A stretch of DNA of 61,670 nt, counting the filler, from Sphacelaria rigidula (lineage: Eukaryota): the NCBI GenBank assembly GCA_964200075.2. It is 6 parts of 6 records of this genome, joined end to end, with 100 filler letters (N's around TTAATTAATTAA, not from the genome) between each part and the next. Parts side by side here need not be neighbours in the genome. Positions count along the whole stretch, not along the records: positions 10,297 to 20,492 come from CAXNAA020006954.1; 5 more parts are not named here. One strand, 5' to 3'. The translations under genes and the position numbers were made by a program. Every line of letters starts with the position of its first letter. Positions within the stretch are counted from its first letter, which is position 1. The notes under the pieces were generated by a model. That model saw nothing but the letters and a program-made list of their open reading frames with translations, was not told where the DNA came from and did no database searches. Below are positions 1 through 61,670 of this stretch, piece by piece.

Positions 1-1150
1 GACCTCCCTCGGGTTCTGGTCGAGTAGCATCGTCATGGAAGCACAACAGATGGGGCATGTCTAGCCTACACACGGCATACCGCTATAAGCAAAAACAGAA
101 TCTGTTCAGAAGCAGGTATGTAGGCGGTGAAAATCCGTTCTCGGAGAGCTTCGCGATGCCTCATGCTACGAGTATGTGTGTGCAAATTTCAGAGTCTGCG
201 TAGCTCCAAGAAGCGGCATGAGCATTTGCGGATGGATGGATTTCGGCACATGAGCGTGAACCAGCCCGTGAACATACTCAGAAGTAATTTCTAAGCTAGA
301 ATCAAGTAGTTGGGGGTCTGTTCCTTTCAAGCTAACTTCATCGCATAAAGGCGCATGAGTTCACGCCGTTTTGGGGAGTTAGACTCCGAAAACTCGCGCA
401 CATCTACTACCTCCTGTAACGGTCCCCACGAAAGTTTCGACGGAGTCTTTTTTTTTTTCACGGGTTTTCGGGGGAAACAGGGTGAAATTTGAAGTTGTTT
501 TGCGGATGAATACTTGTACAATTGAGGTGATGAGTGATGAGTGCAAGAAAGCCTGAACTGTACCGCCACCCGGACGCAATCTAGCATCGAACCGTATTCA
601 ACTCCCTGCGTCGACTAAAGTCAGCTCGAGGGGGAAACGCCAAGGGGATGCTGTAAAACACTAGCTCTGTCAACTGCAGTGCAATATAGGAGGCAAAGTG
701 GTGATGAGTCTGTCCGTGGAGGGGGAACATGTTTGTGCCGACAACTTGACGTTCATCACTGAAGTGCGTTTGCGAAACAGTACGATCGTTTAGTCGAGTC
801 CAGCACACATCGCGGACAGGAAGTACAAGTACACTCCCGTGCAAATTACAGAGGACTTATTTCACCTGCGGCTGAAGGTCTCGTGTAACAGGACTGCAGG
901 CCATGACACCAGCACCACCAACACTAGAGCTGCACGAGGACATTGCTGATGTTGACGATGCTGGCAACACAGTGCCCTCACCAGCGTATCCGCGCGGCAG
1001 AGAAGACATCAGCGAAACCCAAGCAGCCTTGTAGACCTTCTTGGCGACTGATGATGATCGATACATTCTTGAACTGCTAGAAACGAATGCTCGACAGCTG
1101 CCGCCACCGGCAAGAACAGCAGTGGACATAACGACGGATCGGACAAGCAT
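1..1150 (-). CDS. 5' part of a spliced gene of unknown function: exon 1 at 866-1150, possible exon 2 at <1-60 with a CPIC motif
   Basis: ATG at 1150 opens 95 codons (MLVRSVVMSTAVLAGGGSCRAFVSSSS...DLQPQ) ending at a CAG|GTGAAA donor. The hydrophobic N-terminus followed by 'AF' and a Ser-rich stretch resembles a targeting peptide. A phase-0 CTAG acceptor at 61 gives TCPICCASMTMLLDQNPREV; this join is tentative because other AGs lie nearby. Confidence 0.5.
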
Positions 1151-1705
1151 ACCCTCCGCCTACCGAAGAGATACGATGTTGTGCTACGGGGCAGCTGCGC
1201 GTGTTTCTTTTTTGCGATCCTGAGTCCAGCGGGCAATATTTGTGTCAATAATAGTCATGCTCCATTACTACCTATTCTGGTCTCTAGTTCATTGTTTTTA
1301 TATTTCCCGGTAAAGCCTTCTCGTATTTTAGTTCCATGAATGATGGTTGGCCTTTGAGGTGAATTTATACTTTACATTATGTAATTTTCTGGCTTCTACT
1401 CGGGTGACATAGAAGGGTGCTATTGTGCAGGCTGTAGGGGCCAACAGTACAGCGCGGGATCATGTATGGCGAAAATGACGCGAAACCGAAATAATTTGAA
1501 CGATACTCTTACTCGTAGCGAAGCGCTTCGACAGGATCAACTTTAGACAGCGGTGAGCGATGAGATACTGTTGCAAGTTTGACGAACTGATGATTAGGCG
1601 CGATGGTACAAAAAGGTACAACACCCGAACGCCATTAAATGCGGTTCAGGCCGAAGTTTGTGTGTATTGTTCGTAGAGTTTCACGGTGCATCGAGCCAGG
1701 TGCTC

Positions 1706-4569
1706 ATGGTGGATCTGCACAAGCTAGCGCTCGAGGGCGATACGGAGGGAGTCCGCAAGTTCGTGACGAAATCATCCTCGAAGGTGGACAAGAAGAACCG
1801 CGACGGACAGACGGCGCTGCACTGCTGCGCCAAGGGGTGAGCCTGCGTTTTTACCATGTGACTGATTAGGGACAAAATCACATCATCCACGGCGTGAGCA
1901 TTGGGGGTGTTGTTCGGTGCTTTATTGACATCAACTTCGTCGTGGAACTCACACTCCGTGTGGAAGTGCGGCTGCTGTACCGTACCATACGATACTGTTG
2001 TGCTTGACCATCATAGGTCTACTAGTGCCATAGTGGTCGCTCGCGGTCGGTAACAGGTTTTCTAAGCCGATAACATGACGACGCTGTTTTGACCTGTTCC
2101 AACTCCTGCCATGTAAAGCTTGTACCCACAGGGGTCAGAAAACTGCAATAATATTGAGCGTTCGTCGGTCGGACACATGCGTCTATTAAGACATGGTATA
2201 ACATGACCCACGCCCCCTTCCTCCTGCCGCCTTACAATTTCGTGTTGTACTTCCTGGTTCCCCAGCGGTTATGCCGGTGTTGCTCGAGAGCTCCTGGCGG
2301 CTGGGGCATTTACGGATGTTGAGGATAAACTGAGCCGAACGCCTTTGTATGTGGCAGTCGACAACAATAAAATAGGAGTGGCTACGGTGCTCTGCGAGGC
2401 AGGCGCTTCCACCAGTCGACCAGGTCCGCACGGGCGTACACCCCTACATCTCGCCGCTAAAGCTGGACTCGTCGAATGCGCTAAATTGCTTTTGGTGCAT
2501 GGTGCTCCTATCGACGACAGCCCCGATAAGTGAGGGAGAGCTTCTGGCGGGCTGTTCGTTGCTGATCAACAACGCGCCAAATGAACGTCTACCCTTATTT
2601 ATATGCCTCCCGTGTAGCCAGTCTCGATCTGCTTCACCTCCAGGATCGTCTTTGAAATTAAACGACCATTACGTCTCCTATTATTTGTTTTGAATAGGGA
2701 ACTTATTCGTGGCCCCTCCTCTCAGTATCCCTCTTACTCGAGGCAGCGCATGAATCGGTGGTATCGCCGTAACCCCTTTTTCACGTCGGTGTATTGTTAT
2801 AAGGAAAAGCGGGCGGCTGTGTACAACTGCTCGCCATGCGAAACATACCCAGCCTTGTGGGCAGTGCGCGAGCCTGGGTCAGGAAACGCAGGTGGCCTGG
2901 CAACTCCCACACCTCGGACAATATATGGTCAATAGTTGCAATAGACAAGAGACGTACTGCATAAAGTGTGGGCCTATTGCGACCATTGTCGGCCGGCAAT
3001 AGTTGCAATAGGCCTATACTTTATGCAGTACACTTCTCGTCTATTGCATCCATTGGCCATATATTGTCCAGGGTGTGCAACTTTCCAAGCACGCCCTGGA
3101 GCTGGCCTGAATTAACATTTTGCTTGATTGACAATATTTCAGTCAACACAGATGCCTTCACCCAAGATTCGCTTGACCTTGACGGTGAACAGTGAAGCAC
3201 AACCACGATCTACCCATTTTGAAGCGCTGCTGAATATATTTTCGCCGTGTGGTATCCGTCAACGTGCGTATGGATCGCATTGTCAGAAATTCTCAGTTTC
3301 CCAAAGCGCTCCGCCCCACCGATCAAAGGCAACATACACGCGTTTAAGGACGGTACCGCATGTACATTCACGTATCCACGTTAATTGGGAAATTCAGGTA
3401 CGGCAATTCCCCAGAGGACTCCTGTGCAATATCAGAAATACGGATTTCCATTACCACAGCGCGCCGAGAGCGAGCGGCGGCCGCCGCCGGTGGCGAAGAC
3501 TGTATCTACAGTCCAAAGTCAGCTTCGGCACCCCAGGCGTTTCACAGAGAGTATAACGACGGCAGGGTGGATTTGGACGGCGGCTTTAACTCTGAATCCC
3601 GTCAAGAGGAGAAACATGGAAATGATGGCATGGCGGCTTCCAACTCACCCTTCAACCCCGCAGTAGTAGCCCCGCCATCATGTGAGTGAACAAAAGTGAT
3701 CACGACCCAAGTTAGTGGAAGTATTGGGGGTCTATGCCATGGCTGGATTTCTTGGTGATACCAGGCGATGTTAATGTACTTCACTTTTTTCTCTCATGTT
3801 AGTTCCCTCAACATCCTCATGTCAGGAGTCACAATGCTGCGCGTGGGTTTGTAAATGTCTGCTTTCGCTGGAGGACTGAACTGTCAACAACCATCGTCTC
3901 CTCACGCTGGCCTACCTCTATGCCCATGCCTTTCTATGGTTCGCACCGAAGGGACAAAGTCCGTGGCGCACGAAAACTGGAGGCGATGTCGGCATGATTC
4001 CATCGCCTAACTTCTCATAGTGTGCACAACACATGCTCAGCGAATCAAAAGGGTGTGTTGAGAATCAATGAGGCAATGGACAGATGACAGTACCAACAAC
4101 ACGGGAAAATAAAGAGCTCGCTGATGGACGAAGATTACCATTTACCGCGGGTACCTGGTATTTCTCTGACAGTTAAGGTAGCAACCCATCACAACCAAAC
4201 CATGCGTGACGTATACGCCACTTACTTCCTCCCAACCCCGCTCTACTGCGCGTCCGCCCTTCACTGCAATTACGCAAACCCGAAGCAGACACCGAAGCGG
4301 TTAGCCTCTCGCAGTACTCTGGCCCAGGCGACCACAGCCGGGATGGTACCGCTTTGTCACCCATGTCCAAAGCACGCGAGGCCGCCAAGCTTGGGGGCGA
4401 CCGTTGTTCGGCATGTTGCACTGTCGAGCGATCACGGCAGCTGACGCCCTGCTATCATGTTGTCTGTAGCGCCTGCGCCCGACGCTGCAGGAATGAGGGG
4501 GAGGATCGCTGCCCCACCTGTGGCAAGGAGGTGTTCGATGACAACCCTTGGATTCCGCCGTCCGTGTGA
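1706..4569 (+). CDS. Ankyrin-repeat protein with C-terminal C3HC4 RING finger (putative E3 ubiquitin ligase), 4 exons, about 319 aa
   Basis: join(1706-1836,2266-2529,3398-3681,4289-4569) = 960 nt, in frame, with GT..AG at all junctions. Ankyrin motifs: GQTALHCCAKGG, SRTPLYVAV, GRTPLHLAAKAG, DKYGNSPED. RING: CSAC...PCYHVVCSAC...CPTC, then stop. Confidence 0.88.
2908..3077. repeat. 170-bp loop-less imperfect palindrome (foldback/MITE-like) in intron 2 of the ankyrin gene
   Basis: Arms 2908-2992 and 2993-3077 are reverse complements with about 14 mismatches in 85 bp, nearly all transitions, centred on GTCGG|CCGGC. Confidence 0.85.
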
Positions 4570-6470
4570 TCATTTGTGGGTGTTCTGTTGCGTGAGGCCC
4601 GGGCAGCACACGGAACTGGGGTGAAGGGGGAGGAGGTGCTTGATGGGTATTGTTGGGTTTGCGAGGCGCGCACAGCACAAGGACAGGATGGGAAGACGGC
4701 TGCGAGGTGGCGGGGACGGCGCGTCCTCAGTTTTGCATACCCTAGCTCGCTGACCATTGATCGCGGGCCCGTAAAAGCGTGTGTGGGGTAGGGTGGATTT
4801 TGGAGAAAACAAAACTCGTAAGCTCGTGGACACTCTTTTCTCTCTGTCAAAATCTTGGGAGTATATGTGAATTGATACAGAACGAAAAGGTCCCGGACGT
4901 CGTGCGATTGAGCGACCTGATTGATTGTGAAGGTGTTGTTGAACTGTACTGTCTATCCCCGTAAATATGCTGCAAACTACCGTTCGTTGACCAGGCTGAA
5001 ACTCGCCGGGTGTTTATGATGAATGGGATCGGTTTCGATATTACCGGGTTGTGCCAAGCGTAGGCTTTGTGCTATAAGATGGGAGATGGTCCATTTGTTA
5101 CAGTACACTTTTGTGCTCAGCAAGAGCAGTCTCCGTAAGGCAATGCCCTCGTATACCCTAGAAGACTGTGACTTCGATGAGGGAAAATATCAGTTGCTAT
5201 GGTGATGAATGAGATGACGGTGAGGTCGCACACGATGTACCGTATCATAGAACCAGGTGAAGAATATCATGAACCCAGGTGAAGAATGCCCGCAGGTTGG
5301 AGCTCGGAAATGGTACAAGTTATAACTGGCCATTATCATTCTAGTGATCATAATGGCAATGGTTGTATGAAATCTGGATGATGGTTTCGAACCATTATTC
5401 ATCGTTACCGGCTTTACAAGCAGTTACCGGCTACGTATGCAACGTACAGCCCGTGAAAATTGGCCCAAATCTCACGTATTTATCAGCTCTAGTGAAACCA
5501 AATCGCATAGAAACGTGCCTCAGGCACGGCGTCTCCAGGGGAGGGGGGGGGGCTTTTTGGCTCGCGGCTGCGCCGCTCGATGACCAAACCATTATGTTCC
5601 ATTTAAGTGGTTCGTGAGTGCTCTACGCGTAACCATTCAACTGGTCGATGGTTCGACAAACCATTTCCGAGCTCTATCGCAGGTCGAGTCTCACACTTTG
5701 TATCTTACGCGAGAATATACCTCCAACCCTCTCGCTAGACTGGGCGATAGCTTCACATTCGATTTGGGTATGAACAAGACGACAGTCCCATGCGATACGA
5801 GAGTATTTTATAAATAATATTTACTTTTCACCAGGCATGGTGTGGCCGTTAATCTTCGACGACATTTTTTTCACGTCACACAACATATTGGAGGATGGTC
5901 TAATCTCACGCGAGGCATGGCTCAAGGACACCATTTGATCCCTCGACGCACTGCCCTTGGGCCGCACTGCACGCATACGATCTTCGTTATTCCTGCTTTG
6001 AGAGGTCAGAGGCATTCTGGAAGAGTACAGCGTGAGATATATCGGAAGTCCCTCCTCGATACTGGAGAGAGTCGGTTGCGCGCGTGGTGCAATCGGTGGG
6101 TGTCAATTTTCAGGTACTGTCAGGAAAATATATAGACGTCGCGCGCAAAATTCTGAAGAGGGGACTGCGTTCTACCGCAGCAATCTTGGGAGCATCTATA
6201 CCCCCGGTCGGTCGATTCCACTGCGCTGAAGAGGAAGTCGAAGGCCATAAATTGCAGCAAGGCAACGATTATCGCGGCAAGTCATATTCTCCGGGCCGTG
6301 TACCGTCTCGTCTACAAACAGCCCGTCTCAGCAGCTTTGAGTTTCAATTTTTTAAACTTGAGACGGCACGTGTCTTTTTATCTTGGTTCTAGTGTTTCTA
6401 CTACTAATATCAGTACTTTATAGTACTGTACAGGAACGGACCGGGGGGTGGTGGGGTTAGCGCTCAGCTC

Positions 6471-9005
6471 ATGGCACCATCATCCGCGGACGATAGCGAC
6501 AACTCATCTTCGCGCGGCAACAACAAAAACAAGAACAAGGATTCTCAACGGCGGGGATCGCGATCTCGTAGTGCAGGAGCCGGATCAGAAGCGACTCCTT
6601 CTGTCAGTAAGAAAGGTAGCGGTAGCGGCCGTTCGGCCAAGGCATCCAAGTCCCCGAGCCGCACACCAACAGCTGACAAAAACAGCAAGACCGCCAAGGG
6701 AAAGGCAGCCGCGGCGGCAGCAGCATTAGCATCAGCAAAGAAGGCCGCTGAGGAGGTATTTTAGGGATCTACTTCCGGGATTGGGATGAGATCAGGATTG
6801 TGATAAGATGAGCGTGTGAAAATTAGTCGGCGTGAGTTGGTGAGCGCGGGCGGTTGATGTGTCCGAGGGTTGAAGTGCAAGTAAGACCTGATATTTCACA
6901 TCTGTGGTCATGTCAACCCTGTTCTCGGTACCTGTACGTGGTTGCCAACTGAACTGTGCGGTCCGTCGGTTTGGCGTTTCGTGTGTTCCAAACCGTCGAT
7001 CGTTGTTTTCGTGTGTGGATGTCCCCATTAATTACGACGTATCTCTGTGGAGAAAATGGTCCTGCGTTGCTGACACTGCACTGTCTGTTGTACACGCAGA
7101 CAGTAGTAATCTTTGTCGTGGAGTGTTCCGTAAACATGATGCAGAACCCGCGGTATCTTCAGGGGCAGCCGCTCCTTCCTGGTTCGTACTGTCTGTAGAG
7201 CTCAGGTGTACACGCCGGGACTAATATGCTGTGCTGACTGGACTTGTCCGGTAGCCTATATTTTTGGCCTGTGTACTAGCACCGTGAGCGCTCACGCCCA
7301 CATGAGCACATAAATACACAGCGCGGTACTATGGTATTTGTCTGTTTGCCGCACACATCGCGTGGTGTGGGTGCACTGTCTGTATACAATGGACTTTCTC
7401 TCCGCTTTGTCTGTGGTCGCTGATAGGACTCTATATTGCCGGCTGAAACCAAGTAGGGATCGTAGGGTTGAATGTCGAACGCAGCTGTAACGTCCAGCAA
7501 AGTGTTGGTTCAACTACGCTCCCGTTACCCTTCACGAAAAAAAACACTTGCCAAGTACAAGACAAGATACATCAAACTCGAAGCCCCTTTTCAAATCAGC
7601 GCTTTTGTTTGTCCCATCTCACCCAGCAATTGGATGAGAACTTTCGGGCTAAACCCCACCCATGGGGGAACTTTGTCGAGATTTTGCGCAGTGCCCCCTC
7701 CCCGCTCGCGCGCCCCTCCGAGTCATCGTCAGTCATTATCCAGAGGTCGGAGTTTTCTCTTCAGGATGCTGCAGTTCTTACTCCAGAATTCTTCAAAAGT
7801 TCATGACTGGGCTAGTTAATTCTGCATTAATAATATCAGGCTTCTACTAATTATGCCAGTCCGGGTTCTGTGTGCATGTGACCCCTTCACTATTTTCAAG
7901 ATGAACGTTTTTTCTGAACCCGTACGAGCACAATAAGTAGAAGCCTAATTTAATTTAATACGATGTACTCTATATGCCAAGCAAGAGCGAAAGGGTGCTT
8001 GTTCCTCACCTCCTCCTTCTGGATCTTCGCCGCCTGCTGGTTGCTGACCTTTCCCCTGCCTCGGACGCTCAAAATTCGACCATTTATCCTGTTGGCGACG
8101 AAAGCGCGCCGAAAAAGCGCGGCAGAAAGCGGCGGCTGCCGAAAAAGCGGCAGCAGAAAAAGCGGCAGCAGAAAAAGCGGGAAAAAAGACGGCGAAAAAG
8201 GTGCCGTCCGTAGACGCGTGCAGTCAGTTGAGTCGAGATCCTAACGTGTTCCAAGCCCCCTTGTCTCCTAAATCAATGCTTGCCTAAATGGCCGAGTTTA
8301 CATCGGAGCCGACCTTCCAGAGTGTTTATGTACCCACAAACTGGGAGACTGTGAGGCTAGGGCATAGGGCTTGGGTCGTGGCACAGACTTCTCGACGTGC
8401 CTGAGGACGTGGGCATGTGTGTGAGAGGTCACTGAGTAGAACCTCGACTGAGTGCTCGGCATGTGGAGTAGCGGAAGTGCAACCCGAACGTTGATGATAA
8501 TGCGTCGGAAACGATGTTGCCCACCCAGTAAAGCTTTCCTTCATCATAGCTTGACAGCACTGTTGCTATGTTGTACTCGCACGCTTAACAAACTCAAATG
8601 TTTTGCCCTCCCCCAAATAAAAATAAAGATAAGTGTCTTGTCAAAGAAAATTAGGCGACAAAAGAGGGCGCTTTCACTTCGAGCAACCTGGATTTCCTTG
8701 ACACCGCAATATGAGAATGTGTATAACTTGTGTTGCAATAGCAGCATTTACCGACGCGTAAACGTCGGCGTGACAACATGCACATCCCAGCCCCTTTTTG
8801 CTGTCCTAGGGGTGATACTGCAGAATGTAACGGTTTTGTATCGATACTGCAGAGTACCTATCCCGCTCCACTTACCGCGTTTGTGAGCGCAAAGCCCGTC
8901 TTCTGACGTACGATTTCGTTTGTCTCCCTGCCCCCTGCATGCCCGGTAATCCCTCCAGGCTAGGGACGCGGAGCGGAAGCGGATGAAACGAGCGGAGGAA
9001 GCCAG
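6471..9005 (+). CDS. 5' part of a gene for a basic, low-complexity Ser/Lys/Ala-rich protein; 3' exons not found in this contig
   Basis: Exons 6471-6755 (ends AKKAAEE|GTATTT), 8126-8200 (CAG|KAAAAEKAAAEKAAAEKAGKKTAKK|GTGCCG) and 8959-9005 (CCAG|ARDAERKRMKRAEEA|GTAAAC). Phases 0/0/2 are compatible and the composition is continuous across junctions. Confidence 0.65.
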
Positions 9006-9497
9006 GTAAACTCTGTGGCAGTTCATGTCGCTTTGTGTTCGTGCTCGCGGGGGTCAGCGAATGCATACGACAGGTGTCCTGTGTTGTGTCCGTTTTGGGT
9101 GGAAGTGTGAAGTACACGGTTGTTGTCTTCTGCATCTTGAGAGGGTGAAAGGAAACGCGTGTAGAGGAACGTGTAGGAAGGAACAACCAACCTTTTGTGT
9201 TCTTGCAAAGTCCCGCGAAGCGCTGTTTTGTCTTGAACCCTTCCGATGGATATGCAATATCTCGTTGCTGCACTGCGTGCGTTTTCACTGTGGAGTACAC
9301 TGAGGGCTACAAGATCACACCCTGATCAATATATTATGTTGTCGAAGAGTGTCCTGCGTACAGTATCGATTATTGCGTCTACTATGTTTGATTTCCTCAT
9401 ACCTTATTATAGGTATCCTGTGACCACGAAAGGCGTCCGCATCAGATGCCCAGTACGAATGTACCGCGCAGATATCGGAACGGTTTCTAGTGTAAAG

Positions 9498-9545
<48 letters not shown>
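9498..9545. repeat. (ACA)n microsatellite
   Basis: About 16 ACA units read directly, one imperfect. Confidence 0.95.
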
Positions 9546-10196
9546 TCTTGCAGCAGACAATGGATTACATACTGTGAGCAGTACACTTTCAACAACGTAA
9601 TCTATTTACCTGGGTGAGCTCAAGACGTCTCCCGGACATTATCTCGGGGACTTTTTTCGATAACTACAGTGTTGTTCCTTGTCAACGTTATGGAGGCATT
9701 GTACTGAAATTATATTTCATCATCCGCGGCGCCAATTGAAGACGGTCATACTCTAAGGCCTAAAACATGCTGAGACTAAAGAGGGCGGACGTCCGGATGG
9801 GGAAGGATGCTTATCACTACGAATGCAGAAAGCGTTTATTGCACGATATGTATTCGCGCAATTGTAAGTTGACACTGTGTTCCCAGTGCCAGTACAACGA
9901 GTACTGTAAAACTGACTGTACGATGCGAGCCACGGCTCGACAGGGCTAGAATACCGGCGATCCATTCGTGCAAAAAAATCAAATTGCAACTCGCGCTCTG
10001 TTCTACTATGGAACCAAGTGAAAACTCTGCACAAGGGTGATCACGCGCCTGCCAGAGAAAGGTGAATATCTTCACGTGGGAGCACACAACGGAAGAATAT
10101 CTGATTGATTCTGATAATAGAAAAGTATAGCAACTGCCCCTGTCATTTTCAGACCGTCGTGGTAACGCCCAAGCTAGGTCTGGCACTGTGAGGGAG

Positions 10197-10296
10197 NNNN
10201 NNNNNNNNNNNNNNNNNNNNNNNNNNNNNNNNNNNNNNNNTTAATTAATTAANNNNNNNNNNNNNNNNNNNNNNNNNNNNNNNNNNNNNNNNNNNN
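10197..10296. other. Artificial contig spacer N44-TTAATTAATTAA-N44
   Basis: 100-bp spacer; the 12-mer places stops in all six frames. Confidence 0.98.
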
Positions 10297-12240
10297 CGTC
10301 CCGGCTTTGTAGGGATGCGAGGTCAATGGTCTGATGACTATGGCAAGCATGATCATGAGTACACCCCCGTGGGGTCGGCGTCGGTTGGCGACGACGTTGC
10401 AAAACACGCCACCCACTGCGTACGCTAGGCAACCAAGTTACCATTCGTTCCTTGCGCTCGCGTCTTTTTTTCACGGTAGCCATGATGGTGGTCGAGCTAG
10501 ATCATGTTGTGCGGGGTGGTAGAACCTCAATTCCGCGCAAAGGGGATGATCATACTACCTAGTGCTGATACGGAGAGACACTCATGAGGCGGTGTGGAAC
10601 CCGTGGCTGTATCTGGAAGTGGCGAGAGCAGACAACGAAACGACTTATTCAATCAGGACGCTTCGGACCGAACAGCCTCAGCAGGTTACAGCTCACCCTT
10701 CATGCGACTCGCCGAGCACACCACGGCGCTTCGCGCGTGGTGATTGATTGCAAGCCTGGTCTTCGAAAACCCGGCATGCTCCGTCCCGGCTTTGTGGGAA
10801 TGCGAGGTCAACGTTGTTATGGCTATGGCATGCATGATCATGAGTACCCCCCCCCCCCGTTCCCCCCCCGTTCGTCTTGCCATCCATGAGACATTGTGTA
10901 CCCTGTGGTTGTCGCTGGAAGTGACGATACCAGACAAAGAGGCAAATTATTGGAGGCTGTCATCCATTTGCAAGATGATCGTTACGCTTCGGGCCGAGAA
11001 ATCTTAGCAAGATGCAGGTCATCCCTCATGTGACTCGCCGAACACATCACGGCGCTTTGCCCTTGGTGATTGATCACGAGCCTGGTCCGACGAAAACCCG
11101 GCGCGCTCCGTCCCGGCTTTGCAGGGATCTGAGGTCATGATTCAATGACTGGCATGCCAGATCATGACTGCACCCCTCATCCTGACAATGAGTGTGCGGA
11201 AACTTGAAACTGTCGGCTTGAGAGGAGGCTGCGTTGTGAACCAACCGATTGGCCTGACCATGGGCATAGCAGCCACACTATCGTCCTGCCAGGGGGTACA
11301 AGATACCCACCATACAGTACGGATACTCTCGTGTGTTCTTTCCCTTTTTTTCCCGACATCGGAGAAGAACATGCGGGTGTCGGCCTCAGGAGGCTCTCGA
11401 ATTTTCTAATGGCCTCCTGCACTTTGCTCACCACCCTCGTTTGCATCGGTTTTTACTGTTTTGATGGTGTTTAACCCTCGACCCCCACCGGAGAAAGGGG
11501 ATGGTCGTGCTACGCGGTGTTTGAATGGTGAGACACCCATGAGGCAGCGTAACCCGTGACTGTTTCTGAAAGTGGTGATGCCAGAAAATGAAGAAGCTCA
11601 TTGCGGGCTGTCATCCATCGGTAAGATAATCAGTACGCTTGGGGTCGAGCGATCCTAGCAGGATGCAACTCACCCTTCATGCGACTCGCCGAACACACCA
11701 CGGCGCTTCGTGCTTGGTGATTGATTGCGAGCCTGGTCCGGCTGAAACCCCGACGTGCTCCGTCCCGGCTCTGTAGGGATGCGAGGTCAACGGTCTTCTG
11801 AATACGGCATACACTATCATGAGTACACCTCCCCTCTACTCCGGCTGCCATCTTTTTGCAGGATAGTACGCTTGGGGCTGAACAATCTTGGCAGAATGCA
11901 GCTCAAGCTCAATGCGACTTACCGCACACATCGCGGTGCTTCGCGCTTCGTGATTGCGAGCTTGGTCCGGCGAAAGCCCGGCGTGCTCCGTCTCATCTTT
12001 GTAGAGACGCGAGGTTAATGGTCTAAATGACTACGGGATGCAGAATAACCATTATACACTCCCCCCCGCCATGCGCCGTCTTGCTCCGTCTCGAAACGAA
12101 TGCGTGGTCAACGGTCAAACGACTAAGGCAAGCAACAAATGAGTACGCCCCCCCCTCCCCCCCGCCCCGTCATGCAGCATCAATGGTCACATGACTACGG
12201 CATGCCAGATCATGAGTACACCCCCGCCCCCCCGCTCCCT
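10297..12240 (+). mobile_element. Head-to-tail cluster of about 7 copies of the poly-C-tailed repeat family
   Basis: Copies at about 10297-10369, 10371-10870 (full length), 10885-11178, 11482-11836, 11858-12070, 12083-12168 and 12180-12240. They share a 3' block (CTCCGTCCCGGCTTTGTAGGGATGCGAGGTCAA...ATGAGTAC or a variant) followed by a C-run and differ in 5' start. Confidence 0.85.
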
Positions 12241-12326
12241 TCTCCCCTCATCCATCCCTCCCCCTCCATCAAAAACGAAAGAGAGCTTCCTGACAAAAGA
12301 ACTTGTGATCTTGTCTGTGTGCGCAG

Positions 12327-14168
12327 GTGGTTGAATCCTGGTCGGAGCCGATAGACGCGCCCATGAACATGTTTATTGTGTCTATTCCTACCGTGCTGGA
12401 CCCGAATCTGGCTCCCGAGGGCAAACACCTGGTGCATATCTACACGGCCGGAAACGAACCGTACGCCCTTTGGGAAGGCTTGAAGCGCGGTTCTCCGGAG
12501 TATGAGGTATATAGTCAACATACATGAATACTAAACCTTTCATATTTTGAAAGCTGCCCGGTAAGCAGTATTTCTGAAAAGCTTGGTGCAGAGAGTATGA
12601 GGTGAACAGAAAAATGTTACGTACTCAACCCCAGAGCATTCATTAAAAATAAATCCATGTTTTCCTTGCGACGTATTTCGTTTGAAGCCATCCGGCAGTG
12701 GTGTGCCGTTTTTTTTTTTCCTGGGGATATTCCCTCCTTTTCTCCATTCGGCGGTTTTTTTTTGCTTTACTTCCAGCATCGTGTTTTTTTCTTCTCCTGG
12801 TGATTTTCTTGTTTTTATTTCTTTTCTCCCCCTTTGCTTTCTCTGTTTTCCCGCTGCAGTGTGCTTTGATCTCTCTCCAACTCTCCTTGTAGACGACCTT
12901 TGCCTCCGCTCGAGGCTCCTTGAGCGAGCGTTTCTCTTCACTCGACGTGCGCACGTCGATGTCGTGACCACGGATGGCGTATCATTCAATGTGTCATACC
13001 TCATTGATTTACTCTATCCTGCGTCGCATACCCACCAACTCGCGCTGCAGTCCATTCATCGCATGGGCGTCGTTATTGAGCAGGAAAGCGGCAACAATCT
13101 CCCATTTTTCGGCTCAATATCTTACTCTTCCATGCACGAAACATGCCTTTCCCCTCACTTCCCCACATACATTGTTTCATTTATTTTCCTTGTATATGAG
13201 TCATTTATCGCTCTTGTTTGTTGCTGAGTTTCCAATACGTGAGTTTGAATCTTATTGGTTGTACGTGAAGGCGGACGGACCCCACCCTTCAGCAGTCAAG
13301 CAGCAGTCGAGAAATATATGTAATATATAAACATATATTTATTTATTTATATTGCGATATGCTCCACTTTTTTTCTTTTCGTTTCTGATTTTTCCCAGTC
13401 GATCCACGTGCAATCACTTTGCGCCCAAGCTTGTCAGATAAGGCTCAGTTTTCGGGGAGATGTGCACAGGTCCTTGCCAATTCGTACCTTCACCACATAT
13501 TAAGTCTGTACAACATCTGGAGGAAAGATGGGTTCTTGGTTGATGCGTTGAGATCACGGTGTCGTACCGAGGAACGGGAGGGGTTGCAAGCGTGAAGGGA
13601 ACAAAAAGAACATCAACAGACACGCACATATGACAAAAAATTGTTCAGAACACGTAAATTACTCACCACAGTTCTTTCATTGAAATCATGAGGAGACAAC
13701 GCGTTATCGTGTAAGGGTTGACCAATCGAACCCACAAAATGTTTCTCAACACTGTATAAGTATGATGGGTGACAAATCCAAGGGTCGGACGAATGAATGA
13801 TTCGTCCGGAAACTACTTGATCCTAGTGTATTCGATTCGTACAATACAAATCCTGGGGCTTTGTTTTCAGCGTTGTAACACAGGTACGCGCAGCCCAGGC
13901 AAACGGCGCCAAAATTGCGTGGGGACTACCTTTTTGGCCAGTGGGCAACGTTTTTCTCCCTTTTGAGCAATCAGGCCTAAGAAATCGTGGGTTTGGTGAT
14001 CTGAACCGGCGATGATTCGTTCGAGCCATGAAAATATCACAAGTGATAGGCAGCTCTACACAGCCTAATTCGGAGCGCAATAGCATGATGCATGGTTTGA
14101 GTTGAGTTGCAAAAACGGCCTCCCATGGTGAACCGCGTCATCCCGCTTCTTGGTGAAAGACACACACA

Positions 14169-14215
<47 letters not shown>

Positions 14216-17200
14216 CTGACGTTGAGCAGTCCTACTCACCTCGACATGAGAATGTCGCACGTAGAAGGAGAGTGCATCTCGCTACGATGCAATCAATTTC
14301 CGTTCTCAGCCGAGACGCAGCAAATTGTGCCACAGGTGTACTTCGGCTGCTGGATGGCGACGAGGAATAAGGGCAGTGCCGTTAGCGGGTAAATATAACC
14401 AATCCAAGAAGGCTGGCTGGCTACCATCAACAACCAAGTTCCCCGTACTCGAGAAACCAAGGTCTCGGAAAAGTGCCGGTTCAAGCCATCGCCCTGAACC
14501 ACACGTGAAAGTTCAAAATTCCTCTACTGGAGTAGGATATGACACTGCGAAGATACTCAGCTTCTTGCTTGACACATTTTTATGTCCCGGCGGCGACCGT
14601 GCGAATCAAAACGATTTTTTCATGTTTTTTCTCGTTACCCCCCCTTCGAGTGCCTGCGGCTGAGACACGTGCAAGTCGGTTATTCGTTTTTCAAGTCAAC
14701 ATGATGATGCCGATCCAACATATGGAACACTCTGGCTCTTGGGTCCTCTGCGTTTCGACTCTGACCGTGCACTTTATACTGTGCCAGCACACCACTTCGA
14801 TTGCCCTCACGTTTTTGGTATGTAATTGCTTCTGAAGTCAGCAGTGTCCCAAACTCCTGATGATCAAATATGTCACGGAGGATTAATCCAAAATGTGCAA
14901 CAGCAGACCCCTTGACTATAATAAAAATATTCGTCATTTGAGTATTGTACGAGCTATGTCAGTCTTGAAGCAACCTTGAGCTTGAAAAGGGACTTCCCTA
15001 CTTCGATTTTGAGAGTTTCAGATTAAAATTCGGTATGGAATATGGGAGAAAAAAAATGAAACATTATTTTGCACGTCAAGTATTTTTTCACCACCTTAGA
15101 ACAAAGAATAGGACCATTTTTTCAGACATGGGTCCTAAACTCAATACAAGAAACCCCGTTGTGCAGAGTACGTTCTGTTTAGTCGTTTCTTGCGATGCCC
15201 AATACCAAATTTCAATGCACAACCCTCATAGCTTAGCTAGTAAACCCACTTTTGGTTGGTGCATTAAGTACAACATGTTGAATATTGCATGAGTTCTCAA
15301 AAGCACTATACATCTCGAAATATGACAAACTACGTGGAGTTGTGGCTACCGACCGTCTCTCCTTGCCCCAAGGAATGGTCGTCTCTAAAATAAGTTGTCA
15401 TCCCCTGATTTTCATCATGACGGGGTTTTGTTTCGACTTTAGCCTTGAGATATCTCCGCACGTCACGAGATTCACTCGACATCACGTGAAAGCAACGAAG
15501 AAGTATCCGAACGGGGCTGTTCAGTACATTGGCATCTGGCTCTTGATTCGACGAGTAACAAGGTGTGCGGATCACGGCCCAATTTGTCTGCGTCAGTGAG
15601 GTATGGCTGTGACAGCTCAAGGTCCGTGTTTAGGCGGGCCCAGCTGTCCGCGTTCAGGCGGGCTCAGCTCGTAGGGTATGATTTCCTCACTCTAGTCTTG
15701 GTGGCGGTCAAAGGACGATGGTTGGTCGTGATTCATTTTAGAGCGCTTTCGGTCGTTACTCCTCGCGCGTGCGTGACCGGTCGAAGACTAGTAGCTGTGC
15801 GATGGTCGTCCAAATAGTGTGTGTGCAGACGCGTTACCCCATGGCAGTAGAGCATTGGAAGTCGCGAATGTTTCCCGAGGGACGCACTACGACAGGATAT
15901 CGGAGTCCTCACACGAGCAAATTCCACACGTGTATGCCTCTTGCTGGGATATAAGCGGCCGTGACCTGGCGGTGTAAGTGGTAGACCACTAGCCACTCAG
16001 GCCCGGAAGGTCGAGGTTGCAGGTTGGAATCATGGTAAGCACGCTCTTTTTTTCAGGCGCTGCTATCTGTTTTCTATCGTTTAAAAGCATGAAGACGCGA
16101 GGAAGCAAAAGCGAATTCGAGGAGAGGTGACCAGGTGTCGGAACGTTGATCCGATCCTCAGCAGAAGATGGTTTGACTTGGTGATCCTTCTTTGAATACC
16201 ACGGAGTCCTATCATAGTCTCGAGGAATGGCAGGGTTGGAAGTATGACGAAAAAAAAAAGAAGGAACGAGACCGAAAGTCGACCGGAGGTTCACTTGAGC
16301 GTATGTACTGTACGCATTGCGACAACACTTTTTTCTTTTGTCCTCAATTTTCATGAAGATATTCGCCGTGGTATGCTAGAGTCCCTGTAACACACGATGT
16401 TTTTCCAAGAAAGCTCTGAAAGATCTGAAAGGGTAGGTACGATGCTCTCTGGCATTTTCCGGCGCGACGCGCCGAAAATGAAGAACATGTGGTGTCGGTC
16501 TTGAACTTTTCTTCCGACGTGCTGTGCCTCTACCTTTTTCGCCCCTTGTTTTTCCTTCGTATTCAGGCATTGAAAAAAGAGCGTGCGGAGGGCATGTGGA
16601 AGGCACTCGAGAAAATAATCCCGGACATACGTCAGAGAACTGAGGTGGAGCTTGTGGCGAGTCCGCTAACACACGAGTTTTGGAACCGAAGATTTCGAGG
16701 TGTGGACACGACTACACTACTCCAGGACATGCCATAATGCGTTACGTGCATAGTTCGTGTGGCGCGGTCAAATCCAACGCTTGAGGAAAGGTTTCGGTTG
16801 TTCGAGCGCTTCCGAGTGTATAATCGTACGCCCCCAGTGTTGTGTATGATTACAGTCCGGGATGAATGCAACGGCAAGAACAGCGATGAAGAACCCTTTC
16901 ACAGTAACAACAGCAACAACGGAACAAACCAAAAATGCGAGGAACTCCACCTCGAAAGATGGAAGAAGAAAAAAAAGGTGAAAGAGAAGGAGAAAAGTAT
17001 AGAACGAACAAACAAAAACACAGCCATGAGAACGAATTCAAGGAATGTGCGGACCAGGGCGGATAGAGGCTCCAAAGTTGACTTTCGACTGTGCATGCTG
17101 CCTCCAAAGAGGCGAATGCATGCCGGAGACTCCACGTTTACCTCACGTTCACTGCGAATATTCTACTTCGTATCCCTTCCGACGAAGCTTGAAAACAGCC

Positions 17201-18894
17201 GGACGGTACAATCAGAGAATGGCCGTTCCAACACGATTTGATACAATTCAACACGAAACACACCAATACATTCGGAAGTATTTAATCAGCGATTTGACAT
17301 GGAGTGCATTGTTGAAAAACTCTCTGCTAGGCGAGTTGGTCTTGTATACGGTAGTATCACCATTTTGATGTCATGGCCTTTTCTATATTTTTTTTGCTGC
17401 TGAGAATATCTTTGTCCCCCCTCACCAGTTGAAGCGTGTGGTGGTAAGCGTTGTTCATCACGCTGGATTTGAAGGTTCTGCATGCCGAGGCGCTCACGCC
17501 CAGTTGACTTGGATAATGTAGACAAGTTTTGATCTGTGAAAACAACGACAACAGTATAAATGCTTTGGGAGGGTGCTATATTACAGTAATTTTTTTTTTG
17601 CAAACGTTGCCCGCAGGATTGTGAAACTCTCTTGAAGTTCGGATGAATTGTCTCGGCACCTCCAGTACGCAGTGTTGCTAGGGTGAGCCCGGGCAAGCGA
17701 AGTTTGTCTCGGTCGATCCGGGTATGTGGTTGATAGCTCCACAATGGGGAGTGTATGTGTGTGCGTGTATGTGTCATGAAAAAAAAAAAACGTTCTTGTT
17801 TTGGCCCACCACAAAGGGGGAGGGCGCATAGTAATTGCACAATCAGAGCAGGTACCTCTTGTCCGCTACATACCCAACCATGCGGCGATGCCGTTCTTAT
17901 ACCATATTGTGTACCTTTTCCTGTGACGTATTTGCACTAGCCGCGGATCAGTCGTCATTGAAAACCCGACAAGAATCACCCGTCATTCGGGTAAGGGTGT
18001 GAATGCAGAAAACAGTTACATTCGTTGATTTCTGAAACCCGAAAACGCCTTTGGTACTGCGAGGATGTTTGGGGTCGTTTCATATAAATTGTAACCCAAG
18101 GTCATGTCACACCACATGAACAACAAATACGATCTTCCAAGCAACCCCCCCCCCCCCCCAAAAAAAACTTTGTTCACGCTCAAATTAAAATGCAACTTGA
18201 TCACACTGCACACATGAAGTACCCACCACACACACACACACATACATAGCGTGCAACTCATCCACCCGAACAAATCTGATGCACGTACTGTCCGACGGCC
18301 TCCATAGCGAAAGCTGCAAACGTTAACTGACGACATGCCATCCAGGATCGTACGGACCCGGGTGGAGGGCTGGAGAGGCCGAATTCCCCGGCTGCGTAAC
18401 ACCGCTCAAGGGTCTTCTGCACTGCGGAGACTCCACGCTGCCGGGTCTTGGTCTCCCGGCCGTCGCGGCTAGCGGTATGAACGCGGCGAGGTACGACTCC
18501 GGCGCGCGCCTTGCGAGGCATATCAATGTTTTCTACGATTACCAACGCAAAAATACGGTATGCTCAGATAATGGACAAAATGTCGAAGTCTTGGTGGCAG
18601 AAAATAGTAACACCTACTTGATATTTGTTCAAGCCACGTGATCACCTCGTCCGAGCCGCCCACCGGCCTTGCCCGTGTCGTGCTCATCGCTTATTTGTGT
18701 ATGCGGCGTGTTTATATCTGCGCTTTGTGCGTTCGTATATCTCTGTGTCCTGCGCTTGCTGCTGTGCCCCGCCATGCTTGGGCCTGGTGTGCTTGGCTTG
18801 CTGCAGTACGTTAACGCCGGTATGGAAGCAGCTGCGACTACTTTGGGAGATGCAAAGCAAAGGACTCATAGACAGCAAGTTCAACGACTTTTGA
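12327..18894 (+). CDS. Carotenoid isomerase-like (CRTISO/CrtH/phytoene-desaturase superfamily) FAD oxidoreductase, last 4 exons, 5'-partial
   Basis: join(<12327-12506,16567-16699,18346-18490,18807-18894), in frame, GT..AG. Family motifs: VSIPTVLDPNLAPEGKHLVHIY, SPLTH..RRFRGSYGP, TPLKGLLHCGDSTLPGLGLPAVAASG. Confidence 0.9.
14161..14212. repeat. (CA)n microsatellite in a CRTISO-like intron
   Basis: About 26 CA units read directly, one interruption. Confidence 0.95.
15958..16045 (+). mobile_element. Degenerate tRNA-like (SINE) head
   Basis: A-box-like GGTGTAAGTGG and B-box-like GGTTGGAATC at tRNA-like spacing; no intact cloverleaf. Confidence 0.35.
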
Positions 18895-19176
18895 TGCATT
18901 TCGTTGGGTACGGTCCATCGCTTGTGGTTTGCCGATCCTTCGTAGCTTGTGGTGGTTGTAGTCGCTTTTCAAATATTTATTTTACAAATAGTCACGACTA
19001 CGGAAGAAGCTTGATGGTTCTGGGTTTGTGGCTAACCCTGCCAGCCGAGGAACCGTTTGACGATCGCCTAGTACGGAGCCGCTGGGGCCCGGTGGGTGAG
19101 CTTGGGCGGAGTAGTGCGTTCAAGTGTCGACAGAAATGGTGTATCGTACAGGCTCCCGTCGTGGGGAGAGTTTAAA

Positions 19177-20278
19177 CGTTGGTAGATAAAGACTCACATA
19201 ATAGGCGGCGGGCAGCGGGAGTGAGCCTCTTGGGGATATTGTTGTGTGTATCCCTGCACAAGGGATCAGAGGCTGACTCCACCGAGGTTAGTCGGATCCA
19301 GGGTCGGAAGGTTGGGTAGCAGAAGTACAGCAGTACTTCAGAGCAGAAGACAATGGTTCGATGTTGTAAACAAGGCGCTTGCGGCCAACACAAACAAATA
19401 AAAAAGGCAGACACCGGCTGCTGATTGCCCCGGTAGGGTTGTGCTCCTAGAGGTGATAAGGAACCCATACAAACCAGGAAGGTAAACAAGGAGTGAGCTC
19501 GAACACCGAGCACGGCCCATCAACATCTGCCTTACAGACGTTGGCATATTCGTCCGCAGACGTTACATGCCAACCGACACATATTATACCGACTGCACTT
19601 TATAGCCACACTACAACAATGAGCACTGCATGAACAATGCTACTATACTTTGACTCCATAGAGGAATGTGTAGACAATTCCGTAACACTCCCCTTCGATG
19701 AAAGTTGCCTGTGAAGTGCGATACCCATTGTTAAATGAACACCAACATATTTCTTACTAGTTATGCGCATAAACAGAGTTGCCAAATGTTCATCCTCCAA
19801 AGTTCTTGATCCGGTCGACAAGGAAACGAAAACGATGCTTGCTCAAAAACTTGGTTCCGATGTCGGCGAGTTGATGCTCCGTGGGAATATAATGAATGGT
19901 TATTTTCCCCTCCTTGGCCATCTCTCTGATGTAGAAGAAACGTAGAGCGATGTACTCTGTGCGAGAACTGTACGCCTCATTGCCGATGACACGAAGAGTG
20001 GCCGTATTATCGATTTGTAACGACACTTGTCCGAACTGCTGTCCGAAACTCAACTCGGTCATCATGTTTAAGCAAAACACAGCTGCCTTCATTGTCAGAG
20101 CTGCAGCCACCAGTTTTGCCTCCATGGTTGACATCGTTGTCAGGCTCTGGATTCCTGACTTGAACCTGACGGGCGCCTTACACATCATCATGAGATAAGC
20201 TGAGGTCGATTTACCGTTGTCAGGGTTGTTACCCCAGTTTGCATCCGAAAACGCAGTGAGCTTAAACCCTCCATACAT
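19177..20278 (-). mobile_element. 3' remnant of a Ty1/Copia LTR retrotransposon: RNase H, polypurine tract and 3' LTR
   Basis: ORF 19790-20278 has Copia RNase H motifs (AFSDANWGNNPDNGKSTS, STMEA, IDN, IALRFFYIRE, QLADIGTK). PPT GAAGGGGAG is followed by TGTTACG at 19687; the putative LTR runs to about 19177 (ends CCAACG). Confidence 0.85.
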
Positions 20279-20334
20279 ACGTCGGACGAGTCATCACTCG
20301 TCGAGACGAGTGCACTCGTGGATGTTTTTCGAAA

Positions 20335-20492
20335 ACACAACGAGCAATGGCTCGTGTGCTCAGGTCATCACCTTGTTCCACAACGAGCAATGACTCGAGT
20401 GCTCGTCCTATTCATTTGTTTCCACAACGAGCGATGACTCGAGTGCTCGCCCTATTCATTTGTTTCCACAACGAGCAATGACTCGAGTGCTC
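20335..20492. repeat. 44-bp tandem repeat, about 3.5 copies, running into the contig end
   Basis: Unit CCACAACGAGCAATGACTCGAGTGCTCGTCCTATTCATTTGTTT starts at 20378, 20422 and 20466, with a degenerate copy at 20335. Confidence 0.9.
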
Positions 20493-20592
20493 NNNNNNNN
20501 NNNNNNNNNNNNNNNNNNNNNNNNNNNNNNNNNNNNTTAATTAATTAANNNNNNNNNNNNNNNNNNNNNNNNNNNNNNNNNNNNNNNNNNNN
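20493..20592. other. Artificial contig spacer
   Basis: N44-TTAATTAATTAA-N44. Confidence 0.98.
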
Positions 20593-20944
20593 GGAAAGCA
20601 CTGTTTTGGGCTTGAGCCTCATCTCGAAGTTAAACCTCAATTCGCACAATTTGTTGTTCATTCTTATTTTGCCTTAAGTATTCCATTGCGATTCTTCCAA
20701 CTCAACTTCAAAACACAATAATTCCTAAAAATGAGCTGAGGAATTGAGTTAATTAACCCCTTGAACACGGGGATAGGTCACCCACCTGCTGAATCGGCAT
20801 AAATATTCACTTGAAAAAAGTATGCATAATAATCCAGATGGACTACCCGCACCACGGTCTAAGGTTTAACCCTTAGACGGCGAGAAGAGTAGGTCACCTG
20901 TTGAATCGGCATCAATAGTAATTCCACTTGAAAAAGTATGCGTT

Positions 20945-21378
20945 ATCCAGGTGGGCTACCCTCCTCGCGGTCTAAAAAAAGGGGTAAGGGGCCACCAAAC
21001 ACAATGCCTATTTTGCACGAAAACGCCCCCAACTAATAATGCAAACAACAACAAGGTCTTGAACCTTGAACATTTAATTTCATTTTGCCCTCTCCATACT
21101 CCATAATACTTCGTCTACTCTGTTTTTCTGTTTTACGTTTTCTACCTCATATTTTTTCTTCAATCCAGGTGGGCTACCCTCCTCGCGGTCTAAAAAAAGG
21201 GGTAAGGGGCCACCAAAAACAATGCCTATTTTGCACGAAAACGCCCCCAACTAATAATGCAAACAACAGGGTCTTGAACCTTGAACATTTTATTTTCATT
21301 TTGCCCTCTCCATACTCCATAATACTTCGTCTACTCTGTTTTTCTGTTTTACGTTTTCTACCTCATATTTTTTCTTCA
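20945..21378. repeat. Near-perfect direct tandem duplication, about 218-bp unit, 2 copies
   Basis: ATCCAGGTGGGCTACCCTCC...CATATTTTTTCTTCA starts at 20945 and again at 21163. Confidence 0.92.
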
Positions 21379-22358
21379 GCGAGTGTTTCAGTTTGTCTTG
21401 CCTCGGGTACGTCTACGAGTATGTATGATGTAGTCACGATTGGGTCCCTGGGGTGTCATTTAAAGTGTGATAATAATCAATCGGTTAAATCAAATCAATA
21501 CTACTACAAACTGTGGTCCCAGGCTTTTTTTGAGAAAATGGTCACCTTCCCCCTCACTAGACATGATTACGAATCACGCCCAATTGGTGTGTCGATGCCA
21601 TAAAAAGTGAGATGACTGTGATATGAGAGCTCAAGTAATCCGCCGTTTCGATCATAGGCTGGCTCAGCTCGTGCACAAAAGTGCACTATAATACTACTTG
21701 ATGTACGGACTGCCGATGTGATTCTTCATGCGCTCTCAGCAAAAAAACACCCTCTAAAATCGATACAGTGTACTCTGATTTTCTACTCGTATGTACTACT
21801 GTAACATGAGTACAGTCAGCACAACCCAGGACCTTCGCAGTAGAGCTTGAGTATAGAGTAGGGTAATATTGTGATAAGGTGTATACTGTACTGCAGTCGA
21901 GTACATCGAATAGAAAAATGCACACCAGTACTAATGTAGCTACTCGTAAAGTCAGATCCAAAATGTGACGGTTTCGAGTTACAGTTTTGTATGAGTCAGA
22001 TCCAATACTTTGAGGGGGTATGCTTCCATACTTGAAATGCTCGGATGACACACCCTATATATATACGAGCACATCAATTCCATCTGAAGTATACAGGGTA
22101 TCTGGAGCGGGCTCTGCCTCAGCGGGGTGTGATTCGCACCTGCGATCATCATTCCACGGCCCCCGCCCGCTAGTACGTTCATTGCAAGCTTTCATCTGCC
22201 GCAGCAGCTAGGAGTCAATTCATTGATCCGCCGCCATTTGTGTCAGCGGGAAGCAGCTACTCCTCTCCTGCCACCCCTTACTGCGTTTGGACCGAATCAC
22301 TAGCGCGCGATTGCTGGCGAGCTAAACTGAGCCCTTCAGGCCCCACAGCAATCTCAGC

Positions 22359-25300
22359 ATGAGTCCATTAGTATCCACGGGAGCTGCTGGAAGGTGCGCT
22401 CGACGATCTGAGCGAGCACTGCGATGTCCCTGTCCTAGAGGGGGTGCTCGCGTAGCAGTCTGCAGGCGGGGTGATTTGTACTCATCGCGGGTTAGAAACC
22501 GTCATGATGCTGCTTTTTCAGCGACAGACGGTGTGGCCGATGCCCTCGGGAGGTGCACGAGAATAGCCTGTGCTGCGGTGTTGGTACTGGTACTCATGGG
22601 GGACAACACGTCTGCAGGGGTGAGGGTGTGTGCCAAGATTTTTTGGGATCGGGGAGGGGGTAGGGCGAAATATGAGAGTGGACTTTCATCGGCGTTTCAT
22701 GACTCCGTTCACCCTCTCGTTCGTCGTTCAAAAAACTGAACAGCAACGTGTGTACAAGACCTGTCATGCCACAACAGTACAGTTGAAACATACTCGTACA
22801 CTCGGTTGTGCTTGTACTGTCCGCGGTTGCTGCGAGAAATCAGTCTCTACCTCGAGCACAAAATTCAGTCGTGTCGCGGTGCAATGAAGTGGTCACACTG
22901 AAACAGGAGGTCAGTACAGCGTTGGAAAAGTTCCTGCCTGTCATCAATAGCCCCAGCACCCATTGATGAGCTCTTCTTTCGTAGCTGTGTGTCCGTGATG
23001 TGCCTGAAACGGTCCCTACTCCACAGCGATCTTCATCCTGCGCAACGTGTCGGTACCCCCTTCCCTCTCCGACTGTTTTTTCCCCAATACTTTTGTTTTG
23101 GTCAGTATTTCAGAACAAATAGTGCACGATCAGCGGACCGGTTTGGACCTGTCGAAGTCACAGCGTCTCGAAGTACGTGTCATTTTATTTCATCGTCGAC
23201 TCCACCGCTTTGGTTGGGTTGCGCGGGGAAATAACATCCCTTGCCTATCTTGATCGCAAATAGCGCATGCTCCATTCACTTCTCCATTAGTGCTGCTGAA
23301 ACGCAGTCCCTTGTACAGCCCATTGCTGCTGGGGCGGTTCTCGCTGCGCGTCTGACTATGGATCTTTGTTGATGACGAGATGGTGTCCGGACACCTCAGA
23401 TATTTGTAGTAGTCAGGGTGGATTGCGGATATTTATCATTACCACCTCCCGCCCCCTCCCTTGCCTTGTTCTCCACGTGAGCCAGTATCGACAGATGATG
23501 TCCTAGTTGCTCTCAACCCCCCTTCACCAACTCTGATAATCTGGCGTTGACCTGATACCTTTTCATTCACCCTGTGCCGCCTCTCTTGCCCTCGTGTTAC
23601 GTACACGTACGTGGTCCGTCCGGGTTCTTTCGTCGATGTCCAGTCATCGCTCTGGCGCGAAACGGCACAAAACCACGATCACTACCACCACCACCACCGA
23701 CGCAGGAACGAGCACTGTTCAGCGTTCTCATTACCGTCTTCGTTATGCCGCGCACCAAGCAGCAGCCACTCCTCGTCGGCAGCAACGCGAGATTCCTTGC
23801 AGCCTCGCATGGCCTCCTTCGGCGCCATCCTTGAATCCCGCCGCGCGCGTATCCTGAGGAAAAACTCGGGAGGTAACGCTACACCCACGGCGGTAGCCAA
23901 TGACGGCAGTACCCAAAACAGCAAAAACGGCAGGGAGTTGCCAGCGGCGCACATGTTCAGTGTACGACGACGGAGTGCGTCGCAGGGCTCACAACGATTA
24001 CTATTCCCGATACCAGAAGCAACGGGGGCGGGGCGCGGCGACGGTCTCAACTCGCCCCGGTTCGCTGCGGCGGCAGGGGGGCAGAGTTACCCGGAAAGAC
24101 TGTCGGTTTCGGTGAACTCTCAAGTAGCGGAGGGAGATGTGTTCGTGGATAGTGCGAAGGGGGGACGGCCGTTGTTGCCGGAGCTGAGTGAGGATGATTT
24201 GACGCAGTTGCGGGCGGGGCAGCGCGTGCAGCATCAGCAGAGGGACGGCGGCTCTGGGACAGGGAGCGTGGTGGTGGACGTGCGGGCAGACCCCGACGTT
24301 GTGTTGGAGTATCTTACCAAGTACGAGGAGTACGATACAATGATCGATACTGTCAGGGAGTGCCAGGTGTTTCCTAGCAATACTGACAACCAAAGAAAGG
24401 TGAGGCGGAAGAGGGGAGTGGACACGCACGTATCAAGAAGTGTTTGCGATTTCGATTGCTCAGATGCACCCGTTTTGAGGGAAAATTATTTGTGTCTGTT
24501 GCACGCTGGCCGAGCAGCATGGCAGATGATGAGAGGTGGTCGTCTGTCGTGTATCTCGAGTCAGTCACCAATGCATCGACTGCGGGAAAGTTCGTTGCAC
24601 ATGCGTTCGCGCGCGCACGTGCGACGAATGCTGTTGTGCAGTTATTGGTCGAGTAGCTAAATATCTCCACGCGAGTCAAAGTTGAGCGTAATAACGTTCT
24701 TGTACCTGAGGCATATCTGCTTGGTCAATCGCGGTGACATGTAACCTACTTGAATATGCTGTCAGCATCGAGAGCGTCGCCTCGACAGAAGGAGCGCCAG
24801 GTCAATCCTGTGGAGCTCGCTGTGGAGTTATTCGGACAAACCCATCCTCTGACGCCCCAGCTATTTACTGATGGGAGTTGGCTTGATTGCACTGTACACT
24901 GGTCCCATTCTTTTCTTTCCGATGACAAGCAGGAGCCGCATGAGTCAACGTGTGGTGATGTATGTGGTATACCTCAACATATCGGATACGCCGTGGTTCA
25001 CGTGTTTCGTTGGGCTCTCGGAGGTTCACTGCACTTGTCGCTTATTTACTCATCTCGTGCCAACGTTGCTAGACACCCGAGCACCCAAATCTCAAGATGT
25101 TACGCTGTATGATTCTTGGCCCAGTAATGCCGTTTAGTCGTCGTTCAAGCGTAGCCCCTCGAGTGAAAAAATGAACTGCAGCCTTGGGCCCAACACCCGG
25201 GCACACGTGTCTGGAGCAATCAACCGGAATACAACAAAAGTGCCAACGCTCTTGTTTTCCCCCACGTGTTTCTGTTTTGATCGTCACACAAGAGTGAAAC

Positions 25301-26618
25301 AAAGACGTACATGAAGAGACGTTACATCTTTCGCTGTCAATTATATGGTTTTTTGGTCGGAGTCATCCAAAGCAACGAAAATCTAACCTTCAAACGTCCA
25401 GGAAATCTGTCTCGACATTTCATGCGCTGACACAGCCGCGAGTTGTCCCAAGATGATATTTGTGGCCGTGACATTGGCGGTCGCAGAAGAGACGCCAAAG
25501 TGAAAATTGAAAAAAAAATCAGCCAATTTGGGGTGTTGCAGTATTCCGCCATGGTGGAGGAAGGAGGGTCCTCCGCTTCCCGGTGTTCCTAACTCCGTAC
25601 TTTGCATGCGGTTCAACAATCTAGTACAGTAGTACATTCGTACTGTACAGTCGGAACATACAAGGACATATATATATCAGCAGGAAAAGATGCGTCGAGG
25701 AAACGGAGTTTGACTTTTTTTTGCTCATGGATGATTCCGCTGTATGTTCTGGCACCTTCGTGAATTTAGACCCATATCTATCGATGGCGTGTTTAGCTCC
25801 AAACTGTTCCGCCGTTCTGCCACGGCAATGTGCCGTTGGCCGTACCTGATGCACGCATATGCCCCATGACGCGCGACATTTGCGTGGCGCCGGCCGCTTG
25901 TATGTAGGTGTTGTTTTCCCGCCGCAAACCTCGTATATTATCCTGTGGTTATGTGGAAGCTGTCAACCCCAGGTTAATTTGCACGTGTTTCGTGTACCTG
26001 AACGAAGCTTGCTAAAATTGCACCTCTTGCTTTGATGTTCCCGGTGCCTTGCGGTTGATTATGACTCCTGTTTTGGAAAGCAAATGCTCTTGTCGTGACC
26101 CAGGCGTTTCCCTTTTTTTTGGTACTCATCCTCAGGTCCCCCTTCCCTCGACAAATAGATATGGTTTGTCAAGCCACACGTGAGGAATGCAATTGTTGAC
26201 CTCTGTGCTCCGCTTTCCCACGCCCCCGTCGCTCCCCTTCATCCTGCACTTTCAGGTCGAGGTCACCGTGAGTAGGTTCAGGCTGCACATCAGGGTCCTC
26301 ATGACCCTTGACAAGGACCGACAAATGGTACAGTTCGAGCTGGACCCAGACTGTACGAAGGCGGGCCGAGCGGTTCTCCGCGAAGCGACCGGATTCTTTT
26401 ACGTAGAGTCCCCGCCGGACCGACCAGGATACTCACGGGTCTGGATGATGGCCACGGTGGACGTGAACCGGTTCGTCCCCGGTGGAATCGTGGACTATGC
26501 GGCGGGTCGCGCTTTGCCGCGCGCGTCCAACTGGATCAAGCCGACTTGTGAGGCGGCGCAACGCAGGAAATTGCGGGAGGGTATAGTCGGAAAGGGGGGG
26601 GCGGGGCCAGCACCATGA
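22359..26618 (+). CDS. SRPBCC/START-fold (polyketide cyclase/Coq10-like) ligand-binding protein with long N-terminal extension, about 459 aa
   Basis: Well-supported exons <=23644-24399 (VVVDVRADPDVVLEYLTKYEEYDTMIDTVRECQV...NQRK|GTGAGG) and 26256-26618 (TTTCAG|VEVTVSRFRL...GFFYVE...YSRVW...VPGGIVDYAAGRALPRASNWIK). A tentative first exon 22359-22619 joins in phase 0 to the CCAG acceptor at 23644. Confidence 0.75.
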
Positions 26619-28400
26619 AGGCTCGGTTTCTCTTCTCGGGAGGAGGGGGCATGGTTTCGGTGACATGATGGTTGAAATGCATGCCCTTTTAGCGTTGACC
26701 TGAGTGTTCTTTTTGTACGTTTTCCCTCGATGAGGTTGTCTTGTGTGTTTGTTGTGTATATGTTTTGACTCGTGCTCATGAAATGTGATCCGACATTTTT
26801 TACGGGTGGAGAGAGGAGTACGTGTCGGTACGTGGTTGTTGTTTTTCGCCAACCGTCGCGTGTACACCGTCCCGTATCGACTCTTTTCCAACGGTATTTT
26901 ATATTGATTTTGACCTCCATGTGTTTATGTCCATGTTGTTTCTCCTTTTCACCGTGCGTGTGTTTCTTACTGGCAGTGTTTGTTTATGCTCAGTGTGTTT
27001 GTGGTATTAGCAGTACAGTACATGGCGTGAGAGATTTGTTCGAATCTATCTGTGTGCGTGAATTTTCTGTTGTTGAACATGACTGGCGGGTTGATTGGTT
27101 GCCCGTGAGTGCCTGCGTACGGGAAGACCAAGAAATCAAGAATCCAAAAGGGTGGTGGTTCGGATTGGGAGAATACTCAGACCGTTATCCGTTTTGCCTC
27201 TCCGAGACCGTGTTCTCACGGTCTGCTTCGTTTTATCGAATGTCGGGCAAGTGGAAGTGTTTGCGACGTGATTCTCCGTTGTATTTGCTCTTGCACTCAT
27301 CGGCTGGTGATGCGAACGTGTGTAGTGTAGTACTGGGAATATGCCTTCTCACGTCGAAATACACGCCCCCGATGGGGTCTGTAGATGTTGTGCAGCAGGG
27401 TGTGTTCTGTGGAAGCCACCGTTCTCATTTTGTGGCGAGTTGGCTGACTTTGCAGGAGTCATGCATAGGCCTAGGGCTGTGTTGGATGGATGAATATCGT
27501 ATCGGGTATAGAAGCAAGAGAACGTACGTGTACATGTTGTGGAGCTTACACGAATATTGTATTCGATTAAGTCAATCCTGTAGTTTGTTGAGCCATGCAT
27601 TAACGGGGCAAGAGAGGGAGTAAGGGCCTGCGAGGTTTCGATTGACTCGTGGCAAACTGATGATGAGTCGGATGTGTTCGTGGTGGAGATCAGGGATGGG
27701 GGAAGCGTGATGCTGCTTTGCAAAGTGACGATGAAGAAAAATGTAGGCTTTGGTCGACTGGTCCGGGCAGGGAAGGAATGGGCGTGATGTCCGTCAAACA
27801 AGTTTTTATCGTTTCCAGCATCTCTAGTCTGGTTTATTTACTCTGTTTTGCGATTCTGCGATGGTGAATCGTACCATTCGTGTCAACTGCACTTCGCGTG
27901 TACCATTCACTGTGCTGCGACCTTTGTCGAATGCATGGAGACTGGGGATCCGATCAGACGGATACCGATCGATCATGGCAACCCGTCATTATTCCAGACG
28001 ACGAATTTGCGTCGAGTTTGAATGAGTGTTCATTTGCTCGAAATTCTTGTGCCAAAAACAATTAACCTCGCTGTATTATCCAAGCTCAACACGATCACCC
28101 ATGCGGCATTCGCGGAGCTCAAGCATATCTCGTCCATTTTTTTCAGAGCTGCCGTTGAAAGTGTTGCCTTGTATCCCAATCCCAACACGGACACGGGGAA
28201 TCACCCGAACGTCCTCGAACACGGCGATATGATGAGTCAACATGCAGAACAGGGTCCTTCAGCTGCGGTGAAAATTTGGCGGCGCATTATTGTTGTCCCA
28301 CTTTTGTAATGCGCATAAGATACACCCACGGTGACTGAAAAAAATGAGAGGTGTGCATTAAAAAGTGCAAAAATGTTTGCCGCGCGACAAACATCTGAAT

Positions 28401-28760
28401 GAAAAAATGAGGTTCAACTCAAAAACAGGACTTTCCCTGACCTAAAGTCATGACAAATGACTTTCATATGGATGACCCCATCCCTCTCGACCTCCCTCAA
28501 ACTATTTCGGGGATTTCTAGCCTTCCATTCCCCCAGAGGATAATATACATGTGCGAAAGTACAATTTTGCCTCGATTTCGGCGTGGAGGAAGGGATGCTT
28601 TTTGGTCCCTAAATCGTGCTTTCGCACACGCCCCTTGCGGGAACGCAAGGCTAGGAATTCGTCGAACTGGTTCAAGGGAGGTCGGGAGGGACGAGGTCCA
28701 TCTGAAAGTCAATCGTTTTGACGTGAGGTCAGGCTACTTTTGGATTGAACCTCATGCTTT
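28401..28760. mobile_element. Degenerate MITE, same family as 30207-30594
   Basis: Left end AAAAAATGAGGTTCAACTCAAAA...TTTCCCTGACCTAAA and inverted right end AGGTCAGG...TTTTGGATTGAACCTCAT match the 30207 element. Confidence 0.7.
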
Positions 28761-30206
28761 CGTTAAACGTCATTTTTTCAAAGTCCGCTGTTTGCAGGAA
28801 GCAGAGTGCCCCTTCCGGAGTTGACATTCGTCCACTTCAGTCATCAATGAGACTTTTTTCATACTTTTTCGGGAACTTTCCGACTCTTCAACAAGAAAAA
28901 GCTGGAAAAAAAGCCAACGGACTATGCATTTTCCGAGTAACGTGTAGTCCGTCTTGAATTTAATACTTTAGTAGTCCTTGACCTAGTTGAGATATCTGCA
29001 GTCAATTTTTTTGGGTGAAGTTTTCTTCCCGAAAAAGTCGGAAAATTTGGACAAAAACAGTCCCGTGTTACAAGCTGGGACGCCGGAGATGTCAACAGAA
29101 ATATAGAACTCCGATGTTGCTCCTCAATTTTTCGAGTCGTTTTCTATGATTTTTGACACGGTATACATGAGGTATGTCAAGATCCTGACTACTCCCCCCT
29201 TCACCTTTTAAGTTGTTGTTGTGAGTTATTCGCGATTCACTGCTGAATTTTTTTTTCAAGTTTCCCGTCGCCGGTAACTCGCGAAAAAAATAATAATAAA
29301 GGAGGAAAGGTGATGTCTTTGTATATACAGTATGTCCTGTATATCGCTTCAACATTTCATGGAGAACGGTTCAAAATTCAACAGCGAAATAGCGTTTTTC
29401 TGTCGAAATCCGGTTCGTGTGTGGAGATGGACGAACCAAGTAGGTGAGAACAGGAAAAAATATTGAAGCGCGGTTGCGCAGTTCATCTTCAAAGTGTTTG
29501 CTGTAAAACTTTGACACGCGAGTACTTATAGGCCTTCACAATCTGAAGTCAAGTACTGAACGCTGTTGTACGAGGTTTAGGCTGATCACAATACATTCAA
29601 GCCATGATCATGAGTGGCGTCGCTTCATCCAATAATGGCACCACTCGGACGCCTGCAAGCAATTATCATCAGAGGAAGCAAGGAAAGAGTGCAACGTACA
29701 CTGCGAACGAACGGGATCCACACGCGGCCATTCGGCTACCCCCCAAAATACTCTGTTCCGGTGAAATTTTCGAGCCTCCAGAGGATTTAAACAGCTTCAG
29801 AAGGTAACAGCTGGTGAAGTACCTGTTGCGGTGCGAACAGGGCCTCGTTGCGAAGGACCTTTTTCACTAGGTACACGTCACACCCACCTGGGCAGGGGGC
29901 AAGATCTCCTGACAGACAGTAACAGAGCTTGCCGGCTCGACTTCATGACAGTCTGACAGCCATCAAGATTGTTGCTGTTGTGTTCTTTCACCACCATGAA
30001 CTCTCAGTCAGGTCGTTTGTGGTCTTCACTGGAAGATGTCGGTGGTCCGCCATTTCATCTCGGGAGACTCCTGCGGAGTATTTCACCATCTCGCACGGCG
30101 ACATGTTTCGTGACTATATGCGAATATAACAGACAAGCTTAGTTCACGCAGGATAGGGGGGGTGGGAGGCTTCCGTGCGTGGCCTTCAATCATCAGCAAC
30201 ATGTAA

Positions 30207-30594
30207 CAGTGGATTCTCGAAAATGTGGTTGAGAAAAAATGAGGTTCAACTCAAAAGCCGTGCTTTCCCCAACCTAATAACTTCATGATAAATGACAGTC
30301 ATACGGACGACCTCATCCCTCTCGACCTCCGTAAAACTATTTGGCGTTCCCCCAAAGGGTATGTGCGAAAGCGATTTCGGGGTGAACAAAGGACGTTTTC
30401 TGGCTCAAAAATTGTGCTTTCCCACAAACCCTTTGGGGGAACGTACGGCTAGAAATCCACCGAAATATTTTCAGACAGGCCGGGAGGAATGGGGTCATCC
30501 ATATGAAAGTAATCTGTCATGAATTTAGGTCAGGGAAAGCACGGCTTTTGGGCTGAACCTCATTTTTTTCAACCCCATTTGCGAGAATCCACCG
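30207..30594. mobile_element. MITE of about 390 bp with about 110-bp terminal inverted repeats; a third copy starts at about 30748 and is cut by the gap
   Basis: CAGTGGATTCTCGAAAATGTGGTTGAGAAAAAATGAGGTTCAAC... matches the reverse complement of ...GCTGAACCTCATTTTTTTCAACCCCATTTGCGAGAATCCACCG; no coding capacity. Confidence 0.85.
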
Positions 30595-30787
30595 TCATGT
30601 GATGACTTGGCCGGAGCAGGTTTTCAATGGCAACCTGTTGTCATCTGCGCAGTGACACACCTCCTTCACCCTGCGGATTCTGCAGTCATGGATCTCAGCC
30701 TGTAGCGCTAGCTCTCCGTGCTGATGCAATCATCTCTCTACCATTTACCGTGGATTCTCGAAAATGGGGTTTAAAAAAAAACGAGGT

Positions 30788-30887
30788 NNNNNNNNNNNNN
30801 NNNNNNNNNNNNNNNNNNNNNNNNNNNNNNNTTAATTAATTAANNNNNNNNNNNNNNNNNNNNNNNNNNNNNNNNNNNNNNNNNNNN
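30788..30887. other. Artificial contig spacer
   Basis: N44-TTAATTAATTAA-N44. Confidence 0.98.
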
Positions 30888-32417
30888 CAAACAGACAACG
30901 AAATCGCTATCCAAACCGCCCTGCTGCTCACACGGCTGCGCCATCAATTCAACTGCGCCGCGGCACGTTCGTGCCATACTTCTCGCTTCTGTGGGCTCTG
31001 ATTGGCTGTGCACATCAATGCACATCAATGGTTTTTTGAATTGGCAGGCGTTATTCAGGTCATGACCTTTGAAAAATACGGGTCCTACACTTTAATCAAG
31101 TTGCGCACATCAATGCAGAGGTTACCCTATGGGCGCGGAGCCGTCTGACCGGTCATCGGGGGTCCTGCCACGTTTCAGCCCAGATTCTTCCTCTTCGGTA
31201 TTATCGCTCAATCTAGCTTGTCCCGATCATATTTGTGAAAAAAATGTACAGTTTCATTTTTTCGAAATTTTATCTACTCATTGCACTAGAGCCGTAACAC
31301 AGTGTTTCACGGTCAATGACACCCTCCTGATAAACGGGGTATTTACTCGTATCGTCCGATAACACCAACTAACACTGACTTGGGCACTGTGTTTCGAGGA
31401 TGGTCTGTTTATTGTGCCAATATTTACCTACGCTAGCAATTTGGAGTTCTATCGAAGAGTATTACGCGAGGAAAACCCCAAAACACCCCTGAATAGTTAG
31501 ACCGCCCACTACTACTGTAGGGCCAAACATTATCGCCTACAGCTGCCAGGCTGATGCCCCACCCCTACCCCCCACCCCGCAGTAAAGGCTGTTCCGCAGG
31601 ATCAAACTGGGGTCACGCGTGATCACGAGTTCCTCGCTGCCGCGGCGCGCACAAACTAACCTCATACATGTACACTGTTACACTACCGCGTGCAACTACT
31701 TCCGACCCATGCACTCACCGTGGGCTGTGCTTGGTCAAGGTGCAACCGCCACGTGCCGAGGAAAGTGTCTGAAGATCGCGCGCAAACGTTGGCGGTGGCC
31801 GGGTTATCCTTCCAGCGATAAAATGAAACTGCTGCAGCAGAAGGTGCAGCAGCAATAAAGGCGTTGCTGAGGTACAGTAGCTTATTGTTGTCGACTACTG
31901 TGCCGAGCACCCTCATGCGTACTACTCACACAGCTCACGTGCAAGTAGACAGTGAATAGAATCAAGCGGAAGTGAGTGGTTCAATCTCCGTCGAATGTGC
32001 TTTATTTCCTCCGACGCAGGTTCGGTAGATCGCCCACCTACCCCTCTCATTCCAAGTCAAATAGAATGACCGCGGGTTGATGAGCACGGAAATCATGCCC
32101 TAGAGATATTCTGAGATTTTTCGTTGGGCTCTCATCAACCCTTATTTCCAAGTTCAGCTCTAAGTTTTGCCGACGGCTACGGTGGTGAGTGTGGGATTGT
32201 AACGCTTTGACCGCCATGCCGCGAGAGATCGCCTGATACTGCTCACTACGCAGGTTGTGTGGTCAGAATTGTGTGGCACAGCACCACGCTTGTCTACTCC
32301 CATGAACAACAACAAGTGAAAGTGAGTATTTGTGGCGAAAAGAATAGTGCCCGAAAAGAATAGTGCCCGCGGGGGTAACAAGTGAACTTTTGAACTCTGA
32401 ATGTGTTTATGGTCCGT

Positions 32418-32537
32418 ACAAGAAGTACAGTAGAGCTTGCCAGTGGTGACCACGGGTTCGCGAGATCGGACTAATGTGCGGAAATAATAATAATAATAAA
32501 ATAAAAAAACAAGAAGTACAGTAGAGCTTGCCAGTGG
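32418..32537 (+). repeat. 29-bp direct repeats flanking a 62-bp segment ending in an (AAT)n/A-rich tail
   Basis: ACAAGAAGTACAGTAGAGCTTGCCAGTGG at 32418-32446 and 32509-32537. Confidence 0.85.
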
Positions 32538-33922
32538 CACAACACAACAACAGTCAGTACAACGGCAGGACGACGTGGTCGGGTTTATGAACTGCTCCTA
32601 CTTGAACTACCGCTTGTGCTGTGGTGGTTTCGCACTCTTGCGACCACTACAACAGTACGGACTGGTGACCTACGCAAAAAAACGCACATCCGTGTATGTA
32701 TCCTCTCCGGCTATGCTTTCCCGTCTCGGTGCTTTCGGGGCAACGAGGGCATATTCTGTCCAAGTCAGTTTTTCTGCTCCAACTGATCGTTGTGTCGTTT
32801 GAACACACTACTCTTGTACTGATGTACGTATGGGTGTTTGTTTTGTCAGCCCTACACCCTGCACCGTGCTGCACAAAGGTTCATAATACCGTACGTTTGG
32901 TGCTGCAGTCAGTAGCGGCTGCAATGTGCCATGACGCAACAGCAACTGCAACTTTCTGGCATTCAGTGACATGGGGGAAAGCACGCTCAAGCGAAAGTAA
33001 TTGTAGTTTTAGCCAAATAGCTACAGCACGCTTTCGCGTGTAGCTCCGATGTAAAGGTGGCTATTTTGCAGCAGATGCTGATCACAAGCACCTGCAGACA
33101 CCCCTCTTCATCCCGTCCTTGAATCGGAAGAATAGATACAAAGTGGAGTGGAGCAGCAGGCGGCGGGTAAAATAATAACACCCTCCAGGGACAACTTTTT
33201 GAAATCAAATGCTATCGACATTCATCCAGCTGTAACACACAAGACCTTGCAATTCTACTTCTTGGAACATTCCGGCGACAAACGTCTTTTGAAAGCCTGA
33301 ATAATTCTAGAAAACGGAGTCTCTGCGATTGTGCACTCCCGCGAGAGAGGTGTTATTCACCGTCACCTATCCTAATGCGGCGGAATTACTGTACATGGTG
33401 AGCCACCCTGCGTCTTCGCCATCCTACTACCTCCTGCTGTACTGTTGCGAGCCGACGGGGCCCTATGGACTGCGGTAAGAGCAAGTTTAGCACATAGCAA
33501 TACTCATTGTGCTATATCGTGCCCTCGTTTTTAGTCGTAGCCGTGATGGGATGGCTGGTACCCGTGGTGAAACAGAGAGTCGTTTGCGCTGACGGGCTGT
33601 TACTGTACTGAGTACTTCACTGTACTGTTGTTGTCCTTTACATAATGTGTTGTAATGTCGCACTGCCATAGTCGGTGCTCTGTGTTGTTGCACCAGCTGT
33701 ACTGGTTCTACAACCTTCCTGTAGTAAGCATCGTGCAATGGTAGCATCTAAAGCATGTGCTGCAGAAAATGAGAGCGAGGATCAAAATAGACACAAAACG
33801 GACGCAGAAGGCCATTTGCCATCACTCGCCGTTTCACACTACCGTTTCGCCTACGAAACTACCTTCGCCCTACAGTTTCAAACAAAAGTACCTGCCGTGC
33901 GTCACACCTCTACAATCCTGTA

Positions 33923-34447
33923 CTTCCTCTGTCCCATGAGTATAGGTACCTACATTTGTACGGGCCCTTAACGATGTCCGATCGTTTTTTTTTAACGAAC
34001 TCTACGGTGTTTTTTGGGTTATAACATGTGTTCCAAATTTGCAGCTCGCGCTTGAACCATGCCCCCGAACAGCTGCGAAAAAAGTAGTCGGCCCAAAAAT
34101 GGTTGTTTTTTGCCCCTTTCCGAGGGGAAAAAAAGTTACGTTTTTTTTTTTAATCGCGTGGGACTTCCTGGCAGCAAGCCCCAGTGAAGACGGGGGCGAT
34201 TGAGAACAATTGAAAAAAAAAAGTCGACACTTTTTTTCCCCTCGGAAAAAAGGCAAAAAACGGCCATTTTTGGGCCGACTACTTTTCTCGCAGCCGTTCG
34301 GCGGCATGGTTCAAGCACGAGCTGCAAATTTGAAGCACACTTTTTTACCCAACAAACACCGTAGAGTTCATTCAAAAAACAAAAACGATCGGACAGCGTT
34401 AAGGGCCCGTACAAATTCACGTACCTTTACTTACGGGACAGAGGAAG
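33923..34447. mobile_element. Stowaway-like (Tc1/mariner-type) MITE, 525 bp, foldback over nearly its whole length, TA target-site duplication
   Basis: TA|CTTCCTCTGTCCC...GGGACAGAGGAAG|TA. Arms of about 230 bp are imperfect reverse complements; termini resemble the Stowaway consensus CTCCCTCCGT. Confidence 0.88.
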
Positions 34448-34509
34448 TATACATATATACGGTACGAAAAGCAAGAGCGCTTGCGGTTTGCCCGTCCTTA
34501 CGGTGACAG

Positions 34510-34650
34510 AAGAGAGCTGGATCTAGATATCCATCAGTGATCCACGTCTCCTGCAATATTGCAGTATCACAGGACGTAAACGACCTGGCATGCCACACCC
34601 CTCGCCATGGTGATGGGCCTTTTCGCCCGATCATAGACGGAAACAACCGC
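34510..34650 (-). mobile_element. Possible LINE AP-endonuclease fragment
   Basis: CDTAILQETWITDG resembles the D(I/V)xxLQET motif of non-LTR retrotransposon APE domains; short and isolated. Confidence 0.4.
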
Positions 34651-35133
34651 ATTTACTCACAAGATTATCCGCTTGTGCAAAGATCTATATTAGAATATTG
34701 CCGAGTTTAACACCAGTGCACATGTACTTGGATGAACTCGGGTACATGAAGGGGCAGATTGATGGTATATCAAAGATACCGGATATTGTATGAGGTACCG
34801 GGTATTGTATCATGACTTAATGTTCGGAATATAAGGGGATCCTAGGTGCATGCGTGAATACGAGCCTCAGTTCATGTTTGTTTTTTTGTTGCACACTGCA
34901 TAATGCATTTTGGGTGAGAGAGCAGCTCGGGTGGAGCTTGCACGGTTGATGTTGGGTGAGTGAAGGATATAAAAAGATTAATGCAAGAAGAGCTACTACA
35001 CATTCCCCTCTGTCCAGAGCACGTCCTCTGAGAGAGGCATTCCTTTTTTCACTACACTGGCGATTTGAACAGGTCGATTGCAACGAGGTAGCTGAGGGAA
35101 GAAAGCAAGTTTCAGATAGTCAAGCAGGTGGTG

Positions 35134-35385
35134 TCTAATACAGTTGAGCAGAACAGCAGCAGAATTCGCGCATTTAGCCAGTTTCAGAGAGTTACGCAGT
35201 TAGCGTATAATACAGCTGAGCGAAACAGCAGCAGAACTCGTGTGTTTAGCCAGTTTCAGAGAGTTACGCAGTTAGCGTCTAATACAGTTGAGCAGAACAG
35301 CAGCAGAATTGGTGCGTTTAGCCAGTTTCAGAGAGTCACGCAGTTAGCGTCTAATACAGTCGAGCAAAAGAGAAGCAGAAATTGC
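35134..35385 (+). repeat. 72-bp tandem repeat, about 3.5 copies, inside the putative LTR
   Basis: Unit TCTAATACAGTTGAGCAGAACAGCAGCAGAATT...GCAGTTAGCG starts at 35134, 35206, 35278 and 35350. Confidence 0.92.
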
Positions 35386-37099
35386 CTTTTTATCATTTCA
35401 GTACAGCAAGGCACATCGCAAGAGAGATTTTTGAAAGAAATATCGCATGCCCGAAGCATTTTTCTCCGGCTGACTAACCAGAACGAAGATAGAGCTGATT
35501 TATAGGTGATTAAATACAGGTTTGAGCACAGTACCCGCGTGCAGATTGATAACCAGAAGCAGGAAACGACAGTGATAGATAACTACGATCGAGCAATGGC
35601 TACCACAAAGGAAAGAAGTACGGAAGAGGAGGCGGAGAAGCTGCCGCTTATGGAAGTAAAGCAGGCAGAGCTCATTGAGGCCGCAAAACGCGACGCTATT
35701 GCAGAGTATGAGAAAGAAAGAAGTATGCATTTTGACACAGGCGCGAAGGGTAACCCTGTGCAGACCAGCACAGCAAACAGTGACCGGCGAAGCAACCCAG
35801 GAGTTCTCGCCGAGTATAAGTACGAAAGTTACATGGGAGGGCAACGTGCCCAATCAAACATTGTGCGAGTGCGTAGTAATACTAGCATCCATCCGTGGGA
35901 CGGTTCTCTGAAGGCAGGGGAGGGCCTGGAGTCAAAGTTTGGGGTCGTTCATGTGCAGATGATTGGGTATTTCCGTGCCGAGGAATGTTATGATGCTCTT
36001 TTTGTGCAGGTACCTATCCGTGTGTTTCATGAGACAGAAGAGGAGTTGATTAGGCAGCACGTGTAGCAGGCAGTAGAAAAAGCTCAACGAGCTCATGATA
36101 CAATATTGGGAAAAGATCACGGCACCAAACATGGTAGAAAATTTTGCCATACTTGGTTCGCCTAGCGAGGCATGGGATTATTTAGTTTAGTACTATACCG
36201 TTTCTCCCACTGCTGAGAAAGCTTGCCTCGAACAGGAATGGACGAGTTCATAGATATCGCCTGATGAGTCGCCTTTAGTTTTTCTAAGCAGGGCAAACCT
36301 AATTCGACACAAGAGACATCAGTACGGTACCGTGGTTTTGGAGTTCGACGCGAACAGGCACTATGCACGTAGGTTGTCTTCGGAACACGTCATGCAATGT
36401 GGTATACTTCTTGCTATGGCCGAGATAGACACTGAGACCCTGCACCGCACGGTGAAGACAACCCACACTGAGTTGGGATTATCTAAGAGCAGGGGCTACT
36501 CGTCAAGCAACTATGCTCTTTCCGCCACAGTCCATGATGCTTCTCACAGTGACGTATCGGCCGGGCGATGTGGGAGTCAGGGGTACATAAGACACAACTA
36601 CTGCGGGGAGTGTGGTTCGGACCGCAGTGGGCGTCACTCGTCAGACCGGCACCCCATGACTTCCTCGCCCTTACACCGCAGCCATGATTCGTCTAGCCAT
36701 GAAAGTTCACAGAGATACAACTCCCATTCAAATTCCTCATCCCTGCGCCAATCCTTCCACACTCTAAACCATAACTCAGACCGGCATCCCACAAGTCCTT
36801 CATCCTCACGCCGATCCCACCACAACTCCAACCCGCAATCCTCATCATGCAATGTTCGCATCTGCAATGTATGTTATGATCGAGGTATTGATTCCCATGC
36901 ACGAAGTGATGGGCGGAGACATGTCGATCGCCGACGAGACAATCGATATCTCAACCCGGAATAGCGTGCCTCGTATCACGGCGGAAACCACCCCCTGTGA
37001 TCACCTCACAAACAACTCTCATCACTTCAACAACCCTCACCCTCACCACTCCAGCGACTCCCGCCATTCCAGGATTTCTCACCCACGTGCAAACTTTGT

Positions 37100-37610
37100 A
37101 CAACGGTATAAGATCCGATTCCGGCTTTGATTACCTTCACGGTTGACCATGAATGGTTGCAGCCGTTGTTGAGGTGGTAGCACGTGACAGCTTGCGGGCC
37201 CATCCTCGAGCGGCGTATGACCCTCATCATCCCAGGTTGAAGGAAGGGAACTAACTGGAGAGGAGGGGCATGATTGGTGAAAACCTTCTACGCTAGGATC
37301 TTCCAAGGGTTGGCCATCGTGGCGGAGCAATTGAAACCATCGGCGGCCCACACCGCGGACTCCATCCAGAGCCGATCCAAGATGCCACCTAGCGCGGGGA
37401 TGGCAGTGTAGTGTTCAGCGGGGAAGAGACGCGAAGCTTCACAGCGCGCAGCGTGGCCAGCCTTCATCACGCGCCAGATTGCGCTCTCGGCCACAGTATT
37501 TTGCTTCGGGGTATCTGGTGCTGTATTCTGGCGGCGAATCCGTACATCGTCACGGAAACCGATATAATCTGCTCTTGCTATACTTGGGTATGCAAGGCTT
37601 CGAGACAACG
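37100..37610 (-). mobile_element. Copia integrase core plus downstream (SH3-like) fragment, inverted relative to the flanking gag and RT
   Basis: RRQNTAPDTPKQNTVAESAIWR...LWMESAVWAADGFNCSATMANP...PLQLVPFLQPG matches the rve 'TPQQNGVAER...LWxEA...N' pattern; contains a stop. Confidence 0.8.
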
Positions 37611-38269
37611 GCATCTTGATCAGTGTTTGGCAGATTCATGTGTGTCCCGATCGATGGAGACAACAAGGTAGCGATCACAATGATGGTACATCTAGACGAT
37701 GTTTTTGCCGTAGGGGATGAGGAAGGTGTGGCGGATTTGGTAAGCAACTGAACACAAATGTTCCAGTCCAAAATCTAGGAGAACTGCAGTGGCATTCGTG
37801 TATATATTACGAGAGAGATTTGGAGAGGGGGATCCTCATTGTTTCGCAACAGACTTTTGCATAGGAGTTGGCGGAGGAGTGCAATATATCATGGGGGAAT
37901 AAGATGCCTATGAGTACCAGTGTAAAGCTCGAGAATTCCAGTGAGGATGAGCAGAGCACGACGTTCCCACTCGGGAAATTGGTAGGGCCACTCATGTGGC
38001 CAGCAAACCAGACCAGACTGGACATTTGCAACGTAGTGAGAGCGGTAGCGAGATATTGCGCACCCCCGACTACTGCAGCGCATGCCCCCACTGATACTGT
38101 ATCTCCGGGTCCCTTTGTCGGTGCAACCTCGTCTCATGTGGCGTATTCCCCTACTGAGACGGTGCCTTCGCGTGCTTCTGCCGTCTCGAAGATGTCGGTC
38201 CCAATATGCAACCTTTTGAAGTTGCTTTCGAATTTGTCACATTTGATGCACTGCCCCTCCGCCCGACTT

Positions 38270-38785
38270 GGGGGTGGGGGGTCGGGTGTACTCATGATCT
38301 TGCATGCCATAGTCATCAGACCATCGACCTCGCATCCCTACAAAGCCGAGACGGAGCACGCCGGGTTTTTAGTCAATCACCAAGCGCGAAGCGCCGTGAT
38401 GCGCTCGGCGAGTCGCATGAAGAGTGAGCTGCATGCTGCTGAGATTTGTTCGGCCCGAAGCGTACCATTATAAGTATCTTGCATATGGATTGGTGCCTAC
38501 AATGAGTTGCTTCATTATCTGGTATCGCCACTTCTAGAGACAGCCATAGGTTACACGCTGCCTCATGGATGTATCGCCATCTAAACACTGCGTAGTACGA
38601 TCATCTCCTTTCCGCGGAGTCGGGTTCTCCATCCCACACAATATGATCTAGCTCGACGACCATCATGGTTACCGCAAAAAAAACACAATCGCGCAAAGAA
38701 GGGTAAGCTGGTTGCCTAGCTTACGCAGTGAGTGGCGTGTTAACAGCGTCGTTGCCAAGCGACGCCGACCCTCGAGGGGGGGCGG
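38270..38785 (-). mobile_element. Full-length (about 500 bp) copy of the poly-C-tailed repeat family
   Basis: GGGTGTACTCATGATC...CGACGCCGACCCTCGA with G-rich flanks on both sides; reverse complement of 10371-10860. Confidence 0.85.
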
Positions 38786-41082
38786 CTTGGTGGGGGGAGG
38801 GGGAAGGTTGAGGGATTACCTCATGAACCACCCGTTTAAAAGTAGTGCAATTGCTCACGTATCCGACCGTTGGCTCCCATCTGGATATTGCCCTGAGCGT
38901 AATCGATCCAGCATCAGCTATTGACTAACATAGCATCAATATGACTCCCCCCACCAGCCGGCGTATGCACCGACCTTGTGGTCTACCCAATCCGCGTGAC
39001 CAACGCCCTGCCGACCAAGAACCCTAAACGTGTGTACAGGGTGGTATATACCCGCACACACTACAACCCGACCCCACTTCACCATCACGGCATCTGCTGG
39101 CAACGAAACTGGGAACAAAATGATTTTGTCGGCCCACGGCTTGCTCCGTTCCACTACTCGTACCCATACAAACGACGGGAACGCGCCCGCGACCAAAATA
39201 ATCGGACTGAAATCCCCAACGATCGCGTGCTCGTGATCTTCTCCGTGTCCGTTCACACGATGATAAACGGACGAACCATCGCAGGGAACGCCGGCTCAAT
39301 CACATAGCACCTGCCTGCTGAACCCTACCGCCGAACACTCTCTTTAGCGCCGCTTCCTCCGTCAAAAGTATCGAGCGGGCGGTCAGAAAACATGTTCTGA
39401 AAAATAACATCAAACTGCCAACACTGACGCGGAAAACCCAGCCCTCGGTAAAACTTCTCATCCGAGAGGAAAACTCCCATTCCCAGGGGAAAAAAACTCC
39501 GCAGTGACGCCATTCGCCGCAACTAGACACAATCCTGTAAAACATCAAAGGAGGGGTGGAGGGGAAGAACTTAGAGCACAACTATTCTAGATGCTTTCAC
39601 TCGCTGATAGTCGCGCCACACCCGTCTCCCGGGTTTCACAAACCTCGAACTTGAACCCCTTAGACCGCGAGGGTAGTCCGTCTGGATCATGCATATTTTT
39701 TTCATGTGAAATTGATGACGATTCAACAGATAACCTACTCTCGCCGTGTCAGGGTTAACCCTTTGACAGACAGGGTAGGCCATGCGGGTTACGCAGTCAT
39801 TTTCAAGCGAAAGTGATGTCGATTCAACAGATGACCTACCCTGACGGCCAAGGGGACCATTGTTGTCACTTCGAAGGTGGGTGCACTTGCTCTTGTATGT
39901 TGCTGCTTCTACCATGCTGTATCCGTTCCACCTGACTCATCACACAGACAATCGTTCAGGCCAATGTGTGCTGAATTGGCTTTTTAGAATTTTCAACCAC
40001 CGTACGTGAACACCTGGGAACAATCTACCCGCTCCTGCACAAAAAATCGATTCTCCCCGAACACAGAATCGGATCTTTTCGGCAACGTGACGGTCACACA
40101 CTTCGAAACCGTCACGTTGAAAACTCGACACATGAGTCGAGCCAGTCTTGAGTCGCGGCAAATCGAGCCATGGTTTCAAAAATATTCGGGAGAATACGGC
40201 ACCACTCACTCGGGAGACTACAGCAGATTCCAATGGTTTCCGTCTCTTGGACCGTAGGCAGCGACCCCGCCGAAGGTGAACTGAGATGGACTATGCTACA
40301 TTTGGGGTACAGAACAGCTCTTTTCTCGCTACACAAAACTTTTTGTTCATCATCATGTGGATGCTGGGCCTCTATACACAAAATATTTCTGGAGAACCTC
40401 TGACCGGTTTCGACCGTGCAGTCAATAGCTCAGAGTCAGTGTGGGTGCGGTATGTCTCCGCTGGATACAACGGCAAGAAATAGACAGTGTGCCATCGCTC
40501 TCCACTGAACACAATTTACCGCATGCTGCTGATGCCTCTGCTTAGTGTTCAACAACAACACTACAGACAGTGTGAAGCAATGCCGGCAACATACAACAAG
40601 CGGCACAGGCCTCGAGCAGAGTACAAAATACTTTATTCGTACCCATCATGTCATCTATGGTTGAACTGCCATGAACTGAATGATATATGCCAGTGGATAG
40701 CGAAGTAGTCCACCTGTAGGAGAACTACGTGCTTATTTTGACGGCCGTGATTGGTCAAAATGGTCATTCCGCGCCTTCCGGGCCTCGTTCATGACTTAGA
40801 ATCTTCCGCGGGAATCTCCCAAAGACACATGATTGACTTGGTGAGCCTTTTGGCTGCTCTGCGGACGGACCTCCCCCCCCCCCTCCCTCAAAAACCACCC
40901 CCGGCGGCCACTGGAAACCCCCGAATGTCACCAGATTGTCAGCCTGTGAAAATGTTCCGAGACGACGCTCGCTGTCCAAGGGTCAAGGGTCGTTTTCAAC
41001 GGGATTTTTTTTTTTCTCAGACTTTTCGACTTTTTCTGAATTTTTTCTGACTTTTCCTTTTTCTTTTTCTTCTAAAAAATAC

Positions 41083-41182
41083 NNNNNNNNNNNNNNNNNN
41101 NNNNNNNNNNNNNNNNNNNNNNNNNNTTAATTAATTAANNNNNNNNNNNNNNNNNNNNNNNNNNNNNNNNNNNNNNNNNNNN
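41083..41182. other. Artificial contig spacer
   Basis: N44-TTAATTAATTAA-N44. Confidence 0.98.
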
Positions 41183-41282
41183 TTCCCCTGGGCGGGGGGG
41201 GCGCGCTCATTCTCTCTTTTGGGGCCCCCTGCAAGCCCCCGGCCCCACTACGGGCCCCCCCCCCCCCCCCCCCCCCTCCGTG

Positions 41283-41461
41283 TTGAAAGGGATGCATGTT
41301 CAATGGCCAAATGCGTAAGGTAAGGAACAAATGAGTAAGCCCCCCTCCCCCCAAAAGTCGAGTCTGGTCCGGCGGAACCCCGGCGAGCTCCGTCTCGGCT
41401 TTGTAGGGATGCACGGTCAATGATCTAATGACAACGGCATGCAAGATCATGAGTACACCCT
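41283..41461 (+). mobile_element. Two short 5'-truncated copies of the poly-C-tailed family
   Basis: They end in ATGAGTAAGCCCCC (about 41345) and ATGAGTACACCC (41460) and follow a long C-run at about 41254-41276. Confidence 0.75.
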
Positions 41462-41520
41462 GAAATTATCTACTGTTGGCGACGATGTGGTGCGTTCCCG
41501 GGATAATGGCGATAGCGCAG

Positions 41521-44023
41521 GTCGAGAGGGCATCTGTTCAGGCTATCGGTGGAAGAGAAGAAAGGTGTTCTTCGATCGAGCGGGGTGAAGCCGCCGAGGA
41601 AACGCGCCATGTCCGGGGTAGAGATGAAGGACAATCGAGACCTGGAGGACATGTTGCTCCCTTTGATGGATGAAGTGGTAAGTTTCCTTCAGCTCGCGTT
41701 GGAGACCTCCCGAAAAAGGGGAGTTGCCACATGTTGCCGTTGTTTTGTTTTGTTGTTTACATAGTCGGTGCCGCCTTCCGACATGATGCAGAGGAGGTCT
41801 CGTAAGAAAATGATTTCGAGCTGACCTGGTGTGTCGTGTTGGTCAGGTAAGCAATAAAGCTGGTGAAGTAGTTGTTGTCTCACAGTCGATTGCTGGCGAT
41901 GGAAATGACCTATCAAGGGTCACCAGAGGCGCATCATCGGTAGAAGAATCCACCGCGCGCAACGATAACTTTTTATTTTATTTTATAATCTGTAACTTTG
42001 TTGTTGCTGAACCGACGGAGGTATTAACGTGCTGCATACGTCCCCTGAGTCGCACTTGTTCGAGTCATACTCTCGTCATATCGGCACAATGAGAACGAGT
42101 CGGACTCGTGTAGTGTGTACTGCCTGTGATACGGGGAACATGAGGCCGAGTGTCACCCAAATTATCCGATGCCTTATCGTCAAAACTGTGCGGGTCTGAG
42201 TCGAGTCATGCCATCGAATCGTGAAAAATGAGGATCGGCGTGACTCACATCATGGGAATCACATAGGATGATATGGACGGGCATGGCGTGGGGCATGCGA
42301 ATCAAATGGTGGACAAGATGAAGATGAGTCTCACTCGTGTCATACGGGAAAAATGCGCCCATATTCCAGCGAGTTGGGTTCCCACGAAAGTCGGACGTGG
42401 GGGTGTTTGTAGAGAGAATAAAACACAACACTGGTTTGAGAGTAAAATACCGACCACTTGATCTCTTTTTGTTGTGCCGACCCTGTAACCCTCTGAGTTA
42501 CTGCAGATGGACAGCCAACTTTATTCTGAGAGTCCTTTCTCAAGTTAACATGATGCCATTGCAGCAAACCGGCAGACGTGGACTGTGTGTTGCCATCTCA
42601 TCTATTCTGGACGCCAGTCTACACCTTTCGGTATATATGGGCGCATCAGCCGGGGTCACACAGGAGGGAGGTCAACGCAGGGGTTTCCCCCCTGTTTTTT
42701 TATTTTATTTTCGGCCTCTACCTTCCTCCTGCGGTGCTTGCCTTCCTTTTCATCGCGAGAAGGGTTCAGCGGCCCCTTTCCCTCGTTGACCGTGGAGTCG
42801 AAATGTACCCGCGACGCAGTAGTCGCTCTCCACTGTTGTGCATTATGTGAGAAAAAATCCCAGATCGTGTGACTTCACCGATATTCGAATCCAGGTCCCG
42901 ACCGTCAGAAGGGATTTGAGGTGACCAATTTATCCACCGGGGCGACCGGCTCAAAACTATAAAAGAGGTGAAGTGGTGTCAAACAGGTGAATTGGTTCCG
43001 CCGCGTGGGCGTTATATGTGTTATTTGCTTTTCGATCGTGCGATTATGTTCACAGGTCCGACGAGATGTCCTGCTGGCGCGAGCGTGGCGATCACGTGAC
43101 TTCGAAAAGGCAAACGAACTGTGCGCCGGCAAAAGCGAGCGCTACGTCCTCGCGGAGCAAATTCAAACGGTGAGAAGTGAGAAGTGAAGCGATTGATTGA
43201 ACACTCACTTTCTTATTGGATACGCAACGCGTCATTAGTAATACTCGCCAAATACCGTATAGGATAGATATATCCATTCCCATACATCAAAAGCGTTGTT
43301 GCTTGCTTTGACTCAGCTGCCTCTCAAACGCCGCGCAACCCGGGGACGAGCTCATACGTTCGCGACGTGCACGCCGTTTTGTTTTTTACTATACACTGAA
43401 TGTACGGGGGGTCGGTTTATGTGGTGAATATGGTGCCTCTAAGACCTCCAACAGCTCGGGGATGCAACTCGTCCCCCTCCCCCTCCTCACTCCTACATGG
43501 CGAGACACCTGTGAGGCAGTGTGTAACCCCTGGCTGTCTCTGGAAGTGATGCTTCCAGAAGACGACGCGACTCATTCGAGGCTGTCATCCATACGCAAGA
43601 TGATCGGCACACTTCGGGCCGAACAATCTCAGCAGGATGCAGCCCACCCTTCATGCGACTCGCTGAACACACCACGGCGCTTCGCGCTTGGTGATTGATT
43701 GCAAGCCTGATCCGGCGAAAACCCGGCGTCCTCCGCCCCGGCTTTGTAGGGATGCGAGGTCAAGGGGCTTTTGAGTACGGCATGCAAGCTCATGAGTATA
43801 CCCTTCCTCGCCCCTTTTCTATGGTTGCCTCTTTTGCGTGGTTCGACAGGCTCTACAAGATCGAGATGAGGAGTTGGTCACGATTCTCAGGGAACGCATG
43901 GAGATACTGGACAGCTGCAAGATGGACCTCACACAGGATGAGGGATCGTACCAGAAGGATTTGGACGCTGATGAGTGGTACATTGCCAATAGGCGTCGTG
44001 CCATGTCGAAAAAGAAGGAGTAG
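41521..44023 (+). CDS. 3' end (3 exons) of a protein of unknown function, 5'-partial
   Basis: join(<41521-41677,43056-43169,43850-44023), in frame, with strong sites (GTAAGT, GTGAGA; CACAG, GACAG). Helical charged sequence ending DLTQDEGSYQKDLDADEWYIANRRRAMSKKKE*. Confidence 0.78.
42533..42949 (-). mobile_element. tRNA-derived SINE (about 420 bp) in an intron; related fragment at about 46097-46155
   Basis: Minus-strand head GGTCGCCCCGGTGGATAAATTGG (A-box-like) ... GGATTCGAATATC (B-box-like). The body segment ATCTATT..GACGCCAGTCT.CACCTTTCGGTATAT recurs near 46100. Confidence 0.65.
43497..43815 (+). mobile_element. 5'-truncated copy of the poly-C-tailed family, ending about 35-50 nt before a host 3' splice site
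   Basis: Aligns to 10575-10850; preceded by CCCCCTCCCCCTCC and ends CATGAGTATACCC. Confidence 0.85.
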
Positions 44024-44919
44024 ATGCCCCCACTGTACTGTCTGTGTGACGTTATCTTTCCCTTGTTCAAGTGTTGCGTTCTGTTCGGTGTGCGAGCATC
44101 TCTGTGTGGTTTGTGCTTGACTTGTGTGCGTGTATCCTGTGTGCGAGTTTTGTATGTATGCGTTCTGACGTGAATTTGTATGAAGCATACTTGGAGTCCT
44201 GCCCTTTTTACGGCACAGTACAGCAAGAGTGCAGTAGCCCAACAGATACAATGCCACATTACAGCAAGTGTACAAACAAACAAACAATGAAGGTCTATAG
44301 TGCCCTCTTAGCAAGCAATGAGCGTGGCTTGCGCGCTGTGATTCTGGGGCTGTCCTGGGAGGTTGCGACGGGCTATCTTGCGCGCGCGCGCCATCATAAT
44401 TTGGTATACTTTGACGCTGCAGGGTTTATATAAAATACGGGCTAGCTTATTGCTTCATCCTTGCGCCTGTGGAATAGGTTTCTGAACTTGTCTGATGTTT
44501 TCCTCATGGCGTGTGTCACAAAAAAAGTTCGAGTACGGCAGTGGTTACCCGAAAGCAGGCCCACGGTAATGACATTTCTCGTTTTCTTGATGGGCTCGCG
44601 GGAAAAAGCTGGTGTAACCCCCCGTCTTGCCCCCTAGGAGCAGATCTATTTGTTGTGTATTCGTCACTCATAACCCAGGCATCCAAGATTATTCGACACC
44701 AAAGCATATACCATAAAATGTACTTGTATATATGCTGAAAATTCGGTGTTTCGGGTACTTGGTTCTGAGGTCCATGCCGTGTACAGCGCCTTTTCTAAAC
44801 ACGCTAAAAGCGTACTCCCGGTGCTGAAGGTCCTTGTTTCCTTGAGTGCTTCATGGCTGACGCTCTTGCGCTGTGGAGTAATCTCCATTGGGGAAATCAT
44901 TTCCATCTTGGGTATCATA

Positions 44920-45190
44920 TTTCATCTGACGTATACATCTCGGATATCCATCCGGCACGTCCGTCTGGAACGTACATGTGGGACACTCATCCGAGACATC
45001 CACTTGGCACATGTATCTGGTGCAACGATCTGGGACATGCATCTAGGAAATCCATCAGGGACACCAATCTTCATCCATTTGGGCCATCCATCTGGGGTAG
45101 TCCATGTGAATGATAACTCCTACATGGATCTGAGATATCAGACGGATATCCCAGATGCGTATCCCAGGTAGACATCCCATACGGATACTG
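44920..45190. repeat. Degenerate minisatellite of about 12-bp units (CATCTGGGACAT-like)
   Basis: Recurrent CATC(C/T)GG/GGACA motifs at roughly 12-bp spacing. Confidence 0.6.
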
Positions 45191-48130
45191 TATCCGATGT
45201 ATATTCATGAGTATCCCAGATGATTCTTGTTTACCACACTCATGCAGTTCGCACGAACTCATGCATGTGTTCATGTGGGTACTCATTCCTCACCTCCACC
45301 CCCTATAGCGCCTCCGCCGCGGCCTTCGCGCAAAAGCCACCTGTACTGTCTACCAAGTTAAATTCTGTGGTTGGCTTATCCCCGTCGTGGCCGCTAACTT
45401 GTCGTAAGTAAAAGATGGGATTATAATTCCAAGTTCACGCTTCACGAAGTAAATGTGATTTCTGCTCCGGAAAAAAAATCGACTGACCGGTTTTTTGCGA
45501 CTCGATTTTTGCGACTTGATTTTGCGATTTTTTTTCTTCATTTCCCACTCTAAAACCCCTATTGATTTCGATTTTTTGGGGAGAATTTTTCAAACAGAAA
45601 AAAACGCATCCTGCTTCAAGGGGCACCTGGACACACAGCAGTTGCTGTTGCCAATCTAGTATTATCCTTCAAATCAAAATCTTGAGTGAGAACGCCCAGC
45701 GTGCAGCTGCTTGACGCGACCACTGCGTTCTGCCACGGAACCTTCCCCACGTACCCGACAAGGGGGCAACATCCCCGTACAGAGAGAAGCAATGCTAGCG
45801 GATCCTACGTCCTGACGGTCTGCCAGTCTAGCAGCCGGCAAGGTGGGTATGGTAGTATTCTTCTAGCGATCTCAACTTACAGTGCACTGGAGCACAGTTG
45901 GCAGGTGAATATTTCGACGATTGCCTCACCTGCAGTTTGCCAAGATGTTGCGGATTTTTTCACGATCTCACTGAGTAACATTACATGCGGAAATGTACCA
46001 GACCCTGCATTATATGTGGAAATGTATCAGACGCTGGACAAAGATTTCTACAGTCAGCACGGTCACGATGATGTTGAAAGCATACTGCGCACAGTGTGTC
46101 CCATCTATTCGAGACGCCAGTCTCCACCTTTCGGTATATGTGGACGCACCAGCCGCGGCTGAGTTACCATACAGCTTTCCCCAAGATACAGGGGGCCATT
46201 TCAACGGCGGAGGCGGCCTTTCACTCCTGCGTGCGCCACCGGGACAAACACACGCTGTAGCTGCAACGCGAACAGCTTTACAAAATGTGGCGTGGCGATA
46301 TGGCGCGTAGTGAGGGGTGATATCCCGTGTACACGTTGGCTACAGGTACAAGCGGCTGCGTTCATGTTGTGGCGAACTGCATAGGACAGCGCGAAATCAA
46401 TGCGGGACAGGGATAGGCTAAGGGTGTGACGTCCTGCGGCGTGCTTTGTCACCCTGCACCCCGCCGCTGTGCAGTGCGAGCAAGTACCGCCGACGGCGTC
46501 ACGCTGCGGTTGGTACGCAGTGTACGCAATGTTGAACACAGCAGCAAGCAGCATATTTTATGTACGAATACGGATGTGTGTTCTAAGACCGATGCGCGCA
46601 CACACAGCAACTACTATCGCCATTATTCGTCGATCAGGGGGGTACCCCCCTCCTCTCCTACGGCCCCAGAATGAGGTTTGGGCGACCTGGGGGGTGGTGC
46701 CGGCATTTCCCGATATGGGGCCCCTCGGCCCAGCGTGCAGCTGCTTGACGCTTGACGCTGTTTCCTGTCTGCCCGAGAAACAGCAGTTTGCAACTTGTAG
46801 TCTATGGCATACCGGGAAGCAAGTACGTGTACTCGAAGACAGGCATGATGATGGCTGGGACTAGTGCGGGACGACCTATTAATAGCGGGAATTTGCCGGG
46901 AAACGGCTCGCGTCTCAGCGCCGGTCTGCGGGGGGCTGTGAGTGTAGGGCGACGGCGATAACACAAACACGGTTCATGGTCCAATACAACTCTACGCTTC
47001 CGTGCAACGACACATCCCCATACCCCGGGTGCACGCGGCACACCTTCATTTTAAAGCCACTTCTAACAAGGGTCAGCCGAGACCACTCCGGTTTCACCGC
47101 CGCAATCCAAGACCGCAACGTCACAAACACCGAAATAAATTAAAGTTGGAAGCGCCCTGGGCACAGGACAATATATTCATATGAGAATGCGACGATCGAC
47201 CGATCGAATCAATGAACTAATTCATTAACACGTCGGGATATTGAATCAGAACAACTCACACCAATCACCTATTATTAGGTATATATAGTGAAAAAAAGTA
47301 GCTTGCGGCATGTTGCGACACGCTAAACCCATCTGTTGGATACCATCCTGACCAACATCCCCCTCTCAAAACCCGGTAATATCGCCCCGTACTCGTAAGC
47401 CGGCAGCATCCTGCGGTATATTCTAGCAGTGCATGAACGCGGAACCAAGTTAAAAGCACTCAGCGCTCAGCAACGTTGTACGGTGTGCGTCTTGGATCTA
47501 TCGCAGATACTCGACACCCCCCCCCCCCCCCCAATTTTGGATGGTGATCCCCACGTACAATCAGTACTCCCATCTGTAGTACTTTGAAGAAGAAACCGAA
47601 CAACGCTATCGACATATTCCGGTGTTGACCGTGCACAACGTTGCCCCTCGGAACGTACTGCCAATCCCGTCGTTGAAACGAACACGCCAACAACTACAAA
47701 CGCTCCGACGTCGGCATGAATAATCTTGATGACCAAAACTCTAGCAACGGATCAGAAACATAACAAAGGTGACGGCGTGTCCGATGATGCGCATGCAATA
47801 CATCCGCGACTGTGAAGGACAATGCTACTAAAACTAGAGCAGCGCGCCCGACGTCCTGAGGTGCGCACCGCAAGCACCACCCCACCTAGTACAGGCATAC
47901 GATGTATCGACAACGACACCCACGACCCCCAATAAATAGCACACCCTTGCTGATCGCACGTCTAGTTGGGCTTATCCTAGTTGGAACATGATACATGTAT
48001 CTTCTGTACTACGGGACACCTCAACACATGTTCGCACGTTCATACACGGCACTGCATTCTACAAAACCGCCACTCACCACCGTACATAAATCACCGAAAT
48101 CCCGAGACAACACACGCAACATGCAACCCA

Positions 48131-48450
48131 CCATTTCCACAGCACCGCCGATAGTGTACATGTCAACCGGAACGCATTATCGGTTGTCCCCCGATCAGAT
48201 TACTCCGTCTCGAAAGGGATGCGAGGTCAAAGGTCACACGACAAAGGCAAGCAAAAAATGCGTACCCCCCCCCGCCCCAGCCCCGCACCCCCCCATTTCC
48301 ATAGCACCGGTGATACCGTACATACCAACCGATACGCATTATCGGTTGTCACCCGATCAGATTACTCCGTCTCGAAAGGGATACATGATCAACGGTCAAA
48401 CGACTGAGGCAAGAAAAAAATGTGTACCCCCTCCCCGGCCCTCGGCCCCC
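48131..48450 (+). repeat. Two tandem units of about 162 bp ending in a diverged version of the poly-C family 3' end (subfamily B)
   Basis: Units start at 48131 and 48293. Both contain ACGCATTATCGGTTGTC.CCCGATCAGATTACTCCGTCTCGAAAGGGAT and end ATG(C/T)GTACCCCC; similar to 12083-12168. Confidence 0.85.
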
Positions 48451-48949
48451 CCGATCAGAGCACAGCCGACGCTCAACTCCCTTAACCTCCAGGTGTCAAT
48501 TTCTTGTTAATGCACATGCACTGCGGAGCTCCGGTAACCTGGTTTTTTCATGTACCGGTACTTTTGCAATTCTCCTGCATTAAACACACTTGGTAGTTTG
48601 CAGCCAAAGGACCCCAAGTATGTCTACCTGTTGCATCGAGCTTGTGCTCGCTTGAAAATTAATACCAAGCATTCAGGGTGTCTAACTTGGGGGCGCTCGA
48701 GGTGCAAGATATCGTGGCAACGCCGATCGCTTCCTTCGCTGGTCGCGACATGATTGATGCTCTGTGAGAAAAGCATAGCTCGGGGGTGCTCGCGTCTTTC
48801 CCAAACAATGCGACACTCTTTCCAAATATGACACACGGCCTTGTACTAACAAACAGCAAACAGTATGGAGAATCACTGTTTTACATAGAATGGCAAAAAT
48901 AGAAAAAGAGCTGGTCAAAAGCCTGAACAGTCATGGCCACTACCCACTA

Positions 48950-50950
48950 CCTGGTGTGGCTCGACGTACAAGCACCCTAATGCAGCTCCCCTCCCGAGGT
49001 GAGGGGTGGGATGAGGGGGCGGGAAAGGGGGGAAGGGGGGTCCATACGTCTTGCATCTCCCCATTATTCGACCATCCACTTTATGGAAGTCGATAAATCT
49101 TTCAACATCCACAGCGATGGGCCCTCGAATACACGAAATTGGAATCCCCCTTCACGTAGAAAAGTGTCGCGTCGTCGGAATTTCCCCATGTCACTTGTTT
49201 TCCCCATAGCTAGTGCAACTGCCGAAACACCATGACGGGTGTGTATCCCCCGTTGGGGTCGAGACAGAAGGCGAGGATACGGATCTATCCTTAATGAAAA
49301 CGCGCGCACTCAACACAGCTACAGAGCCCTTTCACGTACAAGTTGTCGGGGCAAGATGCAATCATGTGTCGGTAGAACACAACACCTCAAGGACGACTTT
49401 TCGAAACGCATTGACCTTATCTAAACGTGTTGACCTCGTCTGGAACATTCAATCTCTCCTGGACGGCCGAGAGAACGGTGTCATACTCCCTTGATTACAA
49501 AACTGACGCCATGTTTTTGATTTCGTTCAAGCTAGGCTGCAGTCAGAATGAGCCTCATTCAATAATACGGTCAAACTGATAGCAAGACCGAACGCGCATT
49601 GTTGCACTTTGTCGTCCATTCTTTCGCGTACAGTGGCAGTACAGCATGTCCACGATACCACAACGAACGCGCATGCGCTACCACTGGAGACTAGTAATCA
49701 CTCTCTTCAAACCAGCTGCTTCGATCGAGAGGTGCTCGTGGCGAAACACCCATTCCTGTAGCCACGAAACAGCAAGACCCACAACCAAAACAACCCTCCG
49801 CTACACACCACAGTGAACACACACCGCACGGCCGCGGCTTTCCAGTCCAGGTAGGCGTCAATGGGGCCGATGCAGCACCCCAAGGGCTGATCGGGATCGA
49901 AATCTGGACAGAACTGTGCGCTCTTTCCATGGTGCAACAGCGTCTCGTCGTCTGCCTCTAGAAAACAGGACGAGTCGTTGAGCAACAGCACCGGCTGGTC
50001 TTCGTAGCCGTGCGTCTCTAGCCAAGTTTCTACGAAACCCCGACGAGGCAGTACTGGAACAAAATACCGTCCCGACAGCACCGCTGACCCATTCGGCATG
50101 ACCTCCACCTCCGTGATATCAGAACTTGCGGAAACATCGGCGGCAGGTCTTCCCACGTGAAACGTACAAGATAGGTTTGCAGAGAGACCGTACACGCGTC
50201 CACTGGTGTCCGCCGTGGCTGCGAAATCCAGTATTCGGCACTGGTAGAGCCGCTGAAAGTCGTCGTCGGTCCCTAGCGGGATGATTTTCGGACACGACGA
50301 CGCGTACCCGAGCCATTGAAATACCGCCAACTCACACATGATCGTGTTGGTGGTAGTAGTCGCAGTAGTGCTGACGCCGGAGCTGCAGCTGCCCGCGGCA
50401 TGCGCGAGCGAGGAAGGTGGGGATAATGAACACCCAGTTTGTGTAACCCCTCCTTGTTTTGCACGGAGAATGTTGATGGGGCTACAGCATGCTGAAAAGC
50501 AAACTTTTCTTCAGGTGGTGCCTGTTTCGTGGAACGGTAGCAGCAGGAGCAGCAGCAGGCAGCTTCTTTTCAGGTCTAGTGCGCAGCATTCCGCTGTCGC
50601 GGTCGATGCCTTGGCCTCCACTCTCGCCGGGTGTTGGGATACAGGGTGCTGAAGTTAGGATTTGCGCTCCACGTGAAATGACAGCTACGAGCAGGCAACT
50701 TGCACTTACCTACTACACCGAGGAAATGAGCGAAGGAGGTAGCGGCGGAAAAATAGCGCACACGTTTGTATACCGAATCGAGGCAAAATACATCAGCTGT
50801 CAAACCCCCAGCTTGCGAGCGGTGTAGGGGGTACCACCAAATAGTCCTCGAGTTGGAGGTGCGTGTGCTGAACGCGCTGCACAAGGATGAAGCAGTGTTC
50901 TCATGTGTGCTCAGCGGAGTATTTTTCTGTATGCGCAATCTCCACTAGCA
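48950..50950 (-). pseudogene. Decayed spliced gene, possibly with BAH-like domains; one large open exon at about 49830-50495
   Basis: More than 200 open codons with globular composition ending at GCC|GTGCGG. Flanking segments (48950-49490, 50710-50950) read as protein-like but carry stops and frameshifts. The domain call is by eye only. Confidence 0.4.
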
Positions 50951-51299
50951 ACGTACCATCGCAACCGACGAAAAGGAACTGTGTCAATCACGCGACAGGC
51001 CAATCGTCGATGTCGTGTTTCTGTTCTCGAACCCCGGTTAGCCCCCTGTGGCCCCCCAAAAAGTCAACAAGCATACTCTAACTTTTTGTAATAAACATAA
51101 GAGTTCAGTTGTACTGTACCGTACAGCACATACCCTGCTTTCCATACACTAGAGTGTACAGTACGTCAGCATGCGCATGAGTGATGGTATAGGCTGGTGA
51201 TGCTCATCACCTCGAAAATATTCATCAGCACATGCCTTCCGCAATACTTACCCAATAGCGCATGCATGGTATTATGGATGATCGCCATGGGCGACTGAC

Positions 51300-51377
51300 G
51301 AGGGGTGTACTCATGACCATGCATGCCATAGTCATCAGACCATTGACCTCGCATCCCTACAATACCGGGACGGAAGA
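51300..51377 (-). mobile_element. 3' end of a poly-C family copy, cut by the gap
   Basis: GGGGTGTACTCATGACCATGCATGCCATAGTCATCAGACCATTGACCTCGCATCCCTAC. Confidence 0.85.
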
Positions 51378-51477
51378 NNNNNNNNNNNNNNNNNNNNNNN
51401 NNNNNNNNNNNNNNNNNNNNNTTAATTAATTAANNNNNNNNNNNNNNNNNNNNNNNNNNNNNNNNNNNNNNNNNNNN
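51378..51477. other. Artificial contig spacer
   Basis: N44-TTAATTAATTAA-N44. Confidence 0.98.
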
Positions 51478-51504
51478 TGGAAATCATAAATGACGAAGAA
51501 AAAC

Positions 51505-51582
51505 CCCAACGCATCGGGAATCGCCCCCCCGTTCTCTCCACCGTAATGGCGACAGTCGGACCATTACACCACCGGGGCGCGG
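51505..51582 (-). mobile_element. tRNA-derived pseudo-tRNA/SINE head
   Basis: GCCCCGGTGGTGTAATGGTC (A box) ... GGGGCGATTCCC (degenerate B box); no canonical anticodon or acceptor stems. Confidence 0.5.
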
Positions 51583-53369
51583 CGGCAGATGACCATTACA
51601 CCTGTACAATACCAGCACCACCGTTTCCGCCAAACTCAAGTCTAATTACATGTATGTTCTTCGGACAGTTTCCAACACGAGCGTAAAGAACTTTGCATAG
51701 CTACCCGCCGCCTACTATATGTATGTTTGGAGAGTTTCCAACACAAGAAAAAAACAATTTACATGCCTACTGGTATCATGTAAGCGTGACAACTGACAAT
51801 ACATCAGGTGCAACGTTTCTGTCTATACGAGCATCAGCACCTGTTCGTCTTTGCTGTGGATCAAAACCGAGAACAGCTAGGTGTAGGTGTGCGCATCGCT
51901 CGAAGAAAATGAAAGAGAAAAAATAAAAAAATTAAGTATCATGGCTCTTCCCGGTGGAAAAATCGAGCAAGCCAGTCAGAAACGAAAGATCCATCCGGTC
52001 GATCCGAAGAGAACCTCAGAGGGCCTTCGGCACACATGGCACACACACTGCCCTGCTGCATTGCCTACGGCCGTACTGTAGTGTACATCATTCTTCAAAT
52101 GAAAATAATGCCAATGCAACAGATGACGCACCCTGGGGGTGACTGTATGCTTGGACGAAGCTCAACTAAAATGCACAGTACAGTCCAATGCAGTACAATG
52201 TTTGTCTTCTCTTTCCCCCCCGCTGTGTTCTTTCCCCTTGTCTCTGGGTATCAAGTATCACATTACACCAAACCTGTGGAAAGTGTAACCTCGTCCTCCC
52301 GCCAGAGTAGGTCATTTGGTTATTTCATTCATTTTCAAGTGACAATTTATGGCAACACAATATATGGCCCACCCTCGAAGCGATATTATCTCCATGTTTT
52401 TCGAATAAACAAAGCTGGAGCTTTGTCGCAGGAGACGGATGCTGTACAGGCGGTACAATGGTACCGATAGACTGCACTCAACTAACAGACAGAAGAGCAT
52501 AAAACATTCTCTACCGCGGATTCCCTATGCGGCTGGGTACACCAGCGGCAGCACGCTTTTTTTCATATATTTTTGGAGTGTATTATACGTGGACACACTC
52601 ACGCACCAAAAGAAAGTTACACACGTCGGACGGATCAGCTCGTTACGGATCCGGATCAGCTCATTTGGGGCAGAGCTCATGATCCATCCGAGGTAAGCTG
52701 TCACCGGTACACGTTTCTCCGATGCTGATCCGTTGGACCCGTCTGACCCGTCTATGTTTGCCGAGCAATAAGCTGTACGACCCAGGTCACACGAACACTT
52801 TCGGGTACAACTGATCTGCAGACCTGTGTCATCTGTACAACATCACATAGTTGTGATTTGTATCACTCGGGTCAGGCAAGCACAGGAGCTTGTCGTCGAC
52901 ATATGCAATCCGAGTCTCATGTACACCAAAAGCTACCGTTGACTCGTGGAATCCGAATCTAGTATCGTACAGTATACAAGAAACCCTTTCCCGCACCCGT
53001 AAGATCCGGATCAAGTGTGCAAGAGAACAGTATTCAGCTCCCTCACCTGTTAACGTGTATGGCCCGGGTAAAATTGTGCCAGCGGCTGTGTGAACGACTG
53101 TTTTCGTATTTTCAGGGTCTACACTCATGCGCGGCGGGGAAAAAAAAAACAAGATACAACCATATGCTCCATTGGTTCATCATGACGTTCGGCCGGCGTC
53201 AGACGAAAATTACCGGAGAAGAGTCATTGACGTGTACATTGCCGGCGTTGAAGCACGGGTGTCTCCCGCAAGCCTGCTCGATCAGCTGAATGACCTTTGC
53301 GACCCGTTGGATCTATATACATTCCTCGTCTGGTAACCTATAAACCTGGTTGCTCTGCACACATGGCGT

Positions 53370-53540
53370 GATGATTGACCTGTATGATCCGTGCGATTCG
53401 TACATATCTGTCCGATGATGACCTGTATAACCCGTGCGATCCGTACATGTCTGTCTGATGATGACCTGTGTGACCCGTGCGATCCGTATATGCCTGCCTG
53501 ATGACGATCTGTATGACCCGTGTGATCCGTGCATGATCTC
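53370..53540. repeat. 43-bp tandem repeat, about 4 copies, inside a wider GATCCG-rich degenerate region (52620-53760)
   Basis: Unit GATGATGACCTGT(A/G)T(A/G)ACCCGTGCGATCCGTACAT(A/G)TCTGTC(C/T). Confidence 0.85.
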
Positions 53541-56500
53541 CTTGGGCACATCTATGTAATCCGAATCAGGTGTACACGAAACGTCAAGGAGAACCTGTGT
53601 ATCCTTACGACCCGTACAAGATACCTCCCTCTTGATCGATGAGATCCGGATCACGAGGACCGTTCCATAACTAGTTGAACTGTATCACCCGAATCGGGTA
53701 CACATGTTTGTTCACACTTGAGCTGTATGACCCGGATCCCATATAAAGTGATCCGTCCGACGTGTGGAAAGTTACGACGACTCAAACCTCTTTTCCCAAG
53801 TTTCCCCTCAACCCCGCGTGTCGGCGTTTTATTTTACTTTTGTTGAGACCAATCCTTGTGAGAGCCGTTCGACATTTCATTTTTCAATTTTTTCATCGCA
53901 TTTTGCCTGTCGCGATTCTGAACGGGGACCGGAAACACTTCAATGGCCCAACGTTGGAGTTGTACATACAGTGTATACGTTGAATTTGGAGGGACGTAGG
54001 AGTCGTGCACCTGTACAATAGCACCCAAAGATCATAATGGCTGCACAGCTATCACGTGGCTTTTCAAACTTTGTTTCAACAGCATCTTGTTCCCACCCCA
54101 ATTCTGTACACACCGGACCAGCGGCAGTACAGCATCTCAGGCAACCTTCAGCGTAGATCAAACCGTGTTCATAGGGTCCAAATGTGCTACAGCCAATACA
54201 ACTACAACTACAGCATAAAAATGATGGATGTGGGCACGAATCGCATTGATGGTTTTACAGACGACACAACGCATCCAAGACACCGTGATGGTGCCGCTTT
54301 CGGCAGTGTTTAGACCCATGTACCGACCACGACACAAAGATAGTACAGCGGTTCACGCAATCTTCAGCGCAGATCAAACGGTCTTTGCAGGGTTCGCGCG
54401 CACCACACTACAGTGCTAGCTACAGGACGGGAAGGTTGGGTCTGAGCACCAAGGACATTGGTCGTTGCCGATTACACAGAATCCAACACATACTGCAGAC
54501 AACTTCGACCAGACAGCACTGCGTGCCCACTGCATTTGTTCGGAACACAAAAGCAGTACAGCAGCTCAGCCAATTCCAGCAGGGACGAGACAGTTTTGGC
54601 AAGGCCTGAGCACACGACAATGCGGTGACAAGTGCAGTACAAAGGAAAGCCGCAGTGTTACGCGGGAGAGAACTTACTTCTTCAATACAAAATAGGTGCG
54701 CGAAAAAACAGCGGATGATGGCAAATATCCCAATTTTCGCGCGGAGGTTCTGCACACCCTGTGCATGCAGCAGCGGACCACACAGCATCGCCCAGGTGAA
54801 AGGTAGTCACTCCCGCAAATTGCACCGGTAACGGGACTGTCTGCAACGAGTAACTTCGTGCGGCCAAGGTGAACACCACCCGCCCCGTGTGAAACCTGGC
54901 CTCCGGTGTCATGGCAGAGCACCGCACTCGCGTGACGCCACCGGCAGAAACATGGAGGAGGTTGTCATCATCTAGAGAGCTCAAGCTTTCTAAGTATAGG
55001 AAAAGGCTGTACTGAAATACATTGATGCCGAGACGAATTGGTTGACGTTTGAAAACGTTGATATTTTGCTCCCCACCAGTGCATGGACGCTCTGGACTGC
55101 CGTGTATTGTACAAATAGTACACCCCACCTCAGTACAGCACACCACAGCGCATCACACTCAGTACCGTAAAGCACAGTACAGCACAGTACAGTAAATTGC
55201 AGTGCAGTACAGAGCATTTTGCTGTCGGCGACGTATATTGCTTGGTGCTCAAGTGCGTCGGCCGTAAGAAGGAAACGCCACGTACAGTAGCAATGTATAC
55301 TCGTATTTGGTAAAGCCTACTTTATTCAACTCCGGCAAACCGCGGTAGGGTGTGACGGGTTATTATGTGGGTTGCGTTCTCCATCACAAATTCGCTTTTC
55401 GTTGTTAGTGCCGCTATCGACAAAGGAGTTGAAGCTGGGAATATGTCACCCGGGTTCAAACAACGTCCGACGTGGAGAGAGATCAACGGAGTTGGCATGG
55501 ACATAGATTTCGACTAGTCACGTTACCGTAGTACACTATCACAACCGCACGCGGCGACCGTCAGGTACGATAGAGTAAACACGCCTCCGCTGCCGTAGAC
55601 CGCCACAACATGAGAACCACAGGGTGGATGACACGCTCAATCAAAAGCATCGACGTTCAACCCTCCGCCCGATCACCCTCCTGGACATGCACTTGCAGAA
55701 AATTCAGGGTATACCCAAGGCATACTCATGGGATGCAACGTCCAGGCGCCTGCATAGACACCGACCGGGGCAGTCCGAACGTTACATTCGACTTCAAAAT
55801 CGATCCCGAGGAAATAATCCACAGCGATATATCAATGCTGAAGATCGCACGGACCTGATTGCTTTCGTCATCTCTCCGGTGGTCGTCGTGGCTTTTGAAC
55901 AAAATTCAGGACGCCTACCTTTGTGCATAAGAGACGCCCACATGGATCCCCGACTCCGACTCTCGCAATTGTAAGCAGAGCAGAGAAATCAAATCTTGCA
56001 CCCACCTGCCGTTGTTGTATGTCCTCCGGACAAGTAATGAAGCACCTGCACCACTCGGGATGCCATCCCGTTTGACACATACCACACCCATGGTTGAGAG
56101 TACATCTCAACCGACAGACTTCGAACGCGCAGTGCCGATATAAAATATGAGGGTAATCGCTGGGGGCAACGCCAGCGACGGAGACGCAGCGCGAGAGGGG
56201 CTGAGCACCAGTCGTATGGGGAACGCAGGGTAACTGCGCTGTTCAATGACTCTGTGGCGCCAGGCGCGGCCGTTGACGGTGCAGCTGTAAAAACCGAGGT
56301 GATGTTGGAGGGGCGCGACGACCGGCGGAGCTCAGCATAAAGAAGTAGGAAGTCGATCGCGCGAGAAAGGTCAAACCTATGCAGTCTCTAGTGCCTGGAA
56401 ATCCGAGCAAAAAATACAGGATTTGTCGACATCCACTCGGCCGACAACAATTCTCAACTAAGCGTGCATCACCATGTGCAAAGGCGGGGGAAGAGGTGGC

Positions 56501-56689
56501 GAACAGGTTCTTCTGAAAAGCCGTCAATAAGACGACCCCTACTGCGCTGGAGAAACTTGCTCCTGTCGCGGAATGCCGAGAAGCGGCAGGACGGGAGGTG
56601 ACGGAAAAATCGTTCTGTAGGGAGGGCGCCGGGCGGAACAACGCAAGAGACCTTTGCCTGAAGCGCCAACCGCACGTGACGAAGGAGTA

Positions 56690-57175
56690 CTAGGAGCTAC
56701 GAAGTACCCCCGCCTTCATATCGGCCGGCGAAGAGGTCCTGTATGCCCAGTGGTCACGACCGTCCGCAGGCAATGGCCACCCCGTCATGTCCCAAAGTGT
56801 CCCAAAAGAAGCCCATGATGCTCGTGCTGGAAGCCGCTCCCTCCCCATCTCGCTCGCTTCGAGCGCTGCGGCTTCCGAGCTTTGGACAGGCCTTTCTCTC
56901 CCCTCACTGACCGTGCCCACGCCGGGTCCCGTAGCCACCACACACCCGAACCCGGCGGTCGCCATCGTCGCAGATTTCCCCCCGCTCCCGTGCAACGTGC
57001 CCTTTGCGCGTCGTTTGGGTTCTCCACCGCGCACAATATGATCTAGCTCGACCATCCTCATCGCTACGGCAACGAAAAAAACAAGCAAATAATAAGAAAC
57101 GGTAACCTGGTTGCTTAGCTTACGGAGCGAGCGGTGTGTGTTACAGCGTCGCTGCCAACCGACGCCGACCCTCGA
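56690..57175 (-). mobile_element. 5' end of the poly-C family joined to a different, longer internal sequence (candidate long/parental form)
   Basis: About 56998-57175 matches the first 170-180 nt of the 10371 and 38785 copies up to CGCAAAGGG, then diverges into a 123-codon ORF (57061-56690). Confidence 0.65.
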
Positions 57176-57799
57176 AAGGGAGGGGGGAGCTACCGGGGGG
57201 GGAAGTGGCGGGGGACGAAACAGCAGCAGTGGCGTCAGGCGCGAGTGTTGATGGCGGCGGGCCGCATCCACTAGCCCGGCGCTCGAAATCACTGACGGTA
57301 TCAGGCGGGTGGGGGGGCAGGAGCGGCGATGCCGCTAATGGTGGCACCTGCGGCGGGCGGAGGTATCGACCGCAGAGGTCTAGCAAGGGCGGCCCCGCGG
57401 ACGTATTTTGCGCCGGTGACGGGCGGGCGATCAAGCGGGGCGGCGCCGGCGTTGGACTCCGGGTGGGTCCACGATCATATCTTGCCGCAGTGACAGACAT
57501 CGAGAGGGGGGGAACAGTGGTGGCAGGAGAACAACATGCACAAAGTGTGGTGCTCCTCCACCCTTCTACTCGTGGGTCGCCACATATCATCTTTCGTCGT
57601 GGCGTCATGGCAGTGAATCTAATCGGAATATTCACAGCGCAGCTGCCCCAGCTGCCCCCGGCATCAGTAGGGGAGACATGTCCGCAGTCCGCTTCATCAT
57701 CCGCTCCGGGAGGTTGTCGGGAAACCCTTGAAGAAGTGGCTTGTGACTTCCATCGACACTGATCAGTGGCGGGTTGTACTCCTGGCGATGTCATCCCGG

Positions 57800-59660
57800 T
57801 GTATCAAGCCGCAGGGCTTAGACGCGGTTGAAGCCACTATCATGCGCCGATCACCGGCGGTGCATGAGGTAAAGTTTCGATGTCAAAGGAGTGTTTCGAC
57901 GCGAAACGACACCTCTGAACAAAACCGTGAGATATGAATCGACCTTTTCACATACTCTATGGCACTGTCAACCCACGCGCGTCGAGTCTGGTCACTGGGT
58001 GCTATCGAACGCGTTCTGACAGCGAGAGAACTGCCGGGAATCATCCATATGTATGACCAATGTGCTGAGCGATGGTGAATAAGGGTCGGGTGACGTTATT
58101 TGTCACTCTCTGCGATATCCTTTATACTGAACCATCTGTACTGAACCGGACGGTCGATGTGATCATCTGTCCTCCTAATAACACATCGGGGCCATTCTCG
58201 TGATTTCACTTTTTATGCCGCTTCTCATGGTGAACAAGGAGGAGGAAATATAGAAACACCTATTTCGTCCTTCTGCATCAGCTTACGCCCTAAAACAAGG
58301 CTGGGTGAATGTCGACTCCTTGGAATTATTTGCTATACTCCTTGACAAAAATTCCAGGACACTTACGCGTTTTACGGTGGTCACATTTGTGTTTTTGGCC
58401 GTACTTGCACTTCTGTCATAGAAAGGTCAAGAACGGTCAATTCCAGAAAAACGTGGCCGTCAGACATATCAAGAAAAGAAACGGCACTTCTATCTGGACT
58501 TGAATGTTCTTGGACAAAAATGCAAGGTCAGTAAAAGCGAATCTGCGGCGACAGGAACACGCAAGGTGTCCAGGGATTCCCCTCGGGCTTGACCACTCTT
58601 GGACAAGAGTGTATGTGCCAAATAACAATACTGCGACCACCGGGAAACGCAAAGGCGTCATGGAAGTTTTTCACGAGTATAGCAAGGCATGCCAACGTGT
58701 CAACATTCGCCTAGCCGTCATATAGGACCTTTTTGTAGGGCGTGAGATGACACACAGAGATCAAAAGGGCAGTTCTACGACTATTTTTCCCTTCATTTTC
58801 TTGATATTGTTTGTTTTCCATAAGAACCGACCTTAAATACCGAGTGGTTACGGTCTCGGTGACGACAGAAGTCGGCGTCCTACGTGTGTGCGTGTGTCTT
58901 GTGCCTTGCGTGCGATTCCGCAAGCACGCTTCACGCGCTACCCCAGCAACAACGCCATGCACATGACTGTACCGTTTTTTCCACTGGGGGACGGCGTTGA
59001 TGTTTTCATGAATGAGTACGGGATAAGAAACTTCCAAGTATGATCACATTCGAGCGCGGCGCAATCACGCACGCTCATTTTGGATACCAGCCATGGTTTC
59101 ATGTACTTTTTCACCGCATCATACACGTCCTGGAACTCCCCACTCAGATGGCAATATCTCCATACACACAGCAGCTGCGAAGATAAATCAAGTTGCCCCC
59201 TGTAGCTGAGACGCATATCTACCAGTCCTCCACGTTCTCGCTGCGCAGACGCTTGCCGCAGATGAAAATATCGAGGTAAAGTAAAGGTCATCCCTTGCGA
59301 GTTCTGCACTATACACAAAGTTGATTGGTGAAAAATTGATGTTGAACGATGGCTCGTAGCAAGTTCTACATGCCTGTTGAGTTTCAGCTTGGTGTCATTA
59401 GCGCAGCGCGAGTGATCTTGGATCGCGTATCGGTCGAGCACATTGGAAAATGACTTTTCGGCTTGTACAGATTTCGCTATCCGTTTCGGAGGGTTGTCCA
59501 TCGCTCGTTTGTGTGCTGTACTGGGTGAAATGGAACCGAACTTCGATGGGAGCGTAGCTTCAGCTCCATGCTCTAGCTGTGCATCATCACCAAGATCATT
59601 GTTTTGCCCTGAAAACTTATTTTCCTCCTTCGGGTCTCGCGTTTGGGGAGGTGGTCATCA
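57800..59660 (-). pseudogene. Degenerate transposase-like gene (Mutator-like DxT[FYW]K motif)
   Basis: ORF 58938-59501 contains SHRS...GMTF and ALECDHTWK; a frameshift continues VSYPVLI...QWKKRYSHVHGVV. Further protein-like blocks with stops run to about 57800. Family assignment is from motif memory, not a search. Confidence 0.45.
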
Positions 59661-61259
59661 ACGTGACAGCTTGCCCCGCGTAACACTGGCCGTGAGTATG
59701 TGCTGTAGTACGGGGAAACATGACATGTCCCATATTTACTGCTTGCGCCAAATTTTGACCAGGTGCTCAAGCGTTCAGAACCGTCTCCCGACTTCAGGCG
59801 CCTGGCCGAAATTTAGGGACCTTGAAAAACTTTGGGGGTCACTTGTGTTCAAGATACTCGTCATTTTATTCGAAAGAAGTGCAGTGTAATTCTTTTTCCA
59901 CAACATGGAGGCGGTATTTTGGAAGGTTAGGTGTCAAGACAATCCGCACCTCGTTTGTAATGACGCCGAAACTTGGAGAGGGTGTAGATTGGTAATACAG
60001 CAAGGTATCACAGTCACAGCTGCAGCTGCGCAAGGCGCTGAGGGCCCGGCCAGGTTTGAAACGGCGGATACCAGCAACACCAATGATCTTTTCTTGTCAA
60101 CAATTGCTGTCTAATGACGATTATAGTGGACACGGTATTAGTCGGACACGCAGGAGGCAACGGATCCTGCTGGCCTCGTCGTAAAATCTCGCCTAGTTAT
60201 GGATAAACACTTGAAGAAATCCGGCAAAGAATCATCGTTTAGGCCCCGTTATATATCTGCGGGTTGTGGGCTGAACATTCCCGATCCAAGTCGCTCGACA
60301 GGTCAAGGTTAAGCTCCTCCCTCGCAACGAGTGGGTTCTGCCACGGACCCTTGCCAGCATACCCGGCAAGCGAGCAACGTCCCCTACAGACAGTAGCACA
60401 ACTTTCGGGCCCGGCGTACTGACAGTCTGGCAGCCAGCAAGGCGGTTGTGGTGGTTATCTTTTAAAGGTTTCAACTGACGGTACAGCAGCAGGGGGATTG
60501 CATGTGAATTTTTCGGTGATTGTCCCACTTCCACTTCGCCCATGTGTTCCGGACTTTTTTACGATATAACCGCGCCGTCCGCCCCCCCAAGCAACGTGAG
60601 GATACCCTCCAAAGAATAACATACGTGCACAAGGGGCTGTCCCGCACAAATGAGCCCGACGGAAGTGGTTCGTCTACGGTGCAGAGGTTAACGATGCATA
60701 CGATTGGGTCACTGCGGCGAAAAACATGGGCGAATGGCATACTGGAGTCGGAAAGGAGCGGAAGAGTTTGAGGACACGTGGCGACGCGCGGACAAACGAG
60801 AATCAGACCACCGTCACAAACGAGAGGCTGCTGCATCGAGAGCCGCTAATCGAAGACTCCTGTCTGCTCATATCGTCTGTTGATCATGTCTTTAGTCGAT
60901 GGCTCTGCGTCGCCCACTGGTGTGTGTCTGTATCTACTCTGCTGCCCCGAATCCCTCGGGTTTTTCCTTCTTTTGTTCATGTTCAATATTTTATATTTTT
61001 TGCTCTTTTATTCCCTCTTCTTTTCCTTTTTTGTTTTAGATTGGCAACTTCTTTCTGCACTTTGCTTTTGTTGACTTTTATTCATTTTTTTATTTCTAGC
61101 GGCTGTGTTATCATACAGCTTCGCTCAAGATACAGGCAACCATGATAACAGCGCAGGCAGCCCTTGACGGTTCGGACGAATAAAATCGTGATTCGACTCG
61201 TGTTTAACATTGGGACGAATCGTACGATTCGTACACAAGTTGTGATTTGTACATGATTT

Positions 61260-61585
61260 GGGTTCGTATTTCGTACGACACCGCTTCAAGTGTACAAATT
61301 TCCAGTTCGTGATTCGTGCGGTACACGGTCAAAGGTGCACGTTTCCTACCTTCCATTCGTATGGTGTGAATCATTGGTACATGTTTCCCAATTTCCATGC
61401 ACTCAGCACGACTCATGGGTACATATTTTCCACTTTTCATCCACACGAAGTGAATCAAGCATATATGATCCCCAATTTCCGTTTATGCAGCATGAATGTA
61501 CATATTCCTCACCTTCCGTTCATACGAGGTGAATCAAGCGAACATGTTTCCCAATTTCCATCCATGCGGCATGAATCCACACCCT
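61260..61585. repeat. Degenerate tandem repeat region (GTGAATCA...ACATGTTTCCCAATTTCC motifs)
   Basis: GTGAATCA at about 61366, 61450 and 61529, each followed by a CCCAATTTCC motif. Confidence 0.6.
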
Positions 61586-61605
61586 AGACACTACAAAATG
61601 TTTTC

Positions 61606-61626
61606 AATATATATATTATATATTAC

Positions 61627-61670
<44 letters not shown>
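61606..61670. repeat. (TA)n/(ATT)n microsatellite at the contig end
   Basis: Read directly. Confidence 0.95.

Follow-up and report, generated by a model that had tools for sequence, protein, structure and literature searches.

The closest described counterparts of the repeat family analysed here are the Penelope-like elements of the Chlamys clade. As characterized in the passages of Craig et al. 2021 devoted to them (PMC8557442), these elements have a strong insertion bias towards (C)n or (CA)n, their target-site duplications are not discernible, and their ORF encodes a GIY-YIG endonuclease at the N-terminus and a reverse transcriptase at the C-terminus, with a CxC linker. The repeat sections of PMC12477816 report three Chlamys families in the brown alga Ectocarpus, with 4782 copies of which 27 are intact, as well as abundant LINE-dependent non-autonomous elements of ~600 bp. 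Splice-site proximity is not mentioned in the Chlamys passages of either source, and a literature search found no account of it for brown-algal elements. In mammalian introns, zones poor in transposable elements lie next to exons, according to Zhang, Romanish and Mager 2011 (PMC3088655). The introns of brown algae are unusually long and element-rich, and the present family bears on how such elements are tolerated.

The stretch analysed here (the window) comprises 61,670 nucleotides, filler included, from a second brown alga, Sphacelaria rigidula. It contains a non-coding, 5′-truncating and very high-copy repeat family in two forms, A (~500 nt) and B (~160 nt), which have in common a 3′ module of ~70 nt ending in ...ATGAGTACACCC and followed by a C-rich run. 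Copies with this module number 14 in the window (12 on the plus and two on the minus strand), and a core motif of 20 nt recurs 10 times with at most three mismatches, against 0.01 expected by chance. Two A copies are full length: 10372-10871 (+), which starts with GGGTCGGCG... at its 5′ side and has runs of C12 and C8 at the opposite end, and 38273-38785 (−). Beside the latter lies a possible copia remnant, an Atlas lead (0.89) for which Pfam returned nothing. Six further A copies, all on the plus strand, are 5′ truncated, each at a point of its own (10881-11181, 11493-11834, 11863-12070, 12172-12270, 41359-41460 and 43494-43817), the one at 11493 lying after CCCTCGACCCCCAC. Two others, represented by their 3′ modules, are cut by the borders of the pieces that make up the window, the copy at 10297-10369 (+) on its 5′ side, where the 10.2-kb piece begins, and that at 51302-51377 (−) at a piece end. 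A fragment at 57000-57187 (−), with C runs before it, holds the 5′ part of A only, without the 3′ module, and its 5′ start is the one common to three A copies. The B form is present as two truncated copies with C-rich ends (12081-12168 and 41276-41354, both +) and as two copies head to tail with a period of 162 nt (48123-48441, +). The C runs directly after ...ACACCC are variable, the tails of several copies having just 3-5 C.

With regard to abundance, the summed depth of DNA contigs on the 3′ module reaches ~4.6 million, against ~60-95 in single-copy bins (contigs on 41183-51377), so that the family exceeds single-copy sequence by a factor in the tens of thousands, depth not being the same as copy number. 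In public data, a 25-nt element motif had no matches in metagenome and genome contigs, and a 27-nt degenerate motif had none in genome and viral contigs; a 20-nt degenerate core hit 34 metagenomic loci, which were rejected as chance matches confined to the motif and mostly located in GC-rich contigs. A search for element-derived ORFs gave only seven, all short and located in ENA contigs; neither they nor their flanks contain a Pfam domain, and nothing in them bears on adjacency to exons.

The truncation series, constant at one end, is compatible with reverse transcription that begins at the 3′ end, and an RNA intermediate is probable. None of 189 ORFs of at least 90 aa matched a reverse transcriptase or endonuclease family, ankyrin and RING being the only matches, and the minus-strand ORFs beside the 5′ fragment ending at 57187 look non-coding, with no obvious reverse transcriptase motif by eye. 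We therefore infer a link to a partner whose enzyme would act in trans. The reading that we prefer, with a confidence slightly better than even, is a short non-coding retroelement family mobilized by such an enzyme, for which a Chlamys-type Penelope-like element is favoured and a LINE is the alternative, and integrating at C runs in a manner that builds arrays. An enzyme encoded elsewhere would copy the element RNA into DNA from the conserved 3′ end, and copying would often stop early, producing a ladder of 5′ truncations. Integration would take place at C runs, and each insertion, bordered by C, would become a new target. Later copies would then settle beside earlier ones on the same strand, resulting in mixed-age head-to-tail arrays within introns. 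On the negative side for this reading, the fold of the 3′ module is not significant (z = −0.34) and its covariation is almost nil.

A different source of the C runs is conceivable, namely a LINE-dependent SINE-like retroposon whose templated poly-C tail primes on G runs of the nicked strand, much like the poly-A of L1 and Alu, the C tracts at the target following from microhomology. The 5′ truncation, the 3′ module conserved in two families and the variable C runs would all be in keeping with such an element, and the consensus of the loose contig ends at the 3′ module (305 contigs, X1) ends in a homopolymer G run, the complement of the tail, with an agreement of 0.49. Moreover, the top family of Ectocarpus is described in the main-text passages of PMC12477816 as a ~600-bp non-autonomous element with a 3′ end in common with RTE-X LINEs, and RTE-related SINEs have, according to PMC6007223, target signatures linked to a pyrimidine stretch and to their own 3′ repeats. 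However, no LINE is seen in the window, no target-site duplication could be demonstrated, the short tails of several copies fit poorly, and no poly-C-tailed LINE or SINE was found described in the literature search. Neither is there a tRNA, 5S or 7SL head according to ARAGORN, which returned no genes, and Rfam, which gave no matches in the window at gathering score; for 38200-38850 and 48100-48470, relaxing the threshold to E = 5 also left it without a match. A run of 7-8 T, which would terminate polymerase III, sits ~100 nt into the element. Altogether, we consider a LINE-dependent SINE-like origin possible but rather unlikely.

The copies of the family tend to occur in head-to-tail arrays on a single strand, at 10297-11181 (three copies), 11493-12270 (four), 41276-41460 (two) and 48123-48441 (two). 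An inverted adjacent copy, a frequent trait of Penelope-like elements, was seen at none of the eight loci in the window and in one of six outside contigs with visible flank, where it directly follows a C run. Arrays of this kind could also arise from single events, either through template jumps of the reverse transcriptase or through unequal crossing-over and tandem duplication. This origin would suit the B pair at 48123-48441, a plain 162-nt tandem with 85% identity between its units, one of which is missing from one RNA contig; in many contigs a B unit follows the end of an A copy without a gap (41454-41462 joined to 48203), and Penelope-like elements typically produce complex tandem insertions. 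However, array members differ both in their truncation points and in their identity to the youngest copies, the copy at 10297 having 94% identity to two other copies and its direct neighbour at 10372 only 72-77% to other copies. Because array neighbours differ in similarity, separate insertion events are favoured, and an origin of the arrays in single events is improbable.

As for the borders of the insertions, C-rich sequence precedes all four of the 5′ junctions without a visible earlier copy, with 17 C in 25 nt, 26 in 39, 27 in 45 and 11 in 25, the background chance of at least 16 C in 25 nt being 0.0013. A C22 tract (41255-41279, +) stands immediately 5′ of the B copy at 41276, and a C-rich stretch (43473-43488, +) just 5′ of the junction of the solitary copy at 43494. 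Later copies in arrays abut the C runs of their predecessors or lie inside them. Flank alignments that might represent target-site duplications are C-rich and were equalled by 101 of 500 and 36 of 500 composition-matched shuffles. The earlier note on this DNA had proposed that the element targets C-rich polypyrimidine tracts, and the C-rich borders at both 3′ ends and 5′ junctions speak for the C-rich part of that proposal; its extension to acceptors agrees less well with the five acceptors without insertions, where a long C tract is absent. C-run targeting would be the cause of these borders under our preferred reading of trans-mobilized insertion at C runs, although the C runs could be templated LINE-type tails instead of targets, and the C-rich sequence before the 5′ junctions might consist of decayed tails of older copies, now invisible.

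Three loci bring the family close to splice sites, and their positions agree to within a few bases with those of the earlier note. Measured from the end of the element body, the acceptor AG lies at 103 nt in case 1, 60 nt in case 2 and 46 nt in case 3, all on the plus strand. In case 1, the short A copy that closes the four-copy array (12172-12270) has its body end at 12223, followed by a C-rich run to ~12270 and by 56 nt of unique intron sequence (12271-12326) up to the AG at 12325-12326. The next exon (12327-12506) belongs to a prolycopene-isomerase-like gene with further exons at 16567-16698, 18346-18473 and 18807-18891. It has 90% identity over 60 aa with a prolycopene-isomerase-like protein of Scytosiphon promiscuus, and the tblastn homology begins right at the AG, so that the acceptor is confirmed by homology to brown-algal proteins of this type. 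These protein matches also rule against a dinoflagellate origin of the sequence. No upstream exon of the gene was found in 10297-12326.

Cases 2 and 3 map to a second gene. In case 2, the A copy at 41359-41460 ends in ...ACACCC without a further C run, and 60 nt of unique intron sequence (41461-41520; DNA contigs are single-copy from 41432 on) lead to the AG at 41519-41520 and to an exon (41521-41677) followed by the donor GTAAGT. In case 3, the solitary copy at 43494-43817 has its body end at 43803 and a short C-rich end to ~43817, and 32 nt of unique intron sequence (43818-43849) separate it from the AG at 43848-43849, after which comes the last exon (43850-44902), with its stop codon at 44021-44023. 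An RNA-run contig (X6, record 18; 2418 nt) covers 41521-41676 and 43849-44755, skipping the sequence between, and a contig of X7 (record 24) likewise begins at 43849. The first of these contigs is spliced, and therefore the acceptors of cases 2 and 3 are in use on the plus strand and X6, a run with no RNA label on record, holds processed transcripts. A further exon of 114 nt at 43056-43169 (+) is probable, since exactly 114 letters of the RNA contig have no other place and the interval is an open frame bordered by CAG and GTGAGA.

Every copy within the three introns is in sense orientation, and splicing is intact with insertions at 32-60 nt from the AG; they are probably harmless there. Under the preferred reading, the three cases would be the downstream ends of C-run loci at which this length of host sequence was left and the introns were still spliced. 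A C run that merges into pyrimidine-rich intron sequence is indeed observed in cases 1 and 3, with no more than CCC after the body in case 2. The suggestion that the tail regenerates the acceptor tract, on the other hand, does not hold, since the 32-60 nt of unique host sequence retain a pyrimidine-rich stretch of their own and case 2 has no C tail. Nor did the orthologous acceptor bear out a pre-existing tract: in the five contigs from relatives that read through it, no run of three or more prolines occurs in the visible 60-201 nt upstream, and there is therefore no long C run there. An empty-site joint was not present among the 15 joints listed of a longer list (656 more; contigs on 41183-51377).

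The abundance of so short an element in introns could also bring to mind introners, or DNA transposons of the Helitron or MITE type. An introner copy would make up a whole intron with splice sites created by the insertion; in the present case, the introns hold unique sequence and several copies, and the acceptor before VVESW is common to five contigs of relatives with unrelated upstream sequence. A DNA transposon is hardly compatible with the absence of terminal inverted repeats on the element and with a series whose single constant end fits reverse transcription. Both of these origins are thus very improbable.

A more demanding interpretation of the three cases is that the family homes throughout the genome to C-rich pyrimidine tracts that lie just upstream of the branch site and acceptor, inserting in the same direction as the host transcript, finding a safe harbour and inflating the 3′ ends of introns. 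Three of the five intronic loci in the window lie within 60 nt of an acceptor, which has P = 0.0014 under present intron lengths, or 0.00018 with random strand. All four loci in demonstrated introns, and a fifth one that is probably intronic, are in sense orientation, and the C-rich stretches on each side of the solitary copy at 43494 would, once joined, give a pyrimidine tract of ~50 nt before the AG. Since transposable elements are under-represented near mammalian exons according to PMC3088655, one would not ordinarily expect three cases of this kind. However, with a very small sample and thresholds set once the data were known, these P values are post hoc, and they rise to 0.038 (60-nt cut-off) or 0.16 (105-nt cut-off) when ancestral introns of 350 nt serve as the null; the long introns considered here contain other high-copy repeats, perhaps younger. 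The notion that the element is always in sense orientation stands for the three introns but fails for the B pair at 48123-48441, which is antisense to a minus-strand gene, within the 3′ part that RNA contigs cover, and five sense loci out of six with known context give P = 0.22.

Other loci are away from known acceptors, as is the case of that ending at 11181 (367 pre-insertion nt), that at 51302 (in sense orientation, ~780 nt upstream of the minus-strand acceptor 50522), the B pair in its 3′ transcribed region and the copy at 38273, next to the possible copia remnant. In addition, the insertion-free acceptors and the relatives lack long C tracts in the sequence visible, and genome-wide homing to splice-site tracts is accordingly a doubtful reading. 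In its most specific form, that is, a genome-wide preference for integration on the transcribed strand, some dozens of nucleotides ahead of a 3′ splice site and just short of the branch-site region, with the C run joining the pyrimidine-rich end of the intron, it is likewise no better than tentative. One window cannot establish a preference of the element for acceptors, and C-run targeting alone does not account for acceptor proximity, if this is real, in view of the five insertion-free acceptors.

In any case, the analysis adds a (C)n-bordered, array-forming retroelement family resembling Chlamys, at a very high copy level, in a second brown alga, together with three well-documented insertions next to splice sites that function. 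If C-tract homing beside acceptors in sense orientation were true, it would represent a rare insertion preference tied to splice signals and offer a concrete mechanism by which brown-algal introns are inflated, growing at their 3′ side. It would also define a safe harbour close to splice sites, in contrast to mammals, where the zones beside exons are poor in elements.

Among tract-primed non-LTR retroposons, L1 and Alu prime on T runs, and the present family differs from such elements in that its tract is of C, not T or A, and in that target-site duplications are not visible. The resemblance to RTE-related SINEs (PMC6007223) lies in a homopolymer or short-repeat 3′ end matched to the target and in a pyrimidine stretch that marks the site. 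The family is also similar to RTEX-N1_Ec32 as presented in the main text of PMC12477816, a non-autonomous element of ~500-600 nt, often 5′ truncated and with a 5′ origin of unknown source; each is the most abundant repeat class and common in introns, although the main-text passages of that paper make no mention of C runs. The mammalian work in PMC3088655 addresses the same question of intronic element position relative to splice sites and of orientation, and there elements are depleted near exons, whereas the three cases described here would be the opposite, if representative. With regard to Chlamys, the units seen here differ in being 160-500 nt long and non-coding, with no linked GIY-YIG or reverse transcriptase ORF and no inverted neighbour in the window, and their summed depth, which is not a copy number, is far above the 4782 copies of Ectocarpus. 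Canonical hammerheads are missing from both, for the most part in Chlamys and, here, as judged by the lack of an Rfam match, a feature that does not discriminate between families, and neither has discernible target-site duplications. Heavy 5′ truncation, head-to-tail partial tandems and (C)n at the insertion borders are likewise common to both, and Chlamys elements, too, occur in a brown alga, where they number in the thousands and few are intact. This profile matches that of the published Chlamys-clade Penelope-like elements, a LINE-dependent SINE-like element being the possible alternative.

The earlier note placed the 3′ ends of three copies of the element, a short non-coding repeat bordered by C runs, near splice acceptors, a placement that the analysis confirms. 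The three element bodies all terminate in ATGAGTA(C/T)ACCC, with final positions 12223, 41460 and 43803, and lie 103, 60 and 46 nt from the acceptor AGs at 12325-12326, 41519-41520 and 43848-43849 (cases 1, 2 and 3); where the C-rich run stops, 56, 60 and 32 nt remain. Cases 2 and 3 belong to a plus-strand gene, where a 2418-nt contig from an RNA run aligns to 41521-41676 and 43849-44755 and leaves 114 letters unplaced in between, which match an open 114-nt exon bordered by CAG and GTGAGA (43056-43169). In a second run, one contig begins at 43849. For the acceptor before 12327, tblastn alignments with four brown-algal proteins begin at the AG and are followed by three later exons, and no match to the preceding protein part was found upstream within 10297-12326. 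The exon at 12327-12506 shows 90% identity over 60 aa with the prolycopene-isomerase-like protein of Scytosiphon promiscuus and 85-88% identity with those of Pylaiella and Ectocarpus, which identifies the source as a brown alga. As the window (61,670 nt) is a composite of six 10,196-nt pieces connected by N44-TTAATTAATTAA-N44 spacers (10197-10296, 20493-20592, 30788-30887, 41083-41182 and 51378-51477), the two host genes come from separate places, and features of different pieces are not genomic neighbours. The DNA runs containing this sequence comprise ~0.6-0.9 Gb of contigs.

Self-comparison, alignment and a profile scan of the window revealed 14 copies of one 3′ module, 12 on the plus and 2 on the minus strand, together with a 5′ fragment of 190 nt (57000-57187). 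In the alignment, the longer form A (~500 nt) has a 5′ start, GGGTCGGCG, common to three copies; a further six have lost their 5′ part to varying extents, each with its own truncation point, and the copies bearing the 3′ module all end in the same way. The shorter form B (~160 nt) has its final ~70 nt in common with A. None of the 189 window ORFs of at least 90 aa matched a reverse transcriptase or endonuclease, the only domains found being ankyrin and RING; the scan gave no tRNA, no Rfam family was matched, and the fold of the 3′ module was not significant. The module reaches a summed DNA contig depth of ~4.6 million, compared with ~60-95 in single-copy bins; this sum is no copy number and is therefore read simply as a sign that copies are very numerous. 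At the 3′ end of one copy, the loose ends of 305 contigs (X1) give a consensus (agreement 0.49) closing with at least 20 G on the plus strand, complementary to the C tail of the element. A marginal match to the module profile (E = 0.012) at 4731-4766, on the minus strand, adjoins a RING-finger exon (4210-4566). The stretch 18215-18250, in which CATGAAGTACCCACC is followed by (CA)n ~100 nt before an acceptor at 18345, resembles by eye a remnant of the element 3′ end and is absent from the profile-scan report.

Element tails vary between CCC and runs exceeding 20 C, and the 5′ junctions with no visible earlier copy upstream are preceded by C-rich sequence (17/25 C at 43494, 26/39 at 38785, 27/45 at 57187 and 11/25 at 11493; the background chance of at least 16 C in 25 is 0.0013). 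Within arrays, each 5′ junction comes after the C run of the copy before it. Flank alignments gave C-rich matches only, equalled by composition-matched shuffles in 101/500 and 36/500 trials, so that no target-site duplication is demonstrable. Two other copies share 94% identity with the one at 10297, while the adjacent full-length copy shows 72-77% identity to others; neighbours within arrays differ in age, and the arrays thus give the impression of a single place hit repeatedly. Isolated C15-C16 and C11 tracts, with no recognisable A or B copy attached, occur at 18145-18161, 47517-47534 and 40873-40887; the first of these has sense orientation and precedes the acceptor at 18345 by 184 nt, and the C16 at 47517 runs antisense within a 3′ region that is transcribed. 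In many DNA contigs and a few RNA-run contigs, an A body end (41454-41462) is joined straight to the B unit at 48203, starting with CTCCGTC, so that A-B composites seem to be frequent in this genome. One RNA-run contig omits exactly one 162-nt B unit of a tandem pair (48190-48351), which may be due to assembly collapse or to length variation, not to an intron.

The sense orientation that had been claimed for all elements holds for every copy in the three introns, as well as for the copy at 51302. It breaks down at the B pair 48123-48441, antisense within 47112-50522, where RNA contigs run unbroken over a gene with a minus-strand acceptor. Counting each array as one locus, 5/6 loci of known context are in sense (P = 0.22), and in one outside contig an inverted copy directly follows a C run. 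The idea that the tail regenerates the pyrimidine tract is contradicted by the 32-60 nt of unique host sequence, with single-copy DNA contigs, that separate the C run from the AG, and by case 2, which has no C tail. The five insertion-free acceptors show mixed C/T or T/G-rich stretches with no long C run. The same acceptor, the one preceding VVESW, is read through in five contigs of relatives, whose upstream sequence is unrelated; the 60-201 nt visible there (one frame, unknown taxa) hold no run of at least three prolines, which weakly suggests that a long C run before this acceptor is unlikely in those relatives.

With arrays collapsed, eight loci result, 5/8 of them intronic, and introns are demonstrated for four of these five; the fifth, at 51302 on the minus strand, lies ~780 nt upstream of a minus-strand acceptor at 50522 defined by an RNA contig. 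Three of the five end no more than 60 nt from an acceptor. If the null takes the 9026 nt of pre-insertion intron sequence known in the window, with its 8 acceptors, a single locus has a chance of 0.053 and at least 3/5 has P = 0.0014. If ancestral introns of 350 nt are assumed instead, P is 0.038 for the 60-nt cut-off and 0.16 for one of 105 nt. All these cut-offs were chosen post hoc, for a pattern that the earlier note had itself picked from a whole window. Other very high-copy repeats sit in the long introns and may be younger than the 72-87%-identical element copies, which would make the shorter-intron null plausible. The proposed acceptor preference is coherent but unproven, and we regard a real bias of the element toward acceptors as doubtful.

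Further very high-copy repeats map to 42596-42655 and 46099-46158 and to bins 42543-42882 and 45603-47302, with summed DNA contig depths of up to 1.5 million, one of them within the 1378-nt intron of the plus-strand gene. The window also contains a 218-nt unit present twice with 97% identity (20945-21378) and a 72-nt tandem repeat with units ~87% identical (35104-35380). By eye, the ORFs at 37865-38200 (plus strand) and 19793-20290 (minus strand) are like Ty1/copia pol remnants; Pfam gave no significant match for either, and the Atlas lead from the former to a Ty1/copia cluster was only 0.89. Directly after a cut A copy, 51245-51296 on the minus strand shows CAG, ATG and a donor-like GTAAGT and may be a small exon lying upstream in the minus-strand gene, with no support among the RNA pieces listed.

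Among known retroelements, the most abundant family of Ectocarpus, in a TE survey, is a ~600-bp non-autonomous element whose 3′ end is shared with RTE-X LINEs (PMC12477816). A live alternative is, in this regard, that the element depends on a LINE and carries a templated C tail; targets are likewise tract-linked in RTE-related SINEs (PMC6007223), and no description of a poly-C-tailed LINE or SINE was found in the literature. The most fitting reading of the element is a (C)n-associated retroelement of known kind that forms arrays. Naiad and Chlamys Penelope-like elements are described by Craig et al. 2021 (PMC8557442) as heavily 5′-truncated, in partial tandems and mostly devoid of the hammerhead, and the same Ectocarpus survey counts 4782 copies, of which 27 are intact, in three Chlamys families (PMC12477816). 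The element family matches 4/6 of the listed features of the Chlamys profile, and the coding hallmark is not among these four.
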